Virus record (IMG/VR): IMGVR_UViG_3300004241_000007
Location: 1 to 43,116 of that record
Length of the DNA stretch: 43,116 bases
Source of the DNA: a virus
Taxonomy: Duplodnaviria; Caudoviricetes
Reading direction: 5' to 3' (one strand)
In this document: positions 1 through 43,116 of the stretch, one piece after another
Layout: every line of letters starts with the position of its first letter
Numbering within the stretch: position 1 is the first letter of the stretch
The notes under the pieces: generated by a model
What the model saw: the letters and a program-made list of their open reading frames with translations, nothing else
Told to the model about the DNA's origin: nothing
The model's database searches: none
Made by a program: the position numbers and the translations under genes

Positions 1-60
1 TAAAAAACTTTAGTCAAAAGCGTTTACATATAGTTACTATTATGGTATACTATATATATA
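1..60. repeat. 60-bp direct terminal repeat, left copy (probable circular assembly overlap)
   Basis: Bases 1-60 are identical to 43057-43116. Confidence 0.95.
23..51 (+). promoter_or_regulatory. Sigma-A-type early promoter P1
   Basis: TTTACA (23-28), 17-bp spacer containing TAGTTA, TG-n-TATACT (46-51). Confidence 0.85.
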
Positions 61-90
61 TAAGGAAAAACAATTCCTTAGGAGGAAATT

Positions 91-285
91 ATGAGAAGGT
101 TTGAATATATGGTCGAAGATGATTTGTTAAATGGCTATGCAACATTTGTCTCTCTCAAAGCGGCACGTGAATATGCAAAGCAGACATTGACACTTCCAAA
201 TGTTAAAATGGTTACTTTGATTAAATGGGACATAAAAAATGATTGTATGGTTGACACTTTTGATGAAGAAATTTATACAAAATAA
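91..285 (+). CDS. Small early protein, unknown function
   Basis: GGAGGAAATTATG start directly downstream of P1; 64 aa. Confidence 0.85.
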   Translation: MRRFEYMVEDDLLNGYATFVSLKAAREYAKQTLTLPNVKMVTLIKWDIKNDCMVDTFDEEIYTK

Positions 286-305
286 TTGAAATAATTAAAA
301 AACTT

Positions 306-338
306 CTCGAGTAATGCATTTCCCTACTCGGGTTTTTT
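306..338 (+). terminator. Conserved CTCGAGTAATGCA hairpin with T-tract
   Basis: CTCGAGTA/TACTCGGG stem followed by TTTTTT; one of four related copies. Confidence 0.7.
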
Positions 339-360
339 ATTCAAAAAATGAACTGGGCCG

Positions 361-530
361 AATGTAATGAAATGAAATGTAATGTAATGAAACAAAATGT
401 AATGTAAGAAAATGTAACAAATTTGTAACGAAATGTAACAAAACTGAGATTTATGAAAAATCTTACATGTAACAAAATGTAAGAAAACTGAGAAAATGTA
501 AGATTTTACATTTAATGTAAAAATTTTCAT
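361..530. repeat. TGTAA/AATGT-rich low-complexity spacer
   Basis: Degenerate AATGT/AATGA pentamers; TGTAA-GATT-TTACA at 497-510. Confidence 0.75.
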
Positions 531-551
531 AAAAATATTTTAAAATAATTG

Positions 552-580
552 TTTACAAATAGTTAATTATGTGATATAAT
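552..580 (+). promoter_or_regulatory. Early promoter P2
   Basis: TTTACA-17 bp (AATAGTTAATT...)-TATAAT with extended -10 TG. Confidence 0.85.
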
Positions 581-613
581 GTATATATAAGGAAAAACCT
601 TATGGAGGAAATT

Positions 614-1048
614 ATGTATAAATATCATGAATTGTTGGAAATTAATAAGGCATTAAGAATTTCAAAAGATAATTATAAGAAAATTTTGAATAGTTTTCCA
701 AATGATGAAGTGACATTAAATAAAATTGAAGTTATTGATGAATTATTAAATGGTGAGTTTAAAAGAAATTTATTTGATGAAGAAGAAGTTGATTATATTT
801 CTGAATTATTGGAAGTAAAATTTGATAAAGAAGTTGATAAAATTTGGTTAGATTTATTTCAAAATAAATTGAAAACCGGTCAACCATTTTCAGATTTTGA
901 AAAATTTATTTTATTAGATATAACAAAAGAAGAATTAAAAGAAATAAATCAGAATGAAAAAGATGGAAAATATAAAGTTGGTTATGGGAATTATATAAGT
1001 GATGTGTTTGTTATTTCAGAAATTATTGAAAAAATAAATCTAGGTTAA
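614..1048 (+). CDS. Acidic early protein, unknown function
   Basis: GGAGGAAATTATG places the start at 614; C-terminal half resembles the 1323-1610 product. Confidence 0.85.
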   Translation: MYKYHELLEINKALRISKDNYKKILNSFPNDEVTLNKIEVIDELLNGEFKRNLFDEEEVDYISELLEVKFDKEVDKIWLDLFQNKLKTGQPFSDFEKFILLDITKEELKEINQNEKDGKYKVGYGNYISDVFVISEIIEKINLG

Positions 1049-1058
1049 TTTGAAAAAT

Positions 1059-1085
1059 CTCAAGTAATGCAGTTTGTTACTTGGG
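1059..1085 (+). terminator. Second copy of the conserved post-gene hairpin
   Basis: CTCAAGTAA/TTACTTGGG; compensatory change relative to CTCGAGTAA/TTACTCGAG. Confidence 0.6.
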
Positions 1086-1115
1086 AATTTTCATGAAAAA
1101 AATGAAAACCCTTAC

Positions 1116-1240
1116 ATGTAATGTAATGTAATGTAATGTAATGTAAAATTTACATAAAAATGTAAAATCTTACATGTAAGGAAATGTAATAAACTCGAAA
1201 AAATGTAACAAATTTTCATAAAATGTAAAAATTTACATAA
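1116..1240. repeat. (ATGTA)6 microsatellite and TGTAA-N4-TTACA palindromes
   Basis: Six ATGTA units at 1116-1145; palindromes at 1161-1174 and 1224-1237. Confidence 0.8.
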
Positions 1241-1259
1241 AAAACTTTTATAAAAAGCC

Positions 1260-1288
1260 TTTACAAATAGTTAATTATAATATATAAT
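1260..1288 (+). promoter_or_regulatory. Early promoter P3
   Basis: TTTACA-17 bp-TATAAT with TAGTTAA in the spacer. Confidence 0.85.
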
Positions 1289-1322
1289 GTATATATAATC
1301 AAATATGATTATGGGAGAAATT

Positions 1323-1610
1323 ATGAAATTAAATTATGAAGAACTTGAGTATGTTGAGAATTTAATAGGTCTTGAGCAAAGCCCATTTTTACAACTTAAT
1401 ACAAATAAAGCTTATACAGATTTTCTTGAAAATATTTATGAAAAACTTGTCAAAAATGAAAAATTGACAATTGGTGAAAAAAATATTTTAATAAGTTTAA
1501 TAAAGGCCGATGACGAAAATATTTTAAATATGTTTAAAAATAATATAATTGATGACTTTGGTTTTGAAAGCAGTTTGGAATTTACCGAAAATTTAATAAA
1601 AAAATTTTAA
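1323..1610 (+). CDS. Acidic early protein, unknown function
   Basis: GGGAGAAATTATG start at 1323. Confidence 0.85.
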   Translation: MKLNYEELEYVENLIGLEQSPFLQLNTNKAYTDFLENIYEKLVKNEKLTIGEKNILISLIKADDENILNMFKNNIIDDFGFESSLEFTENLIKKF

Positions 1611-1618
1611 AAAAAGCG

Positions 1619-1647
1619 TTTACAAGTAGTTAATTATATGATATAAT
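1619..1647 (+). promoter_or_regulatory. Early promoter P4
   Basis: TTTACA-17 bp-TATAAT with TAGTTAA in the spacer. Confidence 0.85.
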
Positions 1648-1681
1648 GTATATATAATCAAATATGGTTATGGAGGAAATT

Positions 1682-1978
1682 ATGAACAAAGTTGATGAAA
1701 TTATGAATATGCAAACTAGCAAACAAGATTTTGATTTAATTATTAAAATTGTTGCTCGTGCACAAGATTTGGGTTTAATTATTGAAACTCGAGAAGTTAT
1801 GCCGCTAATTATGGACTTGGACAATACTCACAAAATTTGCCCACTTGATTTATTTGCTTTATTAAATTATTTTAATAATTTCAGTTTCGCACATGATATT
1901 TATGGCATTCAACAAAACTTTAATAGAAAAACTTATGAAATTGATAATTGTTTCTTGCCAAGATGTGCAAAAAAATAA
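1682..1978 (+). CDS. Conserved phage protein (DUF6874-like)
   Basis: Motifs MDL..TH..CPLDL..LL, F.HDIYGI..N.NR.T, NCFLPR; GGAGG RBS. Confidence 0.75.
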   Translation: MNKVDEIMNMQTSKQDFDLIIKIVARAQDLGLIIETREVMPLIMDLDNTHKICPLDLFALLNYFNNFSFAHDIYGIQQNFNRKTYEIDNCFLPRCAKK

Positions 1979-1988
1979 AATAAAAAAT

Positions 1989-2008
1989 GGCGGCTGAAAA
2001 AAGCCGCC
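1989..2008. terminator. GC hairpin, probable terminator (possibly minus-strand or bidirectional)
   Basis: GGCGGCT-GAAAAA-AGCCGCC preceded by A-tracts. Confidence 0.65.
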
Positions 2009-2046
2009 TAATATTATTAAAAAAAATATATAAATTATATTGCAAA

Positions 2047-2168
2047 AAGTTAATGAGTTAATAAAGTTAATGAAGTTAATGTTTTTGCGCTTAGAAATAT
2101 TAAAATAAAAATATATATATACGAAATAAAGTTCATTAACTTATTAACTTGATTAACTTCATTAACTT
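2047..2168. repeat. Inverted iteron element A (candidate replication origin)
   Basis: Four AAGTTAATG-like repeats, a 52-bp AT-rich core, then four CATTAACTT-like repeats. Confidence 0.8.
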
Positions 2169-2199
2169 TTTTAGCCAAAAATTTACGCCTGTAAAAAAA

Positions 2200-2845
2200 T
2201 GTAATATAATGAAACTATAAATGTAAGAAAATGTAACCGGTTTATATAAGTTACAAAATCTTACATTTAGTTACATTTATGTAAACAGTTACATTTGTTG
2301 TAAAACTTTACATTAGTAATGTAAAACCTTACATTTGGTTATGTAAAATAATGTAACGTAATGTAACGCCTTACATTTGGTAATGTAACACCTTACATTG
2401 TTATGTAACACTTTACATATTATATGTAACTGTTTACATATTATATGTAACTGTTTACATTATACATGTAACAATTTACATTTATAAATGTAAAACATTA
2501 CATTATGGTTGTAACAAAATGTAAAAAATATGTAAATAAATGTAATAATTTATGTAAATAAATGTAACAAAATGTAAAACTTTACATAAATTGTTGTAAA
2601 TTATTACATAAATAAATGTAAATTTTTACATAAATGTTGTAACAAAATGTAACGCTTATGTAAATAAATGTAATAAACATGTAACTGTTACATGGGCAAT
2701 GTAAATTGTTTCATAAATAAAATGTAAATTGTTTCAGGTTTATGAAAATTGTTACATAAAATTTATGTAAATGTTTCATAAATAAAATGTAAATGTTTCA
2801 TGGTCCAATGTAACTTGTTACATGAAATGTAACAAAATGTAACAA
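2200..2845. repeat. Phased TGTAA / TGTAA-N4-TTACA array
   Basis: Palindromes start at 2280, 2299, 2320, 2362, 2384, 2404, 2425, 2446, 2467, 2489, 2573, 2595 and 2617. Confidence 0.9.
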
Positions 2846-2932
2846 AAGCAGTTGAGTTGGGACGCCCGTCACGGGTGGCATCGTGCAACATTAATTTGAT
2901 GGGTCCGCTAAACGTTAACAAAGGAGAAACGC

Positions 2933-3478
2933 ATGACGCGATTGAGCTATACAACCAAGAAGTTTAATTTTACTACACCTGAAGAACTTCAGGACAAGAT
3001 GATTGAGTATCTCGAAAATATTGATAAGTTGAATGCTGACTACACGACCAAGTTTTGTAAGAATTGCGGGTTTGTCTACAGTGATGTTGATACACAGTGT
3101 TGTGATGAACCTAACATCGAGTACCGCCTTGTCCACAAACCGACGTATGAGTATGTTCGTCCAACTGTGTTCGGGTTTGTAAGTTATATCGGTATGGGTA
3201 TCAGTACGTATTATTTATATAAGACGCGCGAAGGCTTCGATGAGGTCGTAGAATGGTTCAGTACTATCTTACAAATGGAGCTTGAACAACTCCTACTTAA
3301 TCCGTTCAACCGTAACGTCGGTGGGGCGAAATTCGTAGCAGTTAATAACTTCGGTTGGAAAGATAAGACATACGTCGAACAGGTCGATGCGGGCAAAGTT
3401 GTGTTCGTGAACGACATATCGAAACTTGTAACGAACGAAGAAAATCTACGAATTGAGGAGGACACAGATGGAGATTAA
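2933..3478 (+). CDS. terS: Terminase small subunit (gp3 packaging-like) with Cys-rich insertion
   Basis: Directly upstream of terL; PTxxGxxxxxG..T...Y HTH-like pattern; AKF...NNFGWKDK C-terminus; AAGGAG RBS. Confidence 0.85.
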   Translation: MTRLSYTTKKFNFTTPEELQDKMIEYLENIDKLNADYTTKFCKNCGFVYSDVDTQCCDEPNIEYRLVHKPTYEYVRPTVFGFVSYIGMGISTYYLYKTREGFDEVVEWFSTILQMELEQLLLNPFNRNVGGAKFVAVNNFGWKDKTYVEQVDAGKVVFVNDISKLVTNEENLRIEEDTDGD

Positions 3479-4745
3479 ACTAACTGAGATTATTGCTCCA
3501 CATTTCTATAAAGTCGTTGATGACTTTCTAAACGAACGTCACTCACACTACTGGCTTGAAGGTGGGCGTGGGTCGACAAAATCTACAGTTGCGAGTATGC
3601 TGATAGTTCTAGGGATAGTCAACCACCCAGATGCGCATGCTGTCTGTACGAGAAAATATAAAACAGACCTACACGGCTCTGTCTATAGTCAAATGATAAA
3701 ATCAATCCACTTACTCGGACTAGACCACATGTTCAAGGTCTCTGCTCGAGATGACGGTGCACCACCTATTACTTATAAACCAACAGGTCAGAAAATATTC
3801 TTCGCGGGCCTAGACGACCCCGAAGGCATCAAGTCACTCACTTCAACCTTTGGTTACATCAAATACTCATGGTACGAGGAAATACATCAATTATCAGGTA
3901 TGGACAAGATTCGTTCTGCTAACCAGACAATCCGACGTGGGTCAGACCAACGATTCATCACATTCTATACGTATAACCCACCCAGAAATAAAGGCTCATG
4001 GGTGAATCAAGAATCATTCCACCTAGGCAATAACCCTGACTTCGTCGTCAGCAAAACGAACTGGGAAATGATACCTGAAGCGCTTGCACTAAAATGGCTC
4101 GGTAAAGACTGGATGAAAGATGCACTCACACTCAAAGAACGTGACCCTAACGCATACTTACATGAATACATGGGTGTACCGGTTGGGTACGGCACAAACG
4201 TGTTTCCCAATATTGACATTAGAGATATGGACGATGAAGAGATTAAAACATTCGACAATGTCGTGGGCGGCATAGACTGGGGTTTCGCAAATGACCCTGT
4301 CTCATATACTCGCTCACACTTCGATAAGCGCAGTAGAGTACTTTATATTTTTGATGAGATATACGCTATAGAGATAATGAACAGACAGTTGGCCTATAAA
4401 ATACTACTCAAAGCACCGTATGATGAACTCATCATCTGTGACAGTGCAGAACCGAAGTCAATCTCAGAAATAAAATCTGCAGGGTTGTCAAAGGCAGTGG
4501 GTGCTAAAAAAGGTCCAGGGTCAGTTGAGTCCGGTACTAAATTCTTGCAAGAACTTTCACTTATAGTCATCGACAAAAAACGTTGTCCGAACACAGCGAG
4601 TGAGTTTCTCAATGCAGAGTTTGATATAGATAGATTTGGAAACGTCGTGAATAGAATCGCAGATAAGAATAACCATAGTATCGACGGCATTCGGTATCGT
4701 ATGGAGAAAGAAATGAAGCGCAAGAGCGGCTGGGGTACAAGATGA
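3468..4745 (+). CDS. terL: Terminase large subunit, PBSX/SPP1 family
   Basis: Walker A GGRGSTKS, Walker B WYEE, coupling motif TYNPP, nuclease motifs GIDWG..DP and NHSIDGIRY. Confidence 0.95.
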   Translation: MEIKLTEIIAPHFYKVVDDFLNERHSHYWLEGGRGSTKSTVASMLIVLGIVNHPDAHAVCTRKYKTDLHGSVYSQMIKSIHLLGLDHMFKVSARDDGAPPITYKPTGQKIFFAGLDDPEGIKSLTSTFGYIKYSWYEEIHQLSGMDKIRSANQTIRRGSDQRFITFYTYNPPRNKGSWVNQESFHLGNNPDFVVSKTNWEMIPEALALKWLGKDWMKDALTLKERDPNAYLHEYMGVPVGYGTNVFPNIDIRDMDDEEIKTFDNVVGGIDWGFANDPVSYTRSHFDKRSRVLYIFDEIYAIEIMNRQLAYKILLKAPYDELIICDSAEPKSISEIKSAGLSKAVGAKKGPGSVESGTKFLQELSLIVIDKKRCPNTASEFLNAEFDIDRFGNVVNRIADKNNHSIDGIRYRMEKEMKRKSGWGTR

Positions 4746-5002
4746 AAAAATTTATGCTTATTTTGAAGAATGGTGTTACTATTACTATGTCAGACCAGGA
4801 TGTTGTGATTGTAGGAGGTGCTGTATGTAAAATTGAGGAATTACCCATCAGAATTATGAGATGCGAAAACTACGTGAATACGATACATCACGAAACAAAA
4901 GAAGTAAAAGTCGACTACTACGTCCCAGGTGATATTATAAGTTGGTGCTATGTTCAGGAGGTAATTGAAAATGAACAGACTTCAGATAAAGAGCAATCCT
5001 AA
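4742..5002 (+). CDS. Hypothetical protein
   Basis: ATGA overlap with the terL stop; 86 aa. Confidence 0.65.
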   Translation: MKKFMLILKNGVTITMSDQDVVIVGGAVCKIEELPIRIMRCENYVNTIHHETKEVKVDYYVPGDIISWCYVQEVIENEQTSDKEQS

Positions 5003-6476
5003 AATATTAGATAAGGTTATAAGTAAATTCTTAAACTCGCAAGAATTTAAGAATATGTTAGTTGTTGATAAGTATTACAACGCAGAAAATCAGGTCATCT
5101 TGAATCGTAAGAAAATGATGTTATTGTACAATGAAAAAGAAGAACAGTACATCACACCAGATTTAAGCAAAGCTAACCATAAGGTTATTCACGGTTTCTT
5201 GTTTGAGTTAATTAATCAAGCTAAGAACTATATCTGCGGTAAGCCTGTTAAAATTTCATTCAAAGATAACGTTAAACCTGATGACAAACTTAAAGTTATA
5301 TTGGACGACATCCTATATAAATATAACGCATGGGGATTATTCAATCAGGAAAATGTTAAGAATGCTCAAAAATACACAAGCGCATGGTCAAGGTTAGTTA
5401 TAGATAAAGAAGCTCATCTTCGTTTAATTAACGTCGATACAAAAGAGGTCATTCCATTCTATGACGACTTAGGCGATTTAGAATGTCTTGTACGATTATT
5501 TGAAAATGTAGAGTATGACGAAAACGGTGCTGAAGTAACTCGCAAATATGCAGAAGTCTACGACGAAATGTTCAAAGACCTGTATATCAAAAAAGGTTCA
5601 AAATTCGAATTGGTCCAAGCTGATATGCCTTTACTCGATAAATACGTTGAGTATGAAGTCGAAGACGGTATTGTTCAGATTAATTCAATACCACTATCTT
5701 GGGGTAAAATACCTTGGGTTGAATGGAAGTTTAACAATGATAGTATTGATGCTCTTAAACCTATTAAATCATTCATTGATTTATTGGACATAAACTTAAG
5801 TGACCTTGCGAACAACGTTGATGACATTCAAGAACTCATTTGGATTTTAGAGAATTATGAAGGTCAATCAATCCAAGAATTTATGGAAGACTTAAAGATT
5901 AAAAAAGCAATCAATGTGGGTGAAGGTGGCTCAGTCAAAACAGAGTCAGCAGAAATACCATTTGAAGCACGTATGAAGTTATACGATGCATGTGAAAAGA
6001 ATATCTATCGATTTGGTAGAGGTATAGATTTTGCCAAACGTGACCAGTTAGGTAACTCAACAGGTGTTGCATTAAAATGGAGTTATGGACCATTAGATGC
6101 TAAAGCAGATGAAATCGAACAGAATGGTCAACACGCTTTAGATAAGTTGTTTAATTTGATTTTCACTTACTTGTCTCACACGGGCTTAAATCTAAATGAG
6201 ATTGACAGTAACGATTTAGAATTTAGTTTTGACAGAACAATGATTACTAACGAAAAAGAAATCATCGAATCAGTCATCAGAAGTACTACACTCTTATCGT
6301 TGAAAACAGCATTAGACAAACACCCAATGGTTGACGATACTGACGAAGAATTATTAAGATTATTAGACCCAGTGTTTGGTAAACAGGAAGAGGTAAACGA
6401 TGACTCAACAGCAAATAAATCAAATGATGGCGAAGAAAAATCTAACGAGGGAGATGCTGGGTCAAAAGAAGATTAA
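4971..6476 (+). CDS. Portal protein, SPP1 gp6-like
   Basis: Size and position; YY...., KIPWVEW.NN, GNSTGVALK patterns; GGAGGT RBS favours ATG 4971. Confidence 0.92.
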   Translation: MNRLQIKSNPKILDKVISKFLNSQEFKNMLVVDKYYNAENQVILNRKKMMLLYNEKEEQYITPDLSKANHKVIHGFLFELINQAKNYICGKPVKISFKDNVKPDDKLKVILDDILYKYNAWGLFNQENVKNAQKYTSAWSRLVIDKEAHLRLINVDTKEVIPFYDDLGDLECLVRLFENVEYDENGAEVTRKYAEVYDEMFKDLYIKKGSKFELVQADMPLLDKYVEYEVEDGIVQINSIPLSWGKIPWVEWKFNNDSIDALKPIKSFIDLLDINLSDLANNVDDIQELIWILENYEGQSIQEFMEDLKIKKAINVGEGGSVKTESAEIPFEARMKLYDACEKNIYRFGRGIDFAKRDQLGNSTGVALKWSYGPLDAKADEIEQNGQHALDKLFNLIFTYLSHTGLNLNEIDSNDLEFSFDRTMITNEKEIIESVIRSTTLLSLKTALDKHPMVDDTDEELLRLLDPVFGKQEEVNDDSTANKSNDGEEKSNEGDAGSKED

Positions 6477-7188
6477 ACTTATCTACTTAAAGTATTTAAG
6501 ATTAATCGACGCTGAACTTAAAAAGTTCAAAACTAAAGACCCATTGTTTGTTGTCTTATTATACACAAAAATTTCCAAGCTGATAGATGAAATGTATAGA
6601 GAAATTAACGCGTACCTTGTAAAAGACTATAATGAGTTAATACGCGACAATTACACATTACTTTATCTATTAGCTGGAAACATAGCTCTGTCGATGCTGC
6701 CAAACACAACGAGTTTATTTTTTAATAAGAATATACAACAAACTATCTCTGGTGAGTTAAAAAATAACAAATTGTTATTAAAACAAAACGTTTATAACAA
6801 ATTATATGATTTTATTGATAGTGGTTATCAAACTTCACAAATTGATGATATAATTTATCATAGGAAGGACAAGCTGTTAAGCGGCGATGTCGCAAAAACG
6901 CTTAGACTTTATCGGACTGAATCTACACGAATTAGGACAGAATCAAAATTAGCAGCAATTGACAACGCAAGAAAACTCGGGTTTACAGTACGTAGACATT
7001 GGTTATACACTTGGGAGTCAATCAAACCTAGAGAAGAGCATGTTCTAAGCAATGGACTTCAAGAAAACGCACAAGGTTACTTTTCGATTAATGGTTATTT
7101 GACCAAAGGTCCAGGGTTATTCGGTGTAGCTTCTGAAGATATAAATTGTAGGTGTGATACAGAAATCTATGTTGACGGGCAACAATAA
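6400..7188 (+). CDS. Minor head morphogenesis protein (SPP1 gp7 / Mu F-like)
   Basis: RTE..R, W......R..H and EDINCRC motifs. Confidence 0.88.
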   Translation: MTQQQINQMMAKKNLTREMLGQKKIKLIYLKYLRLIDAELKKFKTKDPLFVVLLYTKISKLIDEMYREINAYLVKDYNELIRDNYTLLYLLAGNIALSMLPNTTSLFFNKNIQQTISGELKNNKLLLKQNVYNKLYDFIDSGYQTSQIDDIIYHRKDKLLSGDVAKTLRLYRTESTRIRTESKLAAIDNARKLGFTVRRHWLYTWESIKPREEHVLSNGLQENAQGYFSINGYLTKGPGLFGVASEDINCRCDTEIYVDGQQ

Positions 7189-7230
7189 AACTTGGAAACA
7201 GTCGATGGACTATAAACAGGAGAAATCAAA

Positions 7231-7842
7231 ATGCCAGAAGAAATCATTACGACTACAACAAGTACTACTCAGGTTGAACCACCTGTTGTTAAACCTATCA
7301 CTACTCCAGCTGTCCCAGAAGTTAAAACTGAAGTTGAGGGTTTAGAAGAAGGCACGGAACAACAAAAGAGCTATGTCAAGATTCGTGAAGACAAAGCAAA
7401 AGAAAAATTGTTAAAATCTTTAGGTGTTAAAACAGAAGAAGAGGCTCAGACAAAATTGAGCGAAGCTGCCGAAGCTCTCAAAAAAGTCAATGAGTTGGAA
7501 CGAAAATTGGCTAACGCTGAACTTGATAGAGTTAACTCTCAAAAGATTAGCAAATTAACCAAATTGTTAGATGACGAAAATGCATTTGACACAGAAGCAT
7601 TAATGCATTACATTGAGCTGGACAAAATAACGTTAGACGCATCAGGTAATGTATCAGACCCAGCTGGCATTATTACTGCATTGAAAACTATTAAACCTCA
7701 TTTCTTTGGTCAAACAAAGGTTAGAACTGATAATTATATTAAAGGTTCAAATCAGACTCAGACAAATACAGTTGAAGAAAAATACAAAACAGGTAATTAT
7801 GTTGGCGCAATTTCAGATTACTTAAAGGCAAACAAAAAATAA
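7231..7842 (+). CDS. Capsid scaffolding protein
   Basis: Acidic coiled-coil before the capsid gene; L....PHFF motif. Confidence 0.8.
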   Translation: MPEEIITTTTSTTQVEPPVVKPITTPAVPEVKTEVEGLEEGTEQQKSYVKIREDKAKEKLLKSLGVKTEEEAQTKLSEAAEALKKVNELERKLANAELDRVNSQKISKLTKLLDDENAFDTEALMHYIELDKITLDASGNVSDPAGIITALKTIKPHFFGQTKVRTDNYIKGSNQTQTNTVEEKYKTGNYVGAISDYLKANKK

Positions 7843-7855
7843 GGAGGCATAACTC

Positions 7856-8944
7856 ATGTCAAGCGGATACGCAAGTTTACCAAATACGCCTAATTTCTTA
7901 GGTATGTTATTTAATACCAACGTTAATAAGACTCAGTTCTTATCGATGATTGGTGGAGTAGATGGTGCTAATGCACTCATTACTACTAACCCGGAATTTC
8001 CTATTTCAGTAAAGTATGCATTAGACAATCCTAGTCAACCTGCAATTACTGAAGCTGCTTCTGTAGGCGCAGCATCTCCTACCTACTTTGGTTTATCTCA
8101 AGACTCAAACGTCATTCAGATTTTCCAAGAAGACGTTACAGTTTCTAGATTACGTGAACGTGCGTCAGGCCGTCTAAGTGGTATTAATACTGCCGGTATG
8201 ACACCTGAACAATCAGACGAAGAAGCTTTACAAATTATGTTACATCTTGAAAAGATGAAACGCGATATGAACTACACTGCAATCAATGGTGTGTTCGCAA
8301 ATGGCGGTTTAACGAATTCAGCTGTTGCATTAAAGACTCGTGGTATTTTAGCGGCAATCGCTTCTAACATCGTTGTAGGCGCATTAGATGCTGATAATAT
8401 CGATTTAATCGTTCGTAAAGTATTTGATAAGGGAGCATTTGAAACTCCAACTTTCTTCGTTAACTCTGCAAACAAAATCGCTCTTTCAAAATTATTCTTC
8501 ACAGAAAAATTAACTGAAGTTGAACGTAATCGTTTCATGGCTGGCGTTGCAGTTGAAGCATTAGTCACAGACTTCGGTCGTACAATTTATATCGTTGTAG
8601 ATAACGACATTCCTTCAGACACTATCCTATTAGCAGACATTTCATTCGTAAGACCAGTATTTACTCTAGACAGAGAATCTGGACAAGTCATTACTGTTAA
8701 ACCATTATCACAACGTGGTGGAGCATCTCATGAAATTTATGCTGAATTTGGTTTAGACCACGGTGCAGAATTTATGCATGCTAAATTATTAGTTGGTACT
8801 GTAACTGCTTGGGAAACAAGTACTGCATACGTTGCAGGTGTTTATGTCACTCAAGGTGGTTTCACTTACAAGTGCTTAACTTCTCATACATCAGGCACAT
8901 TTGCTACCGATTTAGCTGCTAGTAAATGGGTTCTAATAGTTTAG
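7856..8944 (+). CDS. Major capsid protein (SU10/DUF5309-like) with C-terminal CBM5/12-like module
   Basis: N.IQIFQE.V.VS, TRGIL and TDFG motifs; C-terminal AWETSTAYVAG.YV...G.TYKC...HTS. Confidence 0.88.
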   Translation: MSSGYASLPNTPNFLGMLFNTNVNKTQFLSMIGGVDGANALITTNPEFPISVKYALDNPSQPAITEAASVGAASPTYFGLSQDSNVIQIFQEDVTVSRLRERASGRLSGINTAGMTPEQSDEEALQIMLHLEKMKRDMNYTAINGVFANGGLTNSAVALKTRGILAAIASNIVVGALDADNIDLIVRKVFDKGAFETPTFFVNSANKIALSKLFFTEKLTEVERNRFMAGVAVEALVTDFGRTIYIVVDNDIPSDTILLADISFVRPVFTLDRESGQVITVKPLSQRGGASHEIYAEFGLDHGAEFMHAKLLVGTVTAWETSTAYVAGVYVTQGGFTYKCLTSHTSGTFATDLAASKWVLIV

Positions 8945-8957
8945 TAGGTAATTGAAC

Positions 8958-9524
8958 ATGTTCGACATTACTAATATCGTCACATTAAGTGGTTGCGCTG
9001 AAGCGGATGTTCGAACTTTACTTCCTTCAGTATTACAATCAATACGCAACTATACTAACAGAGGTTTCATTACTTCTGTTAGTATACTTGATGATTTAGT
9101 CATTACTTCAAGTAATAAGATTAGTAGTACTTTATTACCATTTGATGCATTTATTGTAGGTGACACAATTGAACTTAAGACGTCGTTGAACAACCCTCAC
9201 ATTTATACTATCAAAGCTATCTCAGTTGACTTAATGGAAATAGAGACAAACGAAAAAACTTATCCCGAAGAGATTTATGGTTATGTCATTAAGTTGTCAT
9301 TTCCAATTACAGATGATATAATTGCAAGTTTTATTAGATATTCTAAATCTAGTTCTCAAGAGGCATTCGGTGTTGTTTCAGAAACGTTAGACGGTTACTC
9401 GTATATAAAAGAATCAGGAAAATCAAACGGCTTTCCAAAAACATTATTATCGAGCGTTAGTCATTTGAAAAAGTTGCCAGGCTCGATGGACAAGGAGTAC
9501 CTACTTGCAAACTACTATATTTGA
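8958..9524 (+). CDS. Head-tail adaptor (gp15/gp6-like) with central insertion
   Basis: IRNYTNR.F N-terminus and GVVSETLDGYSY C-terminus. Confidence 0.75.
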   Translation: MFDITNIVTLSGCAEADVRTLLPSVLQSIRNYTNRGFITSVSILDDLVITSSNKISSTLLPFDAFIVGDTIELKTSLNNPHIYTIKAISVDLMEIETNEKTYPEEIYGYVIKLSFPITDDIIASFIRYSKSSSQEAFGVVSETLDGYSYIKESGKSNGFPKTLLSSVSHLKKLPGSMDKEYLLANYYI

Positions 9525-9801
9525 CAGCTTTAAAGATTTGGTCCCTCTTAAAGTTTGCACTTCAGTGAATGCTTTCAATGAAAGAGTTTTCTCAACAGCC
9601 ACAACCATTAAGTGTAGAATTGTTGAAACAGACACAATTATCAAAACTGAAAAAGCTGAATTTATTAAATGTAAGTTTAAAATTTACACAAAAACAAAGG
9701 TGAGTACTTTAGATAATTTGAATGGCTTAGATGTGTTGTTGATAAAAGAACATAAATCATTGGTGACTAATCAAGTTTTGGGTTACAGTGTCTATATATG
9801 A
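9505..9801 (+). CDS. Head closure/stopper protein (putative)
   Basis: Position in the neck module; NAFNE...IKCR pattern; start codon uncertain. Confidence 0.6.
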   Translation: MQTTIFDSFKDLVPLKVCTSVNAFNERVFSTATTIKCRIVETDTIIKTEKAEFIKCKFKIYTKTKVSTLDNLNGLDVLLIKEHKSLVTNQVLGYSVYI

Positions 9802-10175
9802 GTTTCAAATTCAGTGGATTAAACTCTGCTCAAAAAGCATTTAATAAAAAAATGAAGCAGGTCAAACGATATACTGAACAAGGTCTTCAAGATGCTGCAG
9901 AGCATTTGCTAAATAAAGCATTACCACTCGTGCCAGTTGATACAGGCAGATTACAAAGAAGTGGTGTTGTCACAGCAGATGGTCCTAAAAAAAGATATGT
10001 TTCATTCGAAGCTCACGACCCAAACACAGGCTACGAATACGCACCAATACAACATGAAAATTTATCATTCAATCACAAAGTAGGTCAGGCTAAATATTTA
10101 GAAGAACCGTTTGTTCAAGAAACAGATGCCATGATTAAAATCATCGCTGACTCAGTAGAGAAAGGGTTAAAATAA
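9798..10175 (+). CDS. Neck protein, HK97 gp10-like
   Basis: VPVDTGRLQRS, YA..QHE and GQAKYLE.P motifs. Confidence 0.85.
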   Translation: MSFKFSGLNSAQKAFNKKMKQVKRYTEQGLQDAAEHLLNKALPLVPVDTGRLQRSGVVTADGPKKRYVSFEAHDPNTGYEYAPIQHENLSFNHKVGQAKYLEEPFVQETDAMIKIIADSVEKGLK

Positions 10176-10555
10176 TGGAAACAGTTTTAAGTGCTATTGG
10201 ATTACTCTTATCTGCTAATACAAAACAAGGTCAGTTAGCTGATACACCGGACGACATTATACTATTGAATTTGAATAGTGGTAACACACCCTCATATTCT
10301 TTAGGCAATAGAAAACCGATGTTAAGAGAACCGATGATGCAATTATTGGTTAGAAACAAAAATTATGTAGACGCAGTGCATGAAGTTGAGAGATGCACAG
10401 ATATTATATTACACGTAAGTGGCGAAGTTGGTGACAAATATGTTGTTAAAATTACTCAATTTAGTGATATACTTCACTTAGGTAGAGATGACAAAAACAG
10501 ATATATGTTTAGTATTAATTTCGTCATTCAAATCGATAATTTAAAGGAGGCATAA
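10175..10555 (+). CDS. Tail terminator / completion protein
   Basis: P..QLLVR and LGRDDKNR..FSINF motifs. Confidence 0.8.
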   Translation: METVLSAIGLLLSANTKQGQLADTPDDIILLNLNSGNTPSYSLGNRKPMLREPMMQLLVRNKNYVDAVHEVERCTDIILHVSGEVGDKYVVKITQFSDILHLGRDDKNRYMFSINFVIQIDNLKEA

Positions 10556-10559
10556 ACAA

Positions 10560-10949
10560 ATGCTATATACCGGTTTAACAGGTTATATTAAAAACAGTAC
10601 TGCCACTATTGCTCATATGTCGAGTTGGGAAATCGAACTAACTTCGGAAATGGCTGAAATCGTTTCATTCGGAAATGATTACAAAGAAAAAGTACCTACG
10701 ATTAAGGATTGGACTGGAAGTGCTGATGGCGCTGCGGACTTCGCAACAACTTCAGGTCAAGCTGCATTAGTTACTGCATTCGAAGCAGGAACATTACTAA
10801 CATTCGGTTTTGGTTTAGATACCACTACTTATTTTGAAGGTACAGCTTACATCGATTCATTATCGATTAGTAATGAAGCAGATGGAAACGTTACAATTTC
10901 GATTTCGGTATCAGGTAGTAACGCTATCGTATTAGAATTACCGGCTTAA
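10560..10949 (+). CDS. Tail tube (major tail) protein
   Basis: SWEIEL..E..E..SFG, KDWTGS and F.G.AYI.SLSI pattern; AAGGAGG RBS. Confidence 0.88.
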   Translation: MLYTGLTGYIKNSTATIAHMSSWEIELTSEMAEIVSFGNDYKEKVPTIKDWTGSADGAADFATTSGQAALVTAFEAGTLLTFGFGLDTTTYFEGTAYIDSLSISNEADGNVTISISVSGSNAIVLELPA

Positions 10950-10956
10950 TTCGATG

Positions 10957-10998
10957 AACTCAGTATATCGATAACCGGTGTACTGAGTTATTTTTTAT
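10957..10998 (+). terminator. Intrinsic terminator after the tail tube gene
   Basis: AACTCAGTATATCG / CGGTGTACTGAGTT stem followed by ATTTTTT. Confidence 0.8.
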
Positions 10999-11019
10999 TC
11001 AAAACAAACAGGAGGCTTT

Positions 11020-11370
11020 ATGCTAAGAACAATTCAAGGTAGAGAATTTGATTTTAATTGTAAGTTGGGCGCAACAGTACGCATCAAATCTAAATTTAGA
11101 AAGACGTATAATCAAGTTGTCGAAGAATTAGACAAATTAGATACTGAAGGAATGATTGCATTACTATATTGCGGATTATCTCCTGAGCAAATCACTGAGT
11201 CTGAATTTACGGCACATATCTTTGAAACATGCGGGCTAGGAGATTTGACAGATGAACTTACATGGTTCGTAAAACAAATTCAATACCCAGGTTTAACTGA
11301 GGACGAAATCGAAAAAAAGTTGTCAGAGAAACGAGCACAAATTCAAAAGTACCAAACCCAGAACGATTAG
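11020..11370 (+). CDS. Tail assembly chaperone (gpG-like)
   Basis: Lies between the tube and tape-measure genes; carries a slippery site. Confidence 0.85.
   Translation: MLRTIQGREFDFNCKLGATVRIKSKFRKTYNQVVEELDKLDTEGMIALLYCGLSPEQITESEFTAHIFETCGLGDLTDELTWFVKQIQYPGLTEDEIEKKLSEKRAQIQKYQTQND
11313..11319 (+). other. -1 programmed ribosomal frameshift site A AAA AAG
   Basis: In-frame GAA AAA AAG; the -1 frame is open from here into 11412-11705. Confidence 0.85.
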
Positions 11371-11705
11371 ATTTTATAGAAATATTAATTCGAGAAGGTG
11401 CAGCGTATGACTTGAAACCAAGTGATATTATGGACATGCACCTTTGGGAATTTAATAACTATATAATTGGTTATCGAAAAAAAATAAGACGAGAACAAGA
11501 AAACATCGTCACTTTGGCGCACACAACTGCTAGTTTCGTAAACTCTTCGAAACGTTTAAAACCTTTACAAAAATACTTAGAAAAGATTGCTAAGAATTTT
11601 GAAAAGAAACCTACGAATAAAAATAAAGTTGACGTAGAAAAAGCCAACCAGATTGAAAGTATAATCGCTAGATTAAAAAAATTAAAGGAAGGTGAGCAAA
11701 AATGA
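11319..11705 (+). CDS. Tail assembly chaperone frameshift extension (gpT-like)
   Basis: Continuous -1 frame VVRETSTNSKVPNPERLDFIEILIREGAAYDLKPSDIMDMHLWEF...; the TTG at 11412 lacks a clear RBS. Confidence 0.8.
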   Translation, partial: VVRETSTNSKVPNPERLDFIEILIREGAAYDLKPSDIMDMHLWEFNNYIIGYRKKIRREQENIVTLAHTTASFVNSSKRLKPLQKYLEKIAKNFEKKPTNKNKVDVEKANQIESIIARLKKLKEGEQK

Positions 11706-13732
11706 GAATTGGTAGATTGAATGTAGAAATTACAGGCGATTCTAAAAATTTAGAACAAGCTGCACAGCGCTCATCCGATTCGTTAAAGAAAGTAAAAGAA
11801 GACATTGGTCAAGCAAATGACTTAAGCTTTACTAAATTGAAAACTGACGTGGGTTCTACGACAGCATCAGTTCAGGAATTGTCAAGGTCTTTGAGTACAA
11901 TGACTGTTCGTGCTTTAAATAAAGAATTTGATAGCACAAAATCAAAATTAGACATATTACAAGCTGAGATGGCAGAATATCAACGAATGGTTGGCACATC
12001 TAATTCTTCTGAATTTAGTAAAGCTGCACAAACACAAGTTGATAAATTAGCTTCGTCTTCTCAGGTGTTAAAGAATAGATTAGCTGCTGTCAAACAAGCT
12101 ATGGACAATTTGAATAACGCAAAATTATCAAAAGTCACAACCGGAATTGACAGTGTAAAAGACTCTGTACAAAGTTTTGGTTCTCAAATTAACAAAACAA
12201 TGCATAGGGCAAGCGTTAGAATAAGACGGTTTATTGTAAGTTTGATTGGTTTAAGAACTGCTTGGGCATTGCTTACTAGGGCAACTCGTGATTATATTTC
12301 AAGAGATGAAGAACTAAACAAACAGACAAACTCTATGATTGCTGCGTTAGGTCAAGCGTTAGCGCCAATGATTTACTTAGCATTAGATGGATTAAAGGTG
12401 CTTGTACAATGGACAATAGTTGCAATTGGGTATTTCATCACATTCATTAATGTAATATTTGGAACAAACATGGCTATCAGTAAATCAATCAAACAGATGA
12501 GCAAGTTTGGAGAATCTATTGCAGATGCAAAATCTCAGTTATCTGGTTTTGACGAAATAAACAACATCACAACTCAGACAGACAGTGGTGTTGCAGCTGA
12601 AGCGTTAGATTTTACACCATATGATATGACAGAACAACTTAAAGGTTTAGAAGACTTCAAACGAGTTATCACTGAAAATAAAGACTTGATTTTGTTATTA
12701 CTTGCAGGAATTGCAGGTGTAATTGCAGCTCTTACAGTTATGAATTTGCTCACAGGTTTAATTAACTTAGGCACGATGCTTATGTCACCAATTGGGTTGG
12801 CATTAATCTTAATCGGATTAATCGCATACATCATACTTAATTGGGATGATGTCAAAAAATGGTGGGATGCAAACGGTCCTGTGTTGTTAGGCTATTTAAA
12901 AGCTTTAGTCGACATAGTATTAATCTTAGGCGGGGTTGTTGCAGTGTTAGCAATGTTATGGTTCTTCGGCTTCAATTTAATCACTATCGCAATCGTTGCG
13001 GTAATAGCAATATTCGTATTATTCGGTGATAAGATAGTTGGTGTTCTAGATTGGATTAGAGATGGCTTTAACAAAGTAATTAACTATTTACAAGATAAGT
13101 TTAAAGGTGGCATATTTGAAATGTTAGCTGCTGTATTGCAGAATTGGAAAAATTCGTTTAACGCTATCATGGACATATTCAAAGGTTTAGTTATGTTTAT
13201 CTCAGGTGTATTTACGGGTAACTGGAAGAAAGCTTGGGAAGGCATTAAATTAATTATTGTTGGTGTGTTCAGTGGTTTAGCTAATCTTGTCAAAGGACCA
13301 ATAAATCTAATACTCGGTATGGTTAACACAGTTATTAATGGTATTAACACAATGATTAGAGGATTAAACTCAATTAAGTTTACTGCACCTTGGTGGGTAC
13401 CACTTATTGGTGGCAAATCTTTCGGAATTAGTATTCCTACAATGAGTAACATTCCTTACTTGGCAAGTGGTGCTATCGCATCAGGACCAACTATGGCAAT
13501 GATAGGTGAAGGAAGATATGATGAAGCAGTTGTACCATTAGGTCAATCACCGCAATTTGCAAGTATGAAACAAGACATTGCAGATGCAGTTGCAGACGCA
13601 ATAGGAAATGGAAGTAATGGTCAAGCATATAGAATTAACATGTATTTAGATGACACGATTGTAGGAAGTGTATTGATAGATAATATCAACAGAACTGCAA
13701 AGCTTACAGGTAAAACTGTCAATGCTTACTAG
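11702..13732 (+). CDS. Tape measure protein
   Basis: Long helical protein with hydrophobic segments, GNWKKAWEG repeats and LA.G.....PT.AMIGE...EAVVPL. Confidence 0.92.
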   Translation: MRIGRLNVEITGDSKNLEQAAQRSSDSLKKVKEDIGQANDLSFTKLKTDVGSTTASVQELSRSLSTMTVRALNKEFDSTKSKLDILQAEMAEYQRMVGTSNSSEFSKAAQTQVDKLASSSQVLKNRLAAVKQAMDNLNNAKLSKVTTGIDSVKDSVQSFGSQINKTMHRASVRIRRFIVSLIGLRTAWALLTRATRDYISRDEELNKQTNSMIAALGQALAPMIYLALDGLKVLVQWTIVAIGYFITFINVIFGTNMAISKSIKQMSKFGESIADAKSQLSGFDEINNITTQTDSGVAAEALDFTPYDMTEQLKGLEDFKRVITENKDLILLLLAGIAGVIAALTVMNLLTGLINLGTMLMSPIGLALILIGLIAYIILNWDDVKKWWDANGPVLLGYLKALVDIVLILGGVVAVLAMLWFFGFNLITIAIVAVIAIFVLFGDKIVGVLDWIRDGFNKVINYLQDKFKGGIFEMLAAVLQNWKNSFNAIMDIFKGLVMFISGVFTGNWKKAWEGIKLIIVGVFSGLANLVKGPINLILGMVNTVINGINTMIRGLNSIKFTAPWWVPLIGGKSFGISIPTMSNIPYLASGAIASGPTMAMIGEGRYDEAVVPLGQSPQFASMKQDIADAVADAIGNGSNGQAYRINMYLDDTIVGSVLIDNINRTAKLTGKTVNAY

Positions 13733-13741
13733 GAGGTAAAC

Positions 13742-14110
13742 ATGTTATATTACATTCGAAAGATAAATGGCGTCGTACCTCCTGTACCGCAGGACTTATT
13801 GATGACAAGATATACATTAGATTTGGACTCAAATAGAAGTGCAAGCGGTAAGTTAATTCGTAATCCTGTTGCTCAAAAGTTTAAATTTGAAATTGAATTT
13901 CCTACAATGAACAAAACTCAAATGGGGGTTATTCTTCCAATGTTGAATAGTGAAAGTTTTTCAGTAGAGTATGAAGATATGTTTACAGGATTAGTTGTTA
14001 CGGGTACGTTCTATCATGGTGATATTTCTGTCGCTATACTTAAAACGAGAGGGACTACTAACACAGACGTGTGGTTTAAACCGTTTAAAGTTAGTTTGGT
14101 AGAGTACTAA
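13742..14110 (+). CDS. Distal tail (Dit)-like protein
   Basis: Follows the TMP; DLD..RSASGKLIR and FY.GD motifs. Confidence 0.8.
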   Translation: MLYYIRKINGVVPPVPQDLLMTRYTLDLDSNRSASGKLIRNPVAQKFKFEIEFPTMNKTQMGVILPMLNSESFSVEYEDMFTGLVVTGTFYHGDISVAILKTRGTTNTDVWFKPFKVSLVEY

Positions 14111-15711
14111 TGAAAACTGTGTCCGTTGACTTCAAACAACAAATTAAAAACTTATCAGTAAGTAGTAGCGGTGAAGTAGTAATTTCTGACGGAATTACTG
14201 CTTTATCGTTTACAGATGATGATTTATTAAAAATTGAAATATCTGCTTCATCTAAGAACAACGGTTCTAATATTGGTGTTATTGCACCATATAACGTCGT
14301 CGTTGAATTATTAGGTGATAAAACTCAATTGTTAGATTTAACTGTTGAAAAAACCCTTGTACCAAAAATAGGAATATTAGTTGGCTCTGTGTATGAATAT
14401 GTCGAATATCAAACGTTTATAATTGTCGAAATGAATTATAACGACACAACAAATGTAACTAAAATTTATGCAGCGGATTATACATATAAATTAAATAAAG
14501 AATATATCGATAGTAATGTATACCCAATTTCGTTATTAGATTACGCAAAAAATGTAATTGAATATTGTGGTTTGACAATGTATAACTCATCAATATTAAA
14601 CGGTAGTTTTATTTTAACAGAACAACCGATTGAGAATTTAACTACTTGTAGAGAAATAGTTGCAAGTATTGCGCAATTAGCATTATGTTTTGTAAGCACA
14701 AATGTTTCTAATCAATTAGTATTTAACAATTCATTCCAAACATATGATAGTATAGGTTCTACATATAACTTTTTAAGTCAATTCACATATAACGAGATGA
14801 GTTTGTATACGTATGACGAATTAGTCACTATATTCTCTGAAGAATCGATAGATGATATATCTAAAGACACGTATTGGAATTTGAAGTTGCTAGAAAATAG
14901 TTATAAAACAATGGGTGTAAATACTTTGACACTCAAAATAAGTCAAGTTGAAGGTGAGAATAATAGCATCTCAGATGAAGAAAAAGTATTAGTTGATGGT
15001 TCAATAGAGGTTGCAATAGAAGATAATCCATTTATCAATACAGAAGAAAAACGTTTAGCGGTGATTAACGATATGTTCGATGTAGTAAATGGTTATAAAA
15101 ATGTACCATTTAATATTGAGTACAGAGGTTTCCCTTACTTAGAACTAAACGATTTGGTTGAAATAACATTGATGAACGATTCAATATTTCTACCTTGTAT
15201 CGATGAAATTTATGTGTTGTATAATGGTGGATTAAGTGGAAAATTAAAAACATACGCAATTACACCCGCAGATACTAAATACAAAAACAAACCTTCGTTA
15301 GATAAACGTGTTCGTAGAACAGAAATAATGGTTGATAAAGCAAACAATGAAATAATCTTACTAGCTGAAGATTTGAATAGTGTTGAAGCCAAACTTGAAC
15401 CAGAAGCATTTACAATTACTGTTCAAACGATAACAAATGACCAATTCGGTGAGACCATATCTAACGTCAATAAAAATTTTATATTCAACGCAGATGGTTT
15501 AGAAATAAATAATAGTATTAACGATTTCGCTATAAAAATAGACGAGACTGAGATGGGTTTCTATGATGGAGGCACTAAAATTGCCTACATGAATAATAAT
15601 GAATTACGAATTAAACAAGGTGTTGTAGAAACTAACTTAATAATTGGTGTTCACAAGATTGAGAAATTCAACAACAATATAACCGTATTTAGATATATAG
15701 GGGAGGAATAA
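14110..15711 (+). CDS. Baseplate hub / Tal-like tail protein
   Basis: Follows Dit; IEDNPF, RGFPYLELND and TEI.VDK motifs. Confidence 0.75.
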   Translation: MKTVSVDFKQQIKNLSVSSSGEVVISDGITALSFTDDDLLKIEISASSKNNGSNIGVIAPYNVVVELLGDKTQLLDLTVEKTLVPKIGILVGSVYEYVEYQTFIIVEMNYNDTTNVTKIYAADYTYKLNKEYIDSNVYPISLLDYAKNVIEYCGLTMYNSSILNGSFILTEQPIENLTTCREIVASIAQLALCFVSTNVSNQLVFNNSFQTYDSIGSTYNFLSQFTYNEMSLYTYDELVTIFSEESIDDISKDTYWNLKLLENSYKTMGVNTLTLKISQVEGENNSISDEEKVLVDGSIEVAIEDNPFINTEEKRLAVINDMFDVVNGYKNVPFNIEYRGFPYLELNDLVEITLMNDSIFLPCIDEIYVLYNGGLSGKLKTYAITPADTKYKNKPSLDKRVRRTEIMVDKANNEIILLAEDLNSVEAKLEPEAFTITVQTITNDQFGETISNVNKNFIFNADGLEINNSINDFAIKIDETEMGFYDGGTKIAYMNNNELRIKQGVVETNLIIGVHKIEKFNNNITVFRYIGEE

Positions 15712-15712
15712 C

Positions 15713-17146
15713 ATGCCTACATCAACGAGTGGAGCATATAATAGTAATCCAGGGGGTGTGTTACCTTTTCTATTCATAGAAGGGGTTAGTACTGTTACGA
15801 TACATGCCACTGTAACACCATTACCTGGTGAAGTAATTTCAAAGATTAGATTTGTAGTGTGGGACAAGAACGATGTTAAAACATATTCACCAGAAATAAC
15901 TTTTACTGGCGGCTATGCAGAATACAACTTTGGCACAATGTTGGCTGATTGGGTATATACATCACAAAGTGGAAATAAAATTCTATACGCTGGTTGGGGA
16001 GTTATAACAAATATTCAACAAACACCTTGGGCTGGAGCATATGGAAACTTTGGTTCTACAACACACTACTCAAAGCCGCAAGTTAATTTATTTAATGTTT
16101 CAAGAAATACAACAACAGAAACGCAAGCTGATTTTGCGATAGATATAGCATCAAGTCCAGTAATATACGCAAGTACAGAATACAACTTCTTAAAATACAA
16201 ACGACAATATTTTACTACAACTTGGGTAGACATTGATACGTTGATTACTGCACCAGGGCTCGATGTGACTGCCACACTTTCATACGATTTGCCGTTCTTA
16301 ACTGATAAATCTTATACTGCAAGAATAGTTATTGAAGATTTATTTAATACAGTGTATGTTACTGACATATTACCAACGGCATTAGTACCGTTCTCTGTAG
16401 GAAAGACAGGAGTTGGAGCAGGTAAAATACACGAACAAGGTGTGCTAGATATTCAAGGTGAGTCATTCAAAAACGGTGTTTTACAACCAACGATATTTAG
16501 AAAAAAAGAATCTGACCCAGACCCAGATGGAATGGAAGACGGCGATATTCTAATTATCTATAACGAGACAACACCATTTACGTCGACTAACTTTCCACAA
16601 GAATTTGGAACAGGTTATACGTGGTCACAAGTTGGTACTTGGCCGACTGATTATAATTACTGGACTTCTACTTCTGCAACCACAAATACAATTGTTGAGA
16701 GTATGGAAGCTTCAAGTTTCAAAGGTTCTAACTATCCGTATTTAATATTTGATAATGATACTTATTTCAGTAATGGAATTATGATGCCATACGGTACTCT
16801 ACCAGGTGTTCAGATAATCAAGTTTAAAGGTTCTGTTCAGTTTAATAGTTTCCAATTAACTGGTTGGGGACAAGACCACGAACCTAAGAACTCACCTAAG
16901 TCATTTGCTTTCTTTGGAAGTAATGATGCTCATACGTGGGTTTCATTGTACGACACAATTGCATTCGAAGACACTTGGAAAACAACATCAACTGCTACAG
17001 TTATGTCTAACAGTGGTTTATACTTCAAATACTTAAAACTGGTGTGGAGAACAAACCAAGACGATAACAGCGGCAATTTAACAAATGCGACAATGATAGC
17101 TGTAAGAGAATTAAGCTTCGATGCTTCGGGTCACAGATATGTATAG
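15713..17146 (+). CDS. Tail / receptor-binding protein with C-terminal discoidin (F5/8)-like domain
   Basis: EDLF and GVGAGK..E.G.LD.G motifs; C-terminal SPKSF.F.GSND..TW..L and FKYLKL. Confidence 0.7.
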   Translation: MPTSTSGAYNSNPGGVLPFLFIEGVSTVTIHATVTPLPGEVISKIRFVVWDKNDVKTYSPEITFTGGYAEYNFGTMLADWVYTSQSGNKILYAGWGVITNIQQTPWAGAYGNFGSTTHYSKPQVNLFNVSRNTTTETQADFAIDIASSPVIYASTEYNFLKYKRQYFTTTWVDIDTLITAPGLDVTATLSYDLPFLTDKSYTARIVIEDLFNTVYVTDILPTALVPFSVGKTGVGAGKIHEQGVLDIQGESFKNGVLQPTIFRKKESDPDPDGMEDGDILIIYNETTPFTSTNFPQEFGTGYTWSQVGTWPTDYNYWTSTSATTNTIVESMEASSFKGSNYPYLIFDNDTYFSNGIMMPYGTLPGVQIIKFKGSVQFNSFQLTGWGQDHEPKNSPKSFAFFGSNDAHTWVSLYDTIAFEDTWKTTSTATVMSNSGLYFKYLKLVWRTNQDDNSGNLTNATMIAVRELSFDASGHRYV

Positions 17147-18035
17147 TTATTACACGACCACGTATTTGAGTAAAACGATTCATATCATTAAAGGTCAAGA
17201 GGATGCTAACGAAAATATTCAGTTATCCATCCTCGCAGACCGTTATGACAGCGGTGACCCATTAAAATTAGCATCAGAATTTAGTGATAGTTATCTTGAA
17301 GCAAATGGTTGGTCAAAAGTCGGTGTTATCAATGGTGGTTTATTCTTTAGCGGACAGTTCGCTTCAGGTATCGAAAAAGCATTTTGGACAGTCAATGAAA
17401 ATGATGATGCGTGGTTAGATGATGTTATGGGTTTAGCACACAATGGTAATGATAGTAACTTACCAATTGTTGAAACTCAAGGGTTAATCAAATCAAATTG
17501 GGGTGGTTATCGTGGTGGTTTTACAGGCGCGTTTGGTTTATTAAGAAACGGTGTTGTTGACCAGGGTAATACTTCATCACAAGGTTCTTACAGTTCGTTA
17601 TCAGGTAGAGCAATCGTAGGTGATGATTCGTCAGGTGCAATATACTTTATTGCGGTTGCAGGTGTAACCGGTTCTTCAGGATTAACTGGTGCTCAATGCC
17701 TTAGTTTAGCTCAAAGTTTAGGATTAAGAAATGCAGTAGCAATGGATGGTGGTGGTTCAGTATCACTCATTTATCAAGGCTCGTGGAAAGTATCGACTAC
17801 TCGTGAAATAAAGAACGTTGTCGCGATGTATGCAAAAGCTAAAACAATCGTTCCACCTGACCCCGGTGGGGGCGGTACTACAACAGACATAAATAAATTA
17901 GACCAATATACACCATCATATGAAGACGCTATGCCACATCAAATTTATTTCAATGGTGTGTTAACAACTATCGAAGATATTAAAATTATGACGAATGGAA
18001 CATTAGTTTCTATTGCCGATTTAGAAAGTATATAA
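17121..18035 (+). CDS. Phosphodiester glycosidase (NAGPA family)
   Basis: INGGLFF, GRAIVG, G.T..Q...LAQSLG..NAVAMDGGGS motifs; start may be 17139. Confidence 0.8.
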   Translation: MLRVTDMYSYYTTTYLSKTIHIIKGQEDANENIQLSILADRYDSGDPLKLASEFSDSYLEANGWSKVGVINGGLFFSGQFASGIEKAFWTVNENDDAWLDDVMGLAHNGNDSNLPIVETQGLIKSNWGGYRGGFTGAFGLLRNGVVDQGNTSSQGSYSSLSGRAIVGDDSSGAIYFIAVAGVTGSSGLTGAQCLSLAQSLGLRNAVAMDGGGSVSLIYQGSWKVSTTREIKNVVAMYAKAKTIVPPDPGGGGTTTDINKLDQYTPSYEDAMPHQIYFNGVLTTIEDIKIMTNGTLVSIADLESI

Positions 18036-18061
18036 TTAACTCATGAAGGAGGTTACAAAAT

Positions 18062-19555
18062 ATGCCTAATTATACGACAAATCTTAACTTGATACAACCT
18101 GTAGGTGACGAACAATTTACAGTAAATCACGTTAATGACAATGCAGACAAGATTGATGTTGCAGTTGGTGTATTACAAAATATTCCTGTTATTACAAAAG
18201 ACCCAACAGGGTTTACAAATAACAGTGACATCGTTATATCTTACAACTCGACAACTCGCAAAGTCACATTGACAGGAACATTCGAAGCATACTATAGAGG
18301 AAACAAAATACCATCTTTGGTAAGTGGTTGGGAAAGTCCTGCCCATGCTGATGTGCAAACAAGTTATTATTTATATTATGATGGTTCTAATATCGTTTTT
18401 AATACGACACCTTGGGACTTTGACATGTTAATGATTGCTTATGTTCAATATAACTCACATAAAATTGGTATTCGTGAAGTTCATGGTTTTATGCCTAGTT
18501 CTGTTCATCAAGTTATACATAATACTATTGGTTCATTCAAATGTTCAGGTGGAGATTTCTCTAGTTTTACATTGAATAGCACGGTGGCAACTAATCGTAG
18601 GCCGCAAATTAGTACCACATACGTTTGTGATGAAGATTTGAACTCAGTGGTTGCGGCACTAACAACTAATTCATACACTCAACGATGGTTAACCAGCACA
18701 GGAATTAGAAACCTATTGCCTGCTCAAACTGAAATAATTGCTAACAACGGCTCATTACCTTATTGGAACCAGTTCACAGGTGGAAATTGGGTACAAACAT
18801 TATTTAGTAATAATCAATATGGCGCAATATTTGTTGTGGCAATACCTGTGACAAGTGATACTGAGAGTCAAAAATACCGTTATATGTTTTCTCAACCACA
18901 GTTGGTGTCTACAAGTTTGTCAAACATCCAAAGTCTAACACCTAGCGATTTATCACATGGTGAGACATCATCATTACTGAGTGAATTTGTATTTATTGGA
19001 AAGATTATTATTAAGGCAAGTTCTACAAGTTGGTCTTTAATTAGTGTTGAAAAACTTGAAGGAACTAAGATTTCTCAAACTGCAATAAGTGGTTCGTATT
19101 TAAGCTCAGTTATAACTGATGCAACGTTAACAGGTAACGGTACTGCTGCAAGTCCATTAACTGTCGAAAATGATGGTCATACACATGATGAAAGATACTA
19201 CACTGAAACAGAACTTAATGCAGGTCAATTAGATACCAGGTACTACACGGAAACAGAAGTCGATACAATTGTTGGAGAATTAGCAACTTATACAGTTTAT
19301 ACTGCTACTATTCCTAGTGCTTCTTGGACAGGGGCTTCTGCACCATATTCTAAAGCAGTTACCGTAACAGGTATGTTAGCAACTGACAAGCCAATCATAG
19401 ATTTAGTATTAACAGGTACATACGCAACAGATGTTACTATGAGAACAAATTGGGCACAAGTCTATAGAGTAGTTACAAGTGCAAACACGATTACTTGTTA
19501 TGCCGATACAGTACCTACTGCAGACATAAGTATTCAACTTGTGGTGGTGAGATAA
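18062..19555 (+). CDS. Tail fibre protein
   Basis: N-terminal YTTNLNL..P...N.N.DKID; HTHDERYYTETE and LDTRYYTETE repeats; beta-rich C-terminus. Confidence 0.8.
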   Translation: MPNYTTNLNLIQPVGDEQFTVNHVNDNADKIDVAVGVLQNIPVITKDPTGFTNNSDIVISYNSTTRKVTLTGTFEAYYRGNKIPSLVSGWESPAHADVQTSYYLYYDGSNIVFNTTPWDFDMLMIAYVQYNSHKIGIREVHGFMPSSVHQVIHNTIGSFKCSGGDFSSFTLNSTVATNRRPQISTTYVCDEDLNSVVAALTTNSYTQRWLTSTGIRNLLPAQTEIIANNGSLPYWNQFTGGNWVQTLFSNNQYGAIFVVAIPVTSDTESQKYRYMFSQPQLVSTSLSNIQSLTPSDLSHGETSSLLSEFVFIGKIIIKASSTSWSLISVEKLEGTKISQTAISGSYLSSVITDATLTGNGTAASPLTVENDGHTHDERYYTETELNAGQLDTRYYTETEVDTIVGELATYTVYTATIPSASWTGASAPYSKAVTVTGMLATDKPIIDLVLTGTYATDVTMRTNWAQVYRVVTSANTITCYADTVPTADISIQLVVVR

Positions 19556-20082
19556 TGGCTGAGGCAGTATTAACTCGTAGAAGTATCGTTAAGAATGAAT
19601 ATGAACTTCTATATGATAACACAATCACCGGAAGTGCAACAAACACAGTAGATATAACAGGTCTTAATTTAGTTAAGGGTGAAGAATATGTTTTAGAAGC
19701 TGAAATAATCAACGCTGCAGGAGTATCTAAAGGTTATACGTTATACGTAAATGCGAACTATACTAATTCAAACTACTACTGCCAAGGGTTGGATGTTGCT
19801 TCGGCAACAATCGCTCAAGGTAGAGAAAACATTCCATACGCAATTTTAAACATTGCGTCTGGTCGTTCGTCTACAAGATGTCATATAAAAATAAGTGATA
19901 ACGGTATATTTACGTGGCAATCACATGTAACTAATGGCGTAGGCGGTTCTTCACTTGCTATTAGAGAATACTACGGAAGTTCAACTTTCACAATTACAAA
20001 TGCTACTTCATTAAGAATTTATGAAGCAACTGCATCAATAGGTATAGGTTCTAGATTTCAACTCTATAAGGTAGGTAAATAA
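19555..20082 (+). CDS. Tail-associated beta-rich protein (one copy of repeated domain)
   Basis: TAATG overlap start at 19555; ends GIGSRFQLYK. Confidence 0.75.
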   Translation: MAEAVLTRRSIVKNEYELLYDNTITGSATNTVDITGLNLVKGEEYVLEAEIINAAGVSKGYTLYVNANYTNSNYYCQGLDVASATIAQGRENIPYAILNIASGRSSTRCHIKISDNGIFTWQSHVTNGVGGSSLAIREYYGSSTFTITNATSLRIYEATASIGIGSRFQLYKVGK

Positions 20083-20083
20083 C

Positions 20084-21082
20084 ATGTCAGATGCAATATT
20101 AAAAAACACATTCAACAGAGTTAATCCTGCTTATGAATTGTTAGCAGATACAACCGTCGGAACAGCGACTACAAATGTTGATTTCAGCAGTTTGAGTTAC
20201 GGTAAAGATGACGAGTTAATGTTGGTTTCAACCATATATTCTGTTATTGGTACAAGTGTTGCGTTTTCATTGTTATACAATGCTAACTATACTGCAACAA
20301 ATTATTGGAGAGAAAGAATGGAAAGTAGTGGAACGTCAACAACTGGAGAAAGAGCAAATGATGCAGTGTTCTCATTTGTTAATGGAGCAAGACGAAATGT
20401 AAGTGTTAGTAAAATTAAGTTAGCAAATAACGGTTATATCGTTCAACAAACAAATACCACAAGAGAAATAGCAGGCAATACACTCATGTTGAATGACCAC
20501 TATGGCGCCACAACATTTACAGCAACATCAATCACATCAATAAGAATCGCAAGTTCAGGCGCAAATGGTATAGGCATCGGGTCAAGATTTCAATTGTATC
20601 GTTTGAAAGCAAAAGTCATGTTTGACCTTACTCTTGCGTCGACCGCAAATATAGTTAATATTCCAGATTTGACCATTGATAAAGGAAGTGAATATATGTT
20701 GGTTTCAACATTAGTAAGTGTAGCAAATACACCACACTTAATTCACTTCAATGGCAATAATACAAATACAAATTATTATGCACAAAGAGTTGCGGCTTAC
20801 GGAACAACTATGAACGGTGAAAGACAGAACTCTCCTTGGTTCTCATTAGGATTGAGTAGTGGTGTTGGCACATTTGCAAGAACATATATTAAATTAAACA
20901 ATAGCGGTTATATTACTTATCAATCTGATGTTAATCGCGGATTGAATAACATAGTTGAGTTGCATAAGTACTATGGTTCAAGCACATTTACAACCACGTC
21001 TATTACTTCAATACGCTTGTTTATAGATGCCGGTTTCCCATTCGGTATAGGTAGTAGATTTACATTATACAAGATGAAGTAG
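20084..21082 (+). CDS. Tail-associated beta-rich protein (two copies of repeated domain)
   Basis: Two GIGSRFxLY-terminated units paralogous to the previous gene. Confidence 0.8.
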   Translation: MSDAILKNTFNRVNPAYELLADTTVGTATTNVDFSSLSYGKDDELMLVSTIYSVIGTSVAFSLLYNANYTATNYWRERMESSGTSTTGERANDAVFSFVNGARRNVSVSKIKLANNGYIVQQTNTTREIAGNTLMLNDHYGATTFTATSITSIRIASSGANGIGIGSRFQLYRLKAKVMFDLTLASTANIVNIPDLTIDKGSEYMLVSTLVSVANTPHLIHFNGNNTNTNYYAQRVAAYGTTMNGERQNSPWFSLGLSSGVGTFARTYIKLNNSGYITYQSDVNRGLNNIVELHKYYGSSTFTTTSITSIRLFIDAGFPFGIGSRFTLYKMK

Positions 21083-21138
21083 CCAGTATATAAATGTAAA
21101 CTCATAGTATATAATATACATGTAGAAAGGAGAACAAC

Positions 21139-21330
21139 ATGACACAGAAAAAATGGCAAAGCCCAGTTTTATGGATGGCAGTCATATCGCAAGTATTAAG
21201 CATTTTGGTGTTAGGCAATGTCTTACCACTAGAAATTGCTGACCACTATAAAGCAATCTTAATTTTAGTGTTAGAACTATTGACAACCGTCGGTATTCTT
21301 AACAACCCTGATAGCAAAGTTAATTGGTAA
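21139..21330 (+). CDS. Holin
   Basis: Two hydrophobic helices, GILNNP motif, upstream of the lysin; GAAAGGAG RBS. Confidence 0.8.
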   Translation: MTQKKWQSPVLWMAVISQVLSILVLGNVLPLEIADHYKAILILVLELLTTVGILNNPDSKVNW

Positions 21331-21344
21331 GAGAGAGGTAAACT

Positions 21345-22253
21345 ATGAAGCCAAATACAGTATACAAAGACGTCAATGGCGTCGAATATGCAATGTGGCC
21401 AGGTCTCTATCTCAACACTACTCAAGGAATGGGGAATTCGTTCTCACATTTGGGAAGTATGTCAATCGATGATGCGGGTAAAGGCGTAGGAATATCTCAG
21501 TATTTCGCGCCTTCTAATGTTAAACTCAGATGGGCAGATAAGAAATCTGGTAATGGATTATGTTTCGAATCGGTTAATGCTTGTAATTTAGCAGATGGTG
21601 GTGTTGATTATTATCACTTCGTAATGTGGCATGACAATAATATCGATGACATGCGAAATCGAGTTGATGGTAAAACATTCGTACAAGGCACAAAGATATA
21701 CGACGAAGGTACTGCGGGTAATGCAACAGGCAATCACGTTCATATCGCAGTTGCTAAAGGTAAGTACCTAGGTGGTTATCCGTTAGTCCAGAATGAATTT
21801 GGTGTTTGGGAAATAAAGAATGAAGTACCTCCTATGAGTGTGTTCTTTATCGATGATACTGAAATCATAAAAGATATGGGTTATGTATGGGCAACAATAC
21901 CTGTCGATTCACAGGAAGACGATGGTGAAACAGAAGAAATTCTTGATAAGGAAACAAGCGAAACTGTAGAAGATTCAGCAGACGCGATTCCTGAACCTGT
22001 AGAAGTAAAACAGAAACCTGCCACACTTAAAGTTGGAAGCAGAGTCAAATTTAAGAACCCAGGCGCAATGAATTTATTATTTTCAACAAGGGGAAGAATA
22101 CCGTCATTTGTCAGAAATGCAGAACATTATATTGGTCAAGTAAGTATTGACAAAACCAAATGTTTATTAGTCAGGGAAGTTTCTAAGACAGGTCTAATTA
22201 CTAAAAAAGGTATCTATTCTTGGGTATTTGCTAAAGACATAGAATTGGTGTAA
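21345..22253 (+). CDS. Endolysin: M23-like peptidase, acidic linker, SH3-like cell-wall domain
   Basis: SH....ID, EGTAGNATGNHVH (HxH); C-terminal LKVGSRVK...SWV..KDI. Confidence 0.75.
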   Translation: MKPNTVYKDVNGVEYAMWPGLYLNTTQGMGNSFSHLGSMSIDDAGKGVGISQYFAPSNVKLRWADKKSGNGLCFESVNACNLADGGVDYYHFVMWHDNNIDDMRNRVDGKTFVQGTKIYDEGTAGNATGNHVHIAVAKGKYLGGYPLVQNEFGVWEIKNEVPPMSVFFIDDTEIIKDMGYVWATIPVDSQEDDGETEEILDKETSETVEDSADAIPEPVEVKQKPATLKVGSRVKFKNPGAMNLLFSTRGRIPSFVRNAEHYIGQVSIDKTKCLLVREVSKTGLITKKGIYSWVFAKDIELV

Positions 22254-22257
22254 TGCG

Positions 22258-22536
22258 ATGCCAGATGTACCAATGAACATGCTTGAAAAATTAGACAAAG
22301 TATTTACCGACATAAATGATATTAAGATTAAAGTTGCCAAGATAGACTCATACATAGAGTATGCACCTAAATTAGATACTGAAAAGCATAATGGATTAGA
22401 AGAACGATTTGTACGAGTAGAAGAAAGAGTTAAGTCATTGGAACATTCTCAGATATGGGCTTATCGATTAATCATAACAACAACTCTGTCAACCATTGTA
22501 AGTATTATTCTAACAATTATGAATTTACAACAATAA
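22258..22536 (+). CDS. XhlA-like membrane protein / second holin-like protein
   Basis: Coiled coil, RV..LE....W..RLII, and C-terminal TM helix. Confidence 0.7.
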   Translation: MPDVPMNMLEKLDKVFTDINDIKIKVAKIDSYIEYAPKLDTEKHNGLEERFVRVEERVKSLEHSQIWAYRLIITTTLSTIVSIILTIMNLQQ

Positions 22537-22556
22537 GCCGAAAGGCTTATTTTTTT
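22532..22556 (+). terminator. Terminator of the late operon
   Basis: AATAAGCC-GAAA-GGCTTATT followed by a T-tract. Confidence 0.9.
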
Positions 22557-22561
22557 CATTT

Positions 22562-22676
22562 AGGTTAATAAAGTTAATGAAGTTAAAGAATGATACCAAC
22601 GAAATATTAAAAATAAATTATGTATAACTTAATATTTTTTCATTAACTTCATTAACTTCATTAACTTCATTAACTT
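22562..22676. repeat. Inverted iteron element B (candidate origin)
   Basis: Three AAGTTAATG-like repeats, a 52-bp core, then four exact CATTAACTT. Confidence 0.8.
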
Positions 22677-22689
22677 TTGTAAGTAATAG

Positions 22690-22718
22690 TTTACAAACAG
22701 TTAATATTGTGTTATAAT
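22690..22718 (+). promoter_or_regulatory. Promoter P5
   Basis: TTTACA-17 bp (AACAGTTAATATTGTGT)-TATAAT. Confidence 0.85.
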
Positions 22719-22743
22719 GTATTTATAAAAAGGAGAATACATT

Positions 22744-23172
22744 ATGATATTCGAAAGTAAAAGAAAAGTGAGTGCAGTTAAGTTCGATGGTAATAATATT
22801 AATGATGTTAGAAAACTTATGGGGCATATGTTGTTATCAGGTAGAGTATGGGAATTAGTGGTAGAGTATGTTTCAGCGAATGGTTATGCGATTAATATTG
22901 ACGAAAAATTAAGAATATTAAAAGTTGGTGATTATCTTGTAAGAGAAAAAGGTAAGTTTCAAATCATGTCTGCGAAATACTTTGAAGACACATTCAAACC
23001 ATCGTTTCCAAGTGACCTTGAAGAACAATGCGAAGAATTTGTAATTGATAGAGTATGTATGTTTATTGAAGAATTTTATAACAATAAATCTGTAGTCGAC
23101 GTTAACAAATTCAAACTTAATTTATTGCACGAAATCGACCTAACTAGAAAAGATAATGGTCACACAGTATGA
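22744..23172 (+). CDS. Hypothetical phage protein
   Basis: AAGGAG RBS; V.AVKFDG.N and VGDYLV...G.F......F..TF pattern common in phages. Confidence 0.8.
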   Translation: MIFESKRKVSAVKFDGNNINDVRKLMGHMLLSGRVWELVVEYVSANGYAINIDEKLRILKVGDYLVREKGKFQIMSAKYFEDTFKPSFPSDLEEQCEEFVIDRVCMFIEEFYNNKSVVDVNKFKLNLLHEIDLTRKDNGHTV

Positions 23173-23444
23173 GTAAAGAACAAATTGCATTAAACAAAAT
23201 AAACGAGTTCAGTATTGATAGTGACTATGAAGAGGTTAAATTAAGTCAATGTTTCAAACCTGAACTTGAAACACTTCAAACACTTATTACTAAACACGAG
23301 AAGTTAGTTGGGTATTTGAATAAACGAAAGAATAAATTTGAAACTGATATTACGTATACTGATTTTGAAGCTCATTATAATCAAGGTTGCGAATTTGTGG
23401 TAAATGATATATTAGAGTATCTAGAAACAGGAGAATTAAAATGA
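23169..23444 (+). CDS. Hypothetical protein
   Basis: Overlapping start and stop with both neighbours. Confidence 0.75.
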   Translation: MSKEQIALNKINEFSIDSDYEEVKLSQCFKPELETLQTLITKHEKLVGYLNKRKNKFETDITYTDFEAHYNQGCEFVVNDILEYLETGELK

Positions 23445-24034
23445 GATTTGAAACAATAATTAGTGATGATGCTTTCTTCAATACACATATTAGAGGTACA
23501 ACTGGTATTTTAGGAAGAATATTTGGTGACGAAGAATTCGCTAATATTCCACCTGCAGTTTTGGAAGAAGCAATGAGACGAGGCAGTGCAGTACATAAAG
23601 CAATCGAAGAATTTTCTACAACAGGTGCAAGATTAACAATGCGTGTTGAAGACCTACCGTACTTTGAAAGTTTTATGCAGTGGTATAATAAATACAACCC
23701 TGAATTCGTGGGTGCTGAATTAAAATTATTGTCTGAGCGATTAGGTTTCAAAGGTGTAATTGATGCATTGTTTATTGTAGATAACACATTAGTCATGTGT
23801 GATTATAAGACATCGTCAAAATTAAACATGACAAAGGTTACTCTACAATTGAATATGTATTTGGCGTTATTGGAAGACTCAGGTTTATTAGATGGTTTTT
23901 GTCTTCAAATTACAGATTTAAGAGTCTTACAAATCACAAAAACAAAATTCAAATATGTTAAGGTTGACATTGACAAAGACTTACACAGAGCTGTGATGAA
24001 ATTATACAACTTAAAGGTACAACACAATGAATGA
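23441..24034 (+). CDS. PD-(D/E)XK exonuclease (RecB/Cas4-like fold)
   Basis: RGSAVH, E......G..GVID, CDYKTS and QL..Y motifs. Confidence 0.88.
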   Translation: MRFETIISDDAFFNTHIRGTTGILGRIFGDEEFANIPPAVLEEAMRRGSAVHKAIEEFSTTGARLTMRVEDLPYFESFMQWYNKYNPEFVGAELKLLSERLGFKGVIDALFIVDNTLVMCDYKTSSKLNMTKVTLQLNMYLALLEDSGLLDGFCLQITDLRVLQITKTKFKYVKVDIDKDLHRAVMKLYNLKVQHNE

Positions 24035-24248
24035 GTATATTCAAACTGCAAATTGTGCAGTTAAAAAACAACAAAAAGATTTTCTAACAAGAACAAATGT
24101 ATATTTAGAGCTATCGGACATGACGTATACTGTTATTTTTCAATCACTTGAACGTACTATTTTCACACAAATGATTAACGGTAACCCTTCGACTAACACG
24201 TTTATCTGTTCTACAGAACTATTTGATGCTTGTTTTAAAAAATTGTAA
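24027..24248 (+). CDS. Hypothetical protein
   Basis: AAAGG RBS, coupled start. Confidence 0.65.
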   Translation: MNEYIQTANCAVKKQQKDFLTRTNVYLELSDMTYTVIFQSLERTIFTQMINGNPSTNTFICSTELFDACFKKL

Positions 24249-24265
24249 TATATTACAAATAAGTA

Positions 24266-24294
24266 TTTACAATTGTTTAATATAATGTTATAAT
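24266..24294 (+). promoter_or_regulatory. Promoter P6
   Basis: TTTACA-17 bp-TG-n-TATAAT in an intergenic gap. Confidence 0.75.
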
Positions 24295-24322
24295 AAATAT
24301 ATACAAAAGGAACTTGAAAATT

Positions 24323-24646
24323 ATGAAAACTTCTAATTCACAAACTATTATTTTGACCAAAGAGGGTATCGCATTCGATGTTAGCTTACCACCCGAAATG
24401 CTATTCGAAGTTGGTGTTGATTTATTAAAAGCTAAAAATCTTGATGTTGATAACGTGCTTGATGCTGTGTATGACAAAGACGAAACAATAACCATTAAAT
24501 TTAAGTTATGCATTGATGGTGATATTAAATTTGTTTTATTCGAAGACACATTGGACGTTGTTGATTTACAGTTATTTATTAAAGCATTATTATTACCGAA
24601 GTATTACGAGTTATTTGGAAAGGAGAACGACAATGCAAAACATTAA
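24323..24646 (+). CDS. Hypothetical protein
   Basis: Downstream of P6; AAGGA RBS. Confidence 0.7.
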   Translation: MKTSNSQTIILTKEGIAFDVSLPPEMLFEVGVDLLKAKNLDVDNVLDAVYDKDETITIKFKLCIDGDIKFVLFEDTLDVVDLQLFIKALLLPKYYELFGKENDNAKH

Positions 24647-24776
24647 ACGATTATTATCTGAATATAAAAATGAACACTTCAAACCATTCATTTTAGTCAC
24701 ACTATTACTTTATGTTTTAACATTCGCATTAGTTGTAATTGCGATTGCATATTGCTTCATATGCTTGATAACATGA
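24633..24776 (+). CDS. Small membrane protein (47 aa)
   Basis: GAAAGGAG RBS before ATG 24633; one hydrophobic helix. Confidence 0.7.
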   Translation: MQNIKRLLSEYKNEHFKPFILVTLLLYVLTFALVVIAIAYCFICLIT

Positions 24777-25102
24777 AAGGTCAAGTAACAATGGAGTTAG
24801 ATGACTACACAGCCATCGTTAGAGAATTAGAAAACGTTAAAAACGAAAATGAGCGACTTGAAAATCAAATGATTGGTCAAGGTCACTCAGTTGAAAAAAT
24901 ACTTGTTGGTCTATGTAGAAAATACTATAACTATTTCGACTACGACACAAAAACAAAACGGTTCGATATTAGAGAATATTATCAACGTGAAGTTCTCGGT
25001 TTGGGTGTATCACTTGAACACATAGAATTTATGAAAGATTGGTTGTTGGCAGACAAAATACGCGCAGAAAAAGCAGATGAAAAAGACGATGAAGAAGAAT
25101 AA
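24773..25102 (+). CDS. Hypothetical protein
   Basis: ATGA coupling at 24773. Confidence 0.75.
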   Translation: MKGQVTMELDDYTAIVRELENVKNENERLENQMIGQGHSVEKILVGLCRKYYNYFDYDTKTKRFDIREYYQREVLGLGVSLEHIEFMKDWLLADKIRAEKADEKDDEEE

Positions 25103-25250
25103 ACAGTTTAAAATTGTAATGTCAAATACGTATTATGTCACTGCAGAAGATAAAGATGCAGCAAAAGAAAAATTCGAAAAGATGCTACGAGAAAATAAGA
25201 TACGGGTTAACAGTTATAACACGTTATGTATCGACGAGGTGGGACAATGA
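25089..25250 (+). CDS. Hypothetical 53-aa protein (absent from the ORF track)
   Basis: MKKNKQFKIVMSNTYYVTAEDKDAAKEKFE...DEVGQ; fills the gap and ends in an ATGA overlap. Confidence 0.65.
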   Translation: MKKNKQFKIVMSNTYYVTAEDKDAAKEKFEKMLRENKIRVNSYNTLCIDEVGQ

Positions 25251-25531
25251 CAAACGAAGAATTAATTGAATTTGTAAAACGAAAAGCCAGATATTCAAGA
25301 AAAGTTAATCGACAACCATGGGTTGAGATACTAACAGTTCTTGAACGAGACGAACGTAGAGAAAATTCATTGGCAAAACAACTTAGAAAAATGGGAATTT
25401 CTCAAAACGAAGTTGCAGATAAAATGAATGTTGCTCAATGTACAGTATCGTTATATCTTAGCGGTAAACGAAAACCACCTGAATGGTTTTCAGAAAAATT
25501 AAAAGAAGTTGTGAACTTTGAAATGGGGTAA
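25247..25531 (+). CDS. XRE-family HTH protein
   Basis: GISQNEVADKMNVAQCTVSLYLSGKRKP; GAGGTGG RBS. Confidence 0.88.
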   Translation: MTNEELIEFVKRKARYSRKVNRQPWVEILTVLERDERRENSLAKQLRKMGISQNEVADKMNVAQCTVSLYLSGKRKPPEWFSEKLKEVVNFEMG

Positions 25532-25534
25532 CTT

Positions 25535-25987
25535 ATGAGTATGACGTCGGAAACACATAAGGCATACAATGCTTTATCAACAGGAATGTGTGTTAGTTTA
25601 ATTGAACTATTCATGAGAGATATTTGTTACTCTCATGATGATAGAGAGTTATTAGAAGTTAGATTAGAACTATTAACACTACTTATAGATAAAATATTAG
25701 CTAACACGCCACTTAATGGCAATGTATATAGAAAATACTATGACTTAAGAAATAAAATAGCAAATCGATTGATGCCTAACGCTTTCACTGTAGAGATTAG
25801 TGCCAAAGCATTCGACGGTGTGTTTAACCAAAAATTCCCACACGGTTTTAAAAAACATTTGTTGTTTACAATGAAAGAGGAAAGCATTGTTAATCAGTTT
25901 AGATATGCTGTCGGTAAAGATGAATTTGAGATTTGTCAATATCTTGTCAGTCCAGAGATTATTTCTAGATTAAAAATAATTTATTAA
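25535..25987 (+). CDS. Hypothetical protein
   Basis: 150-aa ORF in operon context. Confidence 0.7.
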   Translation: MSMTSETHKAYNALSTGMCVSLIELFMRDICYSHDDRELLEVRLELLTLLIDKILANTPLNGNVYRKYYDLRNKIANRLMPNAFTVEISAKAFDGVFNQKFPHGFKKHLLFTMKEESIVNQFRYAVGKDEFEICQYLVSPEIISRLKIIY

Positions 25988-26001
25988 AAGGAGGAACGAA
26001 T

Positions 26002-26316
26002 ATGAATGAGTCCCAATTGGTTGCGAAGATTAAAAAATACTTAAAAGAAAAAGGCGCATATGTAGAAAAAATTTGGGGCGGAGGGTTTCAATCTGCAGGT
26101 ATTCCTGATATTATCGCTTGTTATAAAGGAAGGTTTCTAGGAATTGAAGTTAAAGTTGGTAATAACAAACCTTCTGAAATTCAATTAGTTAAACTTGAAA
26201 GAATTAATAACGCAGGTGGTGTTGGAATTGCGGTGTGGTCATTAAAAGAAGTTGTTGATTTGATAGACTATTTAGATAACGGTAAAGAAAAAGAAATGAG
26301 AGACTGGAGCAAGTAA
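26002..26316 (+). CDS. VRR-NUC domain nuclease (resolvase-like)
   Basis: MNE......I..YL, GIPDI, GIEVK and S..Q motifs. Confidence 0.92.
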   Translation: MNESQLVAKIKKYLKEKGAYVEKIWGGGFQSAGIPDIIACYKGRFLGIEVKVGNNKPSEIQLVKLERINNAGGVGIAVWSLKEVVDLIDYLDNGKEKEMRDWSK

Positions 26317-26753
26317 TGGACAAGTTTAAAGAATTTGAAAGACTATTAGAATTAAAGGCAAAGACAAAACAATTGATGTCTGACAAAGGTTATACTAATT
26401 TCGAAATGGCTAAGAAGTTATACATTACACCACAATATTTAAGCAGATTATTAAATTATAGCATTACTGCTGAGATATACATATTAGAAAAAATGTATAA
26501 GAAAATGTCTAAGTTCGAACAATTAAAACCTGAAATTGAATTTGACGCAAACCTAGTAGAACAACGAATTACTCGAATTGAGATGAATATCACTAGCTTC
26601 GCAAAAGAGCTTCCGAAATATTACACTTACGCAACTGTGAGAAGAGTAATCAGAGAACGTTACCCGAGTAAAGATTACGAATTATTAAAAGAAATACTGT
26701 CAACATTAGAAAGGTTGGAAAAACAATATGCGCAAAAAAGGAAGAAATTATAA
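26316..26753 (+). CDS. Tandem HTH-like DNA-binding protein
   Basis: TNFEMAKKLYITPQYLSRLLN and ITSFAKEL...TYATVRRVI. Confidence 0.7.
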   Translation: MDKFKEFERLLELKAKTKQLMSDKGYTNFEMAKKLYITPQYLSRLLNYSITAEIYILEKMYKKMSKFEQLKPEIEFDANLVEQRITRIEMNITSFAKELPKYYTYATVRRVIRERYPSKDYELLKEILSTLERLEKQYAQKRKKL

Positions 26754-26838
26754 TAAACCGAGCAAACGAAATACATTAGATATTTTGTTAGAAGGAATAT
26801 TTATGGAATTAGTAAAGGCTATCGTTAAGAAAAAATGA
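26728..26838 (+). CDS. Possible 36-aa peptide (absent from the ORF track)
   Basis: MRKKGRNYNKPSKRNTLDILLEGIFMELVKAIVKKK; ATGA-coupled to the next gene. Confidence 0.45.
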   Translation: MRKKGRNYNKPSKRNTLDILLEGIFMELVKAIVKKK

Positions 26839-27041
26839 ATTACGACGCATCACATTATATCAAAGCTGCGATGTATATCGTAAAACAATTTCCTGATTTA
26901 ACGCTTAAAGATTTTAAGAAGATGCTTCGTAAAAAAGCAGGCAAAGGATTAGATTGTAATTTTGAACAACTATATAAAGAATATTTGGAGCACCGAAATG
27001 ATTTACAACAAACTGTATCAGTACCAAAAGAGAATAGTTGA
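26835..27041 (+). CDS. Hypothetical protein
   Basis: 68 aa, coupled start. Confidence 0.6.
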   Translation: MNYDASHYIKAAMYIVKQFPDLTLKDFKKMLRKKAGKGLDCNFEQLYKEYLEHRNDLQQTVSVPKENS

Positions 27042-28293
27042 CAACCAAATTAATCCTTCGTCTGCTTTATTTATGGACATGGGTACAGGTAAAACAATAA
27101 CTTCACTCGCTTTGTTCGAAAAATCAAACAAAAAGAAATTATTAATCATATGTTTGGTCAGTAAGATATTCGATTGGCGAGATGAAGTCATTCAAAATTT
27201 CGGTGACATTACAAATATCGCGTTGTTAAACAAAGGCACTGCTAAGAACATAGAGATTTTAGAAGATAAATCAATTGAAGTTATTATTTGTAATTACGAA
27301 AGCATTTGGCGACTCGACAAACATATCATTAATTTTATTAACGAAGAGTGGTTCGTGATAGTCGATGAGTCACACAAAATTAAAAATACTAAATCTAAAA
27401 TTGGTAAGTTCACTCGAAAGTTATCTGTTAAAACTAAGTCAAAGTGCATACTTACGGGCACACCACAAAATCATGGTTACTTGGATTATTATAATCAGTT
27501 ATCTTTCATTGATGTATTCAAAATGTCAGAAAAAGAATTTAGACGAGATTATTGTATCTTCCAATTAAAAGAGATGAACGGTAAGTATTTTACCGAATTA
27601 GTTGGGTATAAAAATTACAAAGAACTTGATGAACATATCAACAGAAATTGTGTATTCTTTAAACGAGATATTAAAGACGAAATGATACCGACTGAGGTTA
27701 ACACTAAAATTCAAAAACATAAATCAATCGATAAATTCAAACGAACCAGAGTTCACGGTGACATTATCGCAGAAAATTCAAGTGTGTTGAGAATGTATCT
27801 TCGACAATTATGTAGTGGTTTTATTAGTCAAGAAAAAGTATCTAATAATAAAATTGAATGGCTAGAAGACTTCCTAGACTCATACGAAGATAGAGTTGTT
27901 GTGTTTGTTAATTTCAACATGGAAGTAGAAGACGTTAAACAGCTGTGTATTAAAATGAAACGACCTTATAGTATATACAACGGCGCATATAAAGACCTAA
28001 CCAAGTTTAAGGAAAATTCAAATGCTGTTGCAATTTGTAATTACGCAAGTGCGGCAATGGGAATTAACGATTTGGTATTATCAAATGTATGTGTTATGTA
28101 TAGTCCAACTGAAGATTATATTTTATTTTCACAGTCAAAAAAGAGAATTGATAGAATTGGTCAAACAAAAAAACCACTATACTATTATTTGCAAACAGAC
28201 AAATCAGTCGAAGTTGCAATTTATAAATCTTTATCAAATGGTCAGAACTTCGATGATAGATTATTTGATAAATATATGTCAGAAAATGAATAA
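26998..28293 (+). CDS. SNF2-family helicase
   Basis: DMGTGKT, DESH, LTGTP and Q...RI.RIGQ motifs; GGAG before ATG 26998. Confidence 0.93.
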   Translation: MIYNKLYQYQKRIVDNQINPSSALFMDMGTGKTITSLALFEKSNKKKLLIICLVSKIFDWRDEVIQNFGDITNIALLNKGTAKNIEILEDKSIEVIICNYESIWRLDKHIINFINEEWFVIVDESHKIKNTKSKIGKFTRKLSVKTKSKCILTGTPQNHGYLDYYNQLSFIDVFKMSEKEFRRDYCIFQLKEMNGKYFTELVGYKNYKELDEHINRNCVFFKRDIKDEMIPTEVNTKIQKHKSIDKFKRTRVHGDIIAENSSVLRMYLRQLCSGFISQEKVSNNKIEWLEDFLDSYEDRVVVFVNFNMEVEDVKQLCIKMKRPYSIYNGAYKDLTKFKENSNAVAICNYASAAMGINDLVLSNVCVMYSPTEDYILFSQSKKRIDRIGQTKKPLYYYLQTDKSVEVAIYKSLSNGQNFDDRLFDKYMSENE

Positions 28294-28298
28294 AGTTA

Positions 28299-28327
28299 TT
28301 TACACAGAGTAATCGGTGTGATATAAT
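28299..28327 (+). promoter_or_regulatory. Promoter P7 (replication operon)
   Basis: TTTACA-17 bp-TG-n-TATAAT; lacks the TAGTTAA spacer motif. Confidence 0.8.
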
Positions 28328-28349
28328 ATATTTAACAGGAGGTAAAATT

Positions 28350-28358
28350 ATGCGCTGA
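28350..28358 (+). other. Two-codon minigene (Met-Arg-stop) with strong RBS
   Basis: AGGAGGT-AAAATT-ATG CGC TGA directly after P7. Confidence 0.55.
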
Positions 28359-28396
28359 ACAAATATGAATTGAATTAATTTATGAAAGGACAATTT

Positions 28397-29059
28397 ATGG
28401 AAAAATTGAAAATCTGGTTGTATGGCACACCGTTCAGTGGTAAAACAAAATTTGCCACAGAGTTTCCAAATTCATTTGTAATTAACACTGACGGTAACGC
28501 AAAGTTCTTTACAAAAAATGTAGTTGTAGTTAAAAATTTAGATGAGTTTGTTGCTCAATTAACGTGGTTTCTAAAAGGCGAACACAAATATGACACACTC
28601 ATTATCGACGTATTAGACCATGTATACGATTTCGTTAGAGAGTATTATTTAGAAAAGTTCGACATTGACCATGAAACAGACTTAGGTTTCGGTAAAGCTT
28701 GGACAGTTATTAAAGAAGGTTTTTGGACAATCATTAATAAAATCGCAAAGAGCGATAAAAACGTAATCATCATATCTCACGAAACTGAGTATATTGAAAA
28801 ATCTAAAATTGGCAAGGAAGTGACTAAGTATCGTCCGTCAATTAATGAAAAACTTCATGATAGATTATGTGGAATAGTTCAACTTGTAGGACGTTGTTAT
28901 GTTGACGAAGTATTATTAAATGGTGTACCTGTTCGCAGATATTATGTTTCATTCGGTTCGAATGCAAATGAATTGAGCGGTGTTAGAGTACCCATGACTA
29001 ATAATAAAATTGAAAATTCTTATGACAAATTTGCATTAAACTTAAAGGAGGTTAAATAA
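28397..29059 (+). CDS. AAA_24 / Sak4-like ATPase (ssDNA annealing)
   Basis: YGTPFSGKT, IIDVLD, G.GK.W and IISHE motifs; adjacent to a DUF669-like gene. Confidence 0.85.
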   Translation: MEKLKIWLYGTPFSGKTKFATEFPNSFVINTDGNAKFFTKNVVVVKNLDEFVAQLTWFLKGEHKYDTLIIDVLDHVYDFVREYYLEKFDIDHETDLGFGKAWTVIKEGFWTIINKIAKSDKNVIIISHETEYIEKSKIGKEVTKYRPSINEKLHDRLCGIVQLVGRCYVDEVLLNGVPVRRYYVSFGSNANELSGVRVPMTNNKIENSYDKFALNLKEVK

Positions 29060-29062
29060 CCT

Positions 29063-29488
29063 ATGGCACGCGATTTAATGGATGAATTGAATGATGTATT
29101 TGAGGAAGTTAAAGACAAGGACTCGACATACGATAGACTAGAAGACGGTGAGTATTTGGGAATATTATCTGATATAATTGTTGGTGAAAGCAAAGCTGGA
29201 AAACCAATGTTAACGATGGTATTTGAAGTTACACACGGTCCTCGTGAAGGTCGTCAACACCGTAAATTCTTTATGTTAAGTGGAAACGATGAAAAACAAC
29301 TCAAGCAAAACCTACAACGTTATGCTACTGAAATCAGAAAAATCGGTATCGATACGTCTAAAGGTTTAAACTCTACGTTTGACCAATTAATGTTAAAAAT
29401 TGATGACGAATTTAAGTTCACAATCAAAACAACATTAAACAAAAATGGAACAGAATGGGTTAACACTTCGTTTGAAGCGGTAGAATAA
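29063..29488 (+). CDS. DUF669-like ssDNA-binding protein
   Basis: L.DGEY and ESKAGKPML...FEV..G...GR motifs. Confidence 0.82.
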   Translation: MARDLMDELNDVFEEVKDKDSTYDRLEDGEYLGILSDIIVGESKAGKPMLTMVFEVTHGPREGRQHRKFFMLSGNDEKQLKQNLQRYATEIRKIGIDTSKGLNSTFDQLMLKIDDEFKFTIKTTLNKNGTEWVNTSFEAVE

Positions 29489-31194
29489 TGTTTATATTTG
29501 ACTTTGAAGTATTTAAGTTTGACTGGTTGGTCGTGTTGAAAAACATGGCCACCGGTCGTTATATTACAATCATTAACGATAAGAATAAGTTGAAAGAGTT
29601 ATACGAAGAAAACAAAAACGACTTGTTCATTGGGTATAACAACATCGCATATGATAACATAATCTTTAAAGGAATACTATCAGACGTTGACCCAGCAGAA
29701 ATTACAAGATTAATCTTTGCATCAGAAAAAGGTACACGACATTTTGTATCTAAAGCGTTAGGCATTAAACAATTTCATTTGAATACAATTGATTTGATGC
29801 AAGATATATTAGGTATGAGTTTAAAAGAAGCAGAAGGTTTTATGAAAATGTCAATTGAAGAGTCAGACGTATCGTTCGATATTGATAGACCACTTACAGA
29901 AGACGAAATAAAACAGGTTGTTAAATACTGTACACATGACGTTGATGCAACAGAACAACTGCTACATATGCGATTACCATATGTAAAGTCAAAAATGAAT
30001 TTGATTAAAATGTTTAAATTGGGTTCGTCATATTTGGAAAAAACAAACGCAGCTTTATGTGCAGTAATTCTAAGTGCAAAAAGACGAAAACACACAGATG
30101 AATTTGAATACGATTTGCCACCTGAAGTTAACATCACTAAGTATACAAAAATCTTTGATTTATATATGAATAGAAAACTTGATTACGACGAAAAATTAAA
30201 AATAGACATTGCAGGTGTGCCACACATTCTCGCATATGGTGGAATACATGGGGCGTTAAATAATTTTATACACAAAGGTGAACTGTGGCAAATTGACGCA
30301 GCATCATACTATCCTACGTTAATGTTAGAGTATAACTATATCAGTAGAAATCTTAAAGACAACGCAAAGTATAAAGAAATTTATGACACAAGAATTAAAG
30401 CAAAACATGAGAAAAATAAAGCTGTTTCTGACTCATTAAAACTTGTTCTAAATACTGCATATGGCGCAATGAAAAGTCAGTACAATGAATTGAGTGACCC
30501 AAAAATGGCAAACCAGGTTTGTATCACAGGTCAATTATTATTGGTTGACTTAATCGAAAAGTTAGAACCGTATTGCAAATTGGTTCAATCTAACACAGAT
30601 GGAATTTTAGTTATTCCTTATAACAAAGAACGAATACAGGAAGTTATTAAAGAATGGGAAAAACGAACACGAATTGTTCTTGAGATAGACCCTTGTTCTG
30701 GTGTATGGCAAAAAGACGTTAATAACTATATTATGCTTTTCGAAGATGGTTCTGTTAAAACCAAAGGTGCATTTGTTTCACAGTATAACGAGTCATCGTT
30801 TAACATTAGAAACAACACACAAATTTTAGATATTGCTGTCGTTGATTATTTTACAAAAGGCATACATCCTATCGACACAATCATGAATTGCAATGACATA
30901 CACATGTTTCAAATCATCACAAACACAGGAAGTGTTTATGACAGAACAGTATGGTCAGTCAACAATGTTGATGTCGAAGTTAATAAAGTTAACCGAGTTT
31001 ACGCAACAACAGATACATCAAAAGGCAAATTGTACAAGATTAAAACAGAAAAAGGAAAACGCGATTCGATTGCAAACCTTCCTGACAATTGTCAATTAGC
31101 CAATGATAATAAGTTCGATATTAATTTATTGGACAAGAATTATTATATACAACGAGCATTGAGTAGAATTGCATACTTTGAAGGCACAGAATAG
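29488..31194 (+). CDS. DNA polymerase, family B-like, with 3'-5' exonuclease
   Basis: Exonuclease DFE, GYN...YD, Y...DV; polymerase DAASYYP, KLVLNTAYG, NTDG, VNNY, KG. Confidence 0.93.
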   Translation: MFIFDFEVFKFDWLVVLKNMATGRYITIINDKNKLKELYEENKNDLFIGYNNIAYDNIIFKGILSDVDPAEITRLIFASEKGTRHFVSKALGIKQFHLNTIDLMQDILGMSLKEAEGFMKMSIEESDVSFDIDRPLTEDEIKQVVKYCTHDVDATEQLLHMRLPYVKSKMNLIKMFKLGSSYLEKTNAALCAVILSAKRRKHTDEFEYDLPPEVNITKYTKIFDLYMNRKLDYDEKLKIDIAGVPHILAYGGIHGALNNFIHKGELWQIDAASYYPTLMLEYNYISRNLKDNAKYKEIYDTRIKAKHEKNKAVSDSLKLVLNTAYGAMKSQYNELSDPKMANQVCITGQLLLVDLIEKLEPYCKLVQSNTDGILVIPYNKERIQEVIKEWEKRTRIVLEIDPCSGVWQKDVNNYIMLFEDGSVKTKGAFVSQYNESSFNIRNNTQILDIAVVDYFTKGIHPIDTIMNCNDIHMFQIITNTGSVYDRTVWSVNNVDVEVNKVNRVYATTDTSKGKLYKIKTEKGKRDSIANLPDNCQLANDNKFDINLLDKNYYIQRALSRIAYFEGTE

Positions 31195-31211
31195 TGCATG
31201 AAAGGAATAAA

Positions 31212-31661
31212 ATGAAAGCATATATTGCAAGTCCATTCTTCAATCCTGAACAAGTTGAACGAGTGAAGTTTATCGAGACAACCCTTGGTAAAGTAGGAAT
31301 AGAAATGTTTAGTCCACGATTAGATACATATGTTAAACCGGACTCAAGTCATAGCGAAAGACGAATTGCATTTCACGAAAATCTAAAAGGGATTACTAAC
31401 GCAGACTTTATCGTGGTTGTCACAGACGGTAAAGACGTGGGTACAATCTTCGAAGCAGGTTATGCATGTGCAGCGAATATTCCAATATTATATTTCGCAG
31501 AAACATTAGGTGATAAACCGTTTAATCTAATGTTAGCACACAGCGCAACTCTTGGCACATGTAAAACAAGAACTGAGTTGTATCATGCGTTAACCGATGT
31601 TGCAACATTGGGTGTTGTGAATTGTATCAATCGACCTGAGTATAAAGGTTTAATCGAATAA
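31212..31661 (+). CDS. Nucleoside 2-deoxyribosyltransferase / nucleotide N-glycosidase family
   Basis: YIASPFF, AD.......DGKDVGTIFEAGYA and NLML motifs. Confidence 0.9.
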   Translation: MKAYIASPFFNPEQVERVKFIETTLGKVGIEMFSPRLDTYVKPDSSHSERRIAFHENLKGITNADFIVVVTDGKDVGTIFEAGYACAANIPILYFAETLGDKPFNLMLAHSATLGTCKTRTELYHALTDVATLGVVNCINRPEYKGLIE

Positions 31662-31662
31662 T

Positions 31663-32187
31663 ATGTTTTATAGATTAAGTGGATTAAAACGGTACAACAA
31701 TCAACCCAGAATAAAGTCTGAAAGTTTAGCTGAACACCAATATTATTGTGCATTAATCGTTATGTTCTTAAAACCACATATCGTCATTACTGAAACACAA
31801 TACGCATTATTATTAGAATACGCTTTGATACACGATGTTGGCGAGTTATATACTGGTGATATGCCACACAACATTAAAAAAGATTTTCCAATACTAAAAG
31901 AAACATTAGATATTGCCGAACAAAAGTTTTTAAGACAACATGGTTTTGACACAATCGAAAATGAAATTCAAAATACAATTAAATTAAAGACATTGTTCAA
32001 GTTAGCAGACACAATTCAAGTCATTCAGTATTGCAAAAACGAATTCATATTGGGTAACCACTCTAAAGAAATGGAACAAATCGATGACATTGCTCATGAT
32101 GAGTTTGAAAAATACTTTAGGTTATTAGTTACGCATGGCGTCATGAGTGATGATTTCGATTTAACTTCATTCATGTTAAAATTATGA
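31663..32187 (+). CDS. HD-domain deoxynucleotide phosphohydrolase (YfbR/DatZ-like)
   Basis: KRY, ESLAEH, ALIHD..E..TGD.P and KLAD motifs. Confidence 0.9.
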   Translation: MFYRLSGLKRYNNQPRIKSESLAEHQYYCALIVMFLKPHIVITETQYALLLEYALIHDVGELYTGDMPHNIKKDFPILKETLDIAEQKFLRQHGFDTIENEIQNTIKLKTLFKLADTIQVIQYCKNEFILGNHSKEMEQIDDIAHDEFEKYFRLLVTHGVMSDDFDLTSFMLKL

Positions 32188-32591
32188 TGATATTCGTTGA
32201 AGGCATTGACAAATCTGGCAAAGACACAATCGTTCGATATATTAATGAATATACAAATTTTGCTCATTACGTATCAGCAAGAGGTCCGATGAGTGTGTTA
32301 GCATACGGCCAGAAATTTGGAAGACTTGTTGACGGGTTTAGTTATTTAGAAAATATTAAAGATGAAGTTCTGTTTGTATATTTGGTTGTCGATGAAGACG
32401 ATTTTAATATTCGTTGTAAATTAACAAACGAACCATACACAAATTATGACGAGGACGTTAACGCATTTGATGATGCGCATACTTATATTACAAATCTAGG
32501 TATGCAAACTGTACGACTTAATACATCAAATATGACACCTCAAAGAATTGCAAACGTTATTGTACAATTAATACATGGGAGAAATACATGA
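32184..32591 (+). CDS. Compact dNMP (thymidylate-like) kinase
   Basis: VEGIDKSGKDT P-loop; R...S..AYG; lid R....E. Confidence 0.8.
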   Translation: MMIFVEGIDKSGKDTIVRYINEYTNFAHYVSARGPMSVLAYGQKFGRLVDGFSYLENIKDEVLFVYLVVDEDDFNIRCKLTNEPYTNYDEDVNAFDDAHTYITNLGMQTVRLNTSNMTPQRIANVIVQLIHGRNT

Positions 32592-33505
32592 AAAATACAA
32601 GCATACCTAAAATTAAACCGAAGATGGACATAAGCTTTGACATCAAACCAAAAACTAAATTTGTCAACAACCTTGATGCTATCGAAATTAAGTTATTAAA
32701 TTATACAAGAGTTGATGACCTAAACAACTTCGTTGCTGACTGGTCAAACGCAACATGGAACAAATACCCGTATGAGTCAACAGACAATGGTGATTACGAT
32801 GCTGCAAAGTATATCAACGGTTCAATTAATGGAATTGTGTTACCTACATTATTGGAAACGATTAACCTGACGTTCTTATTAAACGGAATTGACCTGACAA
32901 CTGTCACTCATATTCTACGATATAGAACTGCATCATTTTCAGCAGATTGTTCAGCAGATAAACTATGGCACGAAAGAACGTCATTAGTCCCATCGGCTGT
33001 TCAAAACTCCACTGAGATTTATCAAAAGTATATGAAGGCAACTGAATTATGTAAGGAAGTATATTGCGACATTATCAACTCAAAAGAAATTGGTATCATG
33101 GACGCAAGAAGTATCTTACCACGGAATTTAACAACATTCTATTATATGAATATCTCACTCAAAGACGTAATTCATTTTATTAGACAAAGAATTGATAAGC
33201 AAATTCAACCTGAAGTCGATAACATTATCGCATATAAAATGTATTTGGAAATACTAAGAGTATACCCTTTCCTAAAAGGTATGATTGATGTAAAAGCTCC
33301 AGCAATGCATTTTATTAAACAGGCAAATACAACTGGCTCAACAAATCTATACTGGCCAGACGAAGACTCTGACATATTCGATTGGAACCCTGAGTCATTC
33401 GTATATCAAAGAGAAAGAAAAACTTTGAATGGTACAAACGAAGGTGCAGAAAACCATTTTGAACAACTTAAGTTTGAACTATGGAAAGAGATTGAGAAAG
33501 TATAA
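32588..33505 (+). CDS. Divergent ThyX-fold flavoprotein
   Basis: PTLLE..N.TF, RYR.ASFS, DARSILP and FIRQR....QPE map onto ThyX motifs, but the catalytic signature is altered. Confidence 0.82.
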   Translation: MKNTSIPKIKPKMDISFDIKPKTKFVNNLDAIEIKLLNYTRVDDLNNFVADWSNATWNKYPYESTDNGDYDAAKYINGSINGIVLPTLLETINLTFLLNGIDLTTVTHILRYRTASFSADCSADKLWHERTSLVPSAVQNSTEIYQKYMKATELCKEVYCDIINSKEIGIMDARSILPRNLTTFYYMNISLKDVIHFIRQRIDKQIQPEVDNIIAYKMYLEILRVYPFLKGMIDVKAPAMHFIKQANTTGSTNLYWPDEDSDIFDWNPESFVYQRERKTLNGTNEGAENHFEQLKFELWKEIEKV

Positions 33506-33540
33506 CACAAGATTTAATAATCTTATGAGGGAGGTATTCA

Positions 33541-33948
33541 ATGAAGATAAAACTAATTAAGTTTAAAGAATTTAAGCCACCATTTAGAGCTCATTACAAC
33601 GACGCGGGTGCAGACATATACTCACCCGCAGAGTATGTACTAAAGCCACATACGACTACAAAAATACCATTGGGTTTCGGCATCGAGTTGCCTGATGGAA
33701 TGATGGGTGTTATATTTCCACGAAGTAGTTATGCAACAAGAGGCATTGTAGCAGAACACCCACCAATTGATAGTGGCTATAGAGGCGAAATACATTGTAT
33801 ACTAACCAACATGACCGATGAATATTTCGGTATATCTAAAGATGACAGAATTGGTCAGCTGGTTATTATGCCCGTTATTGTTGCAGATTTCGTCGAAAGT
33901 CTAACTGAAGAAAGACAAACAAATGGCTTCGGCTCATCTGGAAAATAA
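33541..33948 (+). CDS. dut: Trimeric dUTPase
   Basis: Five motifs: AGAD, PRSS, IDSGYRGEI, DRIGQL and R...GFGSSG. Confidence 0.95.
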   Translation: MKIKLIKFKEFKPPFRAHYNDAGADIYSPAEYVLKPHTTTKIPLGFGIELPDGMMGVIFPRSSYATRGIVAEHPPIDSGYRGEIHCILTNMTDEYFGISKDDRIGQLVIMPVIVADFVESLTEERQTNGFGSSGK

Positions 33949-35794
33949 TAAGTTTATCATTCTAAACAATGATAAAACTCCAAAACATTCCTTAGACGAA
34001 CACAAAACTTTTGACGAAGTTAAAAATTTAGACAGCTTAGCGATATTGGTTGATGAACCATATGTGATGATAGATATTGACGATGCATTCGAATATCTAA
34101 CACTCAAAAAAATCATTAAGGCAGAAAATATTAAGTGTAGAATAATGAAGACAACACGTGGTGGACATTTCTGGTTTAAGAGTATTGAACCAATGAAAAA
34201 CTTAGTTCATGCAAACACACCCATTACGCTAAACGTTGATGTTAGAAGTCACGGTAAAAAGAGTCTTGCAAAAGTAAAGCAAGACGGAGAATGGCGTGAA
34301 TGGGAAGTATGGGTTGATGAAGTAGACGACATTCCCTTTTGGTTAAGACCTGTGAGTCATAAATATCATTTCATGAACTCAAAAGAAGGTGATGGTAGAA
34401 ACTCTGATTTATTTAGTTATATCATCACGCTAACAAATGCAGGAATTACTAAGGAACAAACAAAACATGTCTATCAATTAATTAACACGCATTTGTTTGC
34501 CGATAAATTACCCAGTGAAGAGTTGAATACGATTTTAAGAGATGAAGCATTTGATAAAATAAAACCTGCATTCTTTGACAAACGTAGATTTATGCACGAT
34601 GTGTTCAGTAAATATTTCAGAAACGATAACAAAGTTTATGTTAAAAATGGTAGATTATTCATGTACGATGAAGGTTACTATTCAGACAATACAAAAGTTA
34701 TTGAAAAACGAATGATACAGTACATTCCTGAATTATCTAAAATGCAAAGACGAGAAGTTATGGATTATCTTAAGTTAATAGCAAACGACCCAATCAATAC
34801 AAGTATGTATCACGTTGTTTGTAAAAATGGATTAGTTGATATACGAGATTGCTCAGTCGGTAAATATACTTCAGAAATATTCTTAGCAAATAAAATCAAT
34901 GCAAGTTATATTCCAACAGCATATTCAGTTGATGTTGATAGAACATTAGACAAAATCTCTTGTAATGATAAAGAGTTAAGAATGTTAATCGAAGAAATGA
35001 TTGGCTATTGTTTAATCCAAACAGCTAAATTCCAAAAAGCGTTTATTTTATTTGGTGATGGTTCGAACGGTAAGAGTACTTTGTTAGACGTTGTGATTGC
35101 GTTATTAGGTGATAACAACGTGTCATCGTTAAGTTTAAAAGAGTTAAACCATAACTTTAAGTTAAGTGAAATTACTTCTAAAATGGCTAACATTGGTGAT
35201 GATATATCTGATGAATACTTGACAGACAGTTCTATCTTTAAGAAACTAGTTACTGGTGAAGAGATTACAGTTGATAAAAAGAATGAACAACCTTATAAAA
35301 TTAGAAATTATGCTAAGATGATATTCGCAGCAAATAACATGCCGAATACGATGGACAAATCAAACGGTATGATTAGACGGTTAAGTATCATTCCATTCAA
35401 TGCAGTATTTAGTAAAAATGACCCTGACTATGACCCGTTTATTATTGATAAACTAACAAGTGAAGAAGGTCTAAACTATTTATTAAAAATTGCAGTTGAT
35501 GGCATACGAAGAGTTTTCTCTAACAACAAGTTTACAGAACCAAAAGCAGTTGAGTCTATGGTGAGTGAATACGAAAAAGAAAACAACAATGTATTACAAT
35601 TTATCGATAAAGTCGAAATCGCCAATCGGGACGGTTCGTCTGTATATAATGACTATAAATTCTGGTGTGTTGAAAATGGAGTTATGAGTTATAAAATTAG
35701 AAAATTTAACAGTGAAATTAAAACGCATTTGCATTTAGAATTAGTAATTGAAAAATTCGAAGGAAGGACGGCACAAGTATGGCGCAAAAAATAA
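33923..35794 (+). CDS. Primase-helicase (Prim-Pol, PriCT, P4/D5-type SF3 helicase)
   Basis: DID, TTRGGHFWF, GDGRNS.LF, GDGSNGKST, FKKLVTGE, FAAN and RRL.IIPF motifs. Confidence 0.93.
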   Translation: MASAHLENNKFIILNNDKTPKHSLDEHKTFDEVKNLDSLAILVDEPYVMIDIDDAFEYLTLKKIIKAENIKCRIMKTTRGGHFWFKSIEPMKNLVHANTPITLNVDVRSHGKKSLAKVKQDGEWREWEVWVDEVDDIPFWLRPVSHKYHFMNSKEGDGRNSDLFSYIITLTNAGITKEQTKHVYQLINTHLFADKLPSEELNTILRDEAFDKIKPAFFDKRRFMHDVFSKYFRNDNKVYVKNGRLFMYDEGYYSDNTKVIEKRMIQYIPELSKMQRREVMDYLKLIANDPINTSMYHVVCKNGLVDIRDCSVGKYTSEIFLANKINASYIPTAYSVDVDRTLDKISCNDKELRMLIEEMIGYCLIQTAKFQKAFILFGDGSNGKSTLLDVVIALLGDNNVSSLSLKELNHNFKLSEITSKMANIGDDISDEYLTDSSIFKKLVTGEEITVDKKNEQPYKIRNYAKMIFAANNMPNTMDKSNGMIRRLSIIPFNAVFSKNDPDYDPFIIDKLTSEEGLNYLLKIAVDGIRRVFSNNKFTEPKAVESMVSEYEKENNNVLQFIDKVEIANRDGSSVYNDYKFWCVENGVMSYKIRKFNSEIKTHLHLELVIEKFEGRTAQVWRKK

Positions 35795-35982
35795 GTACAA
35801 GCAAATTATCAAATGAATTAAAAGTTAGAGGTATCACATTGGGTGTATTATCAGATAATACAGGCATTTCAAAACCTCATCTTTCAATGATGTTGAGCGG
35901 CAAACGTAACATGAGTATCAACAAACTTAATAGCATTTTAAGTTTTGTCGGTATCGATGTTAACGACATTATTGAAAAATAA
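35779..35982 (+). CDS. XRE/Cro-like HTH protein
   Basis: GITLGVLSDNTGISKPHLSMMLSGKR. Confidence 0.88.
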   Translation: MAQKISTSKLSNELKVRGITLGVLSDNTGISKPHLSMMLSGKRNMSINKLNSILSFVGIDVNDIIEK

Positions 35983-36002
35983 AAATTTTGTGAAAATAAA
36001 CG

Positions 36003-36031
36003 TTTACAAATAGTTAATTGTGTTGTATAAT
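36003..36031 (+). promoter_or_regulatory. Promoter P8
   Basis: TTTACA-AATAGTTAA...-TATAAT, 17-bp spacer. Confidence 0.85.
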
Positions 36032-36054
36032 GAATATATACAAAGGAGGAAGAT

Positions 36055-36438
36055 ATGGCTAAAATTATAGAAGTAAGACGAAAAATTGAAGAGATTAAAG
36101 CAGAGTATGTCGAAAAAATGAAGCCGCTAAAAGAGCAATTACAAACATTGCAAGAAGAGCAGGTCAAGGCATTACTTGATTTAGAAATTGATTACACAAA
36201 TGAGTGTAATGACATCATTGAAAATTTCATTGGTGGAACGATCGAAAAAATACCAAATGTATCAGTTAGGACGCTTAACGATTTTGAAGTTGTTGATAAA
36301 AATTTAGTACCATTAGAGTATTATGAGTGGCAACTAAGCACCAAGGCAATTAAAGAAAAATTGGTTGAAACAAATTACACTGAAGACATCCCAGGTATAA
36401 AGGCATTTAAGAAATATTCAGTCGCAGTAAAATTGTAA
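36055..36438 (+). CDS. Gp157/Gam-like coiled-coil phage protein
   Basis: FEVVD..LVP.EY......AIK......IPG pattern. Confidence 0.65.
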   Translation: MAKIIEVRRKIEEIKAEYVEKMKPLKEQLQTLQEEQVKALLDLEIDYTNECNDIIENFIGGTIEKIPNVSVRTLNDFEVVDKNLVPLEYYEWQLSTKAIKEKLVETNYTEDIPGIKAFKKYSVAVKL

Positions 36439-36446
36439 TAGTCATA

Positions 36447-36533
36447 ACAGGACTATTCAACGATGACTATCACTTCCCACCCATAATTTCCCCCAAATTA
36501 AAAATTGTGGTAGTCGTCCTTGAGTAGTTCTGT
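36447..36533 (+). ncRNA. Candidate structured RNA with C-rich loop
   Basis: 26-bp stem with four G-U pairs and one C-C mismatch; loop TTCCCACCCATAATTTCCCCCAAATTAAAAATT. Confidence 0.65.
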
Positions 36534-36560
36534 AAATAAAACCCTAAAAGGAGAAAACTT

Positions 36561-36905
36561 ATGAATTTTGAAAATGAAGATGAAACTCAAGTATTGGCCA
36601 GAATTATTATTGGACTAATGAATAGATTAAACGAAACACAGTTAGAATTGTCACAAGAAGAAGTTGTAATATCGTTTGATAAAGCAATCGCAATCGGGAT
36701 TAACAAAAAAACTGGTGCAACATTAGTAAAAGTGACAAACCATGAAGAAGCAAAAGAGATGAAGGCAAAGGCAAAATTAGAGGAAGTCACAGACGAATTC
36801 CTCGATGGCTTGCTAAGTAAACTAACATCGTTAAATGAATTATTAGAAAGAAAAACAAAAGAAAATGACACAGCAAGAACTACTGAGACAAATAAACTTA
36901 ATTAG
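36561..36905 (+). CDS. Hypothetical protein
   Basis: AAGGAG RBS. Confidence 0.8.
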   Translation: MNFENEDETQVLARIIIGLMNRLNETQLELSQEEVVISFDKAIAIGINKKTGATLVKVTNHEEAKEMKAKAKLEEVTDEFLDGLLSKLTSLNELLERKTKENDTARTTETNKLN

Positions 36906-37422
36906 AATTGGTAGTAAATGGTGTATCAAAAAGAAAAAAGATGCATCGTACTATGTTAACATTGGGACAATGACTTTGCCACCACATGAACACATCAGTG
37001 TAGAGATGGTTTCATTAACTGTTGACAATCTTATGATACACATTTATCATCGTTCTGGTTACACAGGCATGTATAATGTAAGTAGATTTATTGACTTATT
37101 TGAAGAAATCGTATACCCTGACGCAAAATTAAAAGACTTTGTGAATATGCAGGAGCTGTTTAGAGACATCAAAAAAGATTACGGTATAAATCTTAATAGT
37201 TATCGCGACGTTAATTCTAGAACCCTCCAAATTAACCCTGCAACGTTTGAACCTATTATCAATTATATGGAGAAAAACAATCTGGTCGAACCGATTATTT
37301 CTAAAAAAGAAGCTGACTATATTAAACATGGCAAAGGAGCTGAGAGTAAATCATATGGACTACAGAAAAACAATAAAATACCTCATGGACCGAAGGGCAA
37401 GGCTGATTGTTCTATCGGCTAA
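36865..37422 (+). CDS. Hypothetical protein
   Basis: 185-aa ORF in operon context. Confidence 0.7.
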   Translation: MTQQELLRQINLIRIGSKWCIKKKKDASYYVNIGTMTLPPHEHISVEMVSLTVDNLMIHIYHRSGYTGMYNVSRFIDLFEEIVYPDAKLKDFVNMQELFRDIKKDYGINLNSYRDVNSRTLQINPATFEPIINYMEKNNLVEPIISKKEADYIKHGKGAESKSYGLQKNNKIPHGPKGKADCSIG

Positions 37423-37573
37423 AATAGCAAACAACAAAGATTATTTGACAGAATACATCGACTTTCAAGAAGAAATTAGAATATTGGACGCTTTGATTTA
37501 TGAATTAGCTGATGCAGAAAATGCAGAAAAATACAAATCTAAAGTTCATGGCGACCAACTCGGATTGTTATGA
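37355..37573 (+). CDS. Hypothetical protein (start uncertain, 37328 or 37355)
   Basis: Open frame coupled to the next gene by ATGA. Confidence 0.6.
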   Translation: MDYRKTIKYLMDRRARLIVLSAKIANNKDYLTEYIDFQEEIRILDALIYELADAENAEKYKSKVHGDQLGLL

Positions 37574-38085
37574 AAAAATACATATATCTTACGTTTTTAT
37601 TGTTAGCAATGTTATTTCTAGGAGTGATATTAGGAAAAGCACTTGTTGTACAAGAAACAAAAACTGAAATAGTCTATATTGATGCACCAGAAATTGAGTT
37701 TATAGAACATCCGATTTGTTCAGTTAACACATTCAAAAGTTGGATGGATTATAGAAAAATTACTGCACCAAGTTCTGACCAATACAAACTTCAATCTAAA
37801 TCAACTACAAATCAAGTTACTGGAATTAGAGAATACAAAGGTTACTTAATGGTTGCAATGGCATCGATATACGGACCTGTAGGAAGAACATACGAAATAA
37901 CGTTTGAGTCAAACCAAACGATTAATGTAATTATTGGTGATATTAAAGCTGACACAGATTGTGAACATAGTGATGGTTCAATGATTGAGTTTATAGTTGA
38001 TGAGAATATGATTAGAAAAAATGTTATAAATACTGGGAATTTTAATGAAATGTTTGTTGGACAAATTGTGAAAATAAAGGAGTAA
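37570..38085 (+). CDS. Membrane-anchored / secreted phage protein
   Basis: N-terminal TM or signal; FKSWMDY..IT, VAM.S.YG and IIGDIKAD blocks. Confidence 0.8.
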   Translation: MKKYIYLTFLLLAMLFLGVILGKALVVQETKTEIVYIDAPEIEFIEHPICSVNTFKSWMDYRKITAPSSDQYKLQSKSTTNQVTGIREYKGYLMVAMASIYGPVGRTYEITFESNQTINVIIGDIKADTDCEHSDGSMIEFIVDENMIRKNVINTGNFNEMFVGQIVKIKE

Positions 38086-38089
38086 ACTT

Positions 38090-38407
38090 ATGCCAAAAGA
38101 ATTAGAAATTATAAAACTACGCGATTTATTAATAAAACATAATATCGCGCACGAGTATGAAGATGAGATGACAAACAAGGGAGATTTTATGTTCGGTCTT
38201 GGTGCAAGAAAACATATCGAAATTTACGAAGGTGAAACTAGAGTAATAAGTGTAATTTATGGTGAAGGCACGTACGGTTATCGAAATGGTTTATTAGAAA
38301 TCATGGGCTTATTAACACCTGACGAAGAAGAAAATGACTCTGTTGTGGGTTATCTAACAGCTGCTAACGTGTTTAACAGAATTAGAAAGTACTACACGTT
38401 GATATAA
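38090..38407 (+). CDS. Conserved hypothetical phage protein
   Basis: SVI...GTYG...GLLEIMGL...DSV.GYLTA; AAGGAG RBS. Confidence 0.82.
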   Translation: MPKELEIIKLRDLLIKHNIAHEYEDEMTNKGDFMFGLGARKHIEIYEGETRVISVIYGEGTYGYRNGLLEIMGLLTPDEEENDSVVGYLTAANVFNRIRKYYTLI

Positions 38408-38410
38408 TTT

Positions 38411-38641
38411 ATGAAAGAATTTAAACTTAACGACCATGTATTAATCACACTTTACGACGGTGGTGAGTTTCACTTCCATAAAGGAAAAGTTGCAGGGTAT
38501 AGTCAAGCACTAGACCTCTATCATGTTGATTGTGTTAAAGTTGAAATCATGAGTGATATGACAGAGTCGAAGATTGAAAAATATAGACTTAATGTCAAAC
38601 CGAATAATATGAAGTTAGAAAGAGGTAAACGTAGATTATGA
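38411..38641 (+). CDS. Hypothetical protein (possibly SH3-like)
   Basis: FKLNDHV....GKV pattern. Confidence 0.7.
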   Translation: MKEFKLNDHVLITLYDGGEFHFHKGKVAGYSQALDLYHVDCVKVEIMSDMTESKIEKYRLNVKPNNMKLERGKRRL

Positions 38642-38847
38642 TAATTAAAATATTAAGGGCATTACAAAACAAAGAAGACATTGAACTCAAAAACATTAAC
38701 GGGCAATATGTATTGGTGACAAAAACAGAAAAAATAATTTCCGGCAAAAAGGACATTTACCTGTTCAATAAGGCATTACATGTTGTAATTAATGCACTAC
38801 AATTCGATGTGGAGGACGAGCTATCAAATGGACCACACTATGACTGA
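38638..38847 (+). CDS. Hypothetical protein
   Basis: GAGGT RBS, ATGA overlap. Confidence 0.7.
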   Translation: MIIKILRALQNKEDIELKNINGQYVLVTKTEKIISGKKDIYLFNKALHVVINALQFDVEDELSNGPHYD

Positions 38848-39016
38848 ATACGAAATTTCTGCTTTGTATAAAATCTATCATGACGAAGAATACTACAACA
38901 TATGTGAGTTTGGTAAATTCGTAGAATGGTACACTGCAAAAGAAGGCAGAAAATTACAAAACGAAAGATTAAACGCTGAGAATAAAAAACAAAAATTCTT
39001 TGGTGACCCAGAATAA
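38828..39016 (+). CDS. Hypothetical protein (start 38828 or 38840)
   Basis: Last ORF before a terminator. Confidence 0.6.
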   Translation: MDHTMTEYEISALYKIYHDEEYYNICEFGKFVEWYTAKEGRKLQNERLNAENKKQKFFGDPE

Positions 39017-39041
39017 AACCTCGATAATGTCGGGGTTTTTT
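39015..39041 (+). terminator. Intrinsic terminator
   Basis: AAAACCTCGA / TCGGGGTTTT stem plus T-tract. Confidence 0.85.
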
Positions 39042-39061
39042 CTAGAAATAATTGAAAACTT

Positions 39062-39074
39062 CTCGAGTAATGCA
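39062..39074 (+). repeat. Third CTCGAGTAATGCA element (right arm degenerate)
   Basis: Exact 13-mer match to 306-318 and 42935-42947. Confidence 0.8.
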
Positions 39075-39351
39075 ACTTTTTCTTCGAAAAATCTTGCCAG
39101 AAAATGAAAAACTAGGAAAAATAATGAGTCAAATGTAACAAAATGTAAGATTTTGAGTCAAATGTAACTTATTACATGACAAGTGTACACATTTTTGTAC
39201 AGTTTTGTCAGAGTCAGTTTAAACGCGATAGCTTAATTTTACAAATAGTTAATATTTTACTATTAGCTTATAGCAGAATGTTCAACCTGACACATCTGGT
39301 GAACTCAATTTTTTTGGGCAAAAAATAAAAAAATTATTTTTAACAAAAGCG

Positions 39352-39380
39352 TTTACAAATAGTTAATTATAATATATAAT
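39352..39380 (+). promoter_or_regulatory. Early promoter P9
   Basis: TTTACA-AATAGTTAATTATAATA-TATAAT, same core as P3. Confidence 0.88.
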
Positions 39381-39414
39381 GTATATATAACCTAAACAGG
39401 TTGTGGAGGAAATT

Positions 39415-39957
39415 ATGGAAAAAGCATTTATAGCATTTGAAAAAGTTCGTCAATCAGGTGTAACCAATATGTATGACAGGACGTATGTTTGCTCATTGGC
39501 AGGTATTACAGTTGAGGAATATCATTATATTTTAGAAAATTACACGGAATTATTAAACCAATTTAATGAACAGTTAAAATCAGAAGAAACTAAATTTGAA
39601 TTAAGTGATAAAGAAAAATTTATGTCGGCATATGATGATGTAAAAGAATTAGAAGTTCGATATGGTTTGGATTATGATATTGTTGAAAATGGTGTATCAA
39701 TGAAACGATATTATGATGACTCTGACAAATTGATTTTATCAAAAGGTGTAAATCACATGGACAAATTTTTAGAGTTCTGTGATGATAATGAAATTAAAGA
39801 ATTTTATATCACAAATAAAATGATGGACGAAGAGGCCACAAATATTCTTAGTTGTGTTGCGCTTAATGATCAGTATAATTTTAGTGGTACAGAATTCGAA
39901 AGATTAGGACAACTTACAGAATTATTGTTCAAATTTAGTATCAAGGAGGTGGCATAA
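39415..39957 (+). CDS. Acidic early protein with N-terminal DUF5049-like domain
   Basis: VRQSGVTNMYD...V and I.ENY..L motifs; GGAGGAAATTATG start. Confidence 0.8.
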   Translation: MEKAFIAFEKVRQSGVTNMYDRTYVCSLAGITVEEYHYILENYTELLNQFNEQLKSEETKFELSDKEKFMSAYDDVKELEVRYGLDYDIVENGVSMKRYYDDSDKLILSKGVNHMDKFLEFCDDNEIKEFYITNKMMDEEATNILSCVALNDQYNFSGTEFERLGQLTELLFKFSIKEVA

Positions 39958-40262
39958 TGGCTAAGTGGAATTATGTCGAAGAAGAAGGTAAAACATTAAG
40001 AAAATTAATTGACGGCAATAATCATGTTGAAATATTAAAACTCATTCATAAAATTGCAGAAAAATATTCAAAAATCACATTTGATGAAGAAGAATTTTGC
40101 AACGGTTTTGGAGAATTGGCAATGTTGATTGATGGTGAATGGTTGTATAAAGATGAAGAATTGGCTGATTATAATTGGGCAAGTTGGGATGAACTAATTG
40201 ATAGTAGGTTATATGACCTATATAATGCATGTGACAGTTACAGGGTGTTTTTATCACTATGA
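39957..40262 (+). CDS. Acidic hypothetical protein
   Basis: AAGGAGG RBS; D/E-rich. Confidence 0.82.
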   Translation: MAKWNYVEEEGKTLRKLIDGNNHVEILKLIHKIAEKYSKITFDEEEFCNGFGELAMLIDGEWLYKDEELADYNWASWDELIDSRLYDLYNACDSYRVFLSL

Positions 40263-40486
40263 CACCATTTCAATTCTTCGTAATTGTATTTTGTCTCACA
40301 TTGATATTTCTTACATTCAAAAAATATGGCGTCAAAGAAACAATGTTTGCCGAACAAATTGGTCATTGCCCAAAATGTAAAGTTGAACTAACCTCAGTTG
40401 ACCTGAAGTTACATTCTTGTCCAAGGTGTAATGGTCCTATATATAAACAAAATATCTTGTGGATAGAACGTCGAGAAAGAAGTTGA
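40259..40486 (+). CDS. Small membrane-anchored zinc-ribbon protein
   Basis: N-terminal TM; CPKC...CPRC. Confidence 0.72.
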   Translation: MTPFQFFVIVFCLTLIFLTFKKYGVKETMFAEQIGHCPKCKVELTSVDLKLHSCPRCNGPIYKQNILWIERRERS

Positions 40487-40505
40487 AAAAACTTCTTTTT
40501 CTTTT
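40476..40505 (+). terminator. Probable terminator
   Basis: AAAGAAGTT / AACTTCTTT stem followed by a T-rich tract. Confidence 0.6.
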
Positions 40506-40515
40506 AACAAAAGCG

Positions 40516-40544
40516 TTTACAAATAGTTAATTATATGTTATACT
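40516..40544 (+). promoter_or_regulatory. Early promoter P10
   Basis: TTTACA-AATAGTTAA...TG-n-TATACT, 17-bp spacer. Confidence 0.88.
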
Positions 40545-40580
40545 ATATATATAAGGAAGATGACTTCCTCGGAGGAAATT

Positions 40581-41882
40581 ATGGAAGAAAAAACAATTTG
40601 CTATTTACATTCTCATGGATTGAAGTTAGTTAAAAACGAAAAAACTTATATGTTGATAAATAGCAACGATTATGTACGAACTTTCGATTTATCAAAAAAA
40701 TCTTGGAAGTCAGACGGAGAAGCTAAGTATCTAAAAGAAACTACTAAAATCAAAATTATCGATGAGCTTCGTGCTTGGGCAAGAAACAGAACTGAAGTTG
40801 CTGAGTTTATAACTTGGTATGATGGAAGAACTTTCGAAGAAGAAGGCGAAGAAAAACCTAGTCCAAAAGCTGAAGCTAAAACTGAAGTTGTAGTTCTTGA
40901 TAATTCAGAAGTTGTTAACCAACTTAAGGAATTAACTTCAATGTTAAAAGCTCAATCTCAACGCAATCCATTTGAACAGGCAATGTTGGAAGGAATTATT
41001 GAAAAAGGGAAAGAATTGGCAACTGAAGAATTACGAGTTGAACTTACTTCTCATTTAAAATCATTCGTAGAAAAATCTTACGGTGTACTTCCAAAAGTTA
41101 TTGAAATAAAACAAGGTGACTCACGCAAAGAAATGCAAGGAAACTTCCATAATTTGTTTGATAAAATCATTAAAGTTGTTTCTGCAAAAATTCCACTAAT
41201 GTTGGTCGGTCCTGCTGGTTCAGGAAAAAATCATACTTTGGAACAAGTAGCTGAAGCTCTAAGTTTGGACTTTTATTTCTCAAATGCCATCACTCAAGAA
41301 TACAAATTAACTGGCTTCATTGATGCACATGGAAAATTTCAAGAAACTGAGTTCTTCAAAGCTTTCTCAAAAGGTGGTTTATTCTTCTTTGATGAAATTG
41401 ATGCATCATCACCTGAGTCACTTATAGTTGTTAATGCCGCTTTGGCAAATGGTTACTTTGATTTTCCAAATGGTAGAATTAATGCACATGAAAATTTCAG
41501 AGTTGTGGCTGCTGCAAACACATTCGGTCATGGTGCCGATATGATATACATTGGTCGTAACCAACTTGATGCGGCGACACTTGACAGATTTGCAGTTATG
41601 ACATTTGAATATGATGCTGAAATTGAAAAAGCACTTGCATTTGATACTGATTTATATGACTTCATATTTGACCTAAGACGTGCAATTAATAGAAGAGGCC
41701 TAAGATATGTAATTTCTATGAGAGCAACTATCAATGCCACAAAAATGTTGAATGCCGATATGGACAAATTAACAATTGTCAAATCAGTTATTACAAAAGC
41801 TATGTCAAAAGATGATGTAAATTCCATCATAAATGAATTAAAAATTGACAATGAATGGACTAAACTACTTCGTAAAGTATAA
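40581..41882 (+). CDS. MoxR/CobS-like AAA+ ATPase
   Basis: GPAGSGKN, FFFDEID, F...AANT.G.G and RNQLDAATLDRF motifs. Confidence 0.9.
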   Translation: MEEKTICYLHSHGLKLVKNEKTYMLINSNDYVRTFDLSKKSWKSDGEAKYLKETTKIKIIDELRAWARNRTEVAEFITWYDGRTFEEEGEEKPSPKAEAKTEVVVLDNSEVVNQLKELTSMLKAQSQRNPFEQAMLEGIIEKGKELATEELRVELTSHLKSFVEKSYGVLPKVIEIKQGDSRKEMQGNFHNLFDKIIKVVSAKIPLMLVGPAGSGKNHTLEQVAEALSLDFYFSNAITQEYKLTGFIDAHGKFQETEFFKAFSKGGLFFFDEIDASSPESLIVVNAALANGYFDFPNGRINAHENFRVVAAANTFGHGADMIYIGRNQLDAATLDRFAVMTFEYDAEIEKALAFDTDLYDFIFDLRRAINRRGLRYVISMRATINATKMLNADMDKLTIVKSVITKAMSKDDVNSIINELKIDNEWTKLLRKV

Positions 41883-41888
41883 AAACTG

Positions 41889-41917
41889 AATACACCGTCT
41901 AAAAAGCGGTGTATTTT
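41889..41917 (+). terminator. Probable terminator
   Basis: AATACACCG / CGGTGTATT stem. Confidence 0.7.
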
Positions 41918-42059
41918 CCTAGATGAGTGTGATAGAACGCGATAGTTAAACGAAAAATTAGGCATGTATTTTCCTATTAACTATTTGTAAACAATCAACA
42001 TGACTCATCTATGACAAAAAAATTTTTCAAAACTTATTAAAAAATAGTTAAAATAAACG

Positions 42060-42088
42060 TTTACAAGTAGTTAACACTATGATATAAT
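42060..42088 (+). promoter_or_regulatory. Early promoter P11
   Basis: TTTACA-AGTAGTTAA...TG-n-TATAAT; leader GAATATATACAAAGGAGGAAGATATG identical to P8. Confidence 0.88.
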
Positions 42089-42111
42089 GAATATATACAA
42101 AGGAGGAAGAT

Positions 42112-42927
42112 ATGTTAACAAACAACACGGCAAAATTTAACTTCACTTATTTCGGTTCTGTCAACGAGATGATGGGTTATATGACAACCGAAAAAGATTA
42201 TGACTCTGGCCGAGGTACCTCATCTCATAAGTCCGGCGACGAAGATTATTATGGTGATAATGGTTGGGATGATGCTGTTGAAAAAATCACTTACGGTGAT
42301 GAAAAACTAAGAAAATTCATTGACTCAAAAATGATTTCGATTAGTGAAATTAACACATTGGCAAATAAAATCAAAACCACATATTCACTTGATGTTGTTG
42401 GTGCTGTACCTCATGTCCCAAATGCAATATTGAATATTCCACAAAACATGATTAAAGTAACCAGACGTCAGGTCAAAAACAAAATTCTAAATATCTTCAT
42501 TTCTATCTCAGCCCATTGTGGAATTTCACAAACTGAGATTAAAGAAAATGCCGCAAAATGTGCAGCTGCCGTAAATCTTTTGGAACAGGAAGGTTACCGG
42601 TGTAATGTACTTTCTGGGTCATTCGCCGAACTGGACGGAAAAACCGTGGGTTATGTCACAAAAATCAAAAGTGACAAGGAACCGTTAAACTTGGCAATGA
42701 TGGCATATCCAATGGCAAGTCCTGGGATGTTGAGAAGATTTGGCCTTAGGTTCTTTGAAACTACACCAATTGATTTCACCCATTCTGGTTATGGAACACC
42801 TATGGACAATCATGACGCAATCAAGAAAATTCTTAAGGAAAATTTGAACATTGACAATCCATTTGTTTTCTCAGTTTCCAAGAATAGTGGCAAAGTGGAG
42901 GACATAGCAAATACATTTAAATTCTGA
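42112..42927 (+). CDS. vWA-like partner of the AAA+ ATPase
   Basis: DVVG..P.VP..I..IP.NM; beta strand NIFISIS..; LEQEGY; P.MLRR.G; GYG.P; follows a MoxR-type ATPase. Confidence 0.65.
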   Translation: MLTNNTAKFNFTYFGSVNEMMGYMTTEKDYDSGRGTSSHKSGDEDYYGDNGWDDAVEKITYGDEKLRKFIDSKMISISEINTLANKIKTTYSLDVVGAVPHVPNAILNIPQNMIKVTRRQVKNKILNIFISISAHCGISQTEIKENAAKCAAAVNLLEQEGYRCNVLSGSFAELDGKTVGYVTKIKSDKEPLNLAMMAYPMASPGMLRRFGLRFFETTPIDFTHSGYGTPMDNHDAIKKILKENLNIDNPFVFSVSKNSGKVEDIANTFKF

Positions 42928-42934
42928 AAAATGT

Positions 42935-42961
42935 CTCGAGTAATGCATCTTGTTACTCGAG
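42935..42961 (+). terminator. Fourth conserved post-gene hairpin
   Basis: CTCGAGTAA-TGCATCTTG-TTACTCGAG perfect 9-bp stem. Confidence 0.65.
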
Positions 42962-43056
42962 TATTTCCCCTAGAAAATGAAAAAGCCCTAAATGTAAAAT
43001 CTTACATTTGAATGTAAAATCTTACAACAATGTAACAAATCTAACTCAAATTTTCA

Positions 43057-43116
43057 TAAAAAACTTTAGTCAAAAGCGTTTACATATAGTTACTATTATG
43101 GTATACTATATATATA
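43057..43116. repeat. 60-bp direct terminal repeat, right copy
   Basis: Identical to 1-60. Confidence 0.95.

Follow-up and report, generated by a model that had tools for sequence, protein, structure and literature searches.

A mobile phage gene cassette built around a divergent ThyX probably makes a modified pyrimidine

What do five small nucleotide-metabolism genes do between the DNA polymerase and the primase-helicase of a Caudoviricetes genome? The window analysed here is the whole 43,116-nucleotide stretch of IMG/VR record IMGVR_UViG_3300004241_000007, which is complete and has direct terminal repeats at its ends. The initial annotation had read five closely spaced genes in this place, and profile matches confirm all five open reading frames. 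All lie on the plus strand and neighbouring ones mostly overlap or abut:

29488..31194, plus strand: phage family B DNA polymerase, upstream context (phrog_1252, E 8e-150)
31212..31661, plus strand: NDT-family N-glycosidase/transferase (NDT; PF05014, E 2e-15; alternative GTG start at 31194)
31663..32187, plus strand: HD phosphohydrolase of YfbR/DatZ type (PF12917, E 3e-14; phrog_7076, DatZ-like, E 2e-20)
32184..32591, plus strand: compact P-loop dNMP kinase (PF02223, E 4e-4, a weak match below the cut-off)
32588..33505, plus strand: divergent ThyX, here ThyX* (PF02511, E 7e-16; TIGR02170, 41 bits)
33541..33948, plus strand: trimeric dUTPase-fold pyrophosphatase (PF00692, E 4e-25)
33923..35794, plus strand: P4/D5 primase-helicase, downstream context (TIGR01613, E 1e-69; phrog_864, E 1e-154)

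The family B polymerase is placed outside the cassette because relatives with an empty slot carry close homologues of it (best 80 of 148 related loci). As annotated, PurZ (adenylosuccinate synthetase), Que/Dpd, ThyA-type and glycosyltransferase genes are absent from the main plus-strand window ORFs scanned, and neither PF00303 nor PF00145 has a match in the window genome (G000).

The conserved synteny that the annotation had proposed to look for extends well beyond the window. The cassette is mobile, being found beside PolA, PolB and PolIII in unrelated phages. Among 44 ThyX* loci, counted without dereplication, 38 carry the NDT (37 by the motif filter, plus L039) and each has exactly one phosphatase, HD in 30 and NT5C in 14, never together. 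Conversely, when the best 80 of 305 NDT loci were examined, 75 had a divergent ThyX nearby. This clustering is far beyond chance. Kinase-NDT fusions are frequent in relatives, dCMP deaminases are common near the loci, and some relatives come from contigs that were assigned to Clostridia and Ruminococcus bins. A second, ordinary-type ThyX is present in 12 of the 44 loci. Next to ThyX*, 12 of 44 loci encode a short protein of the ThyA fold, whose motif, when complete, contains Cys and Asp177. Glycosyltransferases of T4 alpha-GT and TAGT types lie beside ThyX* in Geobacillus phage GR1 (OK896991), L035 and L211. In the complete genome G001 (locus L021) ThyX* occurs without NDT or HD, its companions there, and likewise in fragment L035, being NT5C and an FAD amine-oxidase-like protein. 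A strong second PF02511 match was found only in G008 among 17 cassette genomes, those of G016 and G017 being weak and partial, and no C5 methyltransferase was found in the 16 cassette genomes searched. In the closest PolB relatives the same slot holds an Asp177 ThyA-type synthase (best 80 of 148 related loci), accompanied in L049 by a T4 beta-glucosyltransferase.

The description of the ThyX as altered proved right. Its AF2 model (pLDDT 87.6) retains the fold, the listed Foldseek PDB matches being all ThyX (best E 1e-10), and equivalents of R78, R147 and R174 are retained. Alignments place Leu85 at the H53 position and Thr107 at that of R74, and the loop C121-S-A-D124 stands for S88-G-R90-Y91. 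The RHRx7SxR motif of canonical ThyX is absent, ThyX* reading RYRTASFSADCSADK, where the register may be off by one residue. All 31 close homologues have Cys121 and Asp124. In the profile alignment, the H53 position is Leu in all 31 of these and L, N, F or V in 65/65 wider ones, and the dUMP-binding arginines R147 and R174 are present in all 65. In ThyX, H53 stacks on folate (PMC11940539), S88, R90 and Y91 are important for methylation, and R174 activates dUMP via N3 (PMC8316439). Loss of H53 in all 65 homologues thus argues against folate use by ThyX*. For ordinary ThyX, carbinolamine chemistry has been demonstrated with a free aldehyde, formaldehyde (PMC8316439).

Among the partner enzymes, the kinase has the P-loop EGIDKSGKDT, is a homologue of the kinase in GR1 (E 1e-9) and is predicted to phosphorylate the modified dNMP. 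The dUTPase-fold enzyme, whose motif 3 is PPIDSGY, is possibly a dUTPase/dCTPase; among GenBank phages it comes closest to Dulem virus 37 and Enterococcus Andrewesvirinae (53-56%), and its subfamily is common to the window, the sister Asp177 ThyA (hydroxymethylcytosine-type) cassettes and Dulem virus 37. The HD protein matches the DatZ structure (E 0.002) and reads R-Y-N-N at a motif that we take to correspond to DatZ W20/I22, a stretch skipped by the structure alignment. Alignment of the NDT to solved members (residue table) gives Tyr4, Asn57, Asp75, Glu81 and Asn105 as key residues. Of the Tyr-Asp-Glu triad, Tyr4 and the nucleophile Glu81 are retained and the general-acid Asp is replaced by Asn57, as in DmtZ; Asn57 occurs likewise in 3 of 13 unrelated NDT domains. 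Such an enzyme is predicted to liberate 2-deoxyribose or its 5-phosphate. The comparison first made with MilB and DNPH1 turned out weak: Asp75 and Asn105 are found where human DNPH1 has the phosphate-pocket serines S98 and S128, and three DNPH1-like bacterial rows read Ser/Ser there. In the tree, the window NDT groups in a 97/97 clade with that of GXN1, a phage with an SP-15-type ThyX. All ThyX-linked NDTs may or may not share a single origin, which appeared in 0% of bootstrap trees. Z-phages use the NDT-family DmtZ as a destroy/recycle enzyme (PMC12884076), so the NDT need not serve as carbon donor.

It had been concluded at first that the cassette fits no known pathway. This overlooked a link to the pentyl-uracil phages SP-15, YerA41 and Carin-5, which share its NDT and HD types. 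Bacillus phage SP-15 (gp127 NDT, gp129 SDR, gp130 Thy1-like, gp90 HD), Yersinia phage YerA41 (gp81, gp86) and Cobetia phage Carin-5 (gp49) each encode an Asn57-type NDT and an HD protein, together with a ThyX variant that appears H53-less in our alignment; HD, ThyX and NDT are adjacent in Vibrio phage 1.031.O. ThyX* gives no HMM match with SP-15 gp130 (hhalign probability 28%), and being only remotely related to it, leaves the pentyl-uracil analogy to rest on the shared partners. SP-15 produces its modified base at the nucleotide level (PMC5977210); gp130 has been hypothesised to be a hydroxymethylase, and linker synthesis was left unexplained in that literature. Reported nucleoside cores are dT+104 in YerA41 and dT+88 in Carin-5 (PMC12686479). 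By our mass calculation, the dT+104 core equals dU plus deoxyribose minus O (346.138; a reductive coupling) and dT+88 its deoxy form (330.143). A 1978 paper, going by its title, reports ribose label in DHPU. The idea of an SDR reductase confined to dihydroxypentyl phages failed, YerA41 having a homologue of SP-15 gp129; Carin-5 lacks a gp129 match and has a different, FabG-like protein instead.

Taken together, synteny, the residue losses in ThyX, the second ThyX in 12/44 loci, exchange of the slot with hydroxymethylcytosine-type cassettes and relaxed avoidance of GC-only sites support the annotated reading, in which a non-canonical pyrimidine is made and incorporated. From these comparisons we consider it highly probable that the cassette makes a modified pyrimidine, and likely that the nucleotide is formed before replication. 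That the modification is a deoxyribose-derived chain falls a little short of an even call; its version on cytosine is tentative and that on uracil improbable. Our tentative proposal, by analogy, is that ThyX* couples NDT-released 2-deoxyribose to C5 of, most likely, dCMP. HD, or NT5C elsewhere, would strip canonical deoxynucleotides to nucleosides, or trim the side chain. The NDT would then hydrolyse a deoxynucleoside or dNMP to deoxyribose(-5-phosphate), whose open form is an aldehyde. In the way that ordinary ThyX handles formaldehyde, reduced FAD on ThyX* could capture this aldehyde in an N5-carbinolamine, and the chain would be transferred to C5 and reduced to a 5-(3,4,5-trihydroxypentyl) pyrimidine, with a predicted nucleoside mass of 345.154 Da on dC or 346.138 Da on dU. 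The dUTPase-fold enzyme would supply the monophosphate substrate, the kinase activate the product and the phage polymerase incorporate it; in relatives, optional glycosyltransferases may decorate the chain hydroxyls. Extended to its relatives, the same chemistry might define a folate-independent ThyX family using sugar aldehydes, a possibility we put forward with reserve, converting dCMP to 5-(3,4,5-trihydroxypentyl)cytosine in the window, GR1 and many gut and aquatic phages, and dUMP to the pentyl-uracil linker in SP-15, YerA41 and Carin-5.

Restriction sites bear on the choice of base. The median O/E of GC-only palindromes is 0.87 in 10 cassette genomes versus 0.62 in 10 controls (p=0.002, the genomes being not independent of each other); the test is weaker with 5-mers (p=0.045) and not significant for partial loci (p=0.12). 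In the window, 92 GC-only 4-mers are observed versus 101 expected (O/E 0.91), while its closest empty-slot relatives stand at 0.19 and 0.11. The signature of T modification, purged GC-only sites, is thus not seen in the window as it is in SP-15 (0.04); GXN1 and LIS04 have 0.47 and 0.53. The GC-only sites kept in cassette genomes point, indirectly, to cytosine as the modified base, and so do the absence of a C5 methyltransferase from the 16 cassette genomes searched and the Asp177 ThyA-type synthase in the slot of the closest PolB relatives. Coupling of deoxyribose on dUMP, which would put 5-(trihydroxypentyl)uracil in place of part of the thymine, as happens in YerA41 and SP-15, is improbable: GC-only sites are strongly avoided by SP-15, whose T modification is known, and by GXN1 and LIS04, where one is inferred, but not by cassette genomes, several of which still purge GATC, GATATC or ATTAAT; ThyX* has also lost R90, kept in most SP-15-type enzymes. 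Nevertheless, the pentyl chain has a known precedent on uracil only, R174 is retained, a dUTPase lies within the cassette and dCMP deaminases are often nearby. A bioRxiv study reports NDT+HD+PolA contigs as resistant to a cocktail including the AT-only cutters MluCI and AseI, an outcome that fits T modification better if those contigs represent the present cassette.

A smaller addition to dCMP, in our judgement only slightly less likely than a deoxyribose chain on cytosine, would make ThyX* the ThyX-fold counterpart of T4 gp42 or of the RB69 5-hydroxy-dCMP synthase, placing methyl, hydroxymethyl or, with O2, hydroxyl on C5, while NDT and HD would do no more than destroy or recycle the canonical cytosine nucleotides. 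The Asp177 ThyA cassettes in the slot of sister phages, the glycosyltransferases and short ThyA-fold protein beside ThyX* and the site test agree with this, and precedents exist in a ThyA-fold flavin-dependent dCMP hydroxylase (PMC13326640) and in DmtZ (PMC12884076). The H53 loss, however, speaks against folate, and an O2-dependent step seems unlikely in view of the anaerobic hosts of Clostridia- and Ruminococcus-binned relatives. Such an addition also leaves unexplained why this NDT type pairs with an H53-less ThyX in pentyl-uracil phages, and why sister Asp177 ThyA cassettes do without NDT and HD. Finally, ThyX* could be a divergent thymidylate synthase in a phage with canonical DNA, the cassette raising dTTP or remodelling pools versus host defences. 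The intact fold and dUMP-binding arginines, the adjacent dUTPase and the lack of a strong second PF02511 match in 16/17 cassette genomes would suit this, as would GR1 DNA, on which ordinary Illumina sequencing and PCR amplification worked (PMC10237291). But H53 and the catalytic loop are lost, 12/44 loci have an ordinary-type ThyX as well, several phages carry glycosyltransferases inside the cassette, modification cassettes take its place in the slot elsewhere and GC-site avoidance is relaxed, so that we regard canonical DNA as quite improbable. No support was obtained for the pool-remodelling module against nucleotide-based defences suggested initially.

Should deoxyribose coupling by ThyX* be true, a folate-free C-C sugar coupling on a ThyX fold would be new flavin chemistry, the pre-replicative pyrimidine synthases described in the literature on such pathways appearing to be of ThyA fold. 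Phages common in the gut and the environment would then probably carry a new DNA base, and a route would be at hand to the dihydroxypentyl-uracil of SP-15, known since the 1970s, and to the 104-Da linker of YerA41. A ThyX-fold cytosine modifier, the fallback, would still be a new anti-restriction enzyme class.

Compared with canonical ThyX (T. maritima TM0449, M. tuberculosis ThyX), ThyX* has the same fold and arginine equivalents at ~15% identity, but H53, R74, S88, R90 and Y91 are replaced, an ~80-aa C-terminal extension is added, and its score lies under the TIGR02170 cut-off of 87.9 bits. The Z-genome pathway likewise combines an HD enzyme, DatZ, with an Asn-triad NDT, DmtZ, in base-substituting phages (PMC12884076), whereas the window lacks PurZ among the ORFs scanned and has a ThyX fold of pyrimidine type beside them. 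Its HD protein may also differ from DatZ in having Tyr/Asn at the presumed W20/I22 positions, a mapping of our own.

Predicted Firmicutes versions of the T4-type dCMP hydroxymethylase pathway (in Andrewesvirinae, for instance Enterococcus phage Planchet, and in the PolB relatives L049-L053) occupy the identical slot, likewise combine a kinase with a synthase, and share dUTPase subfamily and site signature with the window. They use a folate-dependent ThyA fold with Asp177 and have no NDT or HD alongside, whereas the window has neither ThyA (PF00303) nor, among ORFs scanned, a glycosyltransferase. The cultured phage GR1 clusters NDT (49%), HD (34%), kinase and ThyX* (42% over the full length) as in the window, but is a PolIII-type phage with an extra short ThyA-fold protein and a dimeric dUTPase. 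It has in addition a T4 alpha-glucosyltransferase-family enzyme (E 6e-53), with which a hydroxymethyl handle fits equally well. SP-15, YerA41 and Carin-5 differ by their sugar-transferase clusters and modified T, SP-15 avoiding GC-only sites, and the SP-15-type ThyX, of 380-430 aa, mostly retains S-x-R; yet they unite an Asn57-type NDT, an HD protein and a ThyX apparently lacking H53 in one genome, much like the window.

The five-gene cassette of the window very probably makes a modified pyrimidine. The record is a complete phage genome of 43,116 bp with direct terminal repeats and siphovirus-like morphogenesis genes, and its five tightly packed genes have a family B polymerase on one side and a primase-helicase on the other, an arrangement proposed in the initial annotation and borne out by + strand gene calls and profile matches:

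31194..33948, + strand: cassette, in the order N-glycosidase/transferase (NDT), HD phosphohydrolase (HD), compact P-loop kinase, divergent ThyX (ThyX*) and trimeric dUTPase
32588-33505, + strand: ThyX*

Profile support for the kinase is limited to a weak Pfam match. No member of the PurZ, Que/Dpd, ThyA, glycosyltransferase or C5-methyltransferase families was found among the + strand ORFs scanned, so that the annotation was also right about the absence of the first four; with no PurZ, a Z-pathway reading was rejected. Elsewhere in the window, positions 40560-42927 hold an AAA_5 ATPase and DUF7192 pair found too in seven ThyX* loci, and in the first 3000 nt, with few annotated genes, G+C falls to 23%, against 30-42% in the remainder.

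An AlphaFold2 model of ThyX* from a 31-row alignment (pLDDT 87.6) retrieved with Foldseek, among the matches listed, ThyX structures exclusively (best E 1.4e-10, ~15% identity). Aligned to T. maritima ThyX, the protein retains R78, R147 and R174; H53, which stacks on the folate pteridine (PMC11940539), is replaced by Leu85 and R74 by Thr107, and the S88-G-R90-Y91 loop, in which mutants at S88, R90 and Y91 are strongly impaired (PMC8316439), reads C-S-A-D (register +/- one residue). H53 is missing in all 31 close and all 65 wider homologues, all of which keep R147 and R174. Free formaldehyde can supply the ThyX carbon via an N5-carbinolamine (PMC8316439). The loop Cys and Asp vary across the wider family, where related subtypes read ESQMP, STDP or QTQAD, and this weakened our idea of an invariant, activity-defining Cys and Asp, the latter directed towards cytosine N4. 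The family comprises 484 proteins among 995 candidates, and its sole match in 50,697 GenBank phage records is the cultured Geobacillus phage GR1 (42% identity). The ESQMP subtype (L167-L170, L180, L184, L185, L188, L191, L195, L204, L205, L208, L211 and L216) displays the same NDT-HD-kinase order, often with a SAM methyltransferase or glycosyltransferase gene next downstream. Dulem virus 37 (L131:5949-7885) encodes another ThyX variant, with H53 kept and Gln at R90, together with the same PPIDSGY dUTPase and a dCMP deaminase; it has no GATC against 95.5 expected, and the variant is a candidate folate-dependent ThyX-fold modifier.

A single-protein query of viral contigs gave zero matches and was replaced by an alignment query, which recovered 42 viral loci and two contigs binned to Clostridia and Ruminococcus (44 loci, not dereplicated). 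They accompany PolIII (23), PolA (10) or PolB (2) polymerases. NDT is present in 38 of the 44, four of the six exceptions being fragments. Every locus has either HD (30) or an NT5C/HAD nucleotidase (14), and none has both. Reciprocally, among the best 80 of 305 viral NDT loci, a divergent ThyX is found in 75 and HD in 70; of the five without divergent ThyX, three lie on short or cut contigs and two are unexplained. The cassette is thus mobile and tightly coupled. Two NDT-less loci, the second from the complete genome G001, show a FAD amine-oxidase-like protein in its stead, possibly an alternative aldehyde source:

L035:4706-8288: ThyX*, FAD amine-oxidase-like protein and NT5C, without NDT and HD; extra TAGT glycosyltransferase gene; fragment
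L021:6228-8697 (G001): same set; extra SAM methyltransferase gene

A hydroxyl handle on the product is suggested by glycosyltransferases encoded within the cassette or next to it: a member of the T4 alpha-glucosyltransferase family in GR1 (E 6e-53) and TAGT in L035 and L211. In the large-phage clade L017-L037, with contigs up to 176 kb, ordinary-type ThyX and ThyX* coexist, near a dUTPase-NT5C fusion, a Fpg-like glycosylase and a NAD-dependent epimerase. Short ThyA-fold proteins also occur in these surroundings, either as remnants of a hydroxymethylcytosine cassette or as helpers:

L004:10996-11592 and 11 other loci: 150-300 aa, Cys and Asp177 present, encoded immediately downstream of ThyX*
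GR1 UDY80710: short ThyA-fold protein
L009:11064 and L030:16508: fusions with kinase

In the literature searched, to which subscription journals are largely external, we found no description of this cassette, no deoxyribose donor for ThyX and no GR1 DNA chemistry, and the word "trihydroxypentyl" was absent from the 15 papers listed for it; the accessible part of PMC8989533 brings in ThyX merely as a mechanistic analogy, and that of PMC10237291 reports no GR1 DNA chemistry.

The genomic slot itself points to cytosine. The ThyX* cassette adjoins the polymerase in none of the best 80 of 148 PolB relatives; in most of them polymerase and primase are neighbours or the genes between them are unrelated. 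In five of the closest listed (L049-L053, 51-62% identity), kinase and ThyA-fold genes occupy the slot; the four complete ThyA copies have Asp at the Asn177 position, the mark of dCMP specificity (PMC13326640, PMC8670742), and are accompanied by the same dUTPase subfamily, and L049 additionally encodes a T4 beta-glucosyltransferase. Similarly, the GR1 cluster occupies the position taken in Enterococcus phage Planchet by kinase, Asp177 ThyA, dUTPase and glycosyltransferases. The slot genes of L049-L053 and Planchet are predicted to modify cytosine.

A modified base in a restriction site relaxes selection against that site. The share of enzymes resisted is 82-94% for C-modified DNA and about 8% for DNA with hmU (PMC7653180). 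In near-whole genomes, some represented by their first 40 kb, the median observed/expected ratio (O/E) of GC-only 4-mer palindromes was 0.87 in 10 type-1 cassette genomes versus 0.62 in 10 cassette-free controls (p=0.002), p values here being subject to relatedness among the genomes and to any differences in host. The contrast was weaker with 5-mers added (p=0.045) and fell short of significance on partial loci (p=0.12). Six type-2 cassette genomes had a median of 0.90, two being as low as 0.48 and 0.60, and two Asp177-ThyA phages gave 1.07 and 0.99. SP-15 (45 of 222 kb), GXN1 (74 of 176) and LIS04 (13 of 182) gave 0.04, 0.47 and 0.53, T modification being known only for SP-15. The window reaches 0.91 versus 0.19 and 0.11 in its closest kin with an empty slot. 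A DNA methyltransferase behind the relaxed avoidance of GC-only sites was rejected, C5 methyltransferase genes being found in 0 of 16 cassette genomes. Cassette genomes and controls could not be told apart by avoidance of GATC, GATATC or AT-only sites when whole genomes were compared (p 0.08-0.85); on partial loci GATC did distinguish them (p=8e-4), a result to which we give no weight. In the window, GATC has two copies (O/E 0.02) and GATATC none against 11.3 expected, GANTC and CATG being low too; a number of relatives show a similar picture, whether or not they carry the cassette.

A second ThyX-like family, that of gp130 from the Bacillus phage SP-15, emerged from NDT and HD searches; it has members in 10 GenBank records, among them Carin-5, YerA41 and GXN1. 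In SP-15, more than half of T is replaced by 5-(4,5-dihydroxypentyl)uracil made before replication, gp130 having been guessed to be a hydroxymethylase (PMC5977210); a 1978 study in the reference list of that paper tells in its title of ribose label incorporated into this base. The linkers on dT, both with phosphate, are 88 Da in Carin-5 and 104 Da in YerA41 (PMC12686479; PMC13697223), an order swapped in one later sentence of PMC12686479. By computation, dU reductively coupled to 2-deoxyribose has 346.138 Da (dT+104.047) and, after losing one oxygen, 330.143 Da (dT+88.052). NDT is encoded by SP-15, YerA41, Carin-5, LIS04, Va2, GXN1 and Vibrio 1.031.O, with an HD match in all except Va2, and by our reading of the alignment the ThyX variants of these phages likewise have no H53. 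In a 45-row set, Asn occupies the general-acid position of every catalytic NDT domain linked to a ThyX variant, and of 3 among the 13 others; a phage NDT that shares this Asn, DmtZ, is a dAMP hydrolase (PMC12884076). In the NDT tree, a 97/97 clade includes the NDTs of the window and GXN1, those of SP-15 and LIS04 are sister (90/86), and no placement is resolved for YerA41 or Carin-5. The window's NDT has Asp75 and Asn105 in place of the serines that build the DNPH1 phosphate pocket (PMC10603095), residues that would fit a nucleoside substrate produced by the neighbouring phosphatase.

Several related observations concern NDT genes and their neighbours: YerA41 gp86 (L134:9380-9916), annotated as mannosyltransferase, is an NDT; SP-15 gp127 (L132:33730-34680) and its LIS04 homologue (L136:5977-6942) are tandem NDT domains, the second copy without the Glu nucleophile; and a third ThyX-variant family (LIS04 gp124, L136:7514-8629; L149:5238-6107), with no tblastn match to SP-15 gp130, adjoins the same NDT.

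Among the possible chemistries we favour, tentatively, coupling of deoxyribose onto dCMP. G001, which manages without NDT, speaks against such coupling, as does the kinship of ThyX* and gp130: direct homology was rejected, the two being relatives at superfamily level only (probability 28%). An SP-15 gp130 scan of viral contigs matched only SP-15 itself. The SDR as a marker of the dihydroxy form was likewise a failed prediction. Addition of a small C5 group to dCMP comes close behind in weight and is likewise less likely than not. Deoxyribose coupling on uracil ranks below both and seems unlikely. Bearing on it, restriction-resistant phage DNA encoding NDT with HD (Y20-T/S22) and PolA, without PurZ, has been described and assigned to the dZ pathway (bioRxiv 10.1101/2025.10.22.683976). 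These contigs may carry this cassette, PolA-type HDs at L025, L029, L031 and L033 reading RYST or RYTN; if so, modification is supported, and the enzyme cocktail, which included AT-only cutters, leans towards T. Some other chemistry is scarcely more probable than the uracil version. Ordinary dTMP supply is the least probable reading: in 12 of the 44 loci ThyX* is dispensable for dTMP because a second, ordinary-type ThyX is also carried.

The cassette would work like the T4/SPO1-type cassettes that make a new nucleotide and destroy the old one, and yet belongs neither with canonical ThyX, the T4 pathway or the SP-15 gp130 family nor with the Z pathway.

Follow-up and report, generated by a model that had tools for sequence, protein, structure and literature searches.

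The replication operon of the phage described here encodes a ThyX-fold protein whose active site has been rewritten throughout a phage family and which, as far as our tests reach, is not an ordinary ThyX. The gene very probably belongs to some base-substitution pathway. To our knowledge, every characterised ThyX-fold enzyme performs one-carbon transfer from folate. For the variant we tentatively put forward another role, that of a flavin-dependent, folate-independent 5-(trihydroxypentyl)-dUMP synthase, whose product would partly replace thymine in the phage DNA.

The ThyX variant lies in a phage replication operon

The window, by which we mean the whole stretch of 43,116 bases that was analysed, is a phage record, complete and bounded by terminal repeats. 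Genes for terminase, portal, capsid and tail precede a replication operon, in which the frames run from polymerase to primase and overlap or nearly abut (Table 1). The start of the nucleoside 2-deoxyribosyltransferase (NDT) gene was placed at 31212, the start to which the ribosome-binding site belongs, rather than at 31194, as given by the ORF finder. At the position of the catalytic Asp this NDT has an Asn, and it retains the Asp and Asn that bind the 5'-OH.

No second thymidylate synthase was found elsewhere in the complete window genome, which also contained no PF00303 match that could represent a ThyA-fold dCMP hydroxymethylase; our own profiles were likewise negative. A PurZ homolog was absent from the window proteins scanned against Pfam and PHROG, and no SDR reductase or sugar-transfer gene was present among the 33 window proteins scanned, which represent the larger ORFs. 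Other regions of the genome encode a major capsid protein with a carbohydrate-binding module, CBM_5_12, at its C-terminus (7856-8944), a tail-region protein with a phosphodiester glycosidase domain (17121-18035) and, at the genome end, a pair formed by an AAA_5 ATPase and a DUF7192 protein (40560-42927).

Table 1 Genes of the replication operon in the window.
Feature	Position	Strand	Basis
Family-B-like DNA polymerase	29488..31194	+	PHROG 1252, E 8e-150; PolII matches weak
NDT family protein (nucleoside 2-deoxyribosyltransferase)	31212..31661	+	PF05014, E 2e-15; alignments to solved NDT/PDT
YfbR/DatZ-like HD 5'-deoxynucleotidase	31663..32187	+	PF12917, E 3e-14; matches DatZ 6zpa and YfbR 2paq
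P-loop nucleotide kinase, dNMP-kinase-like	32184..32591	+	Thymidylate_kin, E 4e-4 (below cut-off); PHROG 761
ThyX-fold protein with rewritten active site; predicted C5-alkylating dUMP synthase	32588..33505	+	
Trimeric dUTPase	33541..33948	+	PF00692, E 4e-25; TIGR00576, 97 bits, slightly under cut-off
Primase-helicase, last gene of the replication operon	33923..35794	+	PHROG 864, E 1e-154

Fold and classification

The variant comprises 305 residues; its gene has its own ribosome-binding site and overlaps the kinase gene upstream through an ATGA. Pfam Thy1 matched residues 36-227 (E 7e-16, 59 bits against a cut-off of 24.8), the AF2 model reached a pLDDT of 90.2, and every top Foldseek match of this model was a ThyX. 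The VIA alignment to T. maritima 1o26 gave a Z of 14.6 and an rmsd of 2.9 over 202 residues, within the ThyX range of Z 14-16, while the next unrelated fold scored only Z 2.8. An earlier sequence-only reading of this DNA had described an intact ThyX scaffold, and all of these results agree with it. That reading had also claimed a C-terminal extension of roughly 70 residues; the extension is present, is about 75 residues long and is conserved in the family, as is a 30-residue N-terminal extension that had gone unmentioned.

On the TIGR02170 thyX equivalog model, the variant scored 41 bits, under the cut-off of 87.9, whereas the ordinary ThyX proteins of two related loci, used as controls, passed with 180 and 102 bits. 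ESM Atlas and BFVD offered only automatic thymidylate-synthase names for the variant.

A phage-borne protein family

Among 995 candidates we identified 484 family proteins of similar length, and clustering at 50% identity, with E values up to 1e-30, gave 69 clusters. About 60 columns are invariant among 58 aligned sequences, and the gene order is fixed. A search of 185,579 species genomes returned only three matches for cellular genomes, all of them on MAG contigs, and the two contigs that were examined have phage gene content. Geobacillus phage GR1 is the sole cultured phage with a full-length homolog, which is 42% identical to the window enzyme and is accompanied by NDT, HD, glycosyltransferase and kinase genes and by a ThyA-like remnant. 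None of 4561 longer candidates joined the variant to NDT or HD in one protein, which is weak evidence; the long matches comprised ordinary Thy1 proteins, a GT2 fusion, an HNH insertion and one probable chimera. The open-access literature that we searched contained no description of the variant family, of GR1 or of a deoxyribose route.

Family-wide replacement of active-site residues

The numbering of T. maritima ThyX was verified against the sequences of the S88C, H53A and R90A mutants in the PDB, and the positions were read from a multiple alignment, free of gaps, in which 70 distinct family members stand beside 31 ordinary phage ThyX sequences from the same loci. The counterpart of His53, which we take to be the folate-stacking residue of ThyX, is Leu85. 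It is a Leu in 69 of the 70 family sequences and a His in all 31 ordinary ones, so that the loss of His53 first noticed as a change of GHETPFE to VLPTLLE proved to be a property of the family. Most of the further substitutions proposed in that reading are fixed as well: R74 is replaced by T107, Q75 by H108, E86 by A119, S88 by C121 and R90 by Gly or Ala at position 123, each in 70/70. The exception is H79Y. This position is the middle of the FAD-binding RHR motif, whose arginines (R111 and R113) are present in 70/70; it is Tyr here, but His in 54/70. Two additional family-wide changes had been overlooked, Y91 to D124 and H178 to Q205, both found in 69/70.

Retained in every one of the 70 sequences are E58, R78, R80, R147, R174 and Q180, and partly retained are T55 (53/70) and E182 (63/70), which bears out the claim that R147, R174 and the QxE motif are kept. 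The equivalents of R147 and R174, the dUMP arginines, are R174 and R201 in the window protein. For the loop 119-125, a one-residue shift is likewise compatible with pairwise HMMER alignments to wild-type ThyX; neither Arg90 nor Tyr91 is present, whichever register applies. Among 50%-representatives of at least 220 aa, Cys121 occurs in 40/55 of the nearer and 26/51 of the distant members. Since it is less conserved in the distant members than Leu85, Gly123, Asp124, Arg174 and Arg201, Cys121 may not be the essential change.

With ThyX (T. maritima TM0449, M. tuberculosis ThyX; PF02511, TIGR02170) and the UMP/dUMP methylase PolB, the variant shares a fold at Z 14-16, and with ThyX it has in common the RxR FAD motif, T55/E58, R147, R174 and Q180. 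It differs from ThyX by H53L, R74T, Q75H, E86A, S88C, R90G/A, Y91D and H178Q, by its N- and C-terminal extensions, by an equivalog score under the cut-off and by its ties to NDT and nucleotidase genes. A true ThyX is often co-resident with it.

According to passages of PMC8316439, S88, R90 and Y91 assist the ThyX reaction, and exchange of any one of them (S88A, R90A or Y91A) slows it strongly; R174 activates dUMP, and ThyX accepts formaldehyde directly via a flavin-N5 carbinolamine. A passage of PMC6514825 describes the ThyX tyrosine as a lid over C5/N5. As the Tyr lid, its neighbour and the folate His are gone from the variant, while the FAD motif is kept along with the arginines that activate dUMP and contact its phosphate, a bulkier aldehyde could fit, and NDT and the nucleotidase, the two constant partners described below, are the very enzymes that would release 2-deoxyribose. 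At the level of sequence, the retention of the dUMP-activating R174 and the phosphate-binding R147 favours a change of carbon donor over a change of nucleotide. The sequence-only reading had suggested an altered substrate or folate-independent flavin chemistry, and such a function would fit all of the comparative tests, namely the fixed changes, the failure on TIGR02170 and the link to NDT and HD genes.

Conserved gene partners of the variant

Neighbourhoods were compared in a ThyX-anchored set consisting of the best 80 of 102 IMG/VR matches, which form 23 clusters at 80% identity. NDT is present in 73 of these 80 loci. The variant was in turn found in 74 of 80 NDT-anchored loci (the best 80 of 318 NDT matches), a count that is biased because the query was built from linked NDTs and contigs are shared with the ThyX-anchored set; the comparison of NDT linkage with that of ordinary ThyX is provided by the cultured-phage counts given below. 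Counted per cluster, NDT occurs in 20/23 and an HD or HAD 5'-nucleotidase in 23/23, in keeping with the link to NDT and HD genes raised earlier. The other partners are an all-alpha pyrophosphatase (21/23), a kinase (17/23), a short cytosine-type ThyA-like gene (7/23), a dCMP deaminase (6/23) and an ordinary ThyX (3/23). The module recurs in many unrelated phages, beside PolA, PolB or PolC-type polymerases.

An ordinary ThyX is encoded in 38/80 loci, mostly in one redundant group of large phages. In 35 whole records it occurs in 9, and a full ThyA in 2 more, so that 11/35 encode an ordinary dTMP synthase; in 24/35 records and in the window genome, no full thymidylate-synthase-like gene besides the variant was found. 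Glycosylases that by eye resemble MBD4 and Fpg/Nei surround the variant and the ordinary ThyX in large phages (L023-L081), together with an NAD-dependent epimerase and a MazG-HAD fusion.

The position of the catalytic Asp is occupied by Asn in 160/160 NDT domains, and the 5'-OH-binding Asp is kept in 159. In DmtZ, a hydrolase that shares this Asn but has phosphate as its ligand instead, the N77D mutation lowers kcat/Km about 100-fold according to published passages, which suggests that Asn at this position favours hydrolysis. HD proteins carry Tyr at the YfbR Tyr20 position in 70/72 cases.

In relatives, genes for the tailoring of hydroxyls adjoin the variant or are fused with it (GT2 fusion, TAGT, LicD, TylF). 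Right after the NDT-HD-ThyX module, two loci (L161:7753-12053 and L155:7840-10536) encode a choline kinase, a cytidylyltransferase, a transporter and LicD together with glycosyltransferases, a set that may decorate phage DNA with phosphocholine. Short ThyA-like proteins of 150-220 aa are encoded directly after the variant at L004:8996-9592, L011:9013-9552, L082:6986-7579, L001:12963-13418 and L010:9064-9978, the last being fused to a kinase. These proteins keep the catalytic Cys and have a cytosine-type Asp at the position of the uracil-reading Asn; their closest solved match is T4 dCMP hydroxymethylase, followed by other cytosine enzymes. They may represent a second, cytosine modification or be a sign of a cytosine substrate.

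Comparison with known DNA-modification systems

The module resembles the Z-genome set (DatZ, DmtZ/NDT and DutZ/MazZ round PurZ) in its HD hydrolase, Asn-type NDT and pyrophosphatase beside a DNA polymerase, and in its logic of making the new and removing the old. However, it has no PurZ and places a ThyX fold at the synthase position, and in its NDT the nucleoside-type 5'-OH residues, missing from DmtZ, are present. The ThyA-fold C5 modifiers (T4 dCMP hydroxymethylase, dUMP hydroxymethylase and the flavin-dependent 5-hydroxy-dCMP synthase of RB69/DLP3) likewise modify C5 before replication and are accompanied by a kinase, a pyrophosphatase and a glycosyltransferase, have a catalytic Cys and set a precedent for leaving folate, but their fold is unrelated to that of the variant and they require neither NDT nor 5'-nucleotidase.

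Phages SP-15, YerA41 and Carin-5 share with the variant module a divergent ThyX fold, the Asn-type NDT subfamily, a YfbR-like HD protein, which is present in all three, and sugar-tailoring genes, which in the case of the variant occur in relatives. SP-15 also resembles some variant-carrying phages in having a second, ordinary thymidylate synthase: passages of PMC5977210 describe an ordinary ThyX together with a divergent Thy1 protein, gp130. The gene for gp130 adjoins NDT and SDR genes, and the SP-15 NDT belongs to the same subfamily as the window NDT (HHalign 98.8). Nine distinct cultured phages were found to encode a tandem ThyX of the gp130 type, and all nine carry the same NDT subfamily. 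Queried with the window NDT, 50,697 records yielded 13 cultured-phage matches, 8 of which are tandem-ThyX phages (SP-15, the ninth, was found separately), and 10 of the 13 are divergent-ThyX phages. LIS04 has its NDT beside a ThyX-like gene of 371 aa; no ThyX-like gene lay within 4 kb of the NDT matches in Planchet and PM411. As to annotation, YerA41 gp86 (L165:14980-15516), labelled a mannosyltransferase, is in fact an NDT-family protein, and gp81 (L165:11520-12683), labelled hypothetical, is in fact tandem ThyX-like, while SP-15 gp114 (L164:37784-38521) is QueC-like as annotated and distant from the thymine-modification genes.

Passages of PMC12686479 and PMC13697223 report that a long-linker base partly replaces thymine in SP-15 (dihydroxypentyl), Carin-5 and YerA41, the measured cores being T+104 for YerA41 and T+88 for Carin-5 (PMC12686479). 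In the same passages, the published value of 346 is labelled m/z yet handled as a neutral mass, and the summary sentence swaps the linker values (PMC12686479). By our arithmetic, dU plus deoxyribose minus water plus H2 equals T+104.05, and one hydroxyl fewer equals T+88.05, which is the base of SP-15; with ribose the result would be T+120. In the +88 phages SP-15 and Carin-5, an SDR gene adjoins the ThyX-like gene or lies 3 kb from it, whereas in YerA41 it is more than 50 kb away, these being three cases only; the SDR reductase would remove the 3-OH to give the T+88 base. The chain of the SP-15 base is reportedly labelled from ribose and made at the nucleotide level (Walker and Mandel, in 1978). 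A term search of PMC12686479 and PMC13697223 returned neither deoxyribosyltransferase nor ThyX from the text covered, and the passages on the linkers of SP-15, YerA41 and Carin-5 propose no deoxyribose route.

No homology of the variant to SP-15 gp130 was found by HHalign (probability 0.4), the halves of the SP-15-type proteins match the variant family no better than they match ordinary ThyX (31 vs 29), and the SP-15-type loop keeps Ser/Arg where the variant family has Cys/Gly/Asp. Because the proteins are not close relatives and their loops differ, the link to SP-15 lies in the shared partners only. The candidate synthases SP-15 gp130, YerA41 gp81 and Carin-5 gp49 are moreover tandem proteins of about 390-410 aa, in contrast to the single-domain window variant, and the window phage differs from the SP-15 type in having no SDR or tailoring gene among its scanned proteins and in its B-family-like polymerase. 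In one uncultured phage fragment (L136:5216-7634), the NDT-HD pair is accompanied by DUF6378 and by a probable tandem-type ThyX (23% and 17% identity) in place of the variant, which suggests that the two kinds of ThyX are interchangeable in the module.

A proposed route to 5-(trihydroxypentyl)uracil

In the pathway that we propose, the HD enzyme would dephosphorylate a deoxynucleotide, and the Asn-type NDT would hydrolyse the resulting nucleoside to free 2-deoxyribose. The dUTPase would supply dUMP, to be held and activated by R201 and R174. The sugar aldehyde would then replace the folate-borne formaldehyde in the space vacated by His53, Arg90 and the Tyr91 lid, and would become attached to C5 by way of a flavin-N5 carbinolamine or else after addition of Cys121 at C6, with Asp124 as the acid. 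Transfer of a hydride from reduced FAD to the exocyclic alkylidene would follow, and the phage kinase and host kinases would convert the product to the triphosphate, which the family-B-like polymerase would insert opposite A. The predicted base is 5-(3,4,5-trihydroxypentyl)uracil, replacing part of the thymine of virion DNA. Relatives would decorate its hydroxyls by means of glycosyl-, methyl- and phosphocholine-transferases; the window phage, with no tailoring gene beside the module, would carry the bare base. The purpose is likely protection from host nucleases.

Open-chain deoxyribose is a minor species, which counts against an aldehyde route. Also against the deoxyribose route are three complete genomes with the variant (L017, L022 and L032), in which no NDT was found at any place. 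There, a virus-restricted flavin amine-oxidase-like gene with a HAD phosphatase and a methyltransferase stands in place of NDT (L017:6561-7436, L022:6228-7121, L032:6548-7447); it either breaks the deoxyribose model or supplies another aldehyde. A phage NDT from nuclease-resistant contigs, which may be of another family than the window NDT, is described in passages of the preprint 10.1101/2025.10.22.683976 as a dA-preferring transglycosylase. As a broader and somewhat more speculative proposition, phages may have converted ThyX folds, on at least two occasions, into general aldehyde:dUMP C5-alkyltransferases. NDT and nucleotidase would then draw 2-deoxyribose from host nucleotides for 5-(trihydroxypentyl)uracil, and the amine-oxidase-like gene would lead to another aldehyde and base.

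Alternative explanations

The loss of S88, R90 and Y91, helpers of the normal reaction, would also suit a one-carbon or oxygen chemistry, in which the variant makes 5-hydroxymethyl-dUMP (from formaldehyde or folate, left unreduced) or 5-hydroxy-dUMP (with flavin and oxygen), while HD and NDT merely destroy dTMP, as DatZ and DmtZ act on dA in Z phages. A single hydroxyl suffices for glycosyltransferases, modules that destroy the canonical nucleotide are documented in published passages, a ThyA-fold enzyme has switched from folate to flavin hydroxylation (passages of PMC13326640), and SP-15 gp130 was itself proposed as a hydroxymethyl-dUMP synthase (passages of PMC5977210). We nevertheless regard this explanation as unlikely, since it accounts neither for the near-confinement of the NDT subfamily to divergent-ThyX phages among the cultured matches, nor for the co-retained ordinary dTMP synthases, nor for the +104 and +88 cores of phages with the same partners. 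Quite improbable is a divergent but ordinary dTMP synthase, with HD, NDT, kinase and dUTPase as a salvage kit raising dTTP. The FAD and dUMP arginines are retained, the window genome and most whole records have no other full synthase-like gene, and T. maritima ThyX S88C exists as a folded protein and retains activity. Yet H53, R74, E86, S88, R90 and Y91 are all lost together, where S88A, R90A or Y91A alone is strongly slowing (passages of PMC8316439), co-resident ThyX proteins pass the equivalog cut-off that the variant fails, and a 5'-nucleotidase opposes dTTP supply. The same loss of six catalytic or binding residues could mark a decaying or non-enzymatic remnant, a reading that we rejected as having a negligible chance of being correct, given the 484 family proteins of similar length, the roughly 60 invariant columns, the intact frame and the fixed gene order.

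Two explanations involve other bases. Asp124 could read a 4-amino group and make dCMP the substrate, so that an alkyl, methyl or hydroxy cytosine replaces C and the cytosine-type ThyA-like neighbour acts on the same base. The catalytic Cys, the cytosine-type Asp and the T4 dCMP hydroxymethylase match of these neighbours speak for it, as do the all-alpha pyrophosphatase of 21/23 clusters, which could be a dCTPase, and the enrichment of Thy1 in cytosine-protected contigs of a published screen (49 vs 275). We consider a dCMP substrate distinctly unlikely, because the ThyA-like neighbour is missing from the window and from 16/23 clusters, the dCMP deaminase and dUTPase neighbours indicate dUMP, and the characterised analogues modify T; in the same screen, Nuc_deoxyrib_tr (PF05014; 1 vs 50) and HD_3 (0 vs 60) are not enriched, whereas Nuc_deoxyri_tr2 and NT5C are. 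Very improbable, finally, is an adenine substitution without PurZ, in which NDT swaps a free base, made or modified by the variant, onto the deoxyribose of dA, like the accessory chemistry of Z genomes. The partners do resemble DatZ, DmtZ and DutZ, nearly all HD proteins carry the Tyr20 equivalent (70/72), and the sugar-phosphate contacts R74, E86 and R90 are lost; in addition, passages of a restriction-resistance screen (10.1101/2025.10.22.683976) report an enrichment of NDT and YfbR (Tyr20), with PolA but without PurZ, in nuclease-resistant contigs, which is the layout of L033. A bulky T could equally block those nucleases, however, R147 (phosphate) and R174 (pyrimidine activation) are kept, and no nucleoside kinase is shown in the window genome. 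A link to PurZ was rejected, an adenylosuccinate-synthetase homolog being present in just 1/35 related records.

Implications

If the 5-(trihydroxypentyl)-dUMP synthase reading is true, it would add a DNA base and a new flavin C-C chemistry, in which a five-carbon, sugar-derived chain is placed on uracil. The pentyl linkers of SP-15, YerA41 and Carin-5, so far without an explanation, would thereby gain a candidate route of synthesis, and in its broader form the reading would explain the dihydroxypentyl chain of SP-15, open since 1978. The occurrence of NDT and YfbR without PurZ in nuclease-resistant viromes may have its reason here as well. The combination of variant ThyX, NDT and nucleotidase would then be a signature by which modified genomes could be spotted among 'thymidylate synthase' annotations. 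Under the broader reading, the new base would be widespread in gut, soil and marine phages. The cultured phage GR1, whose host is harmless, carries the full module.

Follow-up and report, generated by a model that had tools for sequence, protein, structure and literature searches.

A conserved hairpin in a probably lytic phage carries a loop antisense to a start tag shared by six genes

Introduction

What does a very stable hairpin do in a tailed phage when its loop is antisense to the translation starts of six genes of the same genome? The question is raised by IMGVR_UViG_3300004241_000007, a complete phage record of 43,116 bases with direct terminal repeats and 33% G+C; the window analysed here is this whole stretch. 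The genome contains the structural genes of a tailed phage, a replication block and a set of small genes; the promoters of these small genes are near-identical, of the form TTTACA-17-TATAAT/TATACT. The phage is probably lytic, because a scan of 53 of its about 70 proteins turned up no integrase, and the strong GGAGG sites together with the low G+C suggest a Gram-positive-type host. The sole sequencing run that contains the genome is a freshwater metagenome (DNA), possibly the source sample, and the contigs of that single run show no variant in the hairpin. Three genomes are informative for the locus: this phage and two relatives, L001 and G006.

Results

Fold of the hairpin

The element is a single long hairpin on the + strand:

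36447..36533, + strand: long RNA hairpin with a 14-bp outer helix, a C/C mismatch, a 12-bp inner helix and a 33-nt loop (36474-36506)

The outer helix pairs 36447-36460 with 36520-36533 and the inner helix pairs 36462-36473 with 36507-36518, with the mismatch C36461/C36519 between them. The first-pass annotation, made from the sequence alone, had described a 26-bp stem around this mismatch with four non-Watson-Crick pairs, all of them G-U on the + strand. Our recount gives the same 26 pairs and the same four G-U pairs. The + strand folds at -36.2 kcal/mol (z -9.6), a value equalled by none of 200 shuffles, and the - strand at -25.4 kcal/mol (z -2.75), equalled by 1 of 200. When both strands are scanned in 100-nt windows at a step of 10, the hairpin is the most stable window genome-wide, and the runner-up reaches -33.3. 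The asymmetry of the fold and the placement of the G-U pairs favour an RNA made from the + strand. The hairpin is a real, conserved element, and it is close to certain that it folds as an RNA structure.

An intrinsic terminator is ruled out by the absence of a U-tract after the stem, where AAATAAAA comes next, and by the terminator scan, in which the site is unlisted; this consensus scan lists no + strand terminator-like site at all for 35700-43116. Rfam gives nothing at the hairpin; its three matches at E<=5 in the whole genome all lie elsewhere, and none is to C4. A blastn search of the hairpin against cultured phages returned 12 records, none covering more than about 21% of it. An RNase III site needs about two helical turns of double-stranded RNA. 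Stems of this length are present here (26 bp) and in L001 (31 bp), while G006 has just 10 bp.

The loop core pairs with a tag at the starts of six genes

The loop carries a core that is antisense to a tag comprising the Shine-Dalgarno (SD) sequence, the spacer and the AUG of six genes. The core and the six target leaders are as follows:

36481..36496, + strand: loop core CCATAATTTCCCCCAA, antisense to the SD-spacer-AUG tag; 16/16 identical in L001
61..93, + strand: target leader 1; 5' hairpin 61-80, tag 81-93, gene 91-285, promoter 23
587..616, + strand: target leader 2; hairpin 587-603, tag 604-616, gene from 614, promoter 552
1295..1325, + strand: target leader 3; hairpin 1295-1312, GGGAG-variant tag 1313-1325, gene from 1323, promoter 1260
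1654..1684, + strand: target leader 4; hairpin 1654-1671, tag 1672-1684, DUF6874 gene from 1682, promoter 1619
39387..39417, + strand: target leader 5; hairpin 39387-39404, tag 39405-39417, gene from 39415, promoter 39352
40554..40583, + strand: target leader 6; hairpin 40554-40569, tag 40571-40583, MoxR/CobS-like AAA ATPase from 40581, promoter 40516

The antisense match had been claimed for the loop 13-mer CATAATTTCCCCC (36482-36494), and it holds: the reverse complement agrees at 12 of 13 positions with 81, 604, 1672, 39405 and 40571 (all beginning GGAGG) and with 1313 (beginning GGGAG). With up to two mismatches allowed the count rises to 8, made up of the six tags, the loop's own sequence and a site at 25525 with two mismatches; 0.75 matches are expected by chance, and 0/100 shuffles give 8. 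The six targets are one motif and not six independent tests, so a fairer measure is the probability that the 33-nt loop contains a match with no more than one mismatch, about 7e-6 (from base composition, and post hoc).

The first-pass annotation had also called for a genome-wide ranking of the predicted interactions. This was run with RNAduplex plus an opening-energy heuristic, not IntaRNA, on 67 start regions, 5 of which have coordinates a few bases off the start codon. The six tagged starts take ranks 1 to 6, at -16.9 to -11.9 kcal/mol. The start of the Gp157-like gene at 36055 ranks seventh at -11.9, tying the weakest target, and the next start reaches -8.9. The observed mean duplex energy of -17.6 was attained by none of 1000 shuffled loops and by none of 1000 shuffles with the run of five C (C5) held fixed; the loop match is therefore more than a C-run against SD sites. 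GGAGG is present in 20 of the 67 start regions, and each loop-tag duplex has an A-C mismatch or a bulge at the SD. A perfect anti-SD CCUCC would bind all 20 of these starts, so it is plausible that the mismatched C5 ties binding to the spacer and AUG and spares the other GGAGG genes.

An inner TAATTT/AAATTA stem had been expected to expose CCCCC as a seed. The stem is real and C5 is fully open, but the stem is marginal and the minimum-energy fold leaves the loop open. The pairing probability of this weak stem (36484-36489/36495-36500) is about 0.4 here and about 0.65-0.8 in L001; the opening energy of the C5 run is about 0, and the run is fully open in both genomes.

A blind screen for non-coding antisense matches returned the hairpin site as the sole such match in this genome and as the sole multi-gene match among 15 sequences; single chance 11-nt matches occurred twice in 12 other sequences (about 323 kb). 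The screen recovered the elements of all three genomes, and in G006 the antisense site was the only non-coding match. These results are from a rerun at a 45-aa cut-off; a 55-aa cut-off had missed G006, where the target is 52 aa. We consider it very probable that the loop-tag pairing is functional.

Tagged and untagged leaders

The tag is one half of a two-part leader. A 5' hairpin touching the ribosome site is present in 10/10 tagged leaders (6/6 here, 3/3 in L001 and 1/1 in G006) and in 0/7 untagged ones. These leader hairpins are 6-7 bp long (about 10 bp in G006), start a few bases past the -10 box and end no more than 2 bases from the SD. Their stems mostly differ in sequence while the tag is kept. 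The untagged leaders behind the same promoter type are 3-7 nt long, and their promoters include those of nuclease, recombination and replication operons (22690, 24266, 28299). That the tagged genes are early is likely, from the promoter consensus only. A 5'-terminal stem-loop can stabilise an mRNA, and stable hairpin-led messages would need an active off switch.

The promoter cassettes are near-duplicates and there are signs that leaders have been copied between them, so shared strings can arise by copying. This bears on one argument of the first-pass annotation, which had offered the sRNA as the explanation of the identical ribosome-binding strings. The strings are shared, but by themselves they need no such RNA, as the untagged leaders of 36055 and 42112 are also identical. 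The DUF7192 gene has an untagged leader here (42060-42114, near-identical to that of 36055) and a tagged one in L001 (15410-15474); judged by sequence, this is a swap of leaders between cassettes.

A separate motif, (A/G)TAGTTA(A/C), lies in the spacer of the promoters at 23, 552, 1260, 1619, 36003, 39352, 40516 and 42060. It also occurs outside promoters at 39245, 41942 and 41977, and in L001 and G006. It is possibly an operator for a Cro-like HTH protein (35779, 25247, 26316).

The Gp157-like gene and its operon

The hairpin lies directly behind a small gene and inside its operon, for which the following features were identified:

36003..36031, + strand: sigma-70/A-type promoter-like site TTTACA-17-TATAAT; a consensus match only, and the likely source of the transcript
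36055..36438, + strand: Gp157-like gene, 127 aa; its 3' flank is the element in all three genomes
36437..36457, + strand: alternative short hairpin from prefix folding, pairing 36437-36443 with 36451-36457 and overlapping the upstream stop codon
39016..39043, + strand: likely operon terminator hairpin about 2.5 kb downstream; fold -14.8 kcal/mol, unlisted by the consensus scan

The nearest + strand promoter-like site to the hairpin is the one at 36003, upstream of gene 36055, and we took the label P8 of the first-pass annotation to mean this site (36003-36031). The predicted structure of the gene product matches Sipho_Gp157 with a TM score of 0.64; a Pfam sequence scan gave no Gp157 match. Four further proteins of the family exist, and an HMM of the gene matched 3 of 23 sequences. 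Homologs of the Gp157-like gene include P0003 (87%), P0004 (65%) and P0005 (69%), along with P0007 and P0008. Protein scans found none with the single sequence, just L001 with the alignment, the phage's own genome only in metagenomes and none in genome contigs. The sequences compared make "3' flank of the Gp157-like gene" the better description of the element, which moves between genomes with that gene.

The sequence at the stop codon can also pair with the 5' arm of the long stem, over 7-12 bp here and 15 bp in L001 (11148-11181). We speculate from the folding models that this stop-codon hairpin could compete with the outer helix during transcription and act as a translation-coupled or kinetic switch.

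The element in the relative L001

L001 has a primase 88% identical to that of this phage and carries the hairpin behind the same Gp157-like gene. Across the 26 stem pairs compared between the two genomes, 17 are the same, 3 have one-sided and 6 two-sided changes, and none is broken. The four-fold sites of four flanking genes are just 40-50% identical, and the 16-nt loop core is unchanged. The three tagged genes of L001 take ranks 1-3 of 24, the third scoring -6.7 by the heuristic and -10.5 for the core alone. The leader of its own Gp157-like gene shows no pairing (-0.3 core total).

A pattern scan of viral contigs with the loop 16-mer gave 31 stretches, of which one, on the L001 contig, has an enclosing long stem; the stem is absent from the other 30. 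An early-cassette pattern scan gave 3 stretches, all on the L001 contig, and a scan with the ATPase alignment found L001 only.

Elsewhere, L001 holds at 2995-8288 extra nucleotide-modification-like genes (oxidoreductase-, HAD- and glycosyltransferase-like, by eye). The corresponding region here, 29488-33505, has a nucleoside deoxyribosyltransferase, an HD protein and a ThyX-like gene. Both gene sets are possible base-modification pathways.

Loop and tag are both changed in the relative G006

G006 is more distant (primase 74%; record 56% complete) and has a Gp157-like homolog at the end of its operon. The segment ATATTCAATCC starts at the first base after the stop codon of the homolog. It is an exact 11-nt antisense of GGATTGAATAT, which lies at the ribosome-binding site and start of that operon's first gene; this gene is hairpin-led and has a promoter of the same type. 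No 11-nt match to that leader occurs in any of the 1134 other windows of 100 nt, and the leader, the single known target, ranks first of 30. Cross-pairing fails both ways: each genome's own pairs reach -14.5 to -20.3 and swapped pairs -4.7 to -7.5. The architecture also differs, as the antisense segment lies in a weak hairpin of its own, 5' of the 10-bp stem; that stem shares ACTATTC with the stem of this phage. Co-variation of loop and tag in related phages, put forward earlier as a check, was followed in these two informative relatives: the two are identical in L001 and both changed in G006, a co-change that rests on one event.

The G006 element was first spotted by eye, and the long-hairpin screen missed it. 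Chance leader duplexes of -14 to -17.7 (with no accessibility term) are found in G007 and L066. Given these and the chance 11-mers noted above, the support from G006 rests on position and target class, not on energy. Past the antisense segment, at 11173-11181 (reverse-complement coordinates), comes another anti-SD run, AAACCTCCT, this one perfect; no clear target was found for it.

Scans with the primase alignment found L001, G006, three relatives at about 40% and one short Clostridiales MAG fragment. A long-hairpin screen of G001-G005, PV173148, L006 and L008 found no analogue; an AT-rich loop with 4 matches in G005 was judged to be chance. Screens of G007 and L066 likewise gave no analogue of the element, and the more distant relatives show neither the Gp157-like gene nor an analogue.

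Other repeats and short open reading frames

Several further features were seen in the window. At 28334-28360 (about 1835-1865 in L001), behind the promoter that precedes a Sak4-like gene, an ORF of two codons comes after a strong SD; it reads Met-Arg-stop here and Met-Thr-stop in L001, and its position is conserved. A four-copy repeat with CTC(G/A)AGTAATGCA stands after early genes at 290-355, 1043-1108, 39046-39111 and 42919-42984. Three copies fold as hairpins with compensating arms and the 39046 copy does not; the repeat is a candidate terminator or processing site. Dense ATGTAA/TTACAT repeats occupy 360-530, 1100-1240, 2150-2850, 39130-39190 and 42990-43030, between early cassettes and before the terminase small subunit, and this region is possibly an origin, packaging or protein-binding site. 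Long inverted repeats of a TTAATGAAG/CTTCATTAA unit lie at 2055-2168 and 22560-22669, both ends of the structural block, and a similar element precedes the G006 terminase at about 11280-11440 (reverse-complement coordinates).

Discussion

Comparison with known systems

RsaE/RoxS and RNAIII are discrete transcripts with their own promoter and terminator, and the element has neither. What it shares with these Firmicutes RNAs is an accessible, conserved C-rich seed complementary to SD-like sites. In those RNAs (PMC6158497), a single-stranded C-rich seed pairs with SD-like sites on several mRNAs, and specificity comes from bases beyond the SD as well as from a departure from the canonical anti-SD, which is also seen here. 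They are host chromosomal sRNAs, whereas the element is phage-encoded, lies within an operon and is aimed at a private tag of its own genome, and it has no sequence or Rfam similarity to them.

The C4 antisense RNA of phages P1 and P7 is processed from a longer transcript, and its loops base-pair in trans with phage mRNA, where they cover part of the ribosome-binding site (PMC5320573). The likeness lies in an exposed loop directed at phage ribosome-binding sites and in a specificity that a few changed bases switch between phages. C4 differs in having three stem-loops and two loops, in maturation by RNase P and in its role in lysogenic immunity (PMC5320573). The element is one long hairpin with one loop, six separate target transcripts and no Rfam match. 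The complementarity and ranking that occlusion of the C4 type calls for are found in silico, as predicted pairing only. The element would work like RsaE/RoxS and P1 C4 and is a member of neither.

OppZ and CarZ of Vibrio cholerae are autoregulatory, 3' UTR-derived sRNAs, RNase E products that act on their own operon (PMC7398697). The element is alike as an RNA from a 3' flank that would feed back on translation initiation, and the G006 arrangement fits this topology; it differs in that its main predicted targets are other transcripts. Pairing with the own operon is predicted in G006 (1 of 30), weakly here (7 of 67) and not in L001.

A close parallel to the tag is the SAS/ESAS sequence of Cluster K mycobacteriophages, described as a 13-nt asymmetric tag at the ribosome-binding sites of non-structural genes, often preceded by an inverted repeat (PMC3203893). 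Its reader was left open in 2011 as 'either RNA or protein' (PMC3203893). Here too an asymmetric repeat of about 13 nt lies at the ribosome-binding sites of non-structural genes with an inverted repeat upstream. The tag differs from the Cluster K consensus and the 17-bp conserved inverted repeats of SAS contrast with variable hairpins of 6-7 bp (about 10 in G006); the sequence and the host group are other, and here a candidate RNA reader in the genome co-varies with the tag.

T4 RegB is a protein endoribonuclease with ribosomal protein S1 as cofactor (PMC3014915). The proposed purpose is alike, a post-transcriptional shut-off of early mRNA through an extended SD motif, but the reader is a protein there and a proposed RNA here, and the motif is another. 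RNase III sites in phage early mRNAs are known, such as the SP82 early sites (PMC4838370). We found no description in the open-access literature of a phage RNA silencing a tagged early regulon, and such a circuit is absent from the sections consulted of the 2025 phage sRNA review (PMC12197685). That review has a table with 38 uncharacterised phage sRNAs, which could bear on novelty.

Proposed mechanism

We propose that a trans-acting hairpin RNA blocks translation of the tagged early mRNAs as a delayed feedback, which comparison of the sequences makes probable, and the sRNA interpretation of the first-pass annotation is supported to that extent. At infection, host RNA polymerase would fire all 11 promoters of the TTTACA-17-TATAAT type. 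Leaders that are tagged and capped by the 5' hairpin would give stable, highly translated mRNAs. The hairpin RNA, from the promoter at 36003, would accumulate more slowly, within the operon mRNA or as a 57-87-nt piece. Because the promoter of the RNA is of the same class as those of its targets, the circuit would be a delayed negative feedback. Release may be by RNase III cutting the 26-31-bp stem; naming RNase III specifically is tentative, a little short of an even chance, and the short stem of G006 suggests that release is not essential.

The open C5 would dock on GGAGG, and AUAAUUU would then extend the pairing over the spacer and AUG at the expense of the weak inner stem. The resulting duplex of 13-15 bp would lie flush with the 5' hairpin and could stack on it. 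With the SD, spacer and AUG of six separate transcripts covered, ribosome loading would be blocked and the likely early genes turned off together, while the untagged nuclease, recombination and replication operons would still be translated, giving an early-to-replication switch. That the tagged genes are repressed in trans we hold to be a good deal likelier than its opposite. A wider, joint reading has about an even chance as a whole: that the early-to-replication switch of a lytic phage is an RNA-guided regulon, in which genes are enrolled by a two-part leader module (the 5' hairpin and the private SD-AUG tag), the reader of the tag is a single long-stem RNA acting through toehold and displacement, maturation of the RNA may be timed by the competing hairpin over the upstream stop codon, and the system arose from 3' UTR feedback confined to a single operon, an arrangement that G006 retains.

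Alternative explanations

The pairing might have been selected in the reverse direction, with the tagged leaders binding the loop and altering the processing or stability of the Gp157-like operon mRNA, so that the hairpin senses early transcription. An element embedded in an operon and lacking its own promoter or terminator fits such a sensor, as does the competing hairpin over the stop codon, which suggests a switchable outer helix. We consider it unlikely all the same: the pairing covers the SD and AUG of six mRNAs, and translation would be blocked under selection in either direction; about 15-19 nt separate the end of the stem from the next SD downstream, which is not hidden; and G006 has no operon gene after the element. 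A second possibility is autoregulation only, either OppZ/CarZ-like or by 5'-3' UTR pairing, of the first gene of the own operon, with the other matches as by-products of copied cassettes. In G006 the element closes an operon whose first gene is indeed its sole known target, and here gene 36055 ranks 7 of 67 at -11.9. In L001, however, the leader of the Gp157-like gene stays unpaired while three other genes pair, and the leaders share the tag but not the sequence of their 5' hairpins, which leaves this account quite unlikely.

Trans repression by the hairpin RNA has also to be weighed against a protein reader. The stem could be an RNase III processing or stabilising signal, as in SP82, and the tag could be read by a RegB/RegA-like protein, the complementarity being incidental. 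The long stem, with conserved helix sequence around a central pyrimidine mismatch, would suit this, and in T4 an extended SD motif is the route by which RegB shuts early mRNAs off (PMC3014915). Such an account would leave the conserved loop core, the improbable match within the loop and the matched change in G006 unexplained; the tag departs from the GGAGRAYARAA of RegB at 3 of 7 positions after GGAG (by eye), and no RegB or RegA family member was found among the 53 proteins scanned. We rate it very unlikely. Highly improbable, finally, is a generic anti-SD RNA against host mRNAs, a stabiliser or activator of the tagged mRNAs, or a minus-strand product, either a decoy or a mini-ORF, with the tag in sense. 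Binding to many SD-like sites is a property of C-rich loops (PMC6158497), and the minus strand does read as SD-AUG here and in L001, but the match extends through the phage-specific spacer and AUG and the G-U asymmetry favours the + strand. The minus-strand mini-ORF was rejected: it has 4 codons here, 10 in L001 and no AUG in G006.

Significance

The way in which lytic phages silence their early genes is known in few instances. The locus offers a concrete candidate RNA reader, a co-varying tag and a two-part leader rule (10/10 against 0/7), and simple reporter assays in a laboratory Gram-positive bacterium could check the idea with no need to grow the phage itself. If true, trans repression by the hairpin RNA would be a compact off switch in which one RNA acts on many genes, useful for phage biology and for synthetic biology. 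If the joint reading of an RNA-guided regulon is true, the element would be a natural reader for SAS-type tags and one case of a widespread, so far unpublished class of phage switch.
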